Of a stretch of 64,000 nt of DNA, positions 1-64,000 are shown one piece after another (position 1 is the stretch's first letter; the number at the start of each line of letters is the position of its first letter). The position numbers and the translations under genes are program-made. The DNA is taken from contig JAZRKN010000015.1 in the NCBI GenBank assembly GCA_045646345.1, positions 128,001 to 192,000 of the forward strand. The letters are read 5' to 3'. Below the pieces are notes generated by a model. It made no database searches and had not been told where the DNA came from. It was given only the letters and a program-made list of their open reading frames with translations. Source of the DNA: Candidatus Scatovivens sp. GTDB taxonomy: Bacteria; Bacillota; Clostridia; TANB77; CAG-508.

Positions 1-43
1 TCTTTAAAGAATATATATTCAAAATAATAAAGTTTATACCTAT

Positions 44-80
44 AAAAAAACACAAATAGAATAATCTATTTGTGCTTCTT
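44..80 (-). terminator. Intrinsic terminator after DUF4116-like gene
   Basis: CACAAATAGA-ataa-TCTATTTGTG hairpin (51-74) with A-run at 44-50 (U-tract on minus strand). Confidence 0.7.
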
Positions 81-81
81 T

Positions 82-612
82 TTATTCTTCTATTAATGCT
101 TTTAAATCTTGATCTTCTTGAAGTCTTGGTGAAATATATTCCCAAACTTTTTTCTTAGCTTTACCCACAGCCGCAAGAGCAATATCTTTATCATCTCTCA
201 TCTTAAAACTAGCATATTTTAAAATAATCGGCTTTTGAGAAACTGCCGCTAAAACAACATCTTTATCATCTCTAAGTTCTTGACTTGCAAAATATAAAGC
301 TTGCCCATCAACTTTAGATGCTGCCAGTAAAACATCTTTATCTCCTTTTAATTTTTCACTAGCATAGCAACAAGTCCAACCAGCTTGAGAAACAGATTTC
401 AAAATAACATCTTTATCATTTTTTAATCTATCACTTGCAAATTCTAAAGCCCCTCCATCAATAGCTACAGCTTTTAATAAAATTTCTTTATCGTCTTTAA
501 TTTCCTCATTTGCCCATTCAATTAATGATGGATTTTCTAAAACTACTTTTGAAAAATATTCTTTATCATTTGTTCTTTCTCTAGCTTCAATTACTTCTGG
601 ACTATCTGCCAT
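82..612 (-). CDS. DUF4116-like repeat protein
   Basis: ~25-aa repeats of D(K/D)(E/D)(V/I)L.AV..DG.AL.(F/Y)AS..L, typical of DUF4116; AGGAG RBS. Confidence 0.75.
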   Translation of the reverse strand: MADSPEVIEARERTNDKEYFSKVVLENPSLIEWANEEIKDDKEILLKAVAIDGGALEFASDRLKNDKDVILKSVSQAGWTCCYASEKLKGDKDVLLAASKVDGQALYFASQELRDDKDVVLAAVSQKPIILKYASFKMRDDKDIALAAVGKAKKKVWEYISPRLQEDQDLKALIEE

Positions 613-628
613 TTTTCTCTCCTATAAT

Positions 629-1240
629 TTAAAAATAAAAATCTGATTTTTTTTCATATTTTTCTCTTACTAGTTTTCTGTCTAGCATTCTCTTCTTTAG
701 TTTACTATCATAATATATAATTCCAACTAACATTATTATACAAAAACTAAAAAAGATCTTATTTTTTAGAAGTTTCATTACTAAACCAAACCTTGGCATT
801 GTATATACTACTTTTCCGATTATATTGCCATATTTAACAATTTCCTCATCATTAACTTCATTATTATCACCTTTAGTGATAAACGCCTTTTGTAAATCAG
901 TATTTATAGTTTCTGAAATTCTGTGAGTTATAATTTCACCTTTTGCATTTTTAAATGTTATTATATTTCCTACTTTATATTCTTTATTTTCATAGCCTTT
1001 TTTTACTATTATAATATCATTTATATTAAGTCTCGGAGACATACTTTCTGATGTTACCGTATAAATTTCTATATTTAAAGAACTAGGAAATATTCCTGAA
1101 TTCCCTAGTTCTAATAATATTACTAATAAACTAAATAAAATTGTAGGAATCAACATTATATATAGCATTATAATTAAAATCTTTTTTATCTTTTGATTTC
1201 GTTTTATATTTTTAGATATAACATCTGATTCATATCTCAT
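629..1240 (-). CDS. sipW: Signal peptidase I, SipW/S26B type (copy 1)
   Basis: N-terminal TM, TSESMSP (Ser), DIIIV, ITHRI (His), TKGDNN..D, IIGKV, C-terminal TM. Confidence 0.85.
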   Translation of the reverse strand: MRYESDVISKNIKRNQKIKKILIIMLYIMLIPTILFSLLVILLELGNSGIFPSSLNIEIYTVTSESMSPRLNINDIIIVKKGYENKEYKVGNIITFKNAKGEIITHRISETINTDLQKAFITKGDNNEVNDEEIVKYGNIIGKVVYTMPRFGLVMKLLKNKIFFSFCIIMLVGIIYYDSKLKKRMLDRKLVREKYEKKSDFYF

Positions 1241-1253
1241 ATTTAATCACCTA

Positions 1254-2867
1254 TTAATTTTTATTTTTCATAATTGCAGGTTTCATTTTTTCAACAAAAG
1301 CTATGTCTTCTAAATTCAATCCACTTCTATTAATATTGTGATAATTAACTATTTTTCCAACATCTTCTATTAAACTTTCAATATTTTCTGGTTCTAAATG
1401 CTCTTTTTCTATATTGATATTTAATATTTTATATCTATTTGCGATTATTGATGTGATATCAGGTTCTTCTGCAAGTTTTATATTATTAAGCATTACTTTA
1501 TATGGTTGATTTATAAAATCAATCAAATCTTGAAGCTCTTTTGTTACATCCATTTCCATATCATCTGCATATTTTTCTTTTATTAATTTATAAGCATATG
1601 AATAGAATGAAACAGCAATTTTAAACATGTATTTTATTGAACAATTATCATCAACAAACTCTGCAATTCTTAAATTTACAGCTTCTTCATCTAATTCCAA
1701 ATACATTTTTTGTAATTCTTTTATTTGAGTATTAGAAGATACTGGAAATTCATATATTTTACGTTCTAATTTCTTTTTAAAGAATCTAAATAAAGGATTG
1801 CTTGTTTGTTTTATCATCGCAAGATGTTTTTTATTTTCTTTTAATAAAGCTTGTTCTTTTTTTCTTAACTCTTTATTTTTCTTATCATAAGCATCTTTAA
1901 ATGCATCTTTATTTTTTTGTTTTTCTTTTAAATTTTCTATAATATATTGATATCTTACAAATACACTATATTCTTCAAGAGTATTCAATAATTTACCAAA
2001 ATTTTTATTAATTTCTTCTTGTTTTTCTGGTGTTTCATCAAAATATTTTCCAACATATAATCTGTCGTAAAGAACGCTCATTTCTTTTTCACTAAAATCT
2101 TTGATTTTCCACTCATCATTCAAGAATTTTCCTAATATTTCTTTGCCATCTTTTCTTCTTGCTTTTATTAAATCTTTATTTAATTCAAAGAATGTTTTAA
2201 CAAAACCATTCTTATCTAGTTGCATTGCATTCAATACTTTAGAATTTCTATCATTTAATTCTTTTTCTATTTTTTTAGAATTAATATAATATAAATATCT
2301 CATATTTAATTCTATATGTATAACAATATCAGGACATTGCCAATATATTTTCTCAAAAGTCTTTTTAAGTTTTTCTGAATTAAAATTACCGTTTTCTAGT
2401 TCCTCCATAAATACACTAATATATTCATTAGTGTATTGGCTGTAATTAAAATCATCTTTTGTTAAAATAATTCCAAAATCTTTAAATTTATCTAAAAACA
2501 ATTTTATATTGTTATTTACTAAACTTAAATCTCCCTCAAAGAAACTACTTAAACTATGAGCAATTCTATCAATTCCTAATTTTTCAAATGGTGTATTTAA
2601 TTCATTTAATACTTCTATATTTTCAAAACCTTTAATAGTTTTCTCAAGCTCAGCAATTTTGGTATCTTCTCTAACATCAGTTATTCTTTCATATCTGTCT
2701 TGAATTTCATTCCAAACTACTTTTCTAATTTTTAACGCAGCTTCTTCAAATTCTTGAACTTTTTCAACATATTTACTTTTGTTTTTCTTTGTGTTTATTG
2801 GCAAAACACTTAATACGTCTTTATTACTTGATATATATTTATCAAATTCCACTAATATATCGTTCAT
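1254..2867 (-). CDS. Hypothetical alpha-helical/coiled-coil cytoplasmic protein
   Basis: 537-aa ORF with host codon usage and a K/E-rich coiled-coil centre; tightly coupled to neighbours. Confidence 0.7.
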   Translation of the reverse strand: MNDILVEFDKYISSNKDVLSVLPINTKKNKSKYVEKVQEFEEAALKIRKVVWNEIQDRYERITDVREDTKIAELEKTIKGFENIEVLNELNTPFEKLGIDRIAHSLSSFFEGDLSLVNNNIKLFLDKFKDFGIILTKDDFNYSQYTNEYISVFMEELENGNFNSEKLKKTFEKIYWQCPDIVIHIELNMRYLYYINSKKIEKELNDRNSKVLNAMQLDKNGFVKTFFELNKDLIKARRKDGKEILGKFLNDEWKIKDFSEKEMSVLYDRLYVGKYFDETPEKQEEINKNFGKLLNTLEEYSVFVRYQYIIENLKEKQKNKDAFKDAYDKKNKELRKKEQALLKENKKHLAMIKQTSNPLFRFFKKKLERKIYEFPVSSNTQIKELQKMYLELDEEAVNLRIAEFVDDNCSIKYMFKIAVSFYSYAYKLIKEKYADDMEMDVTKELQDLIDFINQPYKVMLNNIKLAEEPDITSIIANRYKILNINIEKEHLEPENIESLIEDVGKIVNYHNINRSGLNLEDIAFVEKMKPAIMKNKN

Positions 2868-2990
2868 TTATGCTTCCGTACCTTTCATACTTTTTTCTTT
2901 TTCTAAATAAGCTATATAATCTTCTACTTTCTTATATAACTCCATTAGATCTTCGTTGCTTAATTTCGATAATTCAAAATCTTTTTCCAT
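2868..2990 (-). CDS. Small 40-aa helical protein (absent from ORF track)
   Basis: MEKDFELSKLSNEDLMELYKKVEDYIAYLEKEKSMKGTEA*; GAAAGGA RBS; stop codon directly abuts the ATG of the 537-aa gene. Confidence 0.7.
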   Translation of the reverse strand: MEKDFELSKLSNEDLMELYKKVEDYIAYLEKEKSMKGTEA

Positions 2991-3113
2991 TGTACAAATT
3001 TCCTTTCAAGAAATCATCCTACTATTATATTCAATATTATATATTAATCATAATCTCAAGTCTATATCTTTTTTATAATATTTTTTTACTTTTTGTTTAC
3101 AATTTATAGATTC

Positions 3114-3135
3114 AAGGGGAAGTTTTCTTCCCCTT
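3114..3135 (-). terminator. Hairpin after giant adhesin gene
   Basis: AAGGGGAAG-tttt-CTTCCCCTT inverted repeat. Confidence 0.6.
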
Positions 3136-3144
3136 AGATCTTTA

Positions 3145-6100
3145 TTACTTAATTATTATATAAGAGAATGTATCTCCAATGTACATATATTCTGTTATAT
3201 CAAATGGTATTTGCGTTGATTCTCCTTTATCATTTGTTTCTTCTTTATAAACAATCTCATCACTTGCATCGTATAATGTGAACACTACTTTGTAAGTTCC
3301 TGATTTCAAATCTTGTTTTAACGTATAGTCTGCATTTAAAGTAATTGAAATTGTATTATCAATTACTGCTGCTTTTATCGTTTGAGTATCAATAGCTGTA
3401 TATTCTTTTTCAAATTGTTTTATTGAATCTAAAAATTCTTGATATTCTTCATCATATACTTGATTTACTTCAACAGGAAGTTCTAGTTCATTAGTTACGT
3501 ATTCTGTCAAATCAACTTTTTCATAATCATTTTGATATGGATTATTCATTGATTCATCATATTCTCTTCTATATAGAGCAACTGTTATATATGGATTATT
3601 TAAACCAGATAAATATTCAATATCAAAGTTAAGCATATTATTACCCACTTCATTCATTTTTCCTGTTGCTGCATCTAATGTATATCCAGTTGCTTTATCT
3701 ATAATAACTTGTTCTACTGGAAGTGTTGAGTTTAATCCATATACATCATTGATTAATTCTAAGCTTACCCAAGTTGTTGCAGAAGCTTCAACTCCATAAT
3801 AAATACCATCAGCAGAACCAAAACTTTCTATCTTAATTTGATATTCACCTGTTGCCAGAGCACTGTTTTCAGTTCCTATTTTTATTGATGATGATGCATT
3901 TGAAACAAGTTCTGCAATTTTTATTCTAGTCGTTCCATCGGCTCTCGGATAATATTTTTCATTATTTAACTCAAAATATGTACCAAGCAAGTTAGCTCCA
4001 TTTACAACCTCATACTCATCTGTAACGTCATTTTTCTTATAAAATGTTAATTTTACACCAAGTTTTTTATCAAAATATCTTGTATCGTAAATTGTAACAG
4101 ATTGTTCACCTTTTTTAACATCATATACTGTATTTACCTTTAATAAAACATCATTTCCTAAAAACACCCTCGATTTACTCAAAGACGCATTTACATCTAT
4201 TGTTGATTCATCATCATAAATACCATAAACAATACTGTCAATTTGATCATCTAATAATCCAAATAATATTTCTTCTCTTCCATCAATCGTTGCTTTCAAG
4301 TACATCCTAAAATGCTGATCTTTAACAATTGCCGTTTGCCCCTCTGGGAGTTCTGGGAATTCAGCATTTTCAAAGTTAGCAATAAATATAAAGTTTTCAT
4401 ATTCATAATCCAGATTATTTTCTGTTATATGATAATTTTCCCTTACACTTTTTTCATTAAATTTTTCATTTGAACTTCCCATTACTTTAAATTCATCTAA
4501 TCTAAATTCAACTCTTCCATACTCATCATCAGTTATATCTAAATAATAGTAAGCAGGATTATTTTTATCCCATCTGTCAATCATTGTAATTGTTGTTCCT
4601 ATTGGGAATGGATATTCAGTTGTTATTACTCTATAAGAATCATCATAGTAATTTCTAATATTTTCTATTTGAGAAAAGTTTTCTTGTGCAAACTCAAAAT
4701 ATGTTGAAAAACTACTCTCTGTTGTAATGTTTGTTACTGTGTTAGCAAATAAATCATAATGTGTACCTGGAGCAATAGCACCGTTGTAACCGGTATCGTC
4801 ATATACTTCTGATAATAAAATTGCATCTATAATTATCCTTGCACTACCACGATTTAACGCATCTCTCCAATAAGATAATCCCATATTAAATTGCACCGTT
4901 CCAAGTTCTTTCGCTTCTGTAATGTTGTTTGAGTGATATAAGAAAAATACGAAAGCTGGTGTTGTTTTTAAGTTTTCAATAATATATTTATTGGTTCCAT
5001 CATAAGAAGTATTATTTGTATGATTTATATCTGTAATAGCATCAGCATAAACATCAGTATTACCACTCATACTCCAACCAGAAGTACTGGTTTTCATCGT
5101 TAATCCAAAATTATTATTAGCAGCTCTTTGATCTGTATTAATATTTGGAATATCATTTTTATTATATAACCCTACTCCATTTACTAATGAAGCGTCTACA
5201 CCTGTAAGTGTTAATACAGCATTCTCATAAGAAATACCTAATAATGACAATTCTTTTGTACCAAATGTTGAGTGTTTAGATGCTGTTAAAATAAATGAAT
5301 AATAAAATACTTCATCATCTGGTCCAGCATACCACATATAATAAACGTCATCTTTTGGTGTTGGAGTTATATAACTTGTATAAGAAGTAGGACTAAAAGA
5401 TGCATAATTTTCTGCATTTAAGATATCATCTTCATCTAATTCAACACCCATTTTTTCATATACAGTATAGAATCCATCTTTAGTAATATCTTGCTCAGGA
5501 TTTCTTTCGTGCAATCCTAATACATATGAACGGTTAAAGTCTCTTTCATTCCAACTTAATGTTCCTCCAGTAGTATAACTTGGATCATACATACCCATGT
5601 AAACGCTATTAGCATCATTTCCCGGTTGTCCTTCTCCACCATCACTACTTCTAAAGATTCCAAAGAAAGTCATTCCTTTAACATCACCATATTTTGATGT
5701 TACTTCTTCGTCATCTGATATATTTAAATTTCTACCAGAATACATATAAATTCTATTATCTGTATTTCTATTTATTGTTGTTGCATTTTGAATTGTTGCA
5801 ATCTTTGTTATTTCTATATCTTCACCAATACCTGTTGTATTTGGTTCGAAAATAGCTCCATTTGAAACATAATATTCAAGATTTCCACGTCCATCATAAA
5901 TCTTTCCGTTTATAACTTGATATGATGTTCCGTTTTCTCCAACAACTGTATCAATAATTTGTGCAGTTGCATATTCTTCATTACCGTCTTCTCCAACCAT
6001 ACTTGAATAATGAGCTAGCAAGTTAGCACCATTTACTAAATATAGTGTTGTATTATTTTTAGATTTCAAATGTGTAATACGGTTTAATGCAAATAATCCT

Positions 6101-9100
6101 TCTGGGTGGGCTGATGTACTATCTGTTGTACCATTTAATAGTATAGAAGCATTATCCATAACTACATTTGTTGCCCTTTGGATAGAAATTCCTCTTTTTG
6201 GTACTTCTCTAGTTCCATAGTTTCTAATATTTATATCACCATTAGTATTAGCACTAGATGCGTTACCAGAACCAAATACACTTTCATAGAAATTAAATGT
6301 ATTAGTATCTGTTGCTGAAGTTTCATATCCTTCACCATCTATATTTATAAGAATTGTTTTTGTAACACTTATTGTATCATAGTTGAATTCTTTTGTAGGG
6401 TCCATTTGCTCACCACCACCAAAGATAGTTCCACCAATATCAACTTTTCCTCTTACAAAGCTTCTTGCAGCTTGATTAGTAGATGCATAATAATCATTTA
6501 TCGCTTCTAAACCTATATTGATTACTGTACTACCGTATATAACTGATGAATTCGCTCCACCATATACATTTTCTCCAATCACAGCACCAGCAATATCTAC
6601 GATTACTAAAGCATCTCCTGTTTCTTTTCCTGTTGCCCCATCTATGTATTTATTTCCTGTTTCAGCAGCATTACCACCACCAAAAGCACTTTTTGCTATA
6701 GTTGTATTTCCATCAACACCTAGGTAAGATGAAATATCAACTAAAGCTGTAACACCGTTTCCAGCAGCATAAGCATTTCCACCTATATTTCCTGATGAAA
6801 TATATAATGAAGTTGCACCTTTTACTGGTCCATTATCTCCTCCACCATAGATGTCATCACCTGTTGAACTATTTCCATAAAAATCAACTTGAGTATTAGC
6901 ACCTACTTCTGCTGTTATACCTTCTCCTGCTCCAAATACTCTGTTTTGAATTACAGAATTGTTACTTATTTCAACGCTACAAGAACCTTTTACTTGTCCT
7001 GGTAGTGTTGCATCAGCACTTCCGTCAGCACCTTTACCACCACCATATACACTATTTTCTATTGTAGAATCTTCAATTTCAACAACAGTTCCATATTCTA
7101 CTTCTCCGTACTCTCCACCACCATATACGTTTTGAGCTTGAGTTTTATTTTGTATAATAACTGTAGTTCCATTTACATTAGCAGCTCTACCACCACCATA
7201 TACCGAACCACCAATATCAGATGTAATTGTTTGATTTGTGTTATCTACAGTATCTGAAATCGTTACCGAAGTGCTCTCCGTAACTTCACCTTGGTTTCCT
7301 CCACCATAGATATTTTTATCTATAATAGTTCCTAAAGCTGAAATAGCAGTTGTTCCATCAACATTTCCTGCATTACCACCACCATAAATAGAAAATGCAC
7401 TAGAATTTTCTACAGCTATACTTGTGTTTCCACCCAAATCAGCTTGGTTTCCTCCACCAAATATATTGTTAGTAATTGTTGATGAATTTAGTATTGAAAT
7501 TACAGACCCTCCAGATACTAAACCTCTATCACCACCACCAAATACATTTCCATTTGTAGCAGGTGTTTCTGCATCCATATTTTCTTTATCACCAATAACA
7601 TTAGATCCATCTATTGTTACAAAAGTAATATTTGATACAGTTGCCGGCTCACCTTTACCACCACCAAATACGTTTTGGGCTTGTGAACCTGCTAACATAT
7701 ATACATCTGTGCTCTTATTGTTTACATTTCCGATTACGGCACCGTTTTCTCCACCACCGTAAATGTTATTTGTTACAATCGAATTTTCTATATTGATATC
7801 TGTTGTAGCAACGCTAGCTTCTTTTCCTCCACCATATAAAGAATCGTTGATGTTTGAATTTGTTACATTAACAATTGTATTTCCAGTTACTTGCCCTTGG
7901 CTTCCACCACCATAAGCAGAACCCGTTATAGTAGAACCGATAACATCCAAAAGTGTATTTCCGTTAATTTGTGCTTCTGTTCCTAATCCTCCACCAAAAG
8001 CATTTCCAATTATTGCATTATTTTTTACATAAACAAATGTAGCTTGTAATTGACCTGATTCATTAGAACCACCATATAAATTACCTACTGTACCACCATT
8101 AACTGTTATTTTTCTTGGCACTTGTGCATTGGTTCCTGCAATTCCTGCTTGATTTCCACCATTAAATGCATTTACAACATTTGCATTACTAAATATGTCT
8201 ACTTGTACACCATTTGAATTAGTTGTTACTGCAGCTCGGTTACCTGATCCAAACACATTGTCAACTGTAGTTGGATACGTTTTTCCAATTTCAACAAGAA
8301 TTTTTCCACTTATATCTCCATTTACGTTACAACCACCAAATACAGATATTCCTGGATATGTTCCACCATCTACAATTACAGTTGTATCACCATTCGTAGT
8401 AGCAGGATCATTTTCTGCTCCCTTACCACCACCATATATATTTCCTGTAATTAAAATTGTATTCGCTGGCGATACTGAATCCGATACTGTTATTTTAGAA
8501 TCTCCTGAAACAGTTCCAGCTTCGCTTCCTCCATAAATATTTCCATTTAAAACAATAGTCCCATTTGAGTCTGTTATATTTATTGTAGCATCACCATTAA
8601 CAGAAGTTGAGTTTCCTAAACCACCACCGAAAATAACATCTTCTGAGAAATCTCCTGTAGCACCTATTGTTCCACCATTTATATAAATATATGTATCTTG
8701 TGTTATATCTCCATCTTGATTAGATCCACCATATATTGCACCATTTATTGTTCCTGCATATGTTTTAACAGTTGAAGAACCTACAATATCACTTTGATTT
8801 GAACCACCATAAATATTTTTATTTACTTTTCCACCATGCATTTCAATTGTTACAGCGGTTACTTCTTCTTGTTCTTCATCATCCGGCTTTTCTATTTCAA
8901 CAGCTTTTAAAAATCTAAATGATGTAGCATTAGAAGTACTTGTAGTTGTTCCTGTTATTGTTGATCCATTTATTCTGAGATATCTATTAGAACCATTTCT
9001 TACAAAATAAAATCTTATTCCGTTATTAACTACTGATGCAGTAAAAGTTCTCGAATTTCCTGATAATGTAAGGTTATTTCTATCATTATTTAAATATCTC

Positions 9101-12100
9101 TGTTGTCCAATATTATAAAAAGAATACTCATTCCCATTTTTGGTTACTCTCCATAAGTTATTATTAGTTGGCATTTGAGTATTAGATAAATATGATCCTG
9201 TTAACGTACCATTATTTACATTGAATATTCTAGAAGAATTTGGCGTAGTTCCATTAGCAATAATATATACTTCTCCAGACACAATATTATTTGTATGATC
9301 TTCAAAAGTACACACTGGCTCTCCATTATCATCGTCATCATCATTTGCAGATGAATTTACAACCCCATAATTTCCACCACCATATACAGAATTGTTTATA
9401 GTTGCATTTCCATCTATAATTATATGTGAAGATAAAACTCTTCCTGCAATTCCCATAAGTCGTGGATCATCATTTCCGTTTCCAGCACCTAATACGCATC
9501 CTGCTTCTGTTCCATATAGCGTAGCAACCCCTTGAGCATTTCGATCAGCATTATTGGTTAGTGTATCTTCTGCTCCAATTACAGCGTTTCCTCCAATATA
9601 TAGTTTTGTACTTCCATTTAGAGTACCGTTATCACTTGTTGTCGAAGCAACACCATTAGACCCTCCATTGACGCTATATAATATCGTTCCATCTGTAACT
9701 TGTATTACTCTATTTCCATAAGTTGGAGATCTACCCGCACCACCAACAATATTTACTATAGTTCCACCTTTTATGTATATAAATGATCTAGCATCATCAC
9801 CATCATACGATGCAAGTCCACCAATTACGTTGCAAATTAATCCACCTTCAACAGTTAAAATTCTATCACCATTGTCATGAGCCCCAGTAGATCCATGACC
9901 ACCTACATATATTCCAGAATATGGTTTATTATCATCTGTATCTTTAAAACAATCAAGACCAATTCTTCCACTTTTTACTCTCATATCAAATATAGGAACC
10001 CCAGCATATAAGGTATCAAGGGTTGCAGCACCTGTTCTTGAAGAGAATTTTGTATATATATTTAAATCATCATTCTTATTTCTAACTCTATCAAAATCAT
10101 TTCCAATAATAGCTGTTGCTGCTATTTTATGCCCAGTAAACGATCCAGCTCTCGCTACTTGTACATTCAAATATTTTCCAGTTTCTATAACTAATCTATA
10201 TTCTGCATTAGCATTACCAGAAGCACCTCCTTGGATTTGTGTAAATGTTGCTTCTGTTTCATCTGTATTATCAGGCATCATTCCTCTACCAATTCTAAAA
10301 TTAAATGCATTAGCTTTTACCCAAGTTCCTAAATCTGCCGTAGCACTTTCGTGATCAGTATTCCATCCCATACCAGAATTATTATTGTAATTTGCTGGTC
10401 CATCAACTGTTAAAAACGCTAATTGAGCATCTTGTTTTAAAGTAATTGTAGAACTAACTTGAAATGTTGCATTTTCTCTATAATCTTGGCCACCATATAT
10501 ACTTGTAATTGTATAAGCCGAATTAGCAGTTTCATATAGGTTTGATAAAGTTCCGTTCTTAAGAACAATTATATTTAACTCTCTATCAGATGCTGTATCT
10601 GTTTCTTCATTGTATGCTGCAGCTAATCTAGAATTAATTCCAACCCAGTTATTTACTGGAGTTGTCATACTTCCATCATTTGTTTGCGCACCTGCAGTTG
10701 TATCAACAAATATAACATTTGCATCTTGCCAATCCGCATATAAGTTAATTGTTACTTTTCTATCTGCTCCTACGTTTGTCGATACAGTTTGAACATATGT
10801 CTTTGCATTCGTTGTAATTGTATGGGTTGCATCAGTATCTGCTGAAAGCCAACCATTAAATCCTGCTCCTCCTGGTCTATCCATATATGGATTATCTATT
10901 AATTCTACTGATACTTTACCTCCAGAAATTGGAACTGCGTGAGTATAAGTCATTAATGTTTGTCTTTCTCCATTACTCGTTGCTGTTGGCTGTATCGTTG
11001 ATATGTATCCAATTAATAATCTTTCTGTTCCTGTAACCTTAAAACCATAAGTATTAATTCCTGAAAAAGTTGCTACAGTACCTGTTCCAGTATATGCCAA
11101 ATCGATATCTAATGTATATTTTTTATAAGTATTTTGTGTCCAAGAATTCCAATTGTTTCCAGTTACAGTCACTATTTGAGTAGTAGCATTATACGTAATC
11201 GTTATATCGTTATTAGTTGTATCATTAGCAGTTGCTGTTGCATTAAATCTATCTGGAACTGGAGCTTTAAATTGCATAGTCCAAGGTTTTGTTGTGTCAA
11301 CATATTGATCATTTCCAAAAGTTGCTGCTATATCTAGATTTACAATTCTATTTCCTCCAGCTGAACCTGCATCACTTCTTGTCCAAGAAACAGTACTTGT
11401 TTCAATTTGATTCATTTCTGTTTTATTTGTGTTATAACTATAGTAATTTACAGTTACTTCTGCCATATCATTCTCTGTATATGGTGTTTTTCTTCCGTCA
11501 AAGTCTTCTGTATAATTCAATCCCATATAATAATTATAATCATTATCATAATTATTAACTAAAACTTTATTTGGAGTAATTTCATCTTCTTTTATAACTG
11601 CATAACGTGAAAACTCATTTGTTACACATTCAACTGTATCTATTGTTTTATTTGATACGTTTATTTTTTCAAATAAAATTTCATCTTCACTTTCATTAAT
11701 GTGTAATACTTCAATAGATTTCCCTATTAAGTTATCTTTGAATTTTTCTACTGAAGTTATTGCAACATTTACAGTTTGATAATAATCTTTTGGTTGATAT
11801 TCCAATTCACCATTTAGAATTTTTATATCATATGCAGCTAAAACTGTCGTATCTTTTAATTCTTCAACATCTGCTTTTAACTCTTCAATTTCATTAATAT
11901 CTTCTGCTTTTACATTTAAACCGTATCCAACAGGTACATATCCAGTTACTACAATTTTTGCTTCAGCTGATTCTGAAACTAATTCTTGATTGTATAGTTT
12001 TACACCATTAATCTCTATTGTTTGATATTCTGCCAAAACGTTTAAATCTTCTTTTTCAAGTTGTTCTTCAGTTAAATAAACTTTATCTCCTGGTAAATAT

Positions 12101-12927
12101 TCTTTTAAAACCTTTTCTTCTACAACTTGATTTTCATCTATTATATTTTCTAAATTACTTGTTGTATTTTCAACAACTTTATTTTCTACGCCTTCATTTA
12201 TCGTAGTGTTTGTAACTTCATTTTTTATTTCTTCTACTGTTGTATTAGAAATTGTGTTGTTGTTTTCCACAACTGTGTTTGTTGTGACTTTATTTTCAAC
12301 TATATTTTCCACAATTTTGTTTTCGGTTGTAGAATTTGTGTTTTCTTCTACAATTATATTTTCAACAATAGTATTTGTATTATCTTCTATCGTATCAACT
12401 TCATTTGATATCTCTGCTTTATCTTCAACAATTGTATTTTCAATTGTATTTGTTATTTCTTCTTTCTCTTCTTTTTCTTGAGTTTCATTTACAATTGTAT
12501 TTGTATTATTTAATTCATTATTAGGAGTTTGATTCACATCATTATCATCAATTGTATTTGTAGGAGTAGAATCGTCATTAACTACAACATTTTCGTTGCT
12601 TGTATTACTTTCATCTTTTTGTTTTTTTAGTTCTTCTAAATCAACAATCTCATCTGAATATATATAATATTTTTTTGCTATATATCCATTTACATTTTCA
12701 GGTAATTCAATATATGAATTATTATTTTCATCAGTTAAAAGCTCCAAATCTGCATTCATTGAATTCTCTGTTCCATATTCAATAAATTTTACATTTGTTG
12801 TAATAACTTCTTCTGACTTTGTTAAAAATTCAAATTTGTGCATTACTAATAAACAGATAGCTATTAAAACCACCGTTATTACAAGTTTTGCTCGATTTGT
12901 TATTTTTTTCTTACTTTTTCTAGACAT
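3145..12927 (-). CDS. Giant (~3,260 aa) surface protein/adhesin with (V/I)(Y/F)GG(G/S) beta-solenoid repeats
   Basis: Basic N-terminus plus a single TM; N/T/E-rich stalk; dozens of (V/I)(Y/F)GG(G/S)..G.V.G repeats ~25-30 aa apart; start moved to ATG 12927 (GGGAG RBS); no LPXTG at the C-terminus. Confidence 0.8.
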   Translation of the reverse strand: MSRKSKKKITNRAKLVITVVLIAICLLVMHKFEFLTKSEEVITTNVKFIEYGTENSMNADLELLTDENNNSYIELPENVNGYIAKKYYIYSDEIVDLEELKKQKDESNTSNENVVVNDDSTPTNTIDDNDVNQTPNNELNNTNTIVNETQEKEEKEEITNTIENTIVEDKAEISNEVDTIEDNTNTIVENIIVEENTNSTTENKIVENIVENKVTTNTVVENNNTISNTTVEEIKNEVTNTTINEGVENKVVENTTSNLENIIDENQVVEEKVLKEYLPGDKVYLTEEQLEKEDLNVLAEYQTIEINGVKLYNQELVSESAEAKIVVTGYVPVGYGLNVKAEDINEIEELKADVEELKDTTVLAAYDIKILNGELEYQPKDYYQTVNVAITSVEKFKDNLIGKSIEVLHINESEDEILFEKINVSNKTIDTVECVTNEFSRYAVIKEDEITPNKVLVNNYDNDYNYYMGLNYTEDFDGRKTPYTENDMAEVTVNYYSYNTNKTEMNQIETSTVSWTRSDAGSAGGNRIVNLDIAATFGNDQYVDTTKPWTMQFKAPVPDRFNATATANDTTNNDITITYNATTQIVTVTGNNWNSWTQNTYKKYTLDIDLAYTGTGTVATFSGINTYGFKVTGTERLLIGYISTIQPTATSNGERQTLMTYTHAVPISGGKVSVELIDNPYMDRPGGAGFNGWLSADTDATHTITTNAKTYVQTVSTNVGADRKVTINLYADWQDANVIFVDTTAGAQTNDGSMTTPVNNWVGINSRLAAAYNEETDTASDRELNIIVLKNGTLSNLYETANSAYTITSIYGGQDYRENATFQVSSTITLKQDAQLAFLTVDGPANYNNNSGMGWNTDHESATADLGTWVKANAFNFRIGRGMMPDNTDETEATFTQIQGGASGNANAEYRLVIETGKYLNVQVARAGSFTGHKIAATAIIGNDFDRVRNKNDDLNIYTKFSSRTGAATLDTLYAGVPIFDMRVKSGRIGLDCFKDTDDNKPYSGIYVGGHGSTGAHDNGDRILTVEGGLICNVIGGLASYDGDDARSFIYIKGGTIVNIVGGAGRSPTYGNRVIQVTDGTILYSVNGGSNGVASTTSDNGTLNGSTKLYIGGNAVIGAEDTLTNNADRNAQGVATLYGTEAGCVLGAGNGNDDPRLMGIAGRVLSSHIIIDGNATINNSVYGGGNYGVVNSSANDDDDDNGEPVCTFEDHTNNIVSGEVYIIANGTTPNSSRIFNVNNGTLTGSYLSNTQMPTNNNLWRVTKNGNEYSFYNIGQQRYLNNDRNNLTLSGNSRTFTASVVNNGIRFYFVRNGSNRYLRINGSTITGTTTSTSNATSFRFLKAVEIEKPDDEEQEEVTAVTIEMHGGKVNKNIYGGSNQSDIVGSSTVKTYAGTINGAIYGGSNQDGDITQDTYIYINGGTIGATGDFSEDVIFGGGLGNSTSVNGDATINITDSNGTIVLNGNIYGGSEAGTVSGDSKITVSDSVSPANTILITGNIYGGGKGAENDPATTNGDTTVIVDGGTYPGISVFGGCNVNGDISGKILVEIGKTYPTTVDNVFGSGNRAAVTTNSNGVQVDIFSNANVVNAFNGGNQAGIAGTNAQVPRKITVNGGTVGNLYGGSNESGQLQATFVYVKNNAIIGNAFGGGLGTEAQINGNTLLDVIGSTITGSAYGGGSQGQVTGNTIVNVTNSNINDSLYGGGKEASVATTDINIENSIVTNNIYGGGENGAVIGNVNNKSTDVYMLAGSQAQNVFGGGKGEPATVSNITFVTIDGSNVIGDKENMDAETPATNGNVFGGGDRGLVSGGSVISILNSSTITNNIFGGGNQADLGGNTSIAVENSSAFSIYGGGNAGNVDGTTAISALGTIIDKNIYGGGNQGEVTESTSVTISDTVDNTNQTITSDIGGSVYGGGRAANVNGTTVIIQNKTQAQNVYGGGEYGEVEYGTVVEIEDSTIENSVYGGGKGADGSADATLPGQVKGSCSVEISNNSVIQNRVFGAGEGITAEVGANTQVDFYGNSSTGDDIYGGGDNGPVKGATSLYISSGNIGGNAYAAGNGVTALVDISSYLGVDGNTTIAKSAFGGGNAAETGNKYIDGATGKETGDALVIVDIAGAVIGENVYGGANSSVIYGSTVINIGLEAINDYYASTNQAARSFVRGKVDIGGTIFGGGEQMDPTKEFNYDTISVTKTILINIDGEGYETSATDTNTFNFYESVFGSGNASSANTNGDINIRNYGTREVPKRGISIQRATNVVMDNASILLNGTTDSTSAHPEGLFALNRITHLKSKNNTTLYLVNGANLLAHYSSMVGEDGNEEYATAQIIDTVVGENGTSYQVINGKIYDGRGNLEYYVSNGAIFEPNTTGIGEDIEITKIATIQNATTINRNTDNRIYMYSGRNLNISDDEEVTSKYGDVKGMTFFGIFRSSDGGEGQPGNDANSVYMGMYDPSYTTGGTLSWNERDFNRSYVLGLHERNPEQDITKDGFYTVYEKMGVELDEDDILNAENYASFSPTSYTSYITPTPKDDVYYMWYAGPDDEVFYYSFILTASKHSTFGTKELSLLGISYENAVLTLTGVDASLVNGVGLYNKNDIPNINTDQRAANNNFGLTMKTSTSGWSMSGNTDVYADAITDINHTNNTSYDGTNKYIIENLKTTPAFVFFLYHSNNITEAKELGTVQFNMGLSYWRDALNRGSARIIIDAILLSEVYDDTGYNGAIAPGTHYDLFANTVTNITTESSFSTYFEFAQENFSQIENIRNYYDDSYRVITTEYPFPIGTTITMIDRWDKNNPAYYYLDITDDEYGRVEFRLDEFKVMGSSNEKFNEKSVRENYHITENNLDYEYENFIFIANFENAEFPELPEGQTAIVKDQHFRMYLKATIDGREEILFGLLDDQIDSIVYGIYDDESTIDVNASLSKSRVFLGNDVLLKVNTVYDVKKGEQSVTIYDTRYFDKKLGVKLTFYKKNDVTDEYEVVNGANLLGTYFELNNEKYYPRADGTTRIKIAELVSNASSSIKIGTENSALATGEYQIKIESFGSADGIYYGVEASATTWVSLELINDVYGLNSTLPVEQVIIDKATGYTLDAATGKMNEVGNNMLNFDIEYLSGLNNPYITVALYRREYDESMNNPYQNDYEKVDLTEYVTNELELPVEVNQVYDEEYQEFLDSIKQFEKEYTAIDTQTIKAAVIDNTISITLNADYTLKQDLKSGTYKVVFTLYDASDEIVYKEETNDKGESTQIPFDITEYMYIGDTFSYIIIK

Positions 12928-13128
12928 CCTAGTACTCCCATTCTTAATATAATACACTCATATTCTATCATAGAACCCTCTAAAATTAAAGTATTTTTGC
13001 ATTTTGTAACATAAATGAAAAATAACTCAAAATATGCTATTTTGAGCCATTTTATGTCAATTTTTTATTTGTTTTTTTTAACCTTTTTTACATTATTTTA
13101 CCATCTTTTTCTATATTATTTCATAAGC

Positions 13129-13162
13129 AAAAAAAGCGATAGAAAATTCTATCGCTTTTTTT
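13129..13162 (-). terminator. Intrinsic terminator after putative major fibre subunit
   Basis: AAAAAAAGCGATAGAA-aa-TTCTATCGCTTTTTTT. Confidence 0.75.
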
Positions 13163-13169
13163 ATTTATT

Positions 13170-14201
13170 TTAACTAATTGGATCTAAACTAAAGCTTAAA
13201 TCATATTGGATATCTGTACCAGATGCGTTGTTTTCACAGTCAACATCTTGTCCTTCAACCCATAAATAAATTCTATATTTTGTAATACCAGCAGCTAATC
13301 CTCCATTCATTTCCATGTTTGGAATTCCAGAATTTGGTGTAGCCCAAGTTGGTTCAACAGCTTGGAATGAATTTGAATCATTAGCAGCAGTTGCATCTCC
13401 TAAAACAACACCAGTTACTTCAGCTTTAACAGCATCATATTCAATTGTAGGATTTCCAGCACCTGCAGTGATTGTTGCCCATCCTAAAGCGGCTGCGTTA
13501 TTAACACCGTTTTGAGTATGTGTATCAGCATTTGGTTCCCACATCATAACAGTTCCACCAGCAGTTGGTAACGCTTGAACTGTATTTGCATCAGCATCTG
13601 TAGCAGCTGTATTTGGTCCTTTTATTAAAGCAACACGAGCTGCATTTGCTAAACCTTTAACTGTATTTGGTTCTGTTACTGCACCTGACATATATAATTT
13701 ATCAGATTCTGTTTCAACTTTTAGAAATACATCGAATGCCATGTAATATCCTTTGTCGAACTCACCTGTTGTTGTAACTTCATCAGAAGCAACATCATTT
13801 TGTAATGTTGTAGTTAACAAATATTCACCATAGTTTGCACTACCTGTATCCATTTCAGCTTTTACATTACCATAGAACATTTTTAAATGTCCATTGTTAT
13901 CTAACTCTAATGCACTAGAAACTGGTGCCATTATTGTTGGTAATTGGTTTACTGAAGATGCATATGTATCATATGCATTAAATACATCATCTTTTGTTAA
14001 TACAGTTTTCCAAGTAATACCGTCAGCAGAAATTTGTAAACCACTTGATGTAGCAACTGTAACATCAATAGCATCGATGTTAACTGTTCTGTTGGCTGTA
14101 AACCAAGCGTATGTTGACATGATTAAAAGTACGGCTGTTAATAACAAAATCATAAGTAAATTGTTTAATCTTTGTTTACTTGCTTTTGTTTTTTTCTTCA
14201 T
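13170..14201 (-). CDS. SipW-cognate (TasA/CalY-like) fibre subunit, probable major subunit
   Basis: K-rich N-terminus, hydrophobic helix, MSTYA|WFT motif; C-terminal YRIYLWVEGQDVDC; AAGGAGG RBS before ATG 14201. Confidence 0.75.
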   Translation of the reverse strand: MKKKTKASKQRLNNLLMILLLTAVLLIMSTYAWFTANRTVNIDAIDVTVATSSGLQISADGITWKTVLTKDDVFNAYDTYASSVNQLPTIMAPVSSALELDNNGHLKMFYGNVKAEMDTGSANYGEYLLTTTLQNDVASDEVTTTGEFDKGYYMAFDVFLKVETESDKLYMSGAVTEPNTVKGLANAARVALIKGPNTAATDADANTVQALPTAGGTVMMWEPNADTHTQNGVNNAAALGWATITAGAGNPTIEYDAVKAEVTGVVLGDATAANDSNSFQAVEPTWATPNSGIPNMEMNGGLAAGITKYRIYLWVEGQDVDCENNASGTDIQYDLSFSLDPIS

Positions 14202-14215
14202 AATATCCTCCTTCA

Positions 14216-14914
14216 TTAATCAATATGCTCTTCTGTAATGTCCATATGCATTTTCATCTCGCCACCTAGAAGTGCATTCGTACAATCAGGGTCATCCCCT
14301 TCAATAAATATTACTATTGTAAACTTATCAATAGATCCAGGCGCGAAATTTTGTCTTGATTCTAGCATTACAGTATCCTCAGAATAAAAAGCTTTTGTAC
14401 CTTCTTCTGGAGCCTCAGTATGACCATTTAATTTGCCATAAACAGTTTGTTCTCCATTAAGGTATACCATAACTCTTATCGCTTCATCTACATTTAGAAT
14501 AACATCATCAACTAAAATTGAATACCAGTAGTTGATACTTTCTTTGCCTTCATTTTCAACATAAAAGGTATATGCTATATAGTTTTCCCCATTATGAGAA
14601 CCTTCTCCGGCTGTATCAAGGTCTTCTGGCAACCATTTAATTGAGATATTATCCATACCATCCATTCCAGTAGCCTCCAACCTTTTTGACACCACTTTTT
14701 CACTTAATCTTTCGTATATTACTATTCCTTTTTCCCAGCTTAAATTTTGATCCAAAATAACAGTAAAGTTACCTGCATCATAAATCATTGATAAAATAAA
14801 ATATAGTAAAATAAGAAATAGAAGCAAAATCAGTAGTGCCAATCTAATCAATCTTATTCTAAAATCGCGCTTATAAATTTTGTTAGAGGTTGTTTTAAAT
14901 TCAAACTTTGTCAT
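14216..14914 (-). CDS. Membrane-anchored protein related to the adjacent fibre subunit
   Basis: N-terminal TM without TYA-WF motif; C-terminal FTIVIFIEGDDPDC resembles YRIYLWVEGQDVDC of 13170-14201; AGGAGGTGAGG RBS. Confidence 0.65.
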   Translation of the reverse strand: MTKFEFKTTSNKIYKRDFRIRLIRLALLILLLFLILLYFILSMIYDAGNFTVILDQNLSWEKGIVIYERLSEKVVSKRLEATGMDGMDNISIKWLPEDLDTAGEGSHNGENYIAYTFYVENEGKESINYWYSILVDDVILNVDEAIRVMVYLNGEQTVYGKLNGHTEAPEEGTKAFYSEDTVMLESRQNFAPGSIDKFTIVIFIEGDDPDCTNALLGGEMKMHMDITEEHID

Positions 14915-15025
14915 TTGAACAACCTCACCTCCTAAGATTAAGCTATTATAGATTAGACATACATATTGAATTTTGCATATTCTCTAATTTATACTAATTT
15001 TAACACAATCATTTTCCATACTCAA

Positions 15026-15205
15026 TTACATTATTTTTACATTTTTTTCACATATTTGTTACATTTCTTTTGCTAATTGACTTGATTTTTCCAATATGAT
15101 AAAATCAAGAAAAATACACATGTTTGATTGATTTTCTAGTTACATTTTCTTACATATTTTACTATCATTACATCTATTCTTTTTGTTACATTAATGTAAC
15201 AAAAA
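15026..15205. promoter_or_regulatory. Phased TTACAT direct repeats and 26-bp palindrome in divergent promoter region
   Basis: TTACAT/TCACAT at 15026, 15037, 15048, 15059 (11-bp period); more at 15140, 15150, 15168; perfect palindrome TTTTTGTTACATTAATGTAACAAAAA at 15180-15205. Confidence 0.65.
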
Positions 15206-15233
15206 TCATTCAAATAATTATGGAGTTTTAATT

Positions 15234-16181
15234 ATGAAAAAAAAGAAAATTTTCAGAATAATTTTGTTAATATTAATTTTAATTTTAGCATTTTTAACAA
15301 TACGAGATACATATTCAAAATATATAACTCAAGCAGGAAATTCTTCTACTTTAAATATCTCTAAATGGAAAATTTTATTAAACGATCAAGACATTCGAAA
15401 TAATGCTGATTTTACACAAGATATTGCAATTGAATATGAAAACAACGAACATATAGCTGATGGATTTGTAGCTCCTACAACAAAAGGAAAATTCAATTTA
15501 TCATTAGAATCAACTGGAACATCATTACCATATGAATATGAAATCCAACTAACAGATGATAAACCTTATGAGGCATCGCTAAATGGAATCACTTTTGGTG
15601 ATGGTACAAATCCTTATTTATATGAAGTATTTTTAAAAGTTACCAATATACTCTCTGATTTTGATACTTGGGAAATGGAAATTGAAGTGCCAGACAATAT
15701 TATAGAAGCTAGTTCAAACTTTAGTATAGATAATTCAACTTATAATGAAACCTATACAGTTGAAAATAATATTTTAAAAATAAATTCATCTGAATCATTA
15801 TCTCAAAATGCAGAATTATCACTAAAACTTGTATTTGCATTTACAGATGATATTGATTTTGAACTTAGTAATATACGTATAAATGACGAACTTTTATACA
15901 ATCCAACAGATAGAATTGCAGACTTCAGAATCACATCATATACCATAAATGGAATAAATCGTAAAGTACCAGCACACACAAGTAAAATAACAGGACTTGT
16001 TACACCACCAGATGATTTATCTCAAGAAGTCAAGTATGATTTTTCTTTTACTGTAGAATGGTATGATGGAGATAATAATGTATATGACAATTTTAATGAT
16101 GTAGCAGCTATAAAGCAACTTTTACCAGCTACTATTCCAATTACATTGTCAGTTACTCAAGTTTTGGAGGACGCACCATAA
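15234..16181 (+). CDS. SipW-cognate fibre subunit (divergently transcribed)
   Basis: MKKKK-hydrophobic-DTYS|KYIT signal; VAP motif; VEWYD and terminal beta-strand PITLSVTQ. Confidence 0.7.
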   Translation: MKKKKIFRIILLILILILAFLTIRDTYSKYITQAGNSSTLNISKWKILLNDQDIRNNADFTQDIAIEYENNEHIADGFVAPTTKGKFNLSLESTGTSLPYEYEIQLTDDKPYEASLNGITFGDGTNPYLYEVFLKVTNILSDFDTWEMEIEVPDNIIEASSNFSIDNSTYNETYTVENNILKINSSESLSQNAELSLKLVFAFTDDIDFELSNIRINDELLYNPTDRIADFRITSYTINGINRKVPAHTSKITGLVTPPDDLSQEVKYDFSFTVEWYDGDNNVYDNFNDVAAIKQLLPATIPITLSVTQVLEDAP

Positions 16182-16201
16182 AATATAAAAAAATAATAAA
16201 C

Positions 16202-16236
16202 AAAAAGAAGTAGATTTTAAATCTACTTCTTTTTTT
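16202..16236. terminator. Bidirectional terminator between convergent subunit genes
   Basis: AAAAAGAAGTAGATTT-t-AAATCTACTTCTTTTT. Confidence 0.8.
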
Positions 16237-16253
16237 ACTTTCTAATATTCTTA

Positions 16254-17063
16254 TTATGGATTTTCTTGACTTTGAACAGCTCTTATCTTTACTTCTATCT
16301 CTATACCATATTCTCCTGGATGGTTTTGATCAAAATCATAAGCTTTATTTCCCCAATATGTATCAATCTCATCTGCAGCATCTATTACAGTTTGATCATC
16401 ACTATCTACTTCATAATCCCAATTAACTTTAAACTTTAATTCAACATCCTCACTTCCAACTTCCATTGGTACTGGTGTTCCATTATATAAAGTATCATCT
16501 ATATATATTTCTATTTTAAATGGATAAGTTTTTAATAATTCAAATAATTTTTCTGAACTATATATTTCTTGAACACCTCCATTATCGTAGGTTGTCTCTC
16601 CAGCTATATATTCATCTTCAAAAATTCTCATTGATAAAATATCACAAGAAAGTTCTGCTTCTGTTTCTCCATTATTTTTTGCATTAATTAATTGAACTTT
16701 TTCTGTCATACCTGGAAAAATTTCTCCAACCTCAAAAAGAAAATTTTCTGTTTGGTCTCCACTTGATAACTCAAAACTCCAGTTTTTTACGTGCATTGAG
16801 ATATCCATTGATACAGTTGATATATATATAAACCACGCATAAGTATTAGCAATCAATGTTAAAAGTAAAATTAAAACTGTTCTTATTTTTAATCCTGAAT
16901 TCAACATTGAGCTATATCTTTTTCGTTTTTTCTTTTTTGAACTATTTAGAGTTTTTTCTGGCTTGTTTTCATCTTCATTTTCAATTGTTTCTTCTATTGC
17001 ACTATATAAAATTTCATTTTCGATATCTTCATATAGTATAGACTCTAAATCTTGAAAATCCAT
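16254..17063 (-). CDS. SipW-cognate fibre subunit with long acidic/basic N-terminal extension
   Basis: ANTYA|WFIY motif after hydrophobic helix; IFPG; VNWDY; terminal IEVKIRAVQ; GGAAGGAG RBS before ATG 17063. Confidence 0.7.
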   Translation of the reverse strand: MDFQDLESILYEDIENEILYSAIEETIENEDENKPEKTLNSSKKKKRKRYSSMLNSGLKIRTVLILLLTLIANTYAWFIYISTVSMDISMHVKNWSFELSSGDQTENFLFEVGEIFPGMTEKVQLINAKNNGETEAELSCDILSMRIFEDEYIAGETTYDNGGVQEIYSSEKLFELLKTYPFKIEIYIDDTLYNGTPVPMEVGSEDVELKFKVNWDYEVDSDDQTVIDAADEIDTYWGNKAYDFDQNHPGEYGIEIEVKIRAVQSQENP

Positions 17064-17099
17064 AATAGCTCCTTCCATTTATAATATTAGAATTTATTT

Positions 17100-17771
17100 T
17101 TATTCTTCATCATCTTCGTCGTCTTCATCATCTTCGTCATCTTCGTCGTCTTCATCATCTTCGTCATCTTCGTCGTCTTCTTCATCTTCTTCATCTTCGT
17201 CTTCTTCGTCTTCTTCATCTTCTTCTAGTTCTTCATTTTCATCTCTACCAGATTTTAATTGCAAGAAGAATAATACCGCAAAAGGAATAAAGAATACAAC
17301 ATAAAATGCTGTCATATTATTCATCAATTTTGTCAATAAACTTATCAAAACGCATTTATATATTACTTTTCCATAAATTTGATCACCTGTAATAGTAGGA
17401 TCTTCAGCAGGATTTGCTATACCTTTTGTATGGAAAACTCTTCCTCCAATAGATTCTTCTATTTCAATAATTTGGTGTGTTACAACTCTCCCAGCAAAAG
17501 AACCATGTTCGCCTAAATAAGTTATATCATCTCCTACTTTTAGAGTATTTGGATCTTGTTCTTTTACAATTAAAACATCTCCAACTTGATATTTTGGAAT
17601 CATACTTCCTGTTGCAACATTAAATACTCTAAAACCACCAATTGTTTTTTCATTATTTGAAAATCTTTGCAATGCAAGAACTGCAATTATTATTATTAAA
17701 AAAATCGCACATAAATATTTAATAATTGAAATTATCATACCTAGTGGTTTTAAATTTAACTTTTTCTTCAT
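17100..17771 (-). CDS. sipW: Signal peptidase I, SipW/S26B type (copy 2) with poly-acidic tail
   Basis: ATGSMIP, GDVLIV, VTHQI, TKG.AN...D, IYGKV; ~45-aa D/E tail. Confidence 0.85.
   Translation of the reverse strand: MKKKLNLKPLGMIISIIKYLCAIFLIIIIAVLALQRFSNNEKTIGGFRVFNVATGSMIPKYQVGDVLIVKEQDPNTLKVGDDITYLGEHGSFAGRVVTHQIIEIEESIGGRVFHTKGIANPAEDPTITGDQIYGKVIYKCVLISLLTKLMNNMTAFYVVFFIPFAVLFFLQLKSGRDENEELEEDEEDEEDEDEEDEEDDEDDEDDEDDEDDEDDEDDEDDEE
17103..17225. repeat. Imperfect 9-nt tandem repeat (GAAGAYGAY on minus strand) encoding EDD/EDE
   Basis: Arrays of tcttcatca/tcttcgtcg/tcttcgtca. Confidence 0.8.
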
Positions 17772-17816
17772 TATACTTCCTTTAAAATTTATTTAGGATT
17801 ATGGCCCTATCACCAT

Positions 17817-18935
17817 TTATTCTCTATTAATTTGTTGAACATATTTTCCAATATGTTTTTTAAATATAGCTTGAATTTCTTTATTTGTAACTTGCTTTTT
17901 GTATTTTACTATCGTAAATTGCTTACTAACCAAATTTCTCAATTGGTCTTCCGTTATTTGATCATTAACATCAATAACTCTTTCAACAATATTAGCAATT
18001 AATTGTTCTATTATTTCTTTTTTACGTTTTTTTCTAAGTTCTGGATTCTCAACATTTTGTAAGATCAAATAATCTAATAAGAAAGTTTCATCAGCATATT
18101 TTTTTGATTTTCCTCTTTCTTTATATTCCCTTACTTTGTTGTCCATTTCCCCTTTAGATTTTACATCCATTTCATTAATAAGGAAATCCCAAAGTTTAAC
18201 TGCATATTGGAAATTAACATTTTTTAATATCATGTTTGTTTTCTTAAGAGGTGGAGTTATTAGTGTTACGTGAGCTGCTTCTAGTTCTTGATAAGTAGGA
18301 GAAAATGTTAAAGCAATAACTTCTCTTTCTAACATTTTTATTCTATCTAATAGTTCATTTCTTTCATCTTGCGCTGTTGTATTTTCAGAAGCAGATGTCA
18401 AAAGTACTTGGATATCTACTTTATTTTTTCCATTATACGAACTTCCAACATAGTCCATCTTTTTGAACTCGTTAGAACTTACAGATTTATCTTCTAATAT
18501 TTTCTTTTTTTGTTGTCTTATAATAAACAACATTCTTTGAATCAATGTATAAATAAATCTGTTCTCATAAGTATTAAATGTTTCTTCTTTAAAAACATTT
18601 AGCATTTTTCCTGGTTGAACATCACCTTCTTCAGTAACATCTTCAATAAAACCAGCATTTTTTGATAAATGTTTTATCGCTTCTACTGTAACTTTTTTTA
18701 TTTTTTCAATTTTAACAACTTCTTCTTCATTTATAATAAGCCTCATAGGGTTTCTTAAAATATTGTCTAAATACTCAATAGTATCTTCCATTTTTTCTAC
18801 CCAAAGTTCTTGATTTTTTGGCTTATCTGTTTCAACTCTAACAGTCATTTTTGAAGATAGTTTGCTATTAAATGCATTAATTTTTCTAGAATCAGTATCT
18901 GCATATAATTCAAAAACATCCAAAATTTTATCCAC
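17817..18935 (-). CDS. DUF2357-like (McrC-partner family) protein without visible PD-(D/E)XK motif
   Basis: ETFNTYENRFIYTL motif, N.NF..AVKLWDFL; directly downstream of McrB-like gene; GTG start with AAGGAGG RBS. Confidence 0.6.
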   Translation of the reverse strand: MDKILDVFELYADTDSRKINAFNSKLSSKMTVRVETDKPKNQELWVEKMEDTIEYLDNILRNPMRLIINEEEVVKIEKIKKVTVEAIKHLSKNAGFIEDVTEEGDVQPGKMLNVFKEETFNTYENRFIYTLIQRMLFIIRQQKKKILEDKSVSSNEFKKMDYVGSSYNGKNKVDIQVLLTSASENTTAQDERNELLDRIKMLEREVIALTFSPTYQELEAAHVTLITPPLKKTNMILKNVNFQYAVKLWDFLINEMDVKSKGEMDNKVREYKERGKSKKYADETFLLDYLILQNVENPELRKKRKKEIIEQLIANIVERVIDVNDQITEDQLRNLVSKQFTIVKYKKQVTNKEIQAIFKKHIGKYVQQINRE

Positions 18936-18954
18936 TGTTTCCTCCTTAGAATTA

Positions 18955-20505
18955 CTATCCTAATTTCTTTAGTCTCAAAACGTATTCAATACATTCTTTC
19001 ATTTTGCCTTTTCCAAATGTTTTATCTAAGAATGTAACAAATCCATCAATTTCATCTTTAATATAAGCAATATTTAATTGTTCGAATTTTCTTAAAATCT
19101 TTTTAGCTATGAAGTAATCTATTCCTTCAACTTCATCTCCACCACAAGCAACATACGCTGAAACGAATTTTCCTAAGTGACTAACAATACGGTTACCAAA
19201 TGCAACTCTAAAATGTTGTATTACGTAATCATCCATTTCATTAATCTTTTTCCAATTATCTTCAGAAACTTCATGTTCTGCTCTAGCTTGCATAAATAAT
19301 TTATCTAAATAACTGAAGTTAATATCCATTGGTGGTGTATCTTCAGCTTCAAATACTTGTCCTTTATCGTTAATATCTATAGGCATCGCTCTATCGTAAA
19401 CCTTATCAGTTACCATAAATGTAGAGTCGTCATTGTTGATTGTTCCGATATACCAAGTATTTGCTGGTATCTTAATTCTACCATTTGTTATATGTTTTGG
19501 GTCATTTTCCCAAGGACTAGCTACAACCTCAATAATCCACTCATCTCTATTTGGCATCTCTAGAATAGATAACATTTCAGCGAAATAGTATTCAACACGA
19601 GCAAGGTTCATCTCGTCTAGGATTACTGTATATACATCATCTGTATATGTAGCTGTATATAAACATTCTAATAATTGTGTCTCATTAAATTTCTTTGTGA
19701 ACTCGTTGAAATATCCAAACAACTCTGTTCTATCTCTCCAAGACGGTTGTACAGATACAACGCAAGAGTCATGTTTTAAGAATTTTCCCCAAGCATAAGC
19801 AAGAGATGTTTTACCTGTACCAGAGATACCTTGTAGAATAACAAGTTTTGTTGATGCAAGACCAGCTATAAATATACGAATTAATGGTAATGCATAATAT
19901 AAATGTAATCTTGATGCAGCAAATTGTCTAAATGTTTCACAAAGCTCTTCAAGTGTAAAATCATTATTATAATTTTGAACTTTATATTTAGCAAACTTTT
20001 TATCAACAATTGAAAGTCTTGTAAATCTTACACCATCACCTGGATCTAATTCATCTTCTTTTTTCTTATCTCCATCAGCAGCTTTTGTTTTATCTACTGG
20101 AAGTTTTGAAGATTCATTTGGACTTAATCCTAATTGTGAAACTTTCATAGCAAGAATTTCTTCTCTTTCTTTTGTCATTGTTTCAACTCTTTTATTTAAG
20201 TCAGCAACTTCTTTTAACATAGTTTCTTGTTCTACTACTGTTTTTCTAAATCTAATATACTTTCTTAATATTAAATATACTAAAACAACTGTTAATATAA
20301 GTATTGCAGCAACTGCTAATACTGCTATAGCCACAAGTATCCATTCTTGTACAGAAAAATCATTCTTATATTCTTTAATTAAATGTATGTAAGCTGGAAT
20401 ATCAAATAATTGTCCAATTCCAGTTACTAATCCTGTTAATATTGTTTTTAATCCAGTGAAAAACGCGTCTAAAAATTCATATAAGAATCTTACATATGTA
20501 TCCAT
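18955..20505 (-). CDS. McrB-like AAA+ NTPase with N-terminal TM helix and coiled coil
   Basis: Walker A QGISGTGKT; VQPSW....ELFGY; Walker B ILDEMNLARVEYYFAEMLS; GTINNDDST....KVYDRA (McrB NxxD-type signature); TM WILVAIAVLAVAAILILTVVLVYLIL. Confidence 0.8.
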   Translation of the reverse strand: MDTYVRFLYEFLDAFFTGLKTILTGLVTGIGQLFDIPAYIHLIKEYKNDFSVQEWILVAIAVLAVAAILILTVVLVYLILRKYIRFRKTVVEQETMLKEVADLNKRVETMTKEREEILAMKVSQLGLSPNESSKLPVDKTKAADGDKKKEDELDPGDGVRFTRLSIVDKKFAKYKVQNYNNDFTLEELCETFRQFAASRLHLYYALPLIRIFIAGLASTKLVILQGISGTGKTSLAYAWGKFLKHDSCVVSVQPSWRDRTELFGYFNEFTKKFNETQLLECLYTATYTDDVYTVILDEMNLARVEYYFAEMLSILEMPNRDEWIIEVVASPWENDPKHITNGRIKIPANTWYIGTINNDDSTFMVTDKVYDRAMPIDINDKGQVFEAEDTPPMDINFSYLDKLFMQARAEHEVSEDNWKKINEMDDYVIQHFRVAFGNRIVSHLGKFVSAYVACGGDEVEGIDYFIAKKILRKFEQLNIAYIKDEIDGFVTFLDKTFGKGKMKECIEYVLRLKKLG

Positions 20506-20519
20506 TTTTTACCCTTCCT

Positions 20520-21515
20520 TTATCCTTCTAAAATTTTTGTTTTTTTGTATTGTTTTTTATTTACATCTTTAGTACTTACTATAATACGATCAAAAATTTC
20601 TAACATCTTAATTTCTTCTTTAGAAAGTTTTGGCATATCATCATTTGTTTTTACACAGAATCTAAATCCTTTTCTTATAACTTCAAATAATTTTTCTTTG
20701 TTTCTTACAAAATCATCATACTCTATTTCAAACAAAATTTTATCTTGAGCAGCTTGATTTTCTAATATTCCTAATAATTGATCTAATTTTTTCTTCTTAT
20801 TTAATAATTCTGGTGCAAAATCGCAAACATACATCTTATTAAAATTACCAACAATAACATCTTTTAAAGCTACAACTGCTGCCATTGGATATTCAACAAA
20901 CAATTTATCTTCACTTGTTATGTCAGAATTAAAAACTTCTTCTACAATTTCTTTACTATAAATTTCTGGAAATTCAAAAAAGTATTTTAATTTTACTCTA
21001 TAATAATTTGGATTTTTTGAATTTATTTTTCTAATATCCAAATCAAAATCTTCTGAATAATGCATGTCTAGAAAATCATCAACTTGCTCTAAATCCTTAA
21101 TTATTAAATCTAAAAATTCTTGTTTAAAATTGTCATCGTCAGAAGCTTTTATATTAAATTTTGTTACTCTTTTTTCTGCTATAGCATCTACAACATCATC
21201 TAATTCCATATTATATCTTACATTATCAAAGTAAAAATAATATTGAAATAAAGATAGATGATCTAATATTTGATCTGTACTTCTTGGAGTTTTTTTCATT
21301 AGCTTTTCGCTTTTTTTCTTAACAGCATCATATATTCTTCTGTAAAATATTCTAATAGAATTATCTACTCCATAATTATAGTATCTTGCATCAATATAAG
21401 TTTGGATTAATTCTTCAGAAATATTTTTATCATATCTACTTTTCAAAATTAAACTCATATATTTTTTAAGTCTTTTTTGTGTAGCATTAATATGCTTTTC
21501 AAAAATATTATTCAT
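20520..21515 (-). CDS. Hypothetical protein, possibly a degenerate EAL domain
   Basis: C-terminal half mirrors EAL spacing (VCDFAPELL..; KILFEIEY; IRKGFRFCV; MLEIFDRIIV) but lacks the EAL and DDFGTG motifs. Confidence 0.5.
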   Translation of the reverse strand: MNNIFEKHINATQKRLKKYMSLILKSRYDKNISEELIQTYIDARYYNYGVDNSIRIFYRRIYDAVKKKSEKLMKKTPRSTDQILDHLSLFQYYFYFDNVRYNMELDDVVDAIAEKRVTKFNIKASDDDNFKQEFLDLIIKDLEQVDDFLDMHYSEDFDLDIRKINSKNPNYYRVKLKYFFEFPEIYSKEIVEEVFNSDITSEDKLFVEYPMAAVVALKDVIVGNFNKMYVCDFAPELLNKKKKLDQLLGILENQAAQDKILFEIEYDDFVRNKEKLFEVIRKGFRFCVKTNDDMPKLSKEEIKMLEIFDRIIVSTKDVNKKQYKKTKILEG

Positions 21516-21532
21516 TAAACACTCTCCCTATT

Positions 21533-22591
21533 TTATATGTATGATACATCCACAACTGGTGGCGTGTTATTCATATTTGGATATGTATAATTTTCAGATG
21601 CATTTACTTTATAAAATTTAATTACCTTACTTTCTTCTGCATTCATCTTAAATTTAATCTGTTTAACATATTCATATCCCGGGTCAGTTCCTATAATTTC
21701 ATATTCTAAATCATCATCTTTATCAGCAGCTATATAAACACCTGCTGTTGTATCTAGTCTAAGAACACTAGAATCAAAAGCAAGTGTTATAATCATTGAA
21801 TGGCATTTTTCTTTCTCTGCTTCTGACAATCCCAAATAATCATTTATTGTTATTGAAGTTCCTGCAGGAAAAATTCCAACAGCTTCTTCAGTTATATAAT
21901 AATCTAATGTATTTGTTACAACAACTTCACAGTATGGGTCATATTCTTTATCTTCTATTTTATAACTCATACCTAAAGTTCCTATTTTAATATTGAATTC
22001 ACCAATCAATTCTGCAACATATGGTGAAGTCGATGTTGCTGTTATTTTTACATATATATAATCATTATTTTGTAAATTTGATGTTGTCTTTGGTTTTACA
22101 GAAAATTCAAAACTATCTTGGTTATTTGAAGATTGAAAAATCGTTCTTGAAAGAACATCTCCTTGATTTAAATTTTCTATACCTGTTATATAAAAATCTA
22201 TAATATCATCAGAATATTTAGTCCCATCACTTTTATAAACATCATATTCATATTCAATATTATAATTAATATCTACTTTAGAAACTTCACTAACATTTTT
22301 TCTACTATTCATGTTTACAGTAACTCTATATTCTTCAACCCCAGACCAGTTGTCAGACTCAAAATGCGCTATATTTGAAGACAATTTATCACTATTAAAA
22401 TAAAACTCTTTAGAAGTTAAATAATAGTTTCTAATTGATTTATAAACATATCTAGACAAAGTAACAGAGCCAGGCACTATTACTTTTACTAGCATATATA
22501 TTATTATGAATAATAGTATAAGCAAAAATAGCATTTTCTTTATACCACCATTTTTTCTCCTGATTCTTGTTTTAACTTTTCTTTCTTTCAA
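21533..22591 (-). CDS. SipW-cognate-like secreted subunit
   Basis: Basic N-terminus, TM, VTLS|RYVY variant motif, beta-rich body; TTG start. Confidence 0.6.
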   Translation of the reverse strand: MKERKVKTRIRRKNGGIKKMLFLLILLFIIIYMLVKVIVPGSVTLSRYVYKSIRNYYLTSKEFYFNSDKLSSNIAHFESDNWSGVEEYRVTVNMNSRKNVSEVSKVDINYNIEYEYDVYKSDGTKYSDDIIDFYITGIENLNQGDVLSRTIFQSSNNQDSFEFSVKPKTTSNLQNNDYIYVKITATSTSPYVAELIGEFNIKIGTLGMSYKIEDKEYDPYCEVVVTNTLDYYITEEAVGIFPAGTSITINDYLGLSEAEKEKCHSMIITLAFDSSVLRLDTTAGVYIAADKDDDLEYEIIGTDPGYEYVKQIKFKMNAEESKVIKFYKVNASENYTYPNMNNTPPVVDVSYI

Positions 22592-22609
22592 TTTAACCTC
22601 ACATCTTTA

Positions 22610-23287
22610 TTAAGTATTAGGAACATCGATTCTTTGTTCAGAATCAACAGTTATTTCTATACATTCAATTACATTTTGATATTGAACTGAATTATACCTT
22701 GCTGGTAATGTTACTTCTAATATATATGTATTAGTTTCAGGTGTTGTATAATAAAATTCATCAGAATCAGTTATACCTTCAGCTTTTTTATCAGCAGATT
22801 GACTAGCAAACACTAAATGCTTAAATATAGTATTATCTTCATCTAAATACATATTTTGATTTTGAACAGTTTCTATTTCTAATATGTTTGTAAGATTTTC
22901 AACATCCATTCCTTGATTTTTATACATTTTGTATTCTAAAGGTAAATTTGTTGTTGTTCTTATTTTCAAATCATAAAGCATATCAGTTTCTGTTGTTACA
23001 TTTTCTCCCGCATCATCTACATAGTAGTTTGAAACAGTAAATGCTATTCTTCTTGTTTCACCTGGAATCATCTCTTCTATTGAAATAACATTTGTTAAGT
23101 ACTCATCCTCTAGAGTATAAAAAGCAACATCTATATCAGCTGTAGAGCTTGCTTCTGACTCATATAATGAATAAGAACTAAATAAAATTCTATGTAACAT
23201 ACACACAATTAATATAGCAAGTAGAAATTTAATTCTACGTCTTGCTCTTATTGCTTTCCTTTCTCTTAAGTATTTTCCTCTAATCAT
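22610..23287 (-). CDS. SipW-cognate fibre subunit
   Basis: SSYS|LYES motif after hydrophobic segment; MIPGE; terminal IEITVDSEQ. Confidence 0.65.
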   Translation of the reverse strand: MIRGKYLRERKAIRARRRIKFLLAILIVCMLHRILFSSYSLYESEASSTADIDVAFYTLEDEYLTNVISIEEMIPGETRRIAFTVSNYYVDDAGENVTTETDMLYDLKIRTTTNLPLEYKMYKNQGMDVENLTNILEIETVQNQNMYLDEDNTIFKHLVFASQSADKKAEGITDSDEFYYTTPETNTYILEVTLPARYNSVQYQNVIECIEITVDSEQRIDVPNT

Positions 23288-23305
23288 ATAATCCTCTTTC
23301 GAAAT

Positions 23306-23791
23306 TTATTTTTCTTGCTTTGGTTTTTTAAATAAAAGCCATATTGCAATAATTGTTATTAATATTGCAATTATTACTTGTGGAGATTTTAGCACTTCAA
23401 ACCATATAGCCACATTCGCTATTATAAAAACTACTTTTCCTACTATATCTTTTTGTGTTATAGGATCGTCTTTTGAAGTATTAGCATCTCCTTTTGTTAT
23501 TATTTCATCTTCATTTATTTCTATAACTCTATGAGTTACAAAATCTTCTTTATATCTATAAGTTATAATGTCATTTTCTTTTACATCATCTGTAAGTTTT
23601 ACTATAACAATATCATTTATCTTTATTGTATCTTCCATACTTCCTGTTATAACTTGAAATATTGTATAACCACAAAAGTTAATATAATCATAATTAAATA
23701 TTTTTAGTTGTGCATAACAGTATGAAGCAATAATAAAAATAATCACTAATATAATCGTTATAAAATCTATCTTTTTTAGAAATTCTTTCAT
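23306..23791 (-). CDS. sipW: Signal peptidase I, SipW/S26B type (copy 3)
   Basis: ITGSMED, DIVIV, VTHRV, TKGDAN..DD, IVGKV; two TMs. Confidence 0.9.
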   Translation of the reverse strand: MKEFLKKIDFITIILVIIFIIASYCYAQLKIFNYDYINFCGYTIFQVITGSMEDTIKINDIVIVKLTDDVKENDIITYRYKEDFVTHRVIEINEDEIITKGDANTSKDDPITQKDIVGKVVFIIANVAIWFEVLKSPQVIIAILITIIAIWLLFKKPKQEK

Positions 23792-23811
23792 TCATACCCC
23801 ATTTAGTGAAT

Positions 23812-24480
23812 TTATTCACCAGTCCATTGAATTACATCTACTTTTATTGGAAGCTTAATTAAATTATTTGCTATAGACCCAATTTTTGAATCTATATCAT
23901 TATTTGCTTCGTTATCTTCCCATGTAACTTTAATTTCCAATTCATCAATTCTATCTGTTTCTCTTTCAGACATAATATCGTCTAATTCTTTAATTTTACT
24001 TATAACAATATTTCCTTCATCATCTCTTGGCAATTCAATATCTACACCATTTTCTTTTATGCCTGTTATTTTCAAATTTATTCTATCAGCTAAATTTTCT
24101 CCTGTAACCCCGACAGATTCTAGCATTTCTGCTATTTTCGAATCATCAATGGTTATTGAATATTTCACTGATACTTGTGTTCCTGTTGGATCTACTTTTA
24201 ATTTAAAATAACCACTCATTCCAGGTGCAACTTTGGGAGGTTTTACATTGGGTGCTGACTCCCAGTCCCATGTAAAATCATCAATTTCAAAAACACCTAT
24301 TTCTCCATTTTCATCTGGTACAGTTATATCTTTATCATTAATTTTTATAGACCAATTTGCTGCCGTTTCATTTATCACACCAGACGCTTTGTTGGTATAT
24401 TTTGAATATGTTGAACTAATTATTAACGCTAGTAAAATTAAGATTGCTATAAGAATAACTATTCTTATTTTTTTATTCAT
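23812..24480 (-). CDS. SipW-cognate fibre subunit
   Basis: MNKK-hydrophobic-STYS|KYTN; VAPG; VTWED....D; terminal IKVDVIQW. Confidence 0.75.
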   Translation of the reverse strand: MNKKIRIVILIAILILLALIISSTYSKYTNKASGVINETAANWSIKINDKDITVPDENGEIGVFEIDDFTWDWESAPNVKPPKVAPGMSGYFKLKVDPTGTQVSVKYSITIDDSKIAEMLESVGVTGENLADRINLKITGIKENGVDIELPRDDEGNIVISKIKELDDIMSERETDRIDELEIKVTWEDNEANNDIDSKIGSIANNLIKLPIKVDVIQWTGE

Positions 24481-24485
24481 TATTT

Positions 24486-25598
24486 TTACTCACCTTTTTT
24501 ATTTTTTTCAGCTTCTAGTTTTTTCTTTTTAGCTTCTATTAAAGCTTTCTTTTCTTCTGGTGTCATTGATTTTAATTTTGCTTCAATTAGAGCTCTTTTT
24601 TCTTCTTCTGTCATCGATTTCATTTTTGCTTCAATAGCAGCTTTTTTCTTTTGTTCTTCTGTTTGTTCTTGTTTTGGTTCTTCCTTAGTTTCAATTTTCA
24701 CTTCAGTAACTTCTGTTTTTACTTCAGCTTTTATTTCAACTTTTTCTGGAACTACCGAAACAACTTCTTCTTTTTTCTCTTCAACCTTCACTTCAGTTTC
24801 ATTTTTTTCTTCAACTTCAATTTTTACTTCCGTTACTGGTTCTTCTTTTTCTACTTGAACCACAACAGCTTTATTTTCTTCTATCTCAACTTTTACAGGT
24901 TCTGTTACAATTTCTACTTTTGGTTCTTCTGTTTTCTTTTGTTCTTCTACAATCTCTTCAACCATTTCTTTTATTGTTTCATCTTTTTTTACATTTTCTA
25001 CTTTATCAGATTTTGTAGATGTTGATTTTTTCTTTTTCTTCTTTTTCTTTTTCTTTTTCTTTTCAGCTTCTTTTGTTTCACGAACTTCTATTACAACATA
25101 ATTTAGAGTATATATAAAAGCAACCAAAGAAGGAAATACACCTAAGAATAAGAATCCCCATTTAGATTCTAATATGCTCAACACTTTACCTACATTAGGA
25201 ATTACTGTTGCATTTTCTGCATTTCCTATGTAGTATGAACTTGAAAATCTATAATCTCCTTCAACTGTATAAGTAAACTCTGTATCTGTTACTCTTTCAG
25301 CTTTAATAACCTTGGCATAGTTTATAGTAGTCACTCCATAAGTTGTTCTATAAAAGAAGATTACATCTCCTTCTTCAACTCGAGCTAAACTTCCTTTTGA
25401 CACAATAACTAAATCTCCAACCGTATAATCAGGTTCTAGATCTTCATCAATGATTGGTATAAGAGTACTTTTACCAAATTCTGTTACCTTATATTCATTA
25501 AAAGATAGCAAACAAATTGTGACAAATATTATCAACAAAATGTATGCAATTATTACGAAATTTTTAATAAATTCCCAAACTTTTTTCAAACTTTCCAT
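24486..25598 (-). CDS. SipW-like pseudo-peptidase with K/E-rich cytoplasmic tail
   Basis: SipW scaffold (LEP...GDLVIV, GDVIFF, GD, IP.VG, two TMs) but SGSM replaced by DEDL and THR absent; K12 run; SMT.EEK.ALIEAK repeats. Confidence 0.6.
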   Translation of the reverse strand: MESLKKVWEFIKNFVIIAYILLIIFVTICLLSFNEYKVTEFGKSTLIPIIDEDLEPDYTVGDLVIVSKGSLARVEEGDVIFFYRTTYGVTTINYAKVIKAERVTDTEFTYTVEGDYRFSSSYYIGNAENATVIPNVGKVLSILESKWGFLFLGVFPSLVAFIYTLNYVVIEVRETKEAEKKKKKKKKKKKKSTSTKSDKVENVKKDETIKEMVEEIVEEQKKTEEPKVEIVTEPVKVEIEENKAVVVQVEKEEPVTEVKIEVEEKNETEVKVEEKKEEVVSVVPEKVEIKAEVKTEVTEVKIETKEEPKQEQTEEQKKKAAIEAKMKSMTEEEKRALIEAKLKSMTPEEKKALIEAKKKKLEAEKNKKGE

Positions 25599-25835
25599 CT
25601 CATCAGTCCTTTTAATCCACATTTATACTTAAGAGTATATCATTATTTATTCTTATATTCAACAAGTTTTATATTTCATTTTTTTGTATTTTTGGTAATA
25701 TTTTTGTAACAAAAAAGTAATATTTTTTTGTCGCTTTTTGAAAGAAAATCCATTTACTTTTCCTTCCTCTTATATTATAATTATTCCTATAATGTAGGAT
25801 ATATTTTGAATTATTCTGCCAATATGGAGGTTGAA

Positions 25836-28800
25836 ATGGCAATAAAATCTGAAGAAGAAATAATTAAAAAGCCAACTGCATCTAGAGGAAGACCTAGAAA
25901 AGATGCTCAAGCTAGCAAAACAAAAAAATCTAGTAAAAGCAAAACAAAAAAGAAATCGACAAAAAAAGCTAGTTCTTCTAAAAAATCTACAAGCAAAAAA
26001 GTAAAAAGCACAACATTAAAAAATGTCGAAAATGTTGAGCTTATTAATGATGTTCAAATTGAAAACACTATTCCTCTTATCACTGTTTCAGAAGAAACTG
26101 TTTTAGAAGAAATAGTTGAAACATCACCTGTTGAAAACAATTTAATCGAAGATACTTTAAATTTAGTTATCGAAGAAGAATCAACAGAAGAAATCGAAAC
26201 AATTATTGCTGAAGACGAAATAATTAATTTAGATGCTCAAGAAATTGGTGAAGAATCGTTAATTGAAGAAGTTCCAGAAACTCAAGAACAAGTTGTAGAA
26301 GAAGACATCTCTTCTGCCGTTTGTGAAGAAGTAACTGAAAAGCCAAAGAAAAAACGTACAATTAAAAATCTTTCTATAAAACGTTCTATTCCTGTAGTTG
26401 AAGAAGTTATAGAATCCGAACCGGAAATTGAAGAAGAAATTATAGAAGAATCAATTGTTGAAGAACCTGTTATTGAAAAAATTATAGAACTTCCTGTAAG
26501 AGAAAAAAGAACTTTAAGATTAAATTTAGGTTCTAAAAAACAACAAGTTGAAGAACCAGTTTACAAAAAAGACGAATCTATCAATCAAAATTCTGCATTC
26601 TTTAACGAACCTTCAATATTTGCAAAATTTAATATAGATATCATCAGTACAGATGCTGATGATAATACAGAAATCCAAGATGAAATAATTGAAGAATCTT
26701 CTACTTCAGAGGAAGAAGCTTTAAATGACATCGAAATCATAGACGAAACAATCGTATTGCCAAATGATCAAATTGATGAATTAATTTGCGAAACAATTGT
26801 AAACCAAATAATAGAAGAACCTACTTCTATTTCAGAAGAAGAAAATACTCTAGAAGACTTAAATGATGAACTTTTAGAACAAACAATTTTAGAAGAAATT
26901 TCAAAAAACATTTCAGAAGAAACCATTGAAGAAGAACTTGAAAATTCTGAAATTTTAAAAAGTGTTCGTTCAATCTTAGGTGGAAAACTTGGTTCTTTAG
27001 AAGAATTAACTCAAGACGAAGAAATTCTTCCACAAGATGAACAACAAGATTTGATTGATGAACAAGATAATGTTATACTTTTCAAAAATTTAGTTGAAGA
27101 TGAAGAAATAATTGACAATGATGATAATGAATTCTTACAAATTGATCAAGAAGAACCTGAAGTATTAAAAGAAGTTGCAGACACTATCATTTCTGATGAA
27201 CCAGTATCTGATAATTCTCCTATCGGAAAATTCTTTGATAGTTCTATTCCTTCTATGACATCAACTGTAAACAATACATTTTCTAAAATTAAAAAATCAA
27301 TTTTTTCAAATATCTCTCCTATCTTCAAAAAATTCACTTTTGAAGAAGCAACTTTAATGAAACATCAAGATGAATTTGAAAATAATTATAATGAATCAGA
27401 AAATAATTTATCAGACATCCAACAAGCTTTAGAAAACTTTACACCAAATGTTCAAGCAACAACTAATATAGTTGAGATGGATATTTTAGCAGAATCACCA
27501 GCAACAATGCCAGTTATAGATACAACAACATTAGTAACAACAAACAATGATGAAATGGTTTATGAAGGTCCAGAATTATCAATTCTTACTCCAGCATCAG
27601 AATCATCTTTTGACGAAGATAAAGAATTAGATGAATTTATCGAAAATGCTGAACAAGGAATTCTTGACGATATAGAAGAGCTTGAAAATTTTGAAGAACC
27701 TATCGATGAAATTGATGAAACTGATGAAGTAGAAAATATAATACCAGAAGAAATTATTGAAGAAGAATATGATGACGAAGAGTTCTCTATTGAATCATAT
27801 TTTGGATTAGACAATGTTACTCTTGATGAAAAAGATTTAAAAAGAATTAATGCAATTGAAGACAAAATTGAAGATGAAGTTGTTGAAATCGAAGAATATA
27901 CTTCTAATCCTGATGAATTTGTTGATAAATTCTTAGAAACAAATCCAATAATAGAAGGAATTCAAGAAGAAACTATCGAAGAAGAAGCTTTAGAAGAAAC
28001 AATTCAAGAAGAAACACTTTCAGTAGAATTAGAACCAGAACAATTTGTTGATAAACTTTTAGAAGATAACATCTCTCAAGAAGAAGTTATAACTGAAGAA
28101 AATTCATCAAAAGAAGTTATTTCTGAAGAAGTACCTGAAATTATTGAAGAACCAGTTATCGAAAACAAAGAATCAGAATTAGAAAAAGCATTAAAAGAAA
28201 AAAATGAAGAACTTTCTAGTTTATCAAAATTATTAGAAACATTTACACAAACAATATCTACTCTAACAAATAGAATTACAGATTTAGAAAACAGACAAGC
28301 AGCAGAACCAGTTGTTGAAGAACCAGAAAATCCAACTTCTGATATAATCGAAGATCTTATTGAGGAAAGTCAATCAGAAATCGAAGAAGAATTAAGTGTT
28401 GACGATATTGATATTAATGATTTAGATTTAGATGACTTAGATATCGAAGACCTAGAATTTTCTGAAGAAGAATTTGAAGAACCTTCTCTTCTATCTCAAG
28501 AAAACGATGTTGAAACAGAAATCGAAACTTCAGTTGAAGAAGATGAAAAATCCGTTGAAAGTATTTTATCTGAAGTACTATTATCTAAAGATTTAGATTC
28601 TGAATTAAAAGAAGAATTATTATCTGAAGTACTTTCTTATGAGGAAAACTTATCACCTGAAGATTTAGACGAATCGTTACTAGAAGCAGCACTTTTTGAT
28701 GAATTATCTGATGAAGAATTATTAGAATTAGATTCTCAAGAAGAAAAACTTCCAGAAGAAGAACCTTTATCAGACTTTTCAAAAATAATCGAATCTTTAA

Positions 28801-29732
28801 CAAAAGCAATTACAGAGTTAGAACAAACACCAGATATTAAAGAAGTAGAAAAAACAAAAAAAGTTGTACCTCTTGCCCCACTTCCAGCTGAGTTAACAAA
28901 TTATTCTGGCTCTGAAGATAAAGCAATAAACATTCTTATTAATAAAGATGATATCTTCTCAATTTCAATATTAAATGAAACTTATGAAATTGTTGCTGAT
29001 TTTGATGGTATATCTGTTCTTTCAGAAAACCTTCATATATCAACACCAAAAAATAACTTCTTCGTAAGAGTTGGAAATAAATATATTGAAATACACAACA
29101 AAAAAGATAACTTTATTTTAAATACTAACTTTGAAGATATCGAATTTGCAAATGCTATAAACAATATTGCTTTTGCTAAGAAAAATAATAAAATAGAATT
29201 AAATATTAAAGAAGCATTTAAGTTATCTTCTGTAAATAATAAGATAGAACTTTCAATGTTAAATAAAGCAATTGCAGATTTATCTACACCGACACAACAA
29301 GCTGAAACAAAAGATGAATCTTCAATCTGTGATAACAAAACTCTTCTAATCTCAGAGGAAACACAAAAAGTATATCTTCCATATACAATAGAAGATGTTA
29401 TGAAAAAATTAAAATCAGGTGACGAATATCAAACAGTTCAAGAAGTTGTTGATAACGAATATACATTACCACTTTCTACATTCAAAATGCCTATAATTTC
29501 TAGATTCAAAGAAGCTTATAGATTCATGAGAACAAAAGAAAATAGTTCTGTATATGCAGCTGTTGATTTAGCTTTAGAATTAATGTTTAATTCTAATTTA
29601 AACCCAGCAGTAATCAGAGCAGCTAAAGATATGAAAGAATTAAATATTTATTTAGATTGCTTATACGAAAATGAAGTTGAAAAATTTGATTGCTTCAAAA
29701 TAGTATATAAAGTATTACCAAAAATAAAATAA
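25836..29732 (+). CDS. Large acidic, largely disordered protein with N-terminal AT-hook-like motif and folded C-terminal domain
   Basis: GGAGG RBS before ATG 25836; SRGRPRK then K/S-rich segment; ~1,000 aa E/D/I-rich region; ordinary-composition C-terminus. Confidence 0.7.
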   Translation: MAIKSEEEIIKKPTASRGRPRKDAQASKTKKSSKSKTKKKSTKKASSSKKSTSKKVKSTTLKNVENVELINDVQIENTIPLITVSEETVLEEIVETSPVENNLIEDTLNLVIEEESTEEIETIIAEDEIINLDAQEIGEESLIEEVPETQEQVVEEDISSAVCEEVTEKPKKKRTIKNLSIKRSIPVVEEVIESEPEIEEEIIEESIVEEPVIEKIIELPVREKRTLRLNLGSKKQQVEEPVYKKDESINQNSAFFNEPSIFAKFNIDIISTDADDNTEIQDEIIEESSTSEEEALNDIEIIDETIVLPNDQIDELICETIVNQIIEEPTSISEEENTLEDLNDELLEQTILEEISKNISEETIEEELENSEILKSVRSILGGKLGSLEELTQDEEILPQDEQQDLIDEQDNVILFKNLVEDEEIIDNDDNEFLQIDQEEPEVLKEVADTIISDEPVSDNSPIGKFFDSSIPSMTSTVNNTFSKIKKSIFSNISPIFKKFTFEEATLMKHQDEFENNYNESENNLSDIQQALENFTPNVQATTNIVEMDILAESPATMPVIDTTTLVTTNNDEMVYEGPELSILTPASESSFDEDKELDEFIENAEQGILDDIEELENFEEPIDEIDETDEVENIIPEEIIEEEYDDEEFSIESYFGLDNVTLDEKDLKRINAIEDKIEDEVVEIEEYTSNPDEFVDKFLETNPIIEGIQEETIEEEALEETIQEETLSVELEPEQFVDKLLEDNISQEEVITEENSSKEVISEEVPEIIEEPVIENKESELEKALKEKNEELSSLSKLLETFTQTISTLTNRITDLENRQAAEPVVEEPENPTSDIIEDLIEESQSEIEEELSVDDIDINDLDLDDLDIEDLEFSEEEFEEPSLLSQENDVETEIETSVEEDEKSVESILSEVLLSKDLDSELKEELLSEVLSYEENLSPEDLDESLLEAALFDELSDEELLELDSQEEKLPEEEPLSDFSKIIESLTKAITELEQTPDIKEVEKTKKVVPLAPLPAELTNYSGSEDKAINILINKDDIFSISILNETYEIVADFDGISVLSENLHISTPKNNFFVRVGNKYIEIHNKKDNFILNTNFEDIEFANAINNIAFAKKNNKIELNIKEAFKLSSVNNKIELSMLNKAIADLSTPTQQAETKDESSICDNKTLLISEETQKVYLPYTIEDVMKKLKSGDEYQTVQEVVDNEYTLPLSTFKMPIISRFKEAYRFMRTKENSSVYAAVDLALELMFNSNLNPAVIRAAKDMKELNIYLDCLYENEVEKFDCFKIVYKVLPKIK

Positions 29733-29735
29733 TAT

Positions 29736-29837
29736 AAAAAAGAGCTTTTAAAAAAAGCTCTTTTTTCTTTTAATTTTACTTACATTTTAACTTTATCGGT
29801 ATAACAAAAAAAGATGCAGATTTTATCTGCATCTTTT
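29736..29837. terminator. Two terminators between convergent genes
   Basis: AAAAAAGAGCTTTT..AAAAGCTCTTTTTT and AAAAGATGCAGAT-ttt-ATCTGCATCTTTT. Confidence 0.7.
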
Positions 29838-29841
29838 CTTA

Positions 29842-32514
29842 TTAATTTTCTGCATTTTTATTTTCTTGTTTTGGTTTCTCTGTTAATTGAGTTCCTTCTT
29901 CTGGTCTTTCAATTTTTGGTCTAATATTTAATCCAGAAATTCTTTTATCATAAAATACTTCTACTTTATCAGCTTCTTTCACTTCTCCTGAAATCAACTT
30001 TCTTGCAAGTAAAGTTTCAACTTGAGATTGTACAATTCTTTTTAATGGTCTAGCTCCAAATTCCATATCATATCCTTCTTCAACTAACCATTTTATAGAA
30101 GTCTTTGTAAAAGAAAGTTCTACTCCTCTTTCTTTTATTCTATTTATTACTCCTTTTAAAATTAATTCTACAATTCCATAAACTACATTTTTCTCTAACG
30201 CTTTAAAACATATTATTTCATCTAATCTATTCAAAAATTCTGGTCTGAAATGTTGTTTTAATACCTTATCTATGTTGTCTTTGGCTTCTTCTGTTATTTC
30301 TCCATTTTGAGCTATACTATCTAAAATAAAATGAGAACCTAAATTTGAAGTTAATATTATAACTGTATTTTTAAAGTCTATTAATCTTCCTTGAGAATCT
30401 GTTACTCTACCATCATCTAATATTTGCAAGAAAATATTGAATACATCTGGATGAGCTTTTTCAACCTCATCAAATAATACAACTGAATATGGTTTTCTTC
30501 TAACTGCTTCTGTTAATTGACCACCTTCTTCATATCCAACATATCCTGGAGGTGCACCAATCAATCTTGTTACACTGAATTTTTCCATATATTCAGACAT
30601 ATCAATTCTTATCATATTTTTTTCATCATCAAAAAGTGTTGCTGCTAATGTTTTACCAAGTTCTGTTTTACCAACACCAGTAGGTCCTAAGAATAAAAAT
30701 GATCCTATTGGTCTGTTTGGATTAGCAATTCCAGCTCTAGCTCTTATTATAGCTTCGCTTACTTTTTTAACAGCTTCATCTTGTCCAACAACTCTTTGGT
30801 GTAATATTTCTTCTAAGTGAAGTAATTTTTCTCTTTCACCTTCTGCAAGTTTTGAAACTGGTATTCCTGTCCATTTTGAAACTACAGTTGAAATCTCATC
30901 TTCTGTTACTTTATTTCTAAGAAGACTTTTTCCACCTTGAGTTTTCTCTATTTCTTTTTCTTCTTGCTCCAATAATTTTTTCAAATTTGGAAGTGTAGAA
31001 TATTTTAATTCAGCAGCTTTATTTAAGTCATAGTTTCTTTCTGCTTTTTCTATTTGAGCATTTACTTCATCAATTTTCTCTTTTAATTTTTGAATTTTTT
31101 CAATATTCTTTTTCTCTTCTTCCCATCTTAATTTCATATCTTGAAATTCTTGTCTTAATTTAGATAATTCATTTCTGATGTTTTGAAGTCTTTTTTGAAT
31201 TTTAGGATTTTCTTCTCCTTCTCTTTCTAGTGATCTTTCTTCAATTTCATATTGCATAATCTTTCTAGAAATAACATCAAGTTCAGTCGGCATAGATTCA
31301 ACTTCACTTCTAATCATAGCACAAGCTTCATCAATTAAATCTATTGCCTTATCTGGTAAAAATCTATCTGTTATATATCTATTTGCCAATGTAGCAGCGG
31401 CTATTAATGCTTGATCTTGAATTTTAACTCCATGGAATATCTCAAACTTTTCTTGTATACCTCTTAATATAGTTATACAGTCATCAACTGTTGGTTCTGG
31501 AACAAGAACTTGTTGAAAACGTCTTGTTAAAGCTGGATCTTGTTCTATATATTCTCTATATTCATCTAATGTTGTAGCACCAACGCAGTGAAGTTCTCCT
31601 CTTGCTAAACGAGGTTTTAGAAGGTTACTTGCATCCATAGAACCACCAGATTTTCCAGCACCAACTAAATTATGAATCTCATCAATAAATAAAATTATAT
31701 TTCCATCACTTTTATCTATTTCTTTTAAAATTGTTGTTAATCTTTCTTCAAACTCACCTTGGTATTTAGCACCTGCGATTAAAAGACCTAAATCTAATTC
31801 AAAAATTGTTTTTCCCTTTAAACTTGTTGGAACATCTCCTCTAACAATTCTTTGTGCTAAACCTTCAACAATTGCAGTTTTACCAACACCAGGCTCTCCT
31901 ATTAAAACAGGATTATTTTTGGTTTTACGTGATAAAATTCTAATAACATTTCTGATCTCATCATCTCTACCAATAACAGGATTTAGTTTGTTTTGTTTTG
32001 CTAAATCAGTAACATTCTTTCCAAATTTTGTAAGCACGTCATACGTGTCTTCTGGAGTATCCGAATTAACATTTACATTTCCTCTTATATCTTTTAAAGC
32101 TACTAAGAATTTGTGTTTATCTATCTTATATACTTTTAAAATTCTCCTTAAAGATTCTGTTGCACATTCTATTAATCCAAGCATCAAATGCTCTACAGAA
32201 ATAAATTCATCTCTCATTGCTTTAGCTTGTTTTTCAGCTTCATCTAATGCTTTTTCAACTTCTAATGCAAAACGAAGAGATACATTTCCATTTACTTTAG
32301 GCATTTTATCTATTTCTTCTTGAAGTAATGTTAATAATGAATCAACATTGATTCCCATTTTTTTCAGTAGCATAGTTATTACGCCACTTTTATCATCAAG
32401 AAAAGCAGCAACCATATGACAATCTTTTATCTCTGGGTTATTGTTTTTAGTAGCTATATTACTTGCAACTGTTATTGCCTCTTTGGATTTATCTGTAAAA
32501 TTTGCAACATCCAT
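29842..32514 (-). CDS. clpB: ATP-dependent chaperone ClpB
   Basis: Two AAA modules (GEPGVGKT, GPTGVGKT), coiled-coil M domain, RLIGAPPGYVGYEEGG, FGARPLKR. Confidence 0.95.
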   Translation of the reverse strand: MDVANFTDKSKEAITVASNIATKNNNPEIKDCHMVAAFLDDKSGVITMLLKKMGINVDSLLTLLQEEIDKMPKVNGNVSLRFALEVEKALDEAEKQAKAMRDEFISVEHLMLGLIECATESLRRILKVYKIDKHKFLVALKDIRGNVNVNSDTPEDTYDVLTKFGKNVTDLAKQNKLNPVIGRDDEIRNVIRILSRKTKNNPVLIGEPGVGKTAIVEGLAQRIVRGDVPTSLKGKTIFELDLGLLIAGAKYQGEFEERLTTILKEIDKSDGNIILFIDEIHNLVGAGKSGGSMDASNLLKPRLARGELHCVGATTLDEYREYIEQDPALTRRFQQVLVPEPTVDDCITILRGIQEKFEIFHGVKIQDQALIAAATLANRYITDRFLPDKAIDLIDEACAMIRSEVESMPTELDVISRKIMQYEIEERSLEREGEENPKIQKRLQNIRNELSKLRQEFQDMKLRWEEEKKNIEKIQKLKEKIDEVNAQIEKAERNYDLNKAAELKYSTLPNLKKLLEQEEKEIEKTQGGKSLLRNKVTEDEISTVVSKWTGIPVSKLAEGEREKLLHLEEILHQRVVGQDEAVKKVSEAIIRARAGIANPNRPIGSFLFLGPTGVGKTELGKTLAATLFDDEKNMIRIDMSEYMEKFSVTRLIGAPPGYVGYEEGGQLTEAVRRKPYSVVLFDEVEKAHPDVFNIFLQILDDGRVTDSQGRLIDFKNTVIILTSNLGSHFILDSIAQNGEITEEAKDNIDKVLKQHFRPEFLNRLDEIICFKALEKNVVYGIVELILKGVINRIKERGVELSFTKTSIKWLVEEGYDMEFGARPLKRIVQSQVETLLARKLISGEVKEADKVEVFYDKRISGLNIRPKIERPEEGTQLTEKPKQENKNAEN

Positions 32515-32536
32515 ATTTTTTACCTTCCTTTGTATA

Positions 32537-33919
32537 TTATTTTTGAGTCATTAAAATAGCAATTAAGCAATTTGCATATTGTAAAACTGCACTTGCTTTT
32601 ATAACAAACTCAACTCTTTTTTGTATCTTTTTATCATTTTTATCATTCTTTTTAATTAGTTCTTGCCATACTAAATAAGTTACAACAATCATTGCAAACT
32701 CTAAAAATAACATCGTTCTTTCTCCTGATAAAAATACAGTTGGTGAAAAAACAACAATAAATCTTGAAGCTAAACCAATTAAAAATACTAAAAGTGCTGT
32801 ATTATTTTTTAAGTTTTTAAATATCAATAATAAAGTTAATATTACACAAACCAAATTAACTGCTGAAAATATAAATGGAACTGTATTTAATAAGTTATTT
32901 GAATTTCCAGCTGTAAGCATTACCTCTTCATTCATTAAAAAATGTCTAAGTGATACAAAGTATGGAAAAATTGAATCTACTAAATATTTTCCATAAGTTG
33001 TAATAGTAAATATTGAAAATACTGGAACTAAAGCAACTGTTCTATATAAGCCTTCTTTGTAATTTGAAAATACATATACAGCCATTACTATACACATTAT
33101 AGTGAAAACTAAATTTCCATTTTTCACAATTAATCCCATTGTTGATGTAAATCCAAGTCCTATTTTATCTAGTATAGTTAACATCTCATAATCTTTAAAA
33201 ACAGCTTCAGCTTCTTGCATTGTTCTAATATTATTTCCTGGACATGTTAATATAAATATTAAACTAGCAATTACCAATATTGTTTGTATCACCATGAATG
33301 GATGTATTTTTTTATTTTTGATTATCATTAATATTGTAAACAATAAATATGTTCCAAATAAAATTGCACAAGTTTGTTCTGCATTTGCAGAAAAGATTAA
33401 TGCAATTATATATAAAGGATATTGCCAAAATTTAATTTTTTCTCCATCCCATATTTTTCTAATTGGAATAAGTGCAAATAAACAAGTAGCTAATGGCCAC
33501 ATATAATTTACTGTTGTTGCAGCCCATCCAGCTCCATTCATTGTTGTTATTGGATAAATCAAAATTAAAAATACAAGCATTAATGTATTTTCTTTCTTAT
33601 TATCTTTAATAAATAATTTTGATAATGAATACCCTGCAAGAGTTACCATTAAAGCTTCTATTAATATCCATAAATATTTTGAAATTCTTAATACTAAACA
33701 AAGTACGTATTCAATCAAAAATCTTGATGTCCAAGTAAAATATCTTGGTCCTACGTAAGATATAATTGACTTACCGTGAATATTCTCTAAAAATACAGCA
33801 TCATCATATTTATTTGGTGTTATAAAAATCATTAATAATAATTCTAATACAAATAATGCTAATAATGCTCCTCTTCCATTATCAAGAAATTTTTTCAATT
33901 TTTCTTTCATAATTTCCAT
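32537..33919 (-). CDS. Polytopic membrane protein, DUF6056/GT-C glycosyltransferase-like
   Basis: ~11 TMs; first-loop DD, RY..WTSR, GW.ATTVNY.W, CPGN..R. Confidence 0.6.
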   Translation of the reverse strand: MEIMKEKLKKFLDNGRGALLALFVLELLLMIFITPNKYDDAVFLENIHGKSIISYVGPRYFTWTSRFLIEYVLCLVLRISKYLWILIEALMVTLAGYSLSKLFIKDNKKENTLMLVFLILIYPITTMNGAGWAATTVNYMWPLATCLFALIPIRKIWDGEKIKFWQYPLYIIALIFSANAEQTCAILFGTYLLFTILMIIKNKKIHPFMVIQTILVIASLIFILTCPGNNIRTMQEAEAVFKDYEMLTILDKIGLGFTSTMGLIVKNGNLVFTIMCIVMAVYVFSNYKEGLYRTVALVPVFSIFTITTYGKYLVDSIFPYFVSLRHFLMNEEVMLTAGNSNNLLNTVPFIFSAVNLVCVILTLLLIFKNLKNNTALLVFLIGLASRFIVVFSPTVFLSGERTMLFLEFAMIVVTYLVWQELIKKNDKNDKKIQKRVEFVIKASAVLQYANCLIAILMTQK

Positions 33920-33929
33920 CCTCTATTTC

Positions 33930-34406
33930 TTATATATCTACACTTATTAATGTGTTAGCTAATATATCTTCTTCTCCATTTCTATAAAGTACACATATAT
34001 CATACGTTCCTTTTGGAATACCAAATAATAAACATTGTGCATGAAGCCCAGCCATTTTCACATCTTCATCTGTTAAATTAATATTTTTTTCCATCTTTGT
34101 TCTCATCAAATACATTTTTCCTGATTCTTGATGTTTTAAAACATAATTTGAATTAACAGAAGTTATTGGTTCTCCTTCTTTATACGCCCAACCAGATAAC
34201 TCTATTTTTTTACCTTTTGCTTCTAACATATCTATATGCATATTTATTCCTTCATCATTTACAGATGTATTTGGTCCTAATGTATATGATTTAAATATTA
34301 AAAGCGAACTCATTGTAAGACCTAAATACACTATTATTAAAGCAATAGATATTATTAATATTTTTATATATAGTTTTTCGGTAATTTCTATATTTAAAAA
34401 CTCCAT
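33930..34406 (-). CDS. Membrane-anchored hypothetical protein (Ig-like beta domain)
   Basis: N-terminal TM; I.LSGWAY..G and PKGTYDI motifs. Confidence 0.55.
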   Translation of the reverse strand: MEFLNIEITEKLYIKILIISIALIIVYLGLTMSSLLIFKSYTLGPNTSVNDEGINMHIDMLEAKGKKIELSGWAYKEGEPITSVNSNYVLKHQESGKMYLMRTKMEKNINLTDEDVKMAGLHAQCLLFGIPKGTYDICVLYRNGEEDILANTLISVDI

Positions 34407-34510
34407 TTTTTATTCCTCACATCCTATTTTTTCCCTATTTTATAACACAATAATTCTATCATATCTACATTTTTATTTCAATATAGAAACTCATTCTAAA
34501 ATCAATTATT

Positions 34511-35299
34511 TTATCTTTCAAATTCAGTAATATTTTCAAATTCATACCCCATATTTCTAGCCTCTTTTATAACATCACTTAAAATCTTACAATTATCTTT
34601 TGAGGTAGAATGAAGTAATAAAACACATCCACTATGTAAATTCTCTAAAATCTTCTTTTTTCCGTATTCTTCTCTTCCTTGTTTTTCTTTATCCCAATCG
34701 TCATAGGCAGAAGACCACATTACAGTTGTATAGCCTAAATCTTTAACTATTTTTGTTGTTCTTTGACTAAATTCACCTTTTGGCGGTCTAAAATAAGTCA
34801 TTTCATATCCAAATTTTTCAAAAACAGCACTATGTAAATCCATAACTTCTTTTTTTACATCTTCATCACTAATATTCGGTAAACATTCATGATTTACTGT
34901 ATGATTTCCAACAACATGCCCATCTTCTATCATTCTTTTTACTAAATCCGTTGCTGAATTTAAATAATGACCTGTTATAAAAAAAGAAGCTTTGACATTA
35001 TTTTCTTCTAATGTATCTAAAATACTCTCTGTAAAACCAGCTTCATAACCACAATCAAATGTTAAATATATTTTATTACTTTTATCATTTCCCATTGCAA
35101 TTCCATCAAACTCTTTTATTATTTTTTCAGCTTTTGTATCTAATGTTGCTTGATTATGATTTTCTCCTCTTCTAAATCCCCAAGCTATCAACTCGTTGTT
35201 TAAAGTTGAGGCCTGTGAATATAAAGAAAATTGTAATAAACAGCTCATTAGTATTCCAAGTGCCGCACAATTTCTAATAATTCTATCTTTAATAACCAT
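34511..35299 (-). CDS. pdaA: Polysaccharide deacetylase, PdaA-like (spore cortex muramic delta-lactam)
   Basis: IYLTFDCGYE, GHVVGNHTVNH, FRPPKGEFS, WS.AY.DW, LLLHS; AAGGAG RBS before ATG 35299. Confidence 0.75.
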   Translation of the reverse strand: MVIKDRIIRNCAALGILMSCLLQFSLYSQASTLNNELIAWGFRRGENHNQATLDTKAEKIIKEFDGIAMGNDKSNKIYLTFDCGYEAGFTESILDTLEENNVKASFFITGHYLNSATDLVKRMIEDGHVVGNHTVNHECLPNISDEDVKKEVMDLHSAVFEKFGYEMTYFRPPKGEFSQRTTKIVKDLGYTTVMWSSAYDDWDKEKQGREEYGKKKILENLHSGCVLLLHSTSKDNCKILSDVIKEARNMGYEFENITEFER

Positions 35300-35409
35300 A
35301 AAGTTCTCCTTTACATTTAATTTATTAAAGTATATTTTCATTTGTTATTTTTATGTGTATATATTAAAAATCTAACTATTTGAAAAAATAAAAAGAATAG
35401 TCATCAAAA

Positions 35410-36132
35410 CTATTCTTCTATTTCTGGTCCATTTTCTATATTGGGTTGATTATTATTTTGTATAAAATTTTGTGTTGCATTTAACTCTGAAAGAACTTCT
35501 TGCATATCTACTTTTAACATATTTTCTTTACTAGATTTTATAACATGAGCAACCATATTTTCTTTGCCTAATAATGTTTTTTTAGATTTTTCAATTTTAG
35601 GATCATCAAAATTTCTTTCTGGAACTTCTTCTAGACTTTGAGGCAACTTTACATTATCTAGTTGTGCTTCTCTTACACTGTCTGCCATTAATTTAAAAAT
35701 TTGTTCACAATTTTCCATCTTTGCATATACACTTAAAGTTGTTATTGTCCTTGTAGGACTTAAATTCTCTTCTGTAAAAGAATTTGGGAAATTTTTTATA
35801 AGATGTTCTCTATCTTTTTTATACTCTTCTTCTGTATCAAAAAAATCATGTAAAAAATCAATTTTACAATTCAAATCACTTTTTATTAATTGTTGTGCAA
35901 GGTACATTGCCATTTTTCTTGAATTATCATCATATAATTCATACGATATATATGGATGTCCAGTATCTCCACCACAACAAGCATATGATAAAAAACCATT
36001 TTCATATCCTACATTTAATAATTCTTCTAACGCTTCCGATCCTTCAGCCCATTCATGAAACGCTATTTTTCTTTCATCTGCTGAAATAGTATTAATATCT
36101 ATCGGAACACCTGTGTTATATTTTCCTTCCAT
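35410..36132 (-). CDS. Hypothetical protein
   Basis: 240 aa; F.EGS..LE.LL and ACCGG..GHPYI motifs; AGGAG RBS. Confidence 0.6.
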   Translation of the reverse strand: MEGKYNTGVPIDINTISADERKIAFHEWAEGSEALEELLNVGYENGFLSYACCGGDTGHPYISYELYDDNSRKMAMYLAQQLIKSDLNCKIDFLHDFFDTEEEYKKDREHLIKNFPNSFTEENLSPTRTITTLSVYAKMENCEQIFKLMADSVREAQLDNVKLPQSLEEVPERNFDDPKIEKSKKTLLGKENMVAHVIKSSKENMLKVDMQEVLSELNATQNFIQNNNQPNIENGPEIEE

Positions 36133-36297
36133 AGCTTGTCTACATCTCCTCTAATACAAAAACATCATTTATTTTATATTAATTCTACATTATATTATTA
36201 AAAAAATCTATATTTTATAAATATTTATTATTTAATCAAAAGAGAGGAACTCCTATTTTGAAGTTCCTCTCCTTTCCTTATTTACACGGATATTTCT

Positions 36298-36609
36298 TTA
36301 GCTTTCTTGATTAACTACTTTCTTGTAGCCATGTCTTCCATTTTTTGCCTCTCCTCTGTTGTATCTTTCCCAATAAGCAATTTGACCTGCTCTTGTATTG
36401 GGATGTAAAACACCAATTTCTGGTCTTTCGAGTGGTTCAAGTCCCATTGGAACTCTCACTACTTGGTTAATCACTTCAATTGCTCCATGTCCAATATTTC
36501 TTACCTTTAAAAGCTCTTTGTAGGACATTTTTTCTACCTGTTCATCGGTTCTAATTCCATGTCTGAACAATGGTGTTTTGATGTGTGTAGGAAGTTTTTC
36601 AATAAACAT
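36298..36609 (-). CDS. Stand-alone RNA polymerase alpha-CTD-like (HhH) protein
   Basis: L.R.GI.T.EQ...MS..ELLKVRNIG...IE.I matches the alpha-CTD pattern; GGAGG RBS. Confidence 0.65.
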   Translation of the reverse strand: MFIEKLPTHIKTPLFRHGIRTDEQVEKMSYKELLKVRNIGHGAIEVINQVVRVPMGLEPLERPEIGVLHPNTRAGQIAYWERYNRGEAKNGRHGYKKVVNQES

Positions 36610-36677
36610 AGGGTCTACCTCCGTGGTATGTGCAGTATGGCTTAGCGCTCATACGAAACTTAAATTGTATCATATCA

Positions 36678-36706
36678 ATTATAGCATCATTTCTTATTTA
36701 TGTCAA
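36678..36706 (-). promoter_or_regulatory. Sigma-A promoter of alpha-CTD-like gene
   Basis: TTGACA-17 bp-TATAAT with extended TG. Confidence 0.75.
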
Positions 36707-36833
36707 CTTGATGAATTTGTTTACTTCTTTTTAGCAAAAAAAAAGAAGATTTCATTCGAAATCTTTCTATGTTAACCTACTCTATCTGGAGTATGTAATT
36801 TAATTACTATAAATAATAATATTATTTATTTTT

Positions 36834-37862
36834 TTATCGATCGTTTCTTTCATCCTTATCTTTAGCATTAACTGTTTTTTGTGCTTTCTCAATGGCTTTT
36901 AGTGTTTCTTCATATGTTGGTACACCGTTTTGAGCACCTCTATATTGAACTTTTATACTTGAAGCCATTAATCCAAATTCTACTGCTTTATCTATATTTT
37001 CTCCTCTAGCTAAAGAGGCGATAAATGCTCCGTTAAAAGTATCTCCTGCTCCTGTTGAATCTCTACAAATAGTTGGATAAGTTGCTCTTCTTATTACTTT
37101 CCCATTATTATAAATAACTCCGTCTCCTCCGATTGTAGCAACTACATTAGGAAATCTTTCTACTAATTTTTCAATCATTTTCAATCTAACATCTTTTGGT
37201 GTTTGTTTAAATTCTTCATTAATTTCTTTCATAGAAGTTTTACCTTCTAAAAATTTAATTAACGCGAAAGCTTCTTCTTCGTTTGGAGTAAAATATGTTG
37301 CTTTTCTTAATAATTCCCCATCATTTTCTGCTAAGATAGTTGCTTTTTCTGGTGGAGTTGGATCAATTATTAATGGTTTGTTATGTTTTTGACAATAATC
37401 AATAACAAATCTACAAGTTTCAGGTGGCATCTTCATTTGAATCGCCACAATGTCAGCATTTGTTAAAATATCTAAGTCAATAACATCTGGTTTTAATTGT
37501 TTTACACAATCTCCATATCCCATCATCTTGTTGTCACCATTCTTATTAACATATATAATTCTTCCGTCAGTAGCTGTATTCTCTAATAAATTTATTCCAG
37601 AAAAATTTACTTTAACGTTTCTAAATTCTTCTAAAATACTTAAACCAGATTCATCTTTACCAACACATCCAATAAAATATACTTTATCGGCTTTTGATTG
37701 TAATTTTGCAGCTCTAGCTTGGTTTGCTCCTTTTCCTCCCAAAACTCTTGCTGTTCTTTCGATCTCATTTAAACTTTCTTGTGTACACTCGTCTGGGAAG
37801 TCTCCTTTTAAATAATGGGTTGTGTCCATATTTGCACTTCCTATTACAACGATTTTTGCCAT
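36834..37862 (-). CDS. PfkB-family carbohydrate kinase, ribokinase-like
   Basis: VIGSANMD, GGKGANQA, TPNEEEA, DSTGAGDTFNG; GAAAGGAG RBS. Confidence 0.85.
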   Translation of the reverse strand: MAKIVVIGSANMDTTHYLKGDFPDECTQESLNEIERTARVLGGKGANQARAAKLQSKADKVYFIGCVGKDESGLSILEEFRNVKVNFSGINLLENTATDGRIIYVNKNGDNKMMGYGDCVKQLKPDVIDLDILTNADIVAIQMKMPPETCRFVIDYCQKHNKPLIIDPTPPEKATILAENDGELLRKATYFTPNEEEAFALIKFLEGKTSMKEINEEFKQTPKDVRLKMIEKLVERFPNVVATIGGDGVIYNNGKVIRRATYPTICRDSTGAGDTFNGAFIASLARGENIDKAVEFGLMASSIKVQYRGAQNGVPTYEETLKAIEKAQKTVNAKDKDERNDR

Positions 37863-37889
37863 ATACAATCTCCTTTCTTGCTAATGCAA

Positions 37890-37923
37890 CAAAAAACATA
37901 TTTAGTACCAGTACTAAATATGT
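37890..37923 (-). terminator. Second terminator-like hairpin in kinase leader
   Basis: ACATATTTAGTAC-tg-GTACTAAATATGT followed by a T-run on the minus strand. Confidence 0.6.
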
Positions 37924-37945
37924 CTATCTAGAGTTATTGTATTCT

Positions 37946-38070
37946 AAAACAAAAATCGAGACTACTTAGTACTTCTTGCACTAGTAAGTCTCATATTTTA
38001 AAATAGCACCAGGTCCTGCTTCCGATTGTTGATGCTATTCCATACTTGGTATGGTTATTACTCCCTTACA
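37946..38070 (-). ncRNA. yybP-ykoY (Mn2+) riboswitch-like aptamer with overlapping terminator
   Basis: GUAAGGGAGUA...hairpin CCAUAC/GUAUGG...AAUAGCAUCAACAAUC...UGGUGCUAUU...GAGACUUAC; the 3' GAGACU can alternatively pair with AGUCUC before a U-tract. Confidence 0.7.
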
Positions 38071-38075
38071 AGCTT

Positions 38076-38104
38076 ATTATAGCACCTTTTAAAAATTATG
38101 TCAA
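38076..38104 (-). promoter_or_regulatory. Sigma-A promoter upstream of riboswitch
   Basis: TTGACA-17 bp-TATAAT with extended TG, ending ~6 nt before the aptamer. Confidence 0.8.
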
Positions 38105-38162
38105 CTACTTACTTATATTTTTACACAAAAAAGCACTTCATTATATTGAAGTGCCCTATATT

Positions 38163-38843
38163 TTATTCATTTTCTAAAATTTTCCAACTACCAGTTATTT
38201 CTGGATATTGTTCAAAAGTCATTTTCTCTTTTAAAGTTGGATGTTCAAAACTTAAACTATATGCCCAAAGCGCAAGTTGCTTTCCTCTTCCTCTGGTTCC
38301 ATATTTTTGATCTCCAGATAAACTATGATTTCTAGATGCAAATTGAACTCTTATTTGATGATGTCTTCCTGTATGTAGATCAACTTTTACTACTGACATA
38401 TTAATTTCTTCATTATATTTTAAAACTTCATAATCAAGCAAAGCTTCTTTTGCATTTTTAGTTCCTTCCTTAACAACTTTACTTGTATTTGTTTTTTCAT
38501 TTTTTATTAAGTAATCTCTCATTGAACCTGATAAAGATTCCATTTTTCCATCTACAATACATAAGTATTTTTTATGCATTTTTTTATCTCTAACTTGTTC
38601 TGAAAGTCTTGATGCAGCTTTAGAAGTTTTTGCAAACACCATAACTCCGCCAGTAGGTCTATCTAATCTATGAACTAATCCTAAATAAACTTCTCCTGGT
38701 TTATTGTATTTCTCTTTTATATATCTTTTTATTATAGTTAGCATATCTTCATCGCCAGTTTTATCTCCCTGTGAAGGAATGTTAACTGGTTTTACTACAA
38801 CAATTATATGATTATCTTCAAATAATATATTTAATTTTTCCAT
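38163..38843 (-). CDS. RluA-family pseudouridine synthase
   Basis: VHRLDRPTGG, LHTGRHHQIRVQ, GDQKYG. Confidence 0.9.
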   Translation of the reverse strand: MEKLNILFEDNHIIVVVKPVNIPSQGDKTGDEDMLTIIKRYIKEKYNKPGEVYLGLVHRLDRPTGGVMVFAKTSKAASRLSEQVRDKKMHKKYLCIVDGKMESLSGSMRDYLIKNEKTNTSKVVKEGTKNAKEALLDYEVLKYNEEINMSVVKVDLHTGRHHQIRVQFASRNHSLSGDQKYGTRGRGKQLALWAYSLSFEHPTLKEKMTFEQYPEITGSWKILENE

Positions 38844-39008
38844 TTTTCTTTTTTCCTTTATTTTTTATAGATTCTATCACAAATATTATTTTTTTGCTAT
38901 AAATACCTTCGAATATAAATAAATTTGTATTTTTTTATTATACATGCTATAATACAGGCTGATTGTTACTTATAAAATCTTTCATCCCAAATAACTAGGA
39001 GGTGTACA

Positions 39009-39545
39009 ATGAAAGTTCTAATTATCGAGGACAATAATTATAAACTCGATGATGCTATTCGGATTATAAACGACCATGAAATTACCGAGTACGTCCACAT
39101 AAATAATTATATGGAAGCCTATAGTCTCTTAAGAAAAGGTGATATCTGTCAATTTGACTTTATCATCCTTGACATTCAATTCTATGAGACTAGACCTTTG
39201 CATGACTCTAGAGCAATGCCTCATCAACACGCTGGTTATAAATTCCTGCTAAGGCTTGCTTCAATGGACATAGCAATTCCTGTTTTCATCTTTTCTTCTG
39301 TTGACAGTTTTAAGGAAGGATATAAAGAATTCCTTTTTCCTCCTTTTTCTGAATATAGTAAGAAATATACTTCTTCTCCTGTCTACTTTCGTGAAAGCTA
39401 TTACACTCGTAGATATCATGAAGAAATGAAAGAAAATGAAGAAATTCAAGCAAAAACTCTTGAATTTGTCCGTGGCCATGCACACAATCAATATGAACTC
39501 GAAGATCTTATCAAACAATATCTGGATAGTAACAATCAAAACTAA
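39009..39545 (+). CDS. Orphan response-regulator receiver-like protein
   Basis: MKVLIIED, FDFIILDIQF, G..F, IPVFIFSS; atypical C-terminus; own promoter and terminator. Confidence 0.6.
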   Translation: MKVLIIEDNNYKLDDAIRIINDHEITEYVHINNYMEAYSLLRKGDICQFDFIILDIQFYETRPLHDSRAMPHQHAGYKFLLRLASMDIAIPVFIFSSVDSFKEGYKEFLFPPFSEYSKKYTSSPVYFRESYYTRRYHEEMKENEEIQAKTLEFVRGHAHNQYELEDLIKQYLDSNNQN

Positions 39546-39587
39546 AACTAAGAAGCAGGCGTTTACAAAAACGTCTGCTCTTTCTTT

Positions 39588-40451
39588 TTATTTTTCCCAT
39601 CTTCCATAAATTCCACAAGGTAATACTAATCCTGAATCCTTCATAGGAAGACCAATTTCACCTGATGATAATTTTCCATTTTTTCTTCTTAATTTTAAAG
39701 ATAAAATATTTTCTAAAACTTTTGAAGAAATTCCTGTTGTATATGAATTTATTAAAAAGAATAATGGATTATCTGATAAAACTTGTTCGCAAAGTTCTAC
39801 TAAATCAGAAATATTATTTTCAAATTGCCATACTTCACCATTTTTTCCTCTACCATAAGATGGTGGATCCATAATTATTGCATCATATTTATTTCCTCTT
39901 CTGATTTCTCTTTGAACAAATTTAGTAACGTCATCAATTATAAATCTTACTGGTCTTTCTGAAAGTCCAGATGAAGCAATATTTTCTTTAGCCCATGCAA
40001 CCATACCTTTTGAACTATCTACGTGACATACTGAAGCACCAGCATAACTACAAGCTACAGTGGCTCCACCAGTATATGCAAAAAGATTTAATACTTTTAC
40101 TTCTTTTCTTCCAGATGTTTTTATTTTATTAATCATCCAATCCCAGTTAACGGCTTGCTCTGGAAATAATCCTGTATGTTTAAATCCCATTGGTTTAATA
40201 TTAAATGTTAAATCATTATATTTGATTTGCCAATTTTCAGGCATTTTTTTATTGTATTTCCATCCGCCACCACCAGATGAACTTCTAGCATATCTAGCAT
40301 TAGCATTTTTCCATTTTTCTGGAAATGTTTTTTCTTTCCAAATTATTTGAGGATCTGGTCTTATTAAAACAACATTTCCCCATCTTTCTAATTTTTCTCC
40401 ATCAGACATATCTAAGATTTCATAATCTTTCCAATTTCTTGCTATTTCCAT
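39588..40451 (-). CDS. Class I SAM-dependent methyltransferase (RlmI/RlmK-like)
   Basis: KHTGLFPEQ, VLNLFAYTGG, IIMDPPSYG. Confidence 0.85.
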   Translation of the reverse strand: MEIARNWKDYEILDMSDGEKLERWGNVVLIRPDPQIIWKEKTFPEKWKNANARYARSSSGGGGWKYNKKMPENWQIKYNDLTFNIKPMGFKHTGLFPEQAVNWDWMINKIKTSGRKEVKVLNLFAYTGGATVACSYAGASVCHVDSSKGMVAWAKENIASSGLSERPVRFIIDDVTKFVQREIRRGNKYDAIIMDPPSYGRGKNGEVWQFENNISDLVELCEQVLSDNPLFFLINSYTTGISSKVLENILSLKLRRKNGKLSSGEIGLPMKDSGLVLPCGIYGRWEK

Positions 40452-40607
40452 TTATTCCATCCTTTTATTTTTATTTTACATCCATTATTATACTATATTT
40501 TTATTACAAAATAAAGCTTTTCTTTAATTTTATGTAAATTATCTTTATTATAACAATAATAATGTAAAATGCCACTGGAAATCCAGTGGCATTTTTAGGA
40601 GTATTAT

Positions 40608-41183
40608 TTAATCTTCATCATCCTCTTCATTCATGTACTGTTCGAATTCATCCAGGTTCAGCGCAATTGCACCTTCTCCACCAATAATGGAGAGAAGCGC
40701 AGCAACTTCAGGAGGAAGGTCACTCGGCATACTTACTGCAGCAAGGAAATCTGCGGTAAGAGAATCGGCCAGACCATCTGCAAAATACTTGACCATCTCC
40801 AGCATCTTACCATCAGCCTCATCAGTAAACGCCTTCACCCAAATATGGGAAATCGTTTCATCCACAGGCATAAAATGTTCCAGATGCATGATCAGCCTTG
40901 CAATATTACAGATCAGATTGGCTTTTACGTCATGCACAAATGCGTCTTCTTTTCCTATAGCTTCTCCGATAACCTCATCGCTTCTTTTTTTCATAACGCT
41001 CGGCATATGCTCGATAAGCTCCTTGATTCCATCCTGATATTTATCATATCTTTCATGAACCAGCTCCTTTACGATTTGGCTTTCAAAGTAAGCATCCACA
41101 TTGGCTGTCAGACCAAGCTTGTCAAAATAGCCCTGTGCCTCCTTTAAGATTTCTTCAGATGTTTTCCGGTTGTTTCTTTCCAT
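40608..41183 (-). CDS. Hypothetical protein (higher GC)
   Basis: AAAGGAG RBS before ATG 41183; GC-rich terminator TGCCACTGGA..TCCAGTGGCA downstream. Confidence 0.6.
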   Translation of the reverse strand: MERNNRKTSEEILKEAQGYFDKLGLTANVDAYFESQIVKELVHERYDKYQDGIKELIEHMPSVMKKRSDEVIGEAIGKEDAFVHDVKANLICNIARLIMHLEHFMPVDETISHIWVKAFTDEADGKMLEMVKYFADGLADSLTADFLAAVSMPSDLPPEVAALLSIIGGEGAIALNLDEFEQYMNEEDDED

Positions 41184-41252
41184 GATGTTTGCTCCTTTAT
41201 ATATTTTATTATACATTACACAATGCTTCTTTATTCTAACACGCTTTATCGA

Positions 41253-42110
41253 TTATGTCAACTTCTCTAAATATTCTTTAACCTCGTTAATTGATTCTTT
41301 TGGTGTTGAAGCACCAGCCATAATTCCAACCGAATCAATACCAGAAAAATCTATCTCTTTTATTTCTTCTACAGTTTCTATTAAATATACACTTTTTGAA
41401 TTTGATTCTGCAATTTTTGCGAGTTCTTTAGTGTTAGAACTATTTTTTCCACCTATTATAATCATTGTGTGGAATTTTTTAGACATTTCTTCAGTCTCTT
41501 TTTGCCTTATTTCTGTAGCATTACAAACAGTTTTATCTATACAAACCTCTGCTTCATAAAATTCTTTTTCAATTTCTTTTGCTAAAACATCAAAATAAGC
41601 ACTTGATATTGTAGTTTGTGCTACAACATATACTCTTCCAAGATCTGTTATTTCATATTCCATATATGCATCTAAAATATCGTCTTCTGTTTCTATAACA
41701 AAACTATTTTCTCCTGCAAAACCTTTTGTTCCTATTACTTCTGGATGATTCTTTTTCCCTAATATTATTATAAATGAATCTTCTTTTTCTCTTTCGACTT
41801 TTTTATGAATTGATAAAACTTTACCACATGTTGCATCTAATACTTCTAAATCTTTTTCTTCTGCTTTAATATATGTGCTTTCAGGTTCTCCATGAGCTCT
41901 AAATAAAACAGTACTTCCATTAGGTACTTCATCTAAAGATTCTACAGTTATCATTCCTTCTTTTTCTAAAGAATTTACAACTTGTTTATTGTGAACTATT
42001 TCACCTAAACAATATACTACATTTCTTGTTTCTAATGCTGATTTTGCTTTTCGTACAGCACCTTCTACTCCTGGACAAAAACCAGCCATTTTTCCAATTA
42101 TTACTTCCAT
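41253..42110 (-). CDS. ispH: 4-hydroxy-3-methylbut-2-enyl diphosphate reductase
   Basis: AGFCPGV, IVHN, RAHG, DATC, HPEV, TVCNAT..RQ, SSNT, AGASTP. Confidence 0.93.
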   Translation of the reverse strand: MEVIIGKMAGFCPGVEGAVRKAKSALETRNVVYCLGEIVHNKQVVNSLEKEGMITVESLDEVPNGSTVLFRAHGEPESTYIKAEEKDLEVLDATCGKVLSIHKKVEREKEDSFIIILGKKNHPEVIGTKGFAGENSFVIETEDDILDAYMEYEITDLGRVYVVAQTTISSAYFDVLAKEIEKEFYEAEVCIDKTVCNATEIRQKETEEMSKKFHTMIIIGGKNSSNTKELAKIAESNSKSVYLIETVEEIKEIDFSGIDSVGIMAGASTPKESINEVKEYLEKLT

Positions 42111-42171
42111 ATTAATTCCTCATTTTTTATAATTTCTTAAATTATACTATAGGTATTTTTAAAAATCAATT

Positions 42172-42276
42172 CTATAGAATTTGTAAAACTTGCACAAAAC
42201 TATATAGTAAAAATAGTAAAACTCCAAAACTAATACTTGTCCCTATTAATAAAATGCTAATTAAAAACTTTTTCAT
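42172..42276 (-). CDS. Small 34-aa hydrophobic membrane peptide (absent from ORF track)
   Basis: MKKFLISILLIGTSISFGVLLFLLYSFVQVLQIL*; AAGGAG RBS. Confidence 0.55.
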   Translation of the reverse strand: MKKFLISILLIGTSISFGVLLFLLYSFVQVLQIL

Positions 42277-42403
42277 AAATTCTCCTTTTTTACTTATTAA
42301 TAATATATATTTTTAAATTTCAAAAATATTCCAACTTTTAATATATTTTTATAGACATTTTAGAAAATTTTAGTCTATAATTAATTTATACGGAGGTAAA
42401 ATT

Positions 42404-43189
42404 ATGAAAAAGAATGTTTTAATTTTTTGTTTAATAATCATACTATCATTAGCTTTAGGTTTTGGAATTCGTTTTCTAACAATATTTATTAAAAATAAAC
42501 AAATTGAAAAAAATTATATAAGCTTTATTGGAGCTATTGAAAATATAGATAAAAATTTCATGTATATTCTTCCTGAAGATGAATCATTAAAAAATACTTA
42601 TGAAAAACTTTATCTTCCTATTCCAGAAACTTCAACACGCACATGGAAAATCGGTGACAAATTAGAAGTTAAATATCATAAGGACCATTTTCAAGATGGT
42701 TATATGCCAGTAACAATTTTAAAATATCTGGGAACAACAAGATTGTTTAGAAACTTAGCAAATATTCCTGTTTCAAATAGTAATCCTGTGGGCGGAGTAT
42801 ATATTTTCAAATCACTTTATGATTATAACGGAACATTTAATAAAGAAGAATTCACTACAATAAATGATTATTCTGTAAAAAAAATAATTTCATATGATGA
42901 ATATCTAAAATATCAAGAATTAATTCCTGATATAAGAACTCTTACAGAAGATGATTTTGTTAATTACTATTTATTAATAATTTTGTCATCAGATGTATCC
43001 AAAGTATACACATTAGAAAGCAATGATGAAACTGAAAATTCCTTAACATTATCAATTTTAAAACACAATTCTATTTCATCACCAACATCAGAAAAAGAAC
43101 CATTATTTAGTGGGCTTTCAGTTGTAGTTCCTAATCGTTGTGACTTTGATTTAAATAATATAAATTTAAAAACAACATCAACAAAATAA
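42404..43189 (+). CDS. Membrane-anchored/secreted hypothetical protein
   Basis: MKK plus hydrophobic helix; GGAGG RBS; downstream hairpin. Confidence 0.65.
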   Translation: MKKNVLIFCLIIILSLALGFGIRFLTIFIKNKQIEKNYISFIGAIENIDKNFMYILPEDESLKNTYEKLYLPIPETSTRTWKIGDKLEVKYHKDHFQDGYMPVTILKYLGTTRLFRNLANIPVSNSNPVGGVYIFKSLYDYNGTFNKEEFTTINDYSVKKIISYDEYLKYQELIPDIRTLTEDDFVNYYLLIILSSDVSKVYTLESNDETENSLTLSILKHNSISSPTSEKEPLFSGLSVVVPNRCDFDLNNINLKTTSTK

Positions 43190-43323
43190 TAAATTATTAA
43201 ATTAATATACAGGAAGACAAGTATTTTTATACTTGTCTTCTTTTTATAGCATAACAAATTTGCAATTTTATGTATACCATGATATAATTTAATATGATTA
43301 CACATTTTGGAGGTACGCATCTT

Positions 43324-43854
43324 ATGGCAAGCCAAGCTTTTCAACTTCGGAAAGCCACTACAGATGATTTTTCTACCTTTTACAATTACCATGTCCACTT
43401 CTGCTACCACTGGTTGTATTTAGATGAAATAGCAACCAAGGTAGACAATCCGTTCGATAAAAAATATTGTGATGAAGAATTTGAAGATAACTACTTCTTT
43501 TCAAAGGAAGATCTTATACGGATTCACAATGAGATTATCAACTTCAACATTCATGATTTCGAAAACCATCTAAAATGGTATCGCATTTTCATGATTATCA
43601 TCCAAGGAAAAGTGGTTGGCTATGTAAAGCTAGAAAACTACTGTAGACAATTCATTATTCGTGAATGGACAATGCACTATGACTATATGACCCCTGAACT
43701 TCTAACGGAACTTCTCAAGAAATTTGAAACATTTGCTCCCAAAAAAAGCACTCGTATTCAAGTAATTTCTATGGGAACTCCAACCTCAAAAGATTTCTTA
43801 GAAGCAAATGGTTATAAAGCCAAGCATATCCCATTCTTCGAAAAAGAATTGTAA
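43324..43854 (+). CDS. GNAT-fold-like protein
   Basis: LRKAT.DD start, GKVVGY, FLEANGY end; GGAGG RBS; acetyl-CoA-binding motif degenerate. Confidence 0.55.
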   Translation: MASQAFQLRKATTDDFSTFYNYHVHFCYHWLYLDEIATKVDNPFDKKYCDEEFEDNYFFSKEDLIRIHNEIINFNIHDFENHLKWYRIFMIIIQGKVVGYVKLENYCRQFIIREWTMHYDYMTPELLTELLKKFETFAPKKSTRIQVISMGTPTSKDFLEANGYKAKHIPFFEKEL

Positions 43855-43904
43855 ACAAATGACCCCGAGTAACTGGAAAAAATATTCCAGCCTCGGGGCT
43901 TTTT

Positions 43905-45689
43905 TTATAGTTCTTCTTTTAATTTTCTTGCTAAAGCTTCATTAATTCCTTTTACTTTTATAAGCTCTTCAATATCAGCTTCTTTAATTTTTTTAACACT
44001 ACCAAATTTTTTCAAAAGTTCAGTTCTTTTCTTCTCTCCTATACCTTCTATATAATCCAGTTTAGATTTTGTCATTTCTTTATCACGAACTTTTCTATGA
44101 TATTCAATAGCAGTTTTATGAACTTCGTCTTGAAGATTTGTAATAAAATGAAATAAACTTTCTGATATTTTAAATTCATTTTTATCTTCATCCACTAAAG
44201 CTCTAGTTGAATGTTTATCATCTTTTACCATACCAAAAACTGGTATATCCACTTGAGCTTCATCCATTGCTGCTTTTATTGCTCTAATTTGAGTTATACC
44301 ACCGTCAGCCAAAATTAAATCTGGTAAAGTACCAAATCCACCTGATGGATTTTCTAAACTTTGTTTCAATCTTCTTGTTACAACTTCTTGCATACATCTT
44401 GGATCGTCTTGATCAAAAACAGTTTTAATTTTAAATCTTCTCGATAGATTTCTTTTTATAACTCCATTTTGAGCTACACACATTCCTGCAACAATAAAGT
44501 TTCCAGAAATATTTGATATATCAAAACTTTCAATTTTAAATGGAATATCATCTAGTTCCAAAACATCCCTTAATTCTATTAATATATCAGTTTTATCTTT
44601 TACTTTATTTTCTAATGTTATTCTACTATTAAGTTCTGCCATTTCAACAAATCTTAATTTTTCTCCTCTTTGAGGACTCTTTAAAGTAACTTTTCTATTT
44701 CCAATATTTGAAAGCCAATTTTCTAATGATTCTTTTTCAGCAAGGTCATATCTTAGCATAATCTTACTTGGAAAATCTTTTTTATCTATATAAAATTGTT
44801 TTATAAAACCTGAAACGATTTCTTCTTCGGGCATATCTTTTAATTCATCAAAAAAGTAATGTTCTCTTCCTATCATTTTGCTATTTCTTATAAAGAAAAT
44901 TTCAACACAAACTGTAACTTCATTTTTGAAAAGTCCAATAACATCAATATTATTTTCTGAAATATTAGAAACTTTTTGTTTTTCAGAAACTCTTTCTATT
45001 GCAAGTATTCTATCTCTTACTGATGCCGCCTTTTCAAATTCTAAATTTTTAGAATACACATTCATCTCTTCTGTTAAAGTTTTTATTATGCTATCAATTT
45101 TTCCATCTAACAATAAACAAATTTGATTAATTTGCTTCATGTATTCATCTCTAGATACAAGTTTTATACATGGCGCTAGGCATTTTTTTATATGATAATT
45201 TAAACAAGCTCTATCTTGGTTTCTAAAATTTTTACATTGTCTTATTTGAAACTTTTCTTTTATAAAACTTACCATTTCTTTTGCAGCACTTACATTTGGA
45301 TATGGTCCAAAATATTTAGCACCATCATTTTGTAATTTTCTCGTCATAAAAACAGAAGGATATTCTGATTTCATATCCACTTTAATATAAGGATAAGTTT
45401 TATCATCTTTTAAAAGAACATTAAACTTCGGCCTATGTTTCTTTATTAAATTACATTCTAAAATTAAAGCTTCATCTTCACTTCCAACAACTATATATTC
45501 AAAATGGTCTATTAAAGAAACCATTTTTTCAATTCTTGCAGTCTTGTTGTTTTTTCTAAAATATTGTCTTACTCTATTTTTCAAAACAACAGCTTTTCCA
45601 ACATATATAACCTTATCGTCTTTATCTTTCATTAGATAAACACCAGGTTTTTCAGGAAGTTTTTTTAGCTCTTCTTCAATATCAAACAT
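43905..45689 (-). CDS. uvrC: Excinuclease ABC subunit C
   Basis: GIY-YIG (PGVYLM..IYVGKA), UVR domain, IESFDISN, PDLILADGG, HhH. Confidence 0.95.
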   Translation of the reverse strand: MFDIEEELKKLPEKPGVYLMKDKDDKVIYVGKAVVLKNRVRQYFRKNNKTARIEKMVSLIDHFEYIVVGSEDEALILECNLIKKHRPKFNVLLKDDKTYPYIKVDMKSEYPSVFMTRKLQNDGAKYFGPYPNVSAAKEMVSFIKEKFQIRQCKNFRNQDRACLNYHIKKCLAPCIKLVSRDEYMKQINQICLLLDGKIDSIIKTLTEEMNVYSKNLEFEKAASVRDRILAIERVSEKQKVSNISENNIDVIGLFKNEVTVCVEIFFIRNSKMIGREHYFFDELKDMPEEEIVSGFIKQFYIDKKDFPSKIMLRYDLAEKESLENWLSNIGNRKVTLKSPQRGEKLRFVEMAELNSRITLENKVKDKTDILIELRDVLELDDIPFKIESFDISNISGNFIVAGMCVAQNGVIKRNLSRRFKIKTVFDQDDPRCMQEVVTRRLKQSLENPSGGFGTLPDLILADGGITQIRAIKAAMDEAQVDIPVFGMVKDDKHSTRALVDEDKNEFKISESLFHFITNLQDEVHKTAIEYHRKVRDKEMTKSKLDYIEGIGEKKRTELLKKFGSVKKIKEADIEELIKVKGINEALARKLKEEL

Positions 45690-45710
45690 CCTTTAATTTC
45701 CTATCTATAT

Positions 45711-46241
45711 TTATTCTTCAATATATCCAATATATGGTATATTTCTTCCATGTTCATCAACATCGAATCCATATCCTACAACAAATTTATTTGGTATTTC
45801 ATAACCAACATAATCAACTGGAACTTCTACTTTTCGTCTTTCTTTTTTATCTAATAATACAGCTATTTTTAAAGAGTTAGGATTTCTTGCTAATAAATCT
45901 TGTCTTAGTGCTCTTAAAGTATAACCTGTATCGATAATATCTTCAACAATTAAAACATCTTTACCTGCAATATCACAATCTAAATCTTTTTTTACTGTAA
46001 TTGCACCAGTTGTTTCTGTTCCTGAATAACTTGAAACTTGCATTACTTCAAAAACAATTGGTGTTTTCATTTTCTTAACTAAATCTACAGTAAAAAATGC
46101 AGCTCCTTTTAATACACAAATTATTATAAGTTCTTTACATCCTTGGTAATCATTATCTATAGCTTTTGCAATTTCTCCAATTCTTTCTTGAAGTACACTT
46201 TCGCTATATAAAACTTTCATTTTTTCTTCAAAATTTTCCAT
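45711..46241 (-). CDS. hpt: Hypoxanthine phosphoribosyltransferase
   Basis: VLKGA, VLIVEDIIDTGYTL, FVVGYG.D...RN.PYI. Confidence 0.93.
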   Translation of the reverse strand: MENFEEKMKVLYSESVLQERIGEIAKAIDNDYQGCKELIIICVLKGAAFFTVDLVKKMKTPIVFEVMQVSSYSGTETTGAITVKKDLDCDIAGKDVLIVEDIIDTGYTLRALRQDLLARNPNSLKIAVLLDKKERRKVEVPVDYVGYEIPNKFVVGYGFDVDEHGRNIPYIGYIEE

Positions 46242-46255
46242 AAAAACTCCTTTTT

Positions 46256-47797
46256 TTAATAATCTATTTCTTCTCTTTCATTTTTATTTCCATCTTTTTG
46301 ATGTCCTGCATTAGTAATAACTTCATTTGCACCTATATTAAATGATTCTAATTCTTCTGGTGATAAAGTCCATATATCACTAGTTTCTATTGCTTGACAT
46401 TCTTGTCCTGATGGTAATATCTTTTGTTTGTTAAAAATAGCTAAAAATCTTTGTTTCATATTTTCATATGCATTTTTAATTCTTAATCCTAATGATTGTT
46501 TTTCATCATTCCTATGTAAATCTTGTACAGCTTTTAATTGCTCAATTATACCAGAATTTTCCCACTGGGTGCTTTCAAAATCTGTTTTTCTGTATGATAA
46601 AAATTCATCTCCTAATGGAAGAAAATCTGGAGCTTCTAATCCAATTTGATTTCTTTCAAAAACATAACTCATCGGAGGCACAGCATCTTTTTTTAGAGCA
46701 AACATCATTGCTTCAAAATCTTGTTTTGGTATCTCATCTCTTCTATTTATTATTTGTGTCATAGCATTTATTGTCATACTATTTTTTTCTCTTAAATTAG
46801 AAGTACTTCGTAATATATGTTCAGCTAGCCCTTTACTTGCAAATTTATTTTCTAATCCATTGGCTACATTTTTAGCCACTAATTGCATTTTATCAAATCC
46901 ATATCTGTAACAATCAAGCATCATTTCTGCATTCTCTATATCTTCTGGCGTTTTTGTTTGTTGTAATTTTAAATTTGAATTAAGTTTATAACTTGTTTGC
47001 TTTAATAAAGCAATTGTTACGTCTTGTACTTCAGTTTGTAAGGCTTTACCTTTTAAATCGCTATTATATAGTGTTCTATGAAGTCTTGAATAATTTATTT
47101 CCATCATTTCTATAAAAAATTCAGTATCACCTATTGGTTCTCCTGATATTCCAGATAAAAATTCACATAATTTATCTCTACCTTGTATTGCATTCCTTAA
47201 AAAAGCTTTTTCTGCTACTCCATATGCTGCTTCTATTAAATCTGCAACATATGTTATATCAGAATATCCAAATTCGTTTTGATGAAAAAAAGGAGCATAA
47301 TCTTCTTTCCACTCTCTAGAAAAAACACATCTATCTGAAGCTTTTTCTACAATAGCTTCTTCAAGTGAACTATATAATTTTAGTTGTCCATCTTTATATT
47401 GAGATAACTTAGAGTTACCACCTGGTTCTCTTTCAAGTGCATGATTTACTTCATGAGTTAATATCTCAAATAAAATTTCAAAATCGTCATCAGTTTTTGC
47501 ATTTTTCAAATAATCTTTAGAAAGTACAATTTCTCTTTTGGCATATGAATATATTCCAGCCGCTCTTTTACAATCATCAGGCATTGGCCCAACAGAAATT
47601 GAAGTTATATTATTTATTAATGATGTTAAATCTTTGCATATCTCACTAGGTGTTAAATCAAATTCATGAGATCTTCTCATCATTATCTCAACAAGTATCG
47701 GTTTATATATATCCCCTACACTCATTTGGTTTATATAATACTCAAAATATTCTTTTAATTTTTTATTTTCTCTATAATCTTTTGGCATTTGTATCAC
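46256..47797 (-). CDS. Hypothetical protein with HExxH zincin motif
   Basis: AAGIY...I.L, THEVNH, downstream LEEAIVE; GTG start. Confidence 0.6.
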   Translation of the reverse strand: MIQMPKDYRENKKLKEYFEYYINQMSVGDIYKPILVEIMMRRSHEFDLTPSEICKDLTSLINNITSISVGPMPDDCKRAAGIYSYAKREIVLSKDYLKNAKTDDDFEILFEILTHEVNHALEREPGGNSKLSQYKDGQLKLYSSLEEAIVEKASDRCVFSREWKEDYAPFFHQNEFGYSDITYVADLIEAAYGVAEKAFLRNAIQGRDKLCEFLSGISGEPIGDTEFFIEMMEINYSRLHRTLYNSDLKGKALQTEVQDVTIALLKQTSYKLNSNLKLQQTKTPEDIENAEMMLDCYRYGFDKMQLVAKNVANGLENKFASKGLAEHILRSTSNLREKNSMTINAMTQIINRRDEIPKQDFEAMMFALKKDAVPPMSYVFERNQIGLEAPDFLPLGDEFLSYRKTDFESTQWENSGIIEQLKAVQDLHRNDEKQSLGLRIKNAYENMKQRFLAIFNKQKILPSGQECQAIETSDIWTLSPEELESFNIGANEVITNAGHQKDGNKNEREEIDY

Positions 47798-47803
47798 ATT
47801 CCT

Positions 47804-48082
47804 TTATAATTCTGGTTCGTGTGCTATTTTTATATCTTTCTTTTCTGGTACATTTTTTGTATCTATTACATCTATTTGTATAGGTTCTAATCTCTTCATA
47901 AGTTTTGCTATTAGCTCTTTATCTACTTCAGCCAAATTATCTACTTCTACAAAACCTTTTCCTGTAATTTCTTCATACATTTTACCATCGCTGTATAAAA
48001 TATATACATTACCATTTTCAAGTGTGAAGTGTGTTACATAAGAAACTTCTTCGCCATTTGCATTTATTATTTTTTCTTTCAT
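47804..48082 (-). CDS. Hypothetical protein
   Basis: 92 aa; GAGG RBS; coupled to the downstream gene. Confidence 0.6.
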   Translation of the reverse strand: MKEKIINANGEEVSYVTHFTLENGNVYILYSDGKMYEEITGKGFVEVDNLAEVDKELIAKLMKRLEPIQIDVIDTKNVPEKKDIKIAHEPEL

Positions 48083-48337
48083 AAAAACCTCTTTTGAAAA
48101 TTTTTATATTCTTTATAATACAATAATTATATTACAATTAATTTTTAGTGTAAACATATTTTTCTATAAAACCATAAGTATTCTAAGTATTTCAAGCACT
48201 TTATTTATTCTATCCATAAAATTTTATTGACAATTCAAATAATTTTTCATATTATAATAAAGAATAGGAATGTTATAATTAACAAAAGCAGAAATCATAT
48301 AGAAAGGATTTATTTATTTTTATTTTTAAAACGTTTG

Positions 48338-48482
48338 TTAGCGCCAGGACTATTTAAAAAAATAGTTGACGAGGTCTAGAGTTATCGAAAGATTCGGCGG
48401 ATGCTCTAGTTGAGATGGCTACTCTCAAAACATTATGACTAATTCAAAAACTAGCAGTAATGCTAAAACAAATTTTAGTCAA
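48338..48482 (+). ncRNA. glmS ribozyme (GlcN6P-activated)
   Basis: AGCGCCAGGACU...AGUUGACGAGG...GUUAUCGAAAGAUUCGGCGGAUGC core directly upstream of glmS; TTGACA-17-TATTAT promoter at 48227-48255. Confidence 0.9.
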
Positions 48483-48584
48483 GTAGTCTATGCTTACACC
48501 TATTCATTAAAACTGGTATTTGGACAGAATACATTTCTGCCCTTAAATTTCTTAACCAGTTTTTATAAGAAAGGTGGTTTTTTT

Positions 48585-50420
48585 ATGTGTGGAATAGTTG
48601 GTTATATAGGAAGAAAAAATGCTAAACCAATAATATTAAATGGATTATCAAGACTTGAATACAGAGGTTATGATTCAGCAGGAATCGCAACAATCGAGTC
48701 TGGTAAAATAACAACAATAAAAAGTTTAGGAAGAGTTTGTGATTTAGAACAAGCTCCTGGAATGGATACTTTAGTTGGTACTCTTGGAATAGGTCATACA
48801 AGATGGGCAACTCATGGTAAACCTTCAAAAGAAAATTCTCATCCTCATATGGATAATTCAGAATCTTTTGCTGTTGTACATAATGGAATTATAGAAAATT
48901 ATGCTGACCTAAAAGACTTTTTAACAGATAATGGATATACTTTCCTATCTCAAACAGATACAGAAGTAATTCCAAACTTAATTCATTTCCATTATTCATC
49001 ATCAAAAGAAACTGGAAATAAAAAATTAATGAAAGCTGTTACCGATACTTGCAAAATGTTAAAAGGAAGTTATGCTTTAGAAATTTTAGCAAATGACTAT
49101 CCTGATAATATGATAGTTGTTCGTAAAGATAGCCCATTAGTTATAGGAAAAGGTCTAGAAGAAAAATATATTAGTTCTGATATTCCTGCAATTCTTTCAT
49201 TTACAAAAGATTTTTATCTTTTAAATGATAATGAATTTGCATTTATGTCTAGAGAAAATATTGAATTTCTCGATATCAATTTAAGACCTATTTCCAAAAC
49301 AGCTCAAAGCATCACATGGAATGCTGGTGCTGCTGAAAAAGAAGGATTTGATGATTTCATGTTAAAAGAAATTCATGAACAATCAAAATCAATTAGAGAA
49401 ACAATCGGTTCTAGAATTCAAGAAAACGGAATATCTAGTATACCAGATATAGATGTAAGCAAAGACTATTTAAGTACAATAAATAAAATATTTATCATTG
49501 CATGTGGTACTGCAATGCACGCAGGTTTTGTTGGAAAAACAATTTTCGAATCACTTTGTGAAATACCTGTAGAAGTTGAAGCTGCTTCTGAATTTAGATA
49601 TAGAAATCCAATTATAAATGAAAAAACTTTATGTTTATTTATAAGTCAATCTGGAGAAACAGCTGATACAATAGCTGCATTAAAACTTGCAAAATCTTGT
49701 GGCGCAAAAACAATAGCTATCTCAAATGTAATTGGCTCTTCAATTTCTCGTGAAGCTGATTACACAACTTATACACATGCCGGACCAGAAATAGCAGTTG
49801 CTTCTACAAAAGCTTATACTGCCCAAATAGTTTTATTAGCGCTTCTTGCAATTCATTTTGCAGAAATATTAGAATTAAATGAAGAAAAAGTAAACGAATT
49901 AAAATCAGACATTCTAGCATTACCTACTCAAATCGATGAAGTTTTAAAAAGCAAAGAAGAAATAAAAAAATTTGCTCAAAGAGTTTATAAAGAAACAGAT
50001 ATGTTTTTTATTGGTAGAGGAGTTGATTATGCAGTAGCATTAGAAGGTTCTTTAAAATTAAAAGAAATTTCTTATATTCACTCTGAGGCTTATCCTTCTG
50101 GAGAATTAAAACATGGACCGATTGCTTTAATCGAAAATGATGTAACAGTTATTTCTGTTTTAACAAACAGAATGTTAGTTGAAAAATCTATAAGTAACCT
50201 TCAAGAAGTTGTAACAAGAGGTGCAAAAACATTTATAGTAACAAACCAAGAATTAAACCATTCTTTTGATACAATTATTAATATACCAAAAACTAATGTA
50301 CTTATCTCACCTATCCTTTCAGTAATTCCACTTCAACTTTTAGCTTATTATATTTCAAAAGAAAAAGGATTAGATGTTGATAAACCTAGAAACTTAGCAA
50401 AATCTGTTACAGTTGAATAA
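48585..50420 (+). CDS. glmS: Glutamine-fructose-6-phosphate aminotransferase
   Basis: MCGIVG start, LEYRGYDSAG, GHTRWATHG, SQSGETADT, PRNLAKSVTVE. Confidence 0.97.
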   Translation: MCGIVGYIGRKNAKPIILNGLSRLEYRGYDSAGIATIESGKITTIKSLGRVCDLEQAPGMDTLVGTLGIGHTRWATHGKPSKENSHPHMDNSESFAVVHNGIIENYADLKDFLTDNGYTFLSQTDTEVIPNLIHFHYSSSKETGNKKLMKAVTDTCKMLKGSYALEILANDYPDNMIVVRKDSPLVIGKGLEEKYISSDIPAILSFTKDFYLLNDNEFAFMSRENIEFLDINLRPISKTAQSITWNAGAAEKEGFDDFMLKEIHEQSKSIRETIGSRIQENGISSIPDIDVSKDYLSTINKIFIIACGTAMHAGFVGKTIFESLCEIPVEVEAASEFRYRNPIINEKTLCLFISQSGETADTIAALKLAKSCGAKTIAISNVIGSSISREADYTTYTHAGPEIAVASTKAYTAQIVLLALLAIHFAEILELNEEKVNELKSDILALPTQIDEVLKSKEEIKKFAQRVYKETDMFFIGRGVDYAVALEGSLKLKEISYIHSEAYPSGELKHGPIALIENDVTVISVLTNRMLVEKSISNLQEVVTRGAKTFIVTNQELNHSFDTIINIPKTNVLISPILSVIPLQLLAYYISKEKGLDVDKPRNLAKSVTVE

Positions 50421-50435
50421 AAATAAAACAAAAAA

Positions 50436-50468
50436 CAAGAAGCCTTCAAATAAGGCTTCTTTTGTTTT
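50436..50468. terminator. Terminator after glmS
   Basis: AAGAAGCCTT-caaat-AAGGCTTCTT followed by T-run. Confidence 0.7.
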
Positions 50469-50575
50469 ACTTTATTTTATTTCAATAAACTCTGTTAAAT
50501 CTGGTAATTTAATATTTTCTTCTTTCACATCTAATTTTAATCCAGTCAAATTATAAAAATAAATCTTTTTTCTTA

Positions 50576-50815
50576 TTAAAATACAATATTTAATTTTTTC
50601 TTTTTAGCCTGTTTTATAAGATAATTATATTTTGCCTCTTCTGCTTTTATTTGATAAGTATAATAGTCGATTAAATCACTATCTGCATATTGCAAATTGT
50701 TGTACATATTACTTAAAGTTTTTTTCACAAACTTTATTGAATCTATAAGTTCCATATTCTTTTCCTCTTCTGTTTTATCCTCAATTTTAAATTCTTTTAT
50801 AAATTCACTATACAT
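50576..50815 (-). CDS. YaaL/DUF2508-like protein
   Basis: DLIDYY.Y...AEE.KY.YLIKQAK motif. Confidence 0.7.
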   Translation of the reverse strand: MYSEFIKEFKIEDKTEEEKNMELIDSIKFVKKTLSNMYNNLQYADSDLIDYYTYQIKAEEAKYNYLIKQAKKKKLNIVF

Positions 50816-50887
50816 GTTTTATCTCCTAAAATAAAAATAGAGTAGATTTTATTTCTACTCTACTATATTTATTCAAATTTTAAATTT

Positions 50888-51475
50888 TTATTCTGGTTTT
50901 ACATATTTTTCAATTTCTTCCCATACTTTATCTATATAAATTTTTCTTTCAGAAGAAAATGGTAATATCGTACTATATGAAATTCCTAAAATTTGTTTGA
51001 TTCTTTCTACTTCAGCATCTACTTTAGTTACTGCTATTTTATCCGCTTTATTTGTTAAAACCATAAATGGTAAATTACTTTTTAAAATATAATCATACAT
51101 TAGCAAATCATCATCTGTTGGTTTGTGTCTAATATCTAATAATAAAATTATTAAAGTTACATTTTGACCTTCCTCTAAATATTTTTCAATATAATTTCCT
51201 GAAATAACTTTTTCTTCTTTAGACATTTTACTATAACCATATCCTGGTAAATCAACAAAATAGAATTTATCATCCATATTATAAAAATTAATTTGACGAG
51301 TTTTTCCAGGAACATTACTTGTTCTAGCTAACCCTTTTCTATTTGTCATTGTATTTACAAAAGATGATTTTCCTACATTAGATTTTCCAACTAATACTAT
51401 TTCTGGTAAATTCCCTTTTGGATATTGTTTTTTGCTTACAGCAGATATTTCAAATTTAGGATTTTTTATTAACAT
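50888..51475 (-). CDS. engB: Ribosome biogenesis GTPase YsxC/EngB
   Basis: GKSNVGKSS, PGKT..INFY, DLPGYGY, NKADK. Confidence 0.92.
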   Translation of the reverse strand: MLIKNPKFEISAVSKKQYPKGNLPEIVLVGKSNVGKSSFVNTMTNRKGLARTSNVPGKTRQINFYNMDDKFYFVDLPGYGYSKMSKEEKVISGNYIEKYLEEGQNVTLIILLLDIRHKPTDDDLLMYDYILKSNLPFMVLTNKADKIAVTKVDAEVERIKQILGISYSTILPFSSERKIYIDKVWEEIEKYVKPE

Positions 51476-51594
51476 TTCTTTCTCCTTTTATTACTTTTTT
51501 TCATAACCTTTATTATTTTACCACATTTTATGTAAAATTACAAATTAATTTAAATTTAAAAAAGCTTAGATTTTCATCTAAGCTTTCTCAAACC

Positions 51595-52881
51595 TTATTT
51601 TTTTGGTTCTAATACTTTTGTTCCACCCATATATGGCCATAATACTTCTGGAACTTTAACTGTTCCATCTTCTTGATAATTGTTTTCTAAAACTGCTATT
51701 AATCCTCTTGGACTTGCAACTACTGTATTATTTAATGTAGCAACTAAATAATTTCCTTTTTCACCTTTAGCTCTAATTCCAAGTCTTCTTGCTTGAGCAT
51801 CACCTAATGTAGAACAACTTCCAACTTCAAAGTATTTTTGTTGTCTTGGGCTCCATGCTTCAACATCGCAAGATTTTACTTTTAAGTCAGCTAAATCTCC
51901 ACTGCAGCATTCTAATGTTCTAACAGGAACATCTAAGCTTCTGAAAAATTCAACTGTATAGCTCCACATTTTATTATACCAATCCATTTGTTCTTCTGCT
52001 TTACAAAGAACTATCATTTCTTGTTTTTCAAATTGGTGAACTTTATATAATCCTCTTTCTTCAATTCCATGAGAACCAACTTCTTTTCTAAAACATGGAG
52101 AATATCCTGTTATAGCAACTGGTAATTCTTCTTCTTTTAGAATTTGTCCTTTAAATTTACCAATCATTGAGTGTTCACTAGTTCCGATTAAGTATAAATC
52201 TTCACCTTCAATTTTATACATCATAGCTTCTAATTCTTCAAAGCTCATAACTCCATTAACAACATCTGATCTAATCATAAATGGAGGAATACAATATGTG
52301 AATCCTTTATTAATCATAAAATCTCTAGCATAAGCTATCATAGCTTCATGAAGCCTAGCAACTTGTCCCATTAAGAAATAGAAACCGTTTCCACTTGTTC
52401 TTCCAGCACTTTCTTTATCAATTCCTGCTAACCCATCAATAATATCTGCATGGTGTGGAATTTCATAAGCTGGTACAACTGGTTCTCCAAATTTTTCATT
52501 TTCAACGTTTTCTGAATCATCTTTTCCTATTGGAACTGTAGCGTCCATAATATTAGGAATTTTCATCATTCTTTCTTTGATTTCACCTTTTAATTCTTCT
52601 TCTCTTCCTTCATTAGCAGCTAATTTTTCATTAATTTCATTTACTTCAGCTTTTTTTGCTTCAGCCTCTTCTTTTAATCCTTTAGCCATTAATCCACCAA
52701 TTTCTTTACTGATGGCATTTCTTTTCATTCTTAAATCATCACACATTAAAGTTAATTCTCTTGATTCTTTATCTAACTCTAATACTTCATCAACTAAAAC
52801 TAATTTGTGATCTTGAAATTTTCTTTTAATATTTTCTTTTACCATTTCTGGATTTTCTCTTAATAATTTAATATCTATCAT
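51595..52881 (-). CDS. serS: Serine-tRNA ligase
   Basis: N-terminal coiled arm, GTSEH, CFRKE.G.HG, HQFEKQE, TLNNT; Ser T-box upstream. Confidence 0.95.
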   Translation of the reverse strand: MIDIKLLRENPEMVKENIKRKFQDHKLVLVDEVLELDKESRELTLMCDDLRMKRNAISKEIGGLMAKGLKEEAEAKKAEVNEINEKLAANEGREEELKGEIKERMMKIPNIMDATVPIGKDDSENVENEKFGEPVVPAYEIPHHADIIDGLAGIDKESAGRTSGNGFYFLMGQVARLHEAMIAYARDFMINKGFTYCIPPFMIRSDVVNGVMSFEELEAMMYKIEGEDLYLIGTSEHSMIGKFKGQILKEEELPVAITGYSPCFRKEVGSHGIEERGLYKVHQFEKQEMIVLCKAEEQMDWYNKMWSYTVEFFRSLDVPVRTLECCSGDLADLKVKSCDVEAWSPRQQKYFEVGSCSTLGDAQARRLGIRAKGEKGNYLVATLNNTVVASPRGLIAVLENNYQEDGTVKVPEVLWPYMGGTKVLEPKK

Positions 52882-52907
52882 AATATTTTCTCCTTTAATA
52901 ATTAATT

Positions 52908-53141
52908 TTACCCTTCATATAACTCAAATCTATGTTTTTGTCCGGTTATATTTCCAGCTTTATTTGTTACATCAGTTTCTTCTAAAAACATTTCTTCTGG
53001 TCTTGCCCACATTTCATTTGTTCCTAAATGATTATATATAACCATTCTTTCTAATGTTTCTGAATGTTTTGCAATTCCTACTATTTCTATAATATGACCT
53101 TTAAAGTGTCTATATTTTTTTCCAATTTCTACTTTTTCCAT
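52908..53141 (-). CDS. DUF1653-family protein
   Basis: YRHFKG, A.HSET.E.MVIY, WARP..MF, RF. Confidence 0.85.
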   Translation of the reverse strand: MEKVEIGKKYRHFKGHIIEIVGIAKHSETLERMVIYNHLGTNEMWARPEEMFLEETDVTNKAGNITGQKHRFELYEG

Positions 53142-53152
53142 TTTTTCGCTCC

Positions 53153-53410
53153 TTATTTTGTATAGTCTTTGGATAGTTCTTCTACAAATTCGAATCTATG
53201 TTTTTGTCCTGTTATATTATCTGGTCTTTCAGGAATTTCTTCTAAAAACATTTTTTCCTTTCTTACCCAAATTCCCGAATCATCTCTTGGATATAATGGT
53301 TTGTAAACAACCACTCTTTCTTTTGTCTCAGAATCTAACGCAACATTTTCAACAAAGTAATAATTACCTTTAAAATGTCTGTAAACTCTTCCAATCTGAA
53401 CTTCTTCCAT
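53153..53410 (-). CDS. DUF1653-family protein (paralog)
   Basis: YRHFKG, DSET.E.VVVY, WVR...MF, NITGQKHRFE shared with its neighbour. Confidence 0.85.
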   Translation of the reverse strand: MEEVQIGRVYRHFKGNYYFVENVALDSETKERVVVYKPLYPRDDSGIWVRKEKMFLEEIPERPDNITGQKHRFEFVEELSKDYTK

Positions 53411-53464
53411 AATAAAATACCTCCTACATTTTATTTTTTAAGGGCGAATATAAAATTTTACTAA

Positions 53465-53700
53465 CAAAAAACGTCCTTATACAAATTGTATAAGGACGAA
53501 TATAATCCGCGGTACCACCTTTATTTATAAAATATTTAATATTTTACAATCTCTTTAATTGCTATAACCTGCAACAACTCGGTCTAGTTTTCTAGAAAGC
53601 TCTTAAGAGTAGATTTCATAAATGCTTTTTGTCTATTTTCACCACCCATAGACTCTCTACAAAAAAGTTAATTTATTACTTAGCTCTTAATCAATCGCTT
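53465..53700 (-). ncRNA. T-box riboswitch, Ser (UCU) specifier
   Basis: AGAGAG and GGTGGTGAAA in stem I; GAAA-TCT specifier (53611-53613); T-box AAGGTGGTACCGCG (53508-53521); terminator CGTCCTTATACA/TGTATAAGGACG plus T-run; TTTACA-17-TATCAT promoter at 53718-53746. Confidence 0.9.
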
Positions 53701-53838
53701 CAATCATTATGTAAATTATGATACCACAATTTTTTCAGTTTGTAAATACCTTTATTTTTATTCTTTGATTTTTCTTGTATTTTTAAATCTATATGCTATA
53801 ATGAAACTAAGAAATTTAAACAAAGAAAGAAGATTATT

Positions 53839-54718
53839 ATGGCAAATGAAAAAAAATCAATAAAAGAAAAAGTAGTCGATGCTTGGAATTTTGTTAATGA
53901 TACTGAAGCAGTAGACAAAAAAATAAATAGTATATTACCTACTCGGAAAAGAAGCAAAAAGAAATAATTTATGGCTTGGAACATGTGCTGCTACAGTAGC
54001 ATCTGGATTATATACTTACATGATAAATTGGAATCCTGGAGTAAGAGCATTTGCACATTTAGCTGGTGCATTTGCAATTCCTGCTGGAGGAGCTTTAGCC
54101 TCATCTTTAGTAATGCATGGAATTGAATCAGCAGTTAATTTAGGAATTAATTTATATAATAAAAAACATCCTGAAAATGAAAAAGAAGCTTTTGAAATTA
54201 ATCCTAAAGTAAAAGATATAATAAAACTACTTTCTACAGCAACAGTTGGTATTGCATACACTTTGGGTACATTAGGTACTGAAGTAGATCAATTTACTAA
54301 TTCAGGAATCTTCCAAGCAGAACAGTATCTTGCTGATATAGGTGGTTCACTTGCTGGTATAGCCGTATTTAATAAATTAGATATAAAAGATACTGCAGCA
54401 TCTGGTCTTAATTATTTATGGAAAGGTGGAAAATTAATTTCTAAGCTTGAAGAAAAAATTACAGGAAAAACAAAAGATTCTAATGAACCGCAAAAACAAT
54501 CTCAAGAAAAACAAGATTCTGCTCTTCAAGTAGAGGAAATTGAAGTAACTCCTGAAGCAACAAAGGAAGAAGAAACTCCAGTTTGGGATTTATCTTTATA
54601 CAAAACTTCAGAAGTCCCTCAAGCAACAATGCAAGATACTCAATCTCAAACAATAGCTACATCAACACATACTTCTAGCACTTTAGAGGTTGAAGAAGAA
54701 GACGAAATTAATATGTAA
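53839..54718 (+). pseudogene. Hypothetical membrane-associated protein split by a +1 frameshift (window 53927-53964)
   Basis: ORF 53839-53967 follows a TGcTATAAT promoter; the +1 frame is open from 53927 into the 232-aa ORF at 54020; joining at ACT-(C)-GGA gives ~292 aa. Confidence 0.55.
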
Positions 54719-54721
54719 AAT

Positions 54722-54759
54722 AAAAAAAGAAATTGAAAATATATTCAATTTCTTTTTTA
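54722..54759. terminator. Bidirectional terminator
   Basis: AAAAAAGAAATTGAA..TTCAATTTCTTTTTT between convergent genes. Confidence 0.7.
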
Positions 54760-54762
54760 TTT

Positions 54763-54939
54763 CTAATTAACTTTTTTTGTTATCATTTTTAATGCCTTTT
54801 CTCTTGGCAAAATAATTACATGTTCACATCCACAACATTTTAATTTAAAGTCAACACCAATTCTTGTTATTTCCCATTCTTTACTTCCACATGGATGTTG
54901 TTTTTTTGTTTTTACTATATCTCCAATATTATATTCCAT
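54763..54939 (-). CDS. DUF951-family small protein (absent from ORF track)
   Basis: MEYNIGDIVKTKKQHPCGSKEWEITRIGVDFKLKCCGCEHVIILPR...; GAGGGG RBS. Confidence 0.85.
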   Translation of the reverse strand: MEYNIGDIVKTKKQHPCGSKEWEITRIGVDFKLKCCGCEHVIILPREKALKMITKKVN

Positions 54940-55069
54940 AAGCCCCTCTTTTTATTTTATATTATACTTTATTATTATTTAAATTCACCTTATTTTTTCG
55001 CTGCTATTGTAGAAGAATTCACCCGTACAACAGGCTATTCTTCCTTTTTTAAGCAGCGATTTTTAGTAG

Positions 55070-55471
55070 CTAGAAAATATACTTCTGATAACTTGCGTCT
55101 CCTCTTTCAAAGACAGTCTTCAAAATCAAATACATTTTTTCTGCCACCTTTTCTCGGAACTTTCGCTTTGTAATTTCCACAATCGCAATCGAAATCCCTC
55201 TTCTCTCTTCATCAAATCTGGTTTCAACGATGAATCTATCATCATCAAATAATTCGTTCACCTTTTTTAAAACTTTACGATTTTGTTGAGCTTCAAACAA
55301 TACATTTAAAAGTTCCTCAATTCCATCGTTCCATCCTATTTTAGGTAACTCCTGTTCCAGATTTCCTGAACAGTCTACTACTTTTAACAAGTAGTATTGC
55401 TCTGTTTCATAAACTTCACGTTCACTAGACTGCTTTCTATAAACGCAAGGTTTATCTTTCAACAAGTTCAT
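55070..55471 (-). CDS. Hypothetical protein (higher GC)
   Basis: GGAGG RBS before ATG 55471; own TGaTATAAT promoter. Confidence 0.55.
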   Translation of the reverse strand: MNLLKDKPCVYRKQSSEREVYETEQYYLLKVVDCSGNLEQELPKIGWNDGIEELLNVLFEAQQNRKVLKKVNELFDDDRFIVETRFDEERRGISIAIVEITKRKFREKVAEKMYLILKTVFERGDASYQKYIF

Positions 55472-55617
55472 AAAATACCAACCTCCAAACTTGCTTGAAA
55501 CATGCGATCTACTAGTTACATATATTATTATATCACATTTTTGCTTAATTTCCAAATATAAAATCAAAACATAAAAAAAGTAGATTTAAAAACATCTAAA
55601 TCTACTCTTTTATATTA

Positions 55618-57246
55618 TTAAATTCTTCTTAATAATTCTTCTTTTCCTAATACTTGCATAATTTCATATAAATCTGGTGTATTGCATTTTCCAGTTAATT
55701 TTACTCTTATTACAGTACTAATATCTCCAACATGACCTTTGTAAGCATCTGGGTTTGCTTTGTATTCTTTAACTTCACGGCAATATCCCATTTCTTCAGC
55801 TAGGTCTTTCATTTTATTAAACCATGTTTGTTTGTCATCAGCTGCATCATAATATTTTTCAAAATATGTTTTTACTATTTTTTCAATTTCAGCTGTATCT
55901 GTTATTTTTTGATATTCAAACTCACCGTTTTTATCAAATTTATCTGGATACATATAATAAATAATATTTTTAACATCTGACCATTTTGCAATGTCTTTTC
56001 TTGGTTTTGCATTTCCTCTTTCAATTCCTAATATTTTTAAAGAATATTCTTTATCAGAAAGCATTTCTTTAAGTTCCGCATCAAATTCATTTGCCCATTT
56101 AGAAGCAGCATCATAAACTTCTTCTGCAGTTAATTTAGAAATTACATTTTTTGATACATCAAGCATTTTTACCATATCAAAAAGAGCACCACTAACACTC
56201 ATTTTCTTTAAATCAAATTCAAAATCATACATTGATTTTTCTGGATTTTGTTTTCTCCAAATTTCAAAATTTGAATTTGCTATATTCATTAAATATTCAA
56301 GAACTGATTCTTTTGGAATTCCCTCTTCCTTATAATAGCTAACAGCTGATTCTGGATCTTTTCTTTTACTTAATTTACGTTTTCCTTCTCCATCCATTTT
56401 CATCATTGGAGCTATATGTGCATATTTTGGAGCTTTATTTCCTAGCACATAGAATAATTGTAAATGAAGTGGAACTGATGCAAGCCATTCATCTGCTCTT
56501 ATTACTAATGTTGTATGCATTAAATAATCATCAATAGCATGTGCAAAGTGATATGTAGGTAATCCATCTGATTTAATAATTACTATATCTTGATCATTTT
56601 CTGGGAAATCAACTGCACCTTTTATAACATCTTTATGTTTGATTTTTTTATCTGGATTTCCTGGTGATTTAAATCTGATAATATATGGATCACCATTTTT
56701 AATTTTTTCTATAGCCATTTCAACAGGCATATTTCTACATTTTGTCCATTTTCCATAATAACCTGTTCTTTCCTTAGCTTTTTCTTGGTTTTCTCTAATA
56801 TGATCTAATTCTTCTTGACTGCAAAAACAAGGATATGCATTTCCTTCTGCTAATAATTTTTTTGCATAAGAATGATATATTTCTCTTCTTAATGATTGTT
56901 TATATGGACCATATTCTCCATGATCAACATCATTTTCATCAACGAATTCATTTGGCGCTAAATCAAAATCATATAACGCATCTATAATCTGTTTTGTTCC
57001 ATTCTCAACTTCTCTTTTTTGGTCAGTATCTTCTATTCTTACAAAGAACACACCTTGCTCTTTAGTCATAAGTTTTGCTATTAAACTTTGATAAATACCA
57101 CCAATGTGAACAAATCCTGTTGGGCTTGGAGCAAATCTTGTTACTATCGCACCTTCTGGTAGATTTCTTACTGGATACTGTTCTTCATAATAAGTATAAT
57201 CCTTTACGTCTGGGAATATTAAGTTTGCTAAATCTTTACTATCCAT
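55618..57246 (-). CDS. gltX: Glutamate-tRNA ligase
   Basis: RFAPSPTGFVHIGG, RIEDTD, KSDGLPTYHFAH, KLSKR. Confidence 0.92.
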   Translation of the reverse strand: MDSKDLANLIFPDVKDYTYYEEQYPVRNLPEGAIVTRFAPSPTGFVHIGGIYQSLIAKLMTKEQGVFFVRIEDTDQKREVENGTKQIIDALYDFDLAPNEFVDENDVDHGEYGPYKQSLRREIYHSYAKKLLAEGNAYPCFCSQEELDHIRENQEKAKERTGYYGKWTKCRNMPVEMAIEKIKNGDPYIIRFKSPGNPDKKIKHKDVIKGAVDFPENDQDIVIIKSDGLPTYHFAHAIDDYLMHTTLVIRADEWLASVPLHLQLFYVLGNKAPKYAHIAPMMKMDGEGKRKLSKRKDPESAVSYYKEEGIPKESVLEYLMNIANSNFEIWRKQNPEKSMYDFEFDLKKMSVSGALFDMVKMLDVSKNVISKLTAEEVYDAASKWANEFDAELKEMLSDKEYSLKILGIERGNAKPRKDIAKWSDVKNIIYYMYPDKFDKNGEFEYQKITDTAEIEKIVKTYFEKYYDAADDKQTWFNKMKDLAEEMGYCREVKEYKANPDAYKGHVGDISTVIRVKLTGKCNTPDLYEIMQVLGKEELLRRI

Positions 57247-57421
57247 AATTTCTATCTCCTTACTTTCTTTACAAACTTCTCTTAGAAATTTTTAATTATA
57301 ATTATAAAGCAAAAAAGTCTACAAGTTTGCATAATATCTAATATAATATCACACATTTTAAAAAAAGAAAATACCCAAAATGCTTTTATTTAAAGATTTT
57401 AGATATTTTCTATTAATTTTT

Positions 57422-58099
57422 TTATAAAATATTTTCTAATTCTTTCATATCTTTTATGATAATATAGTCTTTTACATCAACATCTTTTTTATCTCTTTTT
57501 CCATTGTAATCATATAAAATAGATTTCATATTCATATTATTTGCAGCCACAATATCTCTTGTTTTATCATCACCTATCATAATACATTCTTCAGGTTTTG
57601 CTCCAATTTCTGATAATACTCTTTCAAAAGATTCTTTATATTGTTTGCAACCATATTTATCTGCTCCAAAAACTTTTTTAAAATATTTTGAATATCCGAT
57701 ATTTTCAATTCTTTGTTTTTGTGCATCTTGATAATAATTTGTAAAAACATAAAGATTATATTTTGAAAATAAATATTCTATTGTTTCTTTTGATACTAAT
57801 ACTGTTTTTATCCACTCACTACCGACCGAATCTATAATTTCATCAATAAATTTTTCAGAATAATTTTTATTTAAATTTTGATTTATATAATTTAACATAT
57901 CCATTTTATCATAATAGCAATTGTTTGCATCAATTATTTCGTCATATCTATCAACTGCATCGTAAATTGCCATATAGTCATTTTCATCATATCCATTATT
58001 TTTTAATACTCTTTTATAACTCTCTGCGTCAGCTTCTGTATCATAAATTATAGTATTATCTAAATCAAAAATTATGTTTTTAATATTTAAGTTTTCCAA
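57422..58099 (-). CDS. HAD-family hydrolase
   Basis: IFDLDNT, TN, K, MIGDD...DI; probable TTG start after AGGAG. Confidence 0.85.
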   Translation of the reverse strand: MENLNIKNIIFDLDNTIIYDTEADAESYKRVLKNNGYDENDYMAIYDAVDRYDEIIDANNCYYDKMDMLNYINQNLNKNYSEKFIDEIIDSVGSEWIKTVLVSKETIEYLFSKYNLYVFTNYYQDAQKQRIENIGYSKYFKKVFGADKYGCKQYKESFERVLSEIGAKPEECIMIGDDKTRDIVAANNMNMKSILYDYNGKRDKKDVDVKDYIIIKDMKELENIL

Positions 58100-58112
58100 T
58101 TTTTTTCTCCTT

Positions 58113-58742
58113 CTATTTTTCAAATTTATAATAATAATCTATTCCACCATCTATTTCTATTCCATTAAGATTTTGGGCTTCTTTAATTGTGTAAGTTTTT
58201 CCCCATAAAAGTTTTTGCTGTGCTATTTCTTTTTTGGTTTCATAAGGTAAAAAAGAAATACCAGTTTTATTATTCTCTAAATCATCGCTTTTTACATATA
58301 CAACTTTTTCATATTCAACTAAAACGCCATCTTCTTCTATTTTTAAAATTTTAAAATTATCTATAACATCATTTTCTTTTACTTTTTTACTATATCTAAT
58401 TGTTGATAATGTTGTACCAAATCCCCACTCTCTTTGTAATATTTCTACTTTACATACATTTCCAAAATTAATTGATAAAAAAACAAAAGCTACAATCAAA
58501 AATGAACTTAATACATTTAATTTAATATTCATCTTTTTTTCTTTCTTATATTTTTTTATCTGAATCAAAACAACTATCGCAAGAATAATTAGTATCAATA
58601 TATTCCAGTCATCAAAATTAATTAATTTTGCATAAATACAATCAAATAACCACTCAAAAAAATTTCCTAAATTAAAATTTATTTTGGAAAAATCCACTTT
58701 TATATCACTAATGTCCGTTTGTAAATCTAAAAACTTCTCCAT
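58113..58742 (-). CDS. Membrane hypothetical protein
   Basis: Two hydrophobic helices; AAGGAG RBS. Confidence 0.6.
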   Translation of the reverse strand: MEKFLDLQTDISDIKVDFSKINFNLGNFFEWLFDCIYAKLINFDDWNILILIILAIVVLIQIKKYKKEKKMNIKLNVLSSFLIVAFVFLSINFGNVCKVEILQREWGFGTTLSTIRYSKKVKENDVIDNFKILKIEEDGVLVEYEKVVYVKSDDLENNKTGISFLPYETKKEIAQQKLLWGKTYTIKEAQNLNGIEIDGGIDYYYKFEK

Positions 58743-58831
58743 AAATCTCTCCTTTGCTTTTGTTTGTTAAATCATATCATAAACGCAAAAAAATACCAAG
58801 GTTTTATCTTGGTATTTTTGTTTTATTTTTA

Positions 58832-60793
58832 TTAAATTTCCATAATTATTGGCAAAATCATTGGATTTCTTTTTGTTGTTTGGAATATATAATCTTTTAG
58901 AGCATCACGAATTGCATTTTTTATTGTTGACCAATCTTTAATACGATTATCTACACATTTCATTATTTCTATATTTATAATTGCTCTTACTTCATCCATT
59001 AAGTTTTCTGATTCTCTTACATAAACAAATCCTCTAGAAATCACATCTGGACCAGCTACAACATTTCCTTCAGAATCCATTGTTAATACAACAACTATTA
59101 AACCATCTTGTGATAAATGTTGTCTATCTCTTAAAACAATATTTCCAACATCTCCTACTCCTAATCCATCAACAAATATTTTTCCAACTTGAACTGTACC
59201 AGAAATTTTAGCTTCATTTTCATTTAATTCAACAATTTTTCCGTTTTTCATTAATATAATATTGTCTGCTGGAATTCCCATTTGTCTTGCTGTATTTCTG
59301 TGAGCAATCAATTGTCTATATTCTCCATGAACTGGTATAAAATATTTTGGTCTTACTAATGATAACATTAATTTTTGTTCTTCTTGACATGCGTGTCCTG
59401 AAACGTGAACATCTGCTAAAGAACTATATACAACTTCAGCACCGATTTTCATTAAATCATCAATTACTTTAGCAACAAATTTTTCATTTCCAGGAATTGG
59501 TGTTGCAGAAATTATAACTAAATCATTTGAATTTATATTAACTTTTCTATGTTCACCATTTGCCATTCTTGTTAATGCTGACATTGGTTCACCTTGACTT
59601 CCTGTAGTAATAATTACTAATTGCTCATCTGAATAATTTTTAATCATATCTAAATCGATAAATATATTTTTTGGTGCATGAATATATCCTAGTTCAACTG
59701 CAGTTTGAATCATATTTATCATACTTCTTCCACAAATTGCTATTTTTCTGTTATTAGCAACTGCTGAGTTAACTATTTGTTGAACTCTATGCATGTTTGA
59801 TGCAAATGTTGCAATAACAATTCTTTTCTTGCAATTTAAGAATAACTTATCAAATACTTCACCAACAGTACTTTCTGACATTGTGTAACCTTTTCTTTCA
59901 GCGTTTGTACTATCTGAAAGTAGGGCTAATACACCTTTATTTCCAAGTTCAGCTAATCTTCCTAAATCAATCTTTTGATCATCAATTGGAGTATAGTCAA
60001 TTTTAAAGTCTCCTGTATGAATTACAGTTCCAACTGGGGTATGAATAGCTAAAGCTACAGAATCTGGAATTGAATGACAACTTCTTATAAATTCAATTCT
60101 CATTTTTCCAAGTACTATAGTTTGTCCTTGTTTTACAACATTTAATTTTGCAGTTTTATCCAAATGATGTTCTTGTAATTTATTTTGAATTAATCCACAT
60201 GTTAATCTTGTTGCATAAATTGGGATATTCATTTGTTTTAATAAATAAGCAATAGAACCGATATGATCTTCGTGACCGTGAGTAATTACTAACCCTCTAA
60301 TTTTATCTCTATTTTTCTCTAAATAAGAAAAATCAGGAATTACTAAATCTATACCAAGCATATCTTCTTCTGGAAATGCTACACCACAATCAACAATAAC
60401 AATATCATTTCCATATTCAAAAACAGTAATGTTTTTTCCAATTTCTTCAATTCCACCTAAAGGAATAATTTTTAAATTTTCTTTTTTAAATACAAAATCT
60501 TCTTTTATCATTGGCATTGGATTATTCTCTAATTCCAAATTAATTATTGATTTGTTTTTCTTTCTTATTAATGTTGGTGTTAAATTTTCATTTTTTGTCA
60601 CTTTAGGTAAATTATTTTGTTTCTTTATTATTTGATTTTTAGGTTCAACTGGTTTGTTCACCTTTTTTTTACTTTTCGTTTTATTTGTGTTTTGATTTAC
60701 TGGTTTAGTAGCTTTCTTCTCTCCCATTGGTTTTGATTTTTTTCTACTAACTTTTTCATTTGATTTTTTTATTTCTTCCATTTTTATTCGCAT
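58832..60793 (-). CDS. rnj: Ribonuclease J with ~100-aa K/N-rich N-terminal extension
   Basis: PLGG..EIGKN, THGHEDHIG, HTGDFK, TGSQGE, HVSGH, PVHGE, SRGFVY. Confidence 0.93.
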   Translation of the reverse strand: MRIKMEEIKKSNEKVSRKKSKPMGEKKATKPVNQNTNKTKSKKKVNKPVEPKNQIIKKQNNLPKVTKNENLTPTLIRKKNKSIINLELENNPMPMIKEDFVFKKENLKIIPLGGIEEIGKNITVFEYGNDIVIVDCGVAFPEEDMLGIDLVIPDFSYLEKNRDKIRGLVITHGHEDHIGSIAYLLKQMNIPIYATRLTCGLIQNKLQEHHLDKTAKLNVVKQGQTIVLGKMRIEFIRSCHSIPDSVALAIHTPVGTVIHTGDFKIDYTPIDDQKIDLGRLAELGNKGVLALLSDSTNAERKGYTMSESTVGEVFDKLFLNCKKRIVIATFASNMHRVQQIVNSAVANNRKIAICGRSMINMIQTAVELGYIHAPKNIFIDLDMIKNYSDEQLVIITTGSQGEPMSALTRMANGEHRKVNINSNDLVIISATPIPGNEKFVAKVIDDLMKIGAEVVYSSLADVHVSGHACQEEQKLMLSLVRPKYFIPVHGEYRQLIAHRNTARQMGIPADNIILMKNGKIVELNENEAKISGTVQVGKIFVDGLGVGDVGNIVLRDRQHLSQDGLIVVVLTMDSEGNVVAGPDVISRGFVYVRESENLMDEVRAIINIEIMKCVDNRIKDWSTIKNAIRDALKDYIFQTTKRNPMILPIIMEI

Positions 60794-61218
60794 ATTAAAG
60801 CTCGCTCCTTTAATACACTCTCCTTTCTTTATTATTTCTTTCTCGTATCTTAAAATTTATATTATTTTAATTAAATTATTTTCAATTTCAAAGCAAAATA
60901 AACGTACACTTTAAAATAAAATATACATTATCTTTTTTATATAATTAGAGCATCAAAAAAATAGCCTACCAAATAGACTATCAGAAAATATTTTAGTAAA
61001 ACTATATAAAACATAAATAAATCACGCACATTATGTTTTTTTATTATAATTTCAAATTTATAAATATTATTACTTACACACCTAAAACAAATTAGAAAAT
61101 TACAATCTCCTTATTTCCTAACCTTAATATAATATTTATATTTCTCCGTACATTTTTTATTTTTTAATATTTTCCGAACTCTTTAATTTTTATATAAATC
61201 TCATTAATACTGTTATTA

Positions 61219-61247
61219 ATTATACTATTTTTTTAGATTATTGTCAA
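61219..61247 (-). promoter_or_regulatory. Sigma-A promoter ~420 nt upstream of rnj
   Basis: TTGACA-17 bp-TATAAT. Confidence 0.65.
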
Positions 61248-61367
61248 CCTATTGGATTTTTATGTCTATCTTATAAAAAGAATTAGCCCGTCCTTTTTGT
61301 AAGGACGGGCCATGGTAGTTTGGACTATATATAGAAAATATTCGCTTTAATCCAAACTAATTTACTG

Positions 61368-61850
61368 TTAACCAGCCATGCGGAAACGAGGCAGCGTAGT
61401 AGCTTCGATGAACTCCGGAGAGATGATAAAGACATAGAAGTTCTTTTCACCATCTGCTTCTGCCACCGGCAGACCGAGATCATTGTCCTTCCACTTTCGA
61501 GGCGTCTTGAAACCGCTCATGTCAACAGGATCTTCACTTGCCAGCTCATTGCACTGGCGATTATATTTCCGATGAAGCATTCCCCAAAGAGAATGGATGT
61601 AATCGCCCGGATTACGGATCGGCTGGAGAGAAGTGATACAGAACGTACCATTCTTCTCGGTAATCGATATTCTTTCACAGGCATATGCATTATTCATAAG
61701 CATATGCAGATCATCGACACCAGCTTTGGTATACGGTCTTACATGCATCCTCCAGGTTTTGTCCTTCAGCTGAAACATCTCTCGAAGTTTCTCAAAATAG
61801 TCGACATGCTGCTTGTTTTTGGGTGTTTCCTTGACAGTGTTATTTCCCAT
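61368..61850 (-). CDS. Hypothetical protein (high GC)
   Basis: GAGGAGG RBS; TTGACT-17-TATAAT promoter (61919-61947); GCCCGTCCTT/AAGGACGGGC terminator. Confidence 0.6.
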   Translation of the reverse strand: MGNNTVKETPKNKQHVDYFEKLREMFQLKDKTWRMHVRPYTKAGVDDLHMLMNNAYACERISITEKNGTFCITSLQPIRNPGDYIHSLWGMLHRKYNRQCNELASEDPVDMSGFKTPRKWKDNDLGLPVAEADGEKNFYVFIISPEFIEATTLPRFRMAG

Positions 61851-61989
61851 ATGTTCTTCCTCCTCAAGTCTGGTGTTCGGGATTGTTTAACAGTTACGAA
61901 TGTTTTTCAACACCTTATATTATACCACATTATGTCAATAAAGTCAATTTTGAAGCCCTGTAGCATACTATTACTTTTCCTTATATTTA

Positions 61990-62445
61990 TTATTTTTTAT
62001 CTCCATAAAACCAATCTGTACTTTCTGTTTTGGCTGTATTATCTTCTTCAATACTAAATAATTTAAATTCTTTATTTCTTATTGTATTTCCTGCTTTTAT
62101 ATATAAACCACATTCCACAAAAGCATATATAAAAAATATAATTGATGGTAATATTAATTCAAGAGCTAAAGCTCCAAGTCCAATCAAATATCCAACTATA
62201 ACTCCAGGATATTTTTTCAAATTCACAAATATCATAACTATTGATGCCACAGCAAGTATAAGTTGCGCATACCCTATCATTCTAGAAAAAGATGTAAAAC
62301 TTAATCCTGAATATTCTTTTCCAGTAACCAAAGCTGTTGCTGCATTACCAGATTCAATCATAACAAGAATTATTAGAACAATTTTTAATATTCCTACTAT
62401 TGTTAGTGACATTCCAAAAAAATCATTTACTTTTTTTAACTTCAT
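61990..62445 (-). CDS. Membrane protein (~4 TMs)
   Basis: Hydrophobic helices; AAAGGAG RBS. Confidence 0.65.
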   Translation of the reverse strand: MKLKKVNDFFGMSLTIVGILKIVLIILVMIESGNAATALVTGKEYSGLSFTSFSRMIGYAQLILAVASIVMIFVNLKKYPGVIVGYLIGLGALALELILPSIIFFIYAFVECGLYIKAGNTIRNKEFKLFSIEEDNTAKTESTDWFYGDKK

Positions 62446-62507
62446 TTGTTTTCTCCTTTATAAAATTTAAGCTAAATAATTAAAATAATTATTTAGCTTA
62501 TAGAAAA

Positions 62508-63416
62508 TTAATTTTCGATTGTTGCTCCGATTATTCCAGCATCATTTTTAAATTGCGCTGTAACAATTTTTGGTTTTTCACCTTCATTAAATGTCATATT
62601 TGGTTTATTTATTTCTTCTATTAATCTATTAAAAACTGGGTGACCTTCATAATAAGAAAAACTTCCACCAAAGCAAACAACTTCTGGTTCAAAAATATCT
62701 ATAAGATTACAAATTCCTATTCTTAGATAATTTATAAAATCCGCAATATCATCTTCTACTTGATCTTTATATTCAACCATCAAGTGTTCTCTCATATATT
62801 GTCCTGATATATCAGAGCTATCTATATTTAATGTTTTTGTTATTCTATTTTTTAAAGATTTAATTGAAGCATATCTTTCAAAACAACCTTTTTTTCCACA
62901 TGTACATTCAATACCATCTTTTACAAGAGTCATATGTCCAAATTCAAATCCAGAATATTTTTTAGGTTCTAGTAATTTACCTCCTAAAAATGCTGCACCA
63001 CCAAGACCTGTTCCTATATTTACAAAAACGCAATCGTCATAGTCTTTCATTGCACCATATTTTTTCTCCACAAGTGCTGCACACTTCCCGTCATTTCTAA
63101 CTACTACTGGTTTATTAAACATTTCTTCAAGTTTTGTTTTTAAATCAAATTCTTTTAAACCTAAATTCCAAGAAGTTACTTTTCCAGCAGCTACAGTTCC
63201 CGGACAAGCAGCTCCGATACTTTTTATATCTTCAAACTTTACACCTGTTTTTTCTAATAATTCATGTACTAGTTCATATATATATCTTAAAATTACATTT
63301 TCTATATTCTTTTTATCTTCAGCAGTAAAGAACTTATCTATTTTTTCTTTTAGTTCTACTCCTTCTATAATTCCAATTCCTATATGACTTCCACCTAAAT
63401 CAATTCCTATTTTCAT
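62508..63416 (-). CDS. ROK-family sugar kinase (glucokinase-like)
   Basis: IGIDLGGS, NDG.CAAL.E...G, GTGLGG, EFGHM, CTCG..GCFE.YAS, AGIIGA. Confidence 0.88.
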   Translation of the reverse strand: MKIGIDLGGSHIGIGIIEGVELKEKIDKFFTAEDKKNIENVILRYIYELVHELLEKTGVKFEDIKSIGAACPGTVAAGKVTSWNLGLKEFDLKTKLEEMFNKPVVVRNDGKCAALVEKKYGAMKDYDDCVFVNIGTGLGGAAFLGGKLLEPKKYSGFEFGHMTLVKDGIECTCGKKGCFERYASIKSLKNRITKTLNIDSSDISGQYMREHLMVEYKDQVEDDIADFINYLRIGICNLIDIFEPEVVCFGGSFSYYEGHPVFNRLIEEINKPNMTFNEGEKPKIVTAQFKNDAGIIGATIEN

Positions 63417-63432
63417 TAGTACCTCCTAAATT

Positions 63433-63999
63433 TTAAATAAATAACAGTCCGCTTAAATATATTTGCATACAAGGAATTAACACTGTAACCACAAATAATA
63501 ATAAAGCTAATCCTACAATTATATATGAAATTTCTGGTAATTTCTTTAAAAATTTTTGTATTTCTTTTTCAATGTCTTTATCCAAATATTTTAATGCAGA
63601 AGTAAAATCTTGAATATCTTTGGTTTTTTCGCTTTTCTTTAATAGCTCTAAAATAATTGGATTTAATAATTTCTCATTTGAAAAAACATCTAACCATGAT
63701 TTTCCAATATAAACATTATTAATTGATTTCTCTATCAAACTAAACATATATGTATTTTTAGTAACATTTTTACTAATCTCTAAAGCATCTTCAATTCTCA
63801 TTTTATTTTGAAGATTTAAGAAAATACTTCTTATTACTCTTGAAAAATCTAGTAAATATAACAATTTTCCAAGTAATTTATTATTATATTTTAATGCATC
63901 TAATTTAGCTCTTCCATTTTCTGAATTAATGTATTTTGAAAACCACAATCCAATGCCAATTATAACAAAAATCCAAATATACCAGAATTTGATAAACAC
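63433..63999 (-). CDS. Type II secretion F / PilC-ComGB-like platform protein (5' end outside window)
   Basis: TM then LD.LK....LLGKL, FSR.......I..AL, G.S, LPEI..IIVG...LFVV.VL.P..QIY. Confidence 0.6.
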   Translation of the reverse strand: MFIKFWYIWIFVIIGIGLWFSKYINSENGRAKLDALKYNNKLLGKLLYLLDFSRVIRSIFLNLQNKMRIEDALEISKNVTKNTYMFSLIEKSINNVYIGKSWLDVFSNEKLLNPIILELLKKSEKTKDIQDFTSALKYLDKDIEKEIQKFLKKLPEISYIIVGLALLLFVVTVLIPCMQIYLSGLLFI

Positions 64000-64000
64000 A

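Follow-up and report, generated by a model that had tools for sequence, protein, structure and literature searches.

The class of systems closest to the locus described here, CoCoPALM, was named in one paragraph by Bell et al. (eLife 2024, PMC11090510), with RHC33375.1 as its representative and an N-terminal domain whose likeness to FtsB was given with an HHpred E value of 1.2. Our locus resembles this class in its NxD-type McrB with an N-domain composed of a transmembrane (TM) helix and a coiled coil, in its McrC/DUF2357 partner, and in the adjoining signal peptidase genes. However, CoCoPALM systems usually have a coiled coil fused to McrC as well, whereas the McrC-like protein of our locus is short and appears to be without a long coiled coil, and TasA-like substrates, multiple SipW peptidases, nuclease loss, and EAL genes are not mentioned in the available text of that article. 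CoCoNuT systems, as covered in the same text (PMC11090510), share with our locus the NxD clade, the coiled coils, and a McrC that often has no nuclease; our locus differs from them by its TM anchor and SipW context, and Bell et al. state that nuclease-less CoCoNuTs always adjoin a HEPN or other nuclease. The Bacillus subtilis tapA-sipW-tasA operon (PMC4238804, PMC9674648, PMC9245690) is similar to our locus in its SipW peptidases with cognate signal peptides, and at least one subunit family here resembles TasA/CalY; that operon contains no NTPase in the accessible parts of these descriptions, and purified TasA makes fibers and bundles in vitro (PMC9674648). A literature search with most subscription journals outside its scope retrieved no experimental study or follow-up of CoCoPALM, and Bell et al. 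was the only relevant report on McrB in connection with SipW, signal peptidase, or TasA. A conserved pilus of TANB77 (PMC11680825) seems to be a distinct system: the available text describes a type II/IV secretion ATPase for it and does not mention SipW.

Gene content of the locus

We analyzed a 64,000-nt stretch of Candidatus Scatovivens sp. DNA, referred to here as the window. In contrast to tapA-sipW-tasA, it contains a cluster of four SipW-like genes (one without the catalytic Ser/His), about seven subunit-like genes, a gene for a giant exported protein, and the motor module. The features, with positions in the window and strand, are as follows:

629..1240, minus: fourth SipW-type peptidase, located at the cluster end
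1254..2867, minus: 537-aa protein of no known family, by eye resembling a ~525-aa family of 30 related loci
3145..12957, minus: exported repeat protein of 3270 aa and candidate adhesin, with relatives in 55 of 82 stretches
13170..14216, minus: 348-aa SipW-cognate protein with TYAWF motif, candidate major fiber subunit; co-occurs with the motor across genomes
14216..14914, minus: 232-aa single-TM protein, homologous to the 348-aa subunit; second most conserved cluster gene
15234..16181, plus: subunit-like gene in convergent orientation, homologous to the 222-aa family (HHalign 99.7%)
16202..16234, both strands: terminator-like hairpin at the joint end of the convergent gene and the run of 10 genes
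16254..17078, minus: subunit-like protein of 274 aa with a TYAWF motif, similar to the 222-aa family in its mature part (HHalign 73%)
17100..17771, minus: SipW-type signal peptidase with GSM/TH catalytic motifs and poly-acidic C-terminal tail (TIGR02228 76.9 bits, cut-off 51.85)
17817..18935, minus: 372-aa McrC-like DUF2357 protein (the partner); predicted finger domain at ~39-259, helical C-terminus replacing the nuclease
18955..20505, minus: 516-aa McrB-family AAA+ NTPase of the NxD clade (the motor), by motifs, profile search, and alignment
20520..21515, minus: 331-aa protein without predicted TM; helical N-domain (1-153) and truncated, degenerate EAL-fold barrel (154-331) in the predicted structure
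21533..22591, minus: 352-aa subunit-like exported protein
22610..23287, minus: 225-aa subunit-like exported protein
23306..23791, minus: SipW-type signal peptidase with catalytic motifs (TIGR02228 74.9 bits)
23812..24480, minus: 222-aa exported subunit, likely of the TasA/CalY (camelysin) family, by Atlas and PDB search
24486..25622, minus: SipW-like pseudo-peptidase with long charged tail, probable start 25598, by family comparison
25728..29732, plus: divergent acidic protein of 1334 aa whose C-terminal domain is conserved; 39 of 82 stretches have relatives beside them

The co-orientation and the short spacing (14 to 45 nt) reported in the first-pass annotation were confirmed, the intergenic gaps around the pair measuring 14, 19, and 45 nt. 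That annotation had placed the pair between a SipW gene and subunit genes, which is correct on the SipW side; the gene directly upstream of the motor, however, encodes the EAL-fold 331-aa protein and not a subunit, and this third part of the module had been omitted. Promoter-like matches in the cluster region were not in excess (84 versus 86.7 by chance). In agreement with the claimed lack of a methylase or mobile element nearby, 29 further ORFs at 29.8 to 64 kb of the window yielded no match to DNA methylase, integrase, or transposase families. One Methyltrans_SAM protein lies 19 kb from the pair.

The assignment of the 222-aa subunit to the TasA/CalY family is likely, with an Atlas score of 0.95 to the Peptidase_M73 cluster (202 shared features) and a weak match to PDB TasA 5OF1 (E value of 0.64). 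The 348-aa family has a SipW-cognate signal peptide and a TYAWF-type motif in 53 of 57 members; TIGR04088 matched 24 of 41 members weakly (best E value of 2.4e-4), and its Atlas score to the TasA family was 0.84. Membership of the 348- and 232-aa proteins in the TasA family is a lead only, drawn from this Atlas score. PDB sequence searches with the 348-aa, 331-aa, and partner families returned nothing significant. A SipW cleavage motif was found in 0 of 58 members of the 232-aa family, and this protein is likely an uncleaved membrane anchor. The catalytic Ser/His pair is present in 0 of 64 members of the pseudo-peptidase family. The pseudo-peptidase gene is the first SipW-like gene of the operon.

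Conservation of the motor and lack of a detectable nuclease in its partner

All McrB-family signatures noticed initially (GISGTGKT, ILDEMNLARVEYYF, GTINNDDST, and KVYDRA) were confirmed in the motor, and the PDB search with its family profile matched E. coli McrB alone (three sequences, E values of 1e-6 to 2e-6). The proposed replacement of the McrB reader by a TM helix and a coiled coil also held: an amphipathic N-terminus is followed by one predicted TM helix, a short coiled-coil-like segment, and the AAA+ domain, and no family of modified-DNA reader domains was found there in Pfam or NCBIfam. The hydrophobic helix (residues ~56 to 74), with amphipathic helices before it and RKYIRFRK after it, is present in 46/46 aligned relatives, whereas the coiled coil (~88 to 121) was called by eye. 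Walker A, Walker B with its E298, N357-x-D359, and R372 are invariant, and the catalytic residues are the same in all 46 relatives; the motor thus has the Walker motifs and arginine finger that McrBC type IV restriction requires. The pair resembles McrBC of E. coli and T. gammatolerans, as far as described in the available text of PMC7680126, in the AAA+ motor fold and motifs and, presumably, in a basic residue at the stimulating position of the finger, but differs from it by the lack of a modified-base reader and of a detectable nuclease domain and by its predicted membrane anchor. In addition, NxD replaces NxxD (N357-N358-D359, invariant in 46/46, aligns one residue shorter than E. coli NTAD), and S234, present in 46/46, aligns to E. 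coli F209, the stacking aromatic after the P-loop. The motor and the partner have host-like codon usage, as first annotated (CAI percentiles of 21 and 20 among 832 ORFs of the genome; GC3 of 0.16 and 0.15 versus a mean of 0.14).

The partner contains the TYENRF motif and matches Pfam DUF2357 (E value of 5.5e-12). Its model aligned over residues 39 to 254 to T. gammatolerans McrC 140 to 280 (Z 8.0, rmsd 4.8, 139 aligned) and over residues 40 to 259 to E. coli McrC 34 to 190 (Z 7.8, rmsd 4.6, 143 aligned), matches that stand among helical bundles of similar Z in the wide VIA structure search; within McrC, the predicted structure matches the finger domain only. Foldseek gave 0 matches at an E value of 0.001, with E. 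coli McrC at rank 13 (probability 0.72), and a profile comparison with E. coli McrC detected nothing (probability 0.2). The model suggests that the McrC finger domain and its stimulating Lys/Arg are kept, the probable equivalent being K238 (conserved in 53 of 55). K110 had been considered as the stimulating residue and was dropped, the E. coli sequence placing K157 in GGKNTRYY. Past residue 276 the model is all-helical; the C-terminal helices are short and have low pLDDT, and relatives of 410 to 720 aa have long extensions.

The reported absence of a PD-(D/E)XK/DAKY motif was borne out, and neither the model, the HMM search, nor structure comparison detected an intact nuclease fold in the 372-aa protein. 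None of 75 partners and none of 120 homologs contains a D/E-x-K motif. Among 40 distant NxD McrB control loci, 23 had a partner with the DAKY nuclease motif, while none had a SipW label and none a clear TM (one borderline). The nuclease HMM built from these 23 partners matched 26 control ORFs but 0 of 1315 ORFs around TM-McrB loci (best E value of 0.22), and the C-terminal half of the partner did not align with nuclease-bearing DUF2357 proteins, to which residues 41 to 142 alone aligned (97%). Together, the NxD motif and TM helix in 46/46 relatives, the coiled coil seen by eye, and two operon genes over the TIGR02228 cut-off match the locus, at the level of sequence, to a CoCoPALM-type module. 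The arrangement itself was already named before this analysis.

A machine in which the motor still translocates DNA, either to take it up or to attach extracellular DNA to the fiber, is quite improbable: although McrB is described as a DNA translocase in the accessible text of PMC7680126 and the C-terminus of the partner is Lys-rich, a membrane helix takes the place of the DNA-binding N-domain, and no competence or conjugation families were found among the cluster genes.

The first-pass annotation had also raised a defense module guarding the appendage, that is, a membrane-linked anti-phage system that would sense phage binding to the fiber and respond by dormancy or fiber shedding. Three observations favor it, namely, the McrBC/CoCoNuT ancestry (long coiled-coil McrBs form sister clades), the match of PADLOC PDC-M26A to the AAA+ part only (E value of 9.6e-38, residues 200 to 323), and a patchy distribution as seen with defense genes (motor in 15 of 54 genomes of the family). 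However, no nuclease or other effector was found to compensate for the missing nuclease: Pfam, NCBIfam, and PADLOC detected no HEPN, helicase, or other nuclease beside the pair, where the 537-aa and 1334-aa proteins and the N-domain of the 331-aa protein are without fold assignment. Matches to PADLOC models at 1e-10 were obtained for 13 of 141 flanking protein representatives, scattered over 9 loci and including no methylase, so the flanking proteins do not form a recurrent defense context. The strong sequence conservation and fixed operon position of the motor are unlike those of typical defense genes. We consider the anti-phage explanation unlikely.

Linkage of the motor to SipW and subunit genes

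The survey of gene neighborhoods tied the motor homologs to sipW loci. Among 80 related loci, which are kin rather than independent samples and from which the family labels were built, a DUF2357 gene lies next to the motor in 77 of 78, a SipW gene follows the DUF2357 gene in 71 of 75 scorable loci, and SipW is present in 78 of 80. In 64 of 74 loci the EAL-fold gene immediately precedes the motor gene, and in 6 more it is fused to a SipW C-terminus. Of 151 genomes of the order, 19 contain the motor; the 348-aa subunit was found in all 19, besides one broken fragment and one weak match in this sample, and the EAL-fold gene in 18 by search and in the 19th by inspection. In 18 more distant one-TM loci, hand-picked from other families, we found SipW (18/18), the 232-aa anchor (15/18), the 348-aa family (15/18), and EAL genes (16/18, 4 of them weak).

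No other gene of the cluster is as conserved as the motor (86, 65, and 67% identity in three groups versus 61, 44, and 39% for SipW), and the linkage persists across classes and after gene rearrangement. Together with the invariance of the catalytic residues, these conservation data largely refute the view that a decaying restriction system landed by chance in a fiber operon with no shared function, an explanation we regard as highly improbable in spite of 1 of 80 loci (L067) with a motor fragment and no partner. The TM-bearing proteins with 1, 2, and 4 TMs form one clade (support 0.999), and close relatives of the motor were not found in viral contigs, plasmids, or phages.

SipW-type genes occur in 60 of the 151 genomes versus 19 with the motor, and 8 of 20 regions examined, one of them in the host genome (L173), contain SipW and subunit-like genes without it. 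Such fibers can therefore apparently be made without the motor, which is not a general requirement for them. Within the TM clade, SipW is missing from 8 of 40 wider loci, in which two or three McrB-like genes lie in tandem or adjacent to each other; this indicates that the motor has other partners.

Bcs1 and Msp1 are analogous membrane motors for substrate movement. A comparable export or extraction motor, in which a membrane-fixed ring and the McrC-like shaft would drive subunits in the folded state, the giant adhesin, or the anchor across the membrane or out of it, fits the conserved active site, the membrane anchor, and the position of the pair beside 1000- to 1600-aa surface proteins or an ABC transporter in other TM subclades. 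Niu et al. (PMC7680126) proposed, in the available text, that McrC rotates inside the McrB ring, which is compatible with such a motor; in the solved McrBC of the same source, however, the finger fills the central pore, leaving no obvious channel. Furthermore, the substrates have ordinary signal peptides, two clusters without the motor (L170 and L173) have a 1700-aa exported protein, and the EAL link is left unexplained. This explanation is rather unlikely.

The linkage to sipW and subunit genes, the lack of a recurrent defense context, and the absence of a nuclease fold make repurposing of the restriction motor for the fiber system, as originally suggested, the best reading, with the restriction that not all such fibers need it. 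The motor likely controls fiber assembly rather than cutting phage DNA.

The EAL-fold protein and a possible link to c-di-GMP

All Foldseek and VIA matches listed for the 331-aa model, the latter from a second-look run, were EAL-domain proteins, the best being the FimX EAL domain (Z 13.1, rmsd 3.4, 169 aligned). The barrel spans ~200 of the 250 residues of an EAL domain. Sequence likeness of the family to EAL domains is weak (HHalign 5.8%), none of its 47 members exceeded the Pfam EAL cut-off, and the positions corresponding to the EAL glutamate and the DDFG loop are not conserved acids. Considering the missing catalytic residues and the weak sequence likeness, c-di-GMP binding by this protein is doubtful. 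The host genome encodes two GGDEF-like proteins, of which one has GGDDF and the other no motif, so that c-di-GMP synthesis appears possible; no canonical EAL protein was found in it. LapD and FimX, whose structures were among those matched by the 331-aa model, are regulators with degenerate EAL domains that act on the release of adhesins and the assembly of pili. The 331-aa protein likewise has a degenerate EAL fold linked to a surface-appendage system but differs in its truncated barrel, its 5 to 15% identity, and its partners.

Proposed function and significance

The evidence for motor function is genomic context and prediction. The explanation we favor, at about even confidence, is a membrane-anchored NTPase switch that links the SipW-processed fiber to c-di-GMP-type control. 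The motor and its McrC-like partner would form a nucleotide-driven switch for assembly or release of the TasA-like fiber. By analogy with solved McrBC structures, the motor may form a hexamer whose six helices fix it in the membrane while its AAA+ ring lies in the cytoplasm; the partner finger would enter the pore, and K238 would stimulate hydrolysis like E. coli K157 and T. gammatolerans R263. The C-terminal part of the partner, in the place of the nuclease, may pass the stroke to a membrane platform made of the SipW tails and the uncleaved 232-aa anchor. The tie of the switch to c-di-GMP-type signaling may come from the degenerate EAL protein. Signaling could be inside-out or surface sensing, and the nucleotide GTP or ATP. 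A more specific version, which we hold with low confidence, is a rotary machine in which the McrB hexamer would be a membrane-fixed stator and the McrC-like finger a rotor with an adaptor replacing the nuclease, with the EAL-derived c-di-GMP module gating the building, retraction, or shedding of a donor-strand TasA-type pilus.

The value of these findings is limited by the earlier naming of CoCoPALM; the analysis narrows the class to a core of 232-aa anchor, 348-aa subunit, SipW, motor, finger protein, and EAL gene and names specific residues for mutation in the motor and partner. The host organisms are uncultured gut bacteria with small genomes, and almost nothing is known about how they adhere. 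If the fiber role is true, the locus would be a clear case of a defense motor recruited to cell-surface biology, and SipW/TasA-type fibers would gain an energy-using control element; if the rotary version is true, this would be the first powered, dynamic fiber in a family known as passively self-assembling.

Gene layout and codon usage

The cluster includes a run of ten co-oriented genes from 25598 to 16254 with intergenic gaps of 5-45 nt, consistent with the co-orientation and short gaps noted in the first-pass annotation. The motor and partner genes lie on the minus strand where it had placed them, both proteins carry the motifs it quoted, and its observation of host-like codon usage was confirmed for both genes. 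A terminator-like hairpin follows the run, and none of those listed falls inside it. The features concerned are:

82-612 (-), DUF4116 repeat protein, immediately past the cluster end
16202-16234, terminator-like hairpin
17100-17240 (-), SipW tail of ~45 residues, almost purely Asp/Glu
17817-18935 (-), DUF2357 partner, 372 aa
18955-20505 (-), McrB-like AAA+ motor, 516 aa
20520-21515 (-), EAL-fold protein, 331 aa
24486-25622 (-), first gene of the operon, SipW-like protein
25728-29732 (+), 1334-aa acidic protein; conserved C-terminal domain without known family

Acidic SipW tails of varying length recur in near relatives. The SipW-like protein lacks the catalytic Ser and His in 64/64 relatives and is possibly a chaperone-like pseudo-peptidase. 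Relatives, ~300 aa long, of the 1334-aa protein adjoin many such clusters, motor-less ones included.

A McrB-like motor with a predicted membrane anchor and a partner with no detectable nuclease

The motor has a weak NCBIfam match to McrB (E 1.2e-6), and a PDB search with a 46-sequence profile of its family returned E. coli McrB only. All 46 relatives keep Walker A, Walker B, N357-x-D359 and R372 unchanged, and each has a hydrophobic helix whose first residue lies between 40 and 85. The helix of the window protein spans residues ~56-74, preceded by amphipathic helices and followed by a basic patch, a placement that suggests a cytoplasmic AAA+ domain. Conservation within the cluster is highest for the motor, followed by the 232-aa protein. 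The closest named relative (96% identity) belongs to a Candidatus Scatovivens MAG, a genus that we take to lie in order TANB77. Immediately after the P-loop, 46/46 relatives have Ser in place of the stacking F209 of E. coli McrB, and a preprint (bioRxiv 10.64898/2026.08.31.748284) states that some McrB relatives also hydrolyze ATP; the motor may therefore use either GTP or ATP.

The partner, a DUF2357 protein, was modeled by AlphaFold (mean pLDDT 76, pTM 0.48) as a helical bundle plus a long beta sheet, with nothing but helices after residue 276, the last of them at low confidence. Comparison with 48,161 structure chains gave two McrC structures as the longest among the top matches, covering model residues 39-259 and the finger domain only (Thermococcus gammatolerans McrC 140-280, Z 8.0; E. 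coli McrC 34-190, Z 7.8); because generic helical bundles reach similar Z scores, this match is supported rather than proved. Niu et al. (PMC7680126) assign the T. gammatolerans finger to 99-288 and the nuclease to 299-458, and describe stimulation of hydrolysis by R263 of this protein and K157 of E. coli McrC. The end register of the alignment places R263 at partner position 237 +/-1, and the partner segment K238-N239-x-x-F242 resembles E. coli K157-N158-x-x-Y161; we infer that K238, conserved in 53/55 partners, is equivalent to R263 and K157.

The partner has no detectable nuclease, as had been read from its missing motif: the D/E-x-K motif was found in 0/75 partners and 0/120 homologs, the model shows no nuclease fold, and an HMM built from the nuclease region of 23 control McrC proteins matched 26 control ORFs and 0/1315 ORFs around TM-McrB loci. 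A role in DNA handling is very unlikely.

Linkage to SipW and one fibre sub-module

A genome scan yielded 131 motor relatives, the best 80 of which were retained; the gene-family labels used for the linkage counts derive from these same 80 loci. The SipW linkage that the first-pass annotation had proposed to survey among TM-McrB homologs was borne out, with SipW in 78/80 loci (the two others are 3-5 kb contigs) and 0/40 distant controls. DUF2357 was the next gene to the motor in 77/78 loci, and SipW came after it in 71/75 and directly upstream in the remaining four. The controls, 40 of the 53 distant McrB genes from a sample of 400 other genomes of the phylum, also lacked a clear TM, and 23 had a DAKY-bearing partner. 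Close motor relatives were absent from these 400 genomes (best, 164 bits) and present in 12/300 genomes of the class; in the order that includes a Bacilli-labelled relative they occurred in 71/121 genomes.

Within a single sample of 151 genomes from the order to which the window belongs, 19 contained the motor. The 348-aa subunit was found in all 19, besides a two-stop fragment and a weak contig-end match; the EAL-fold gene was found by search in 18, plus one contig-end fragment, and located by inspection in the 19th. None of 58 copies of the 232-aa protein has the SipW cleavage motif, and the protein shares homology with the 348-aa subunit (95.6%), features that make it a likely membrane anchor.

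SipW-type genes were present in 60 of the 151 genomes. Among 20 regions chosen for their SipW or subunit matches away from the motor, eight contained SipW and 222/225/352-aa-like subunits but lacked the motor over the stretch covered, which in two cases runs to a contig end; the window's own genome supplied one of the eight. The 348/232-aa pair occurred in none of the eight, and the motor thus accompanies one sub-module, not every SipW fibre. Mere hitchhiking of the motor is extremely improbable. The motor-less cluster of the window's genome, on contig C9 (~21600-31000), combines SipW, subunit-like genes and a 1701-aa exported protein.

There is good reason to call the 222-aa family TasA-like; for the 348-aa family this is no more than a lead. 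Bacillus subtilis SipW is reported to be bifunctional (review PMC4238804), and TasA assembly proceeds by donor-strand exchange (PMC9674648, PMC9245690). An export or extraction motor is unlikely.

The wider TM-McrB clade

Forty wider loci were hand-picked from the class sample (300 genomes) and the Bacilli-labelled order sample (121 genomes). SipW was present in all 18 one-TM loci, the 232-aa anchor and the 348-aa family in 15 each, and EAL genes in 16, four of them weak (Pfam-confirmed search seeds came from four of the 18). Ten 4-TM loci had SipW and no EAL, and twelve further loci had neither; eight TM-clade loci among the 40 lacked SipW, and nuclease matches numbered 0/40. In a FastTree tree of 110 AAA+ cores, 1-, 2- and 4-TM McrBs formed a single clade (support 0.999) surrounded by long coiled-coil McrBs; those with 11-12 TM helices branched apart. 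The latter (L158-L161; ~900 aa, 11-12 predicted TM helices) are a second, independent membrane fusion.

One subclade (L149-L157, L162) combines a 4-TM McrB with an upstream 3-TM SipW; the two loci scanned have an ABC transporter and a ~800-aa single-TM protein downstream. A SipW-less subclade (L131, L132, L143-L148) has mostly two or three McrB-like genes flanking one DUF2357 gene, and adjoins large surface proteins carrying domains of the transglutaminase-like or MBG type. Two McrB relatives with a hydrophobic N-terminus (P0251, P0253) carry ~280 residues ahead of the TM helix, possibly an extracellular sensor domain.

Defence context

The unlabelled flanking ORFs, 270 in all, were reduced to 146 representatives, of which 141 were scanned against PADLOC. 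At 1e-10, 13/141 matched, scattered across 9 loci; none was a methylase. The remainder of the window holds mostly housekeeping genes. Viral contigs searched with two patterns yielded no relative, and plasmids and phages gave partial matches only (34-38% identity). A defence function is unlikely, slightly more so than an export or extraction motor.

EAL-fold protein and class membership

The 331-aa protein gave a confident model (pLDDT 93), and every structural match listed is an EAL-domain protein; the best, of residues 154-331 to the FimX EAL domain, has Z 13.1 (rmsd 3.4, 169 residues aligned). The 331-aa protein has a truncated barrel, with no conservation at the catalytic positions. Its gene lies immediately upstream of the motor in 64/74 scorable loci and is SipW-fused in 6 more. 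In these six, L038 (7992-10001), L039, L042, L043, L045 and L047, the degenerate EAL-fold protein is joined to the SipW C-terminus.

Of four features by which the text of Bell et al. (eLife 2024, PMC11090510) defines CoCoPALM, three are present at the window locus; with respect to the fourth, a coiled coil that is usually also part of the McrC homolog, the partner shows short C-terminal helices of low confidence, and relatives of 410-720 aa carry long extensions. Figure 3-supplement 1 of that paper may already include nuclease loss or further neighbours. The literature searched contained no follow-up work on this named class. The module is real and conserved and, on the testable features, a CoCoPALM member. 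Most likely, at about even credence, it would act as a membrane-anchored NTPase switch for a single fibre sub-module processed by SipW, with a putative tie to c-di-GMP-type control.
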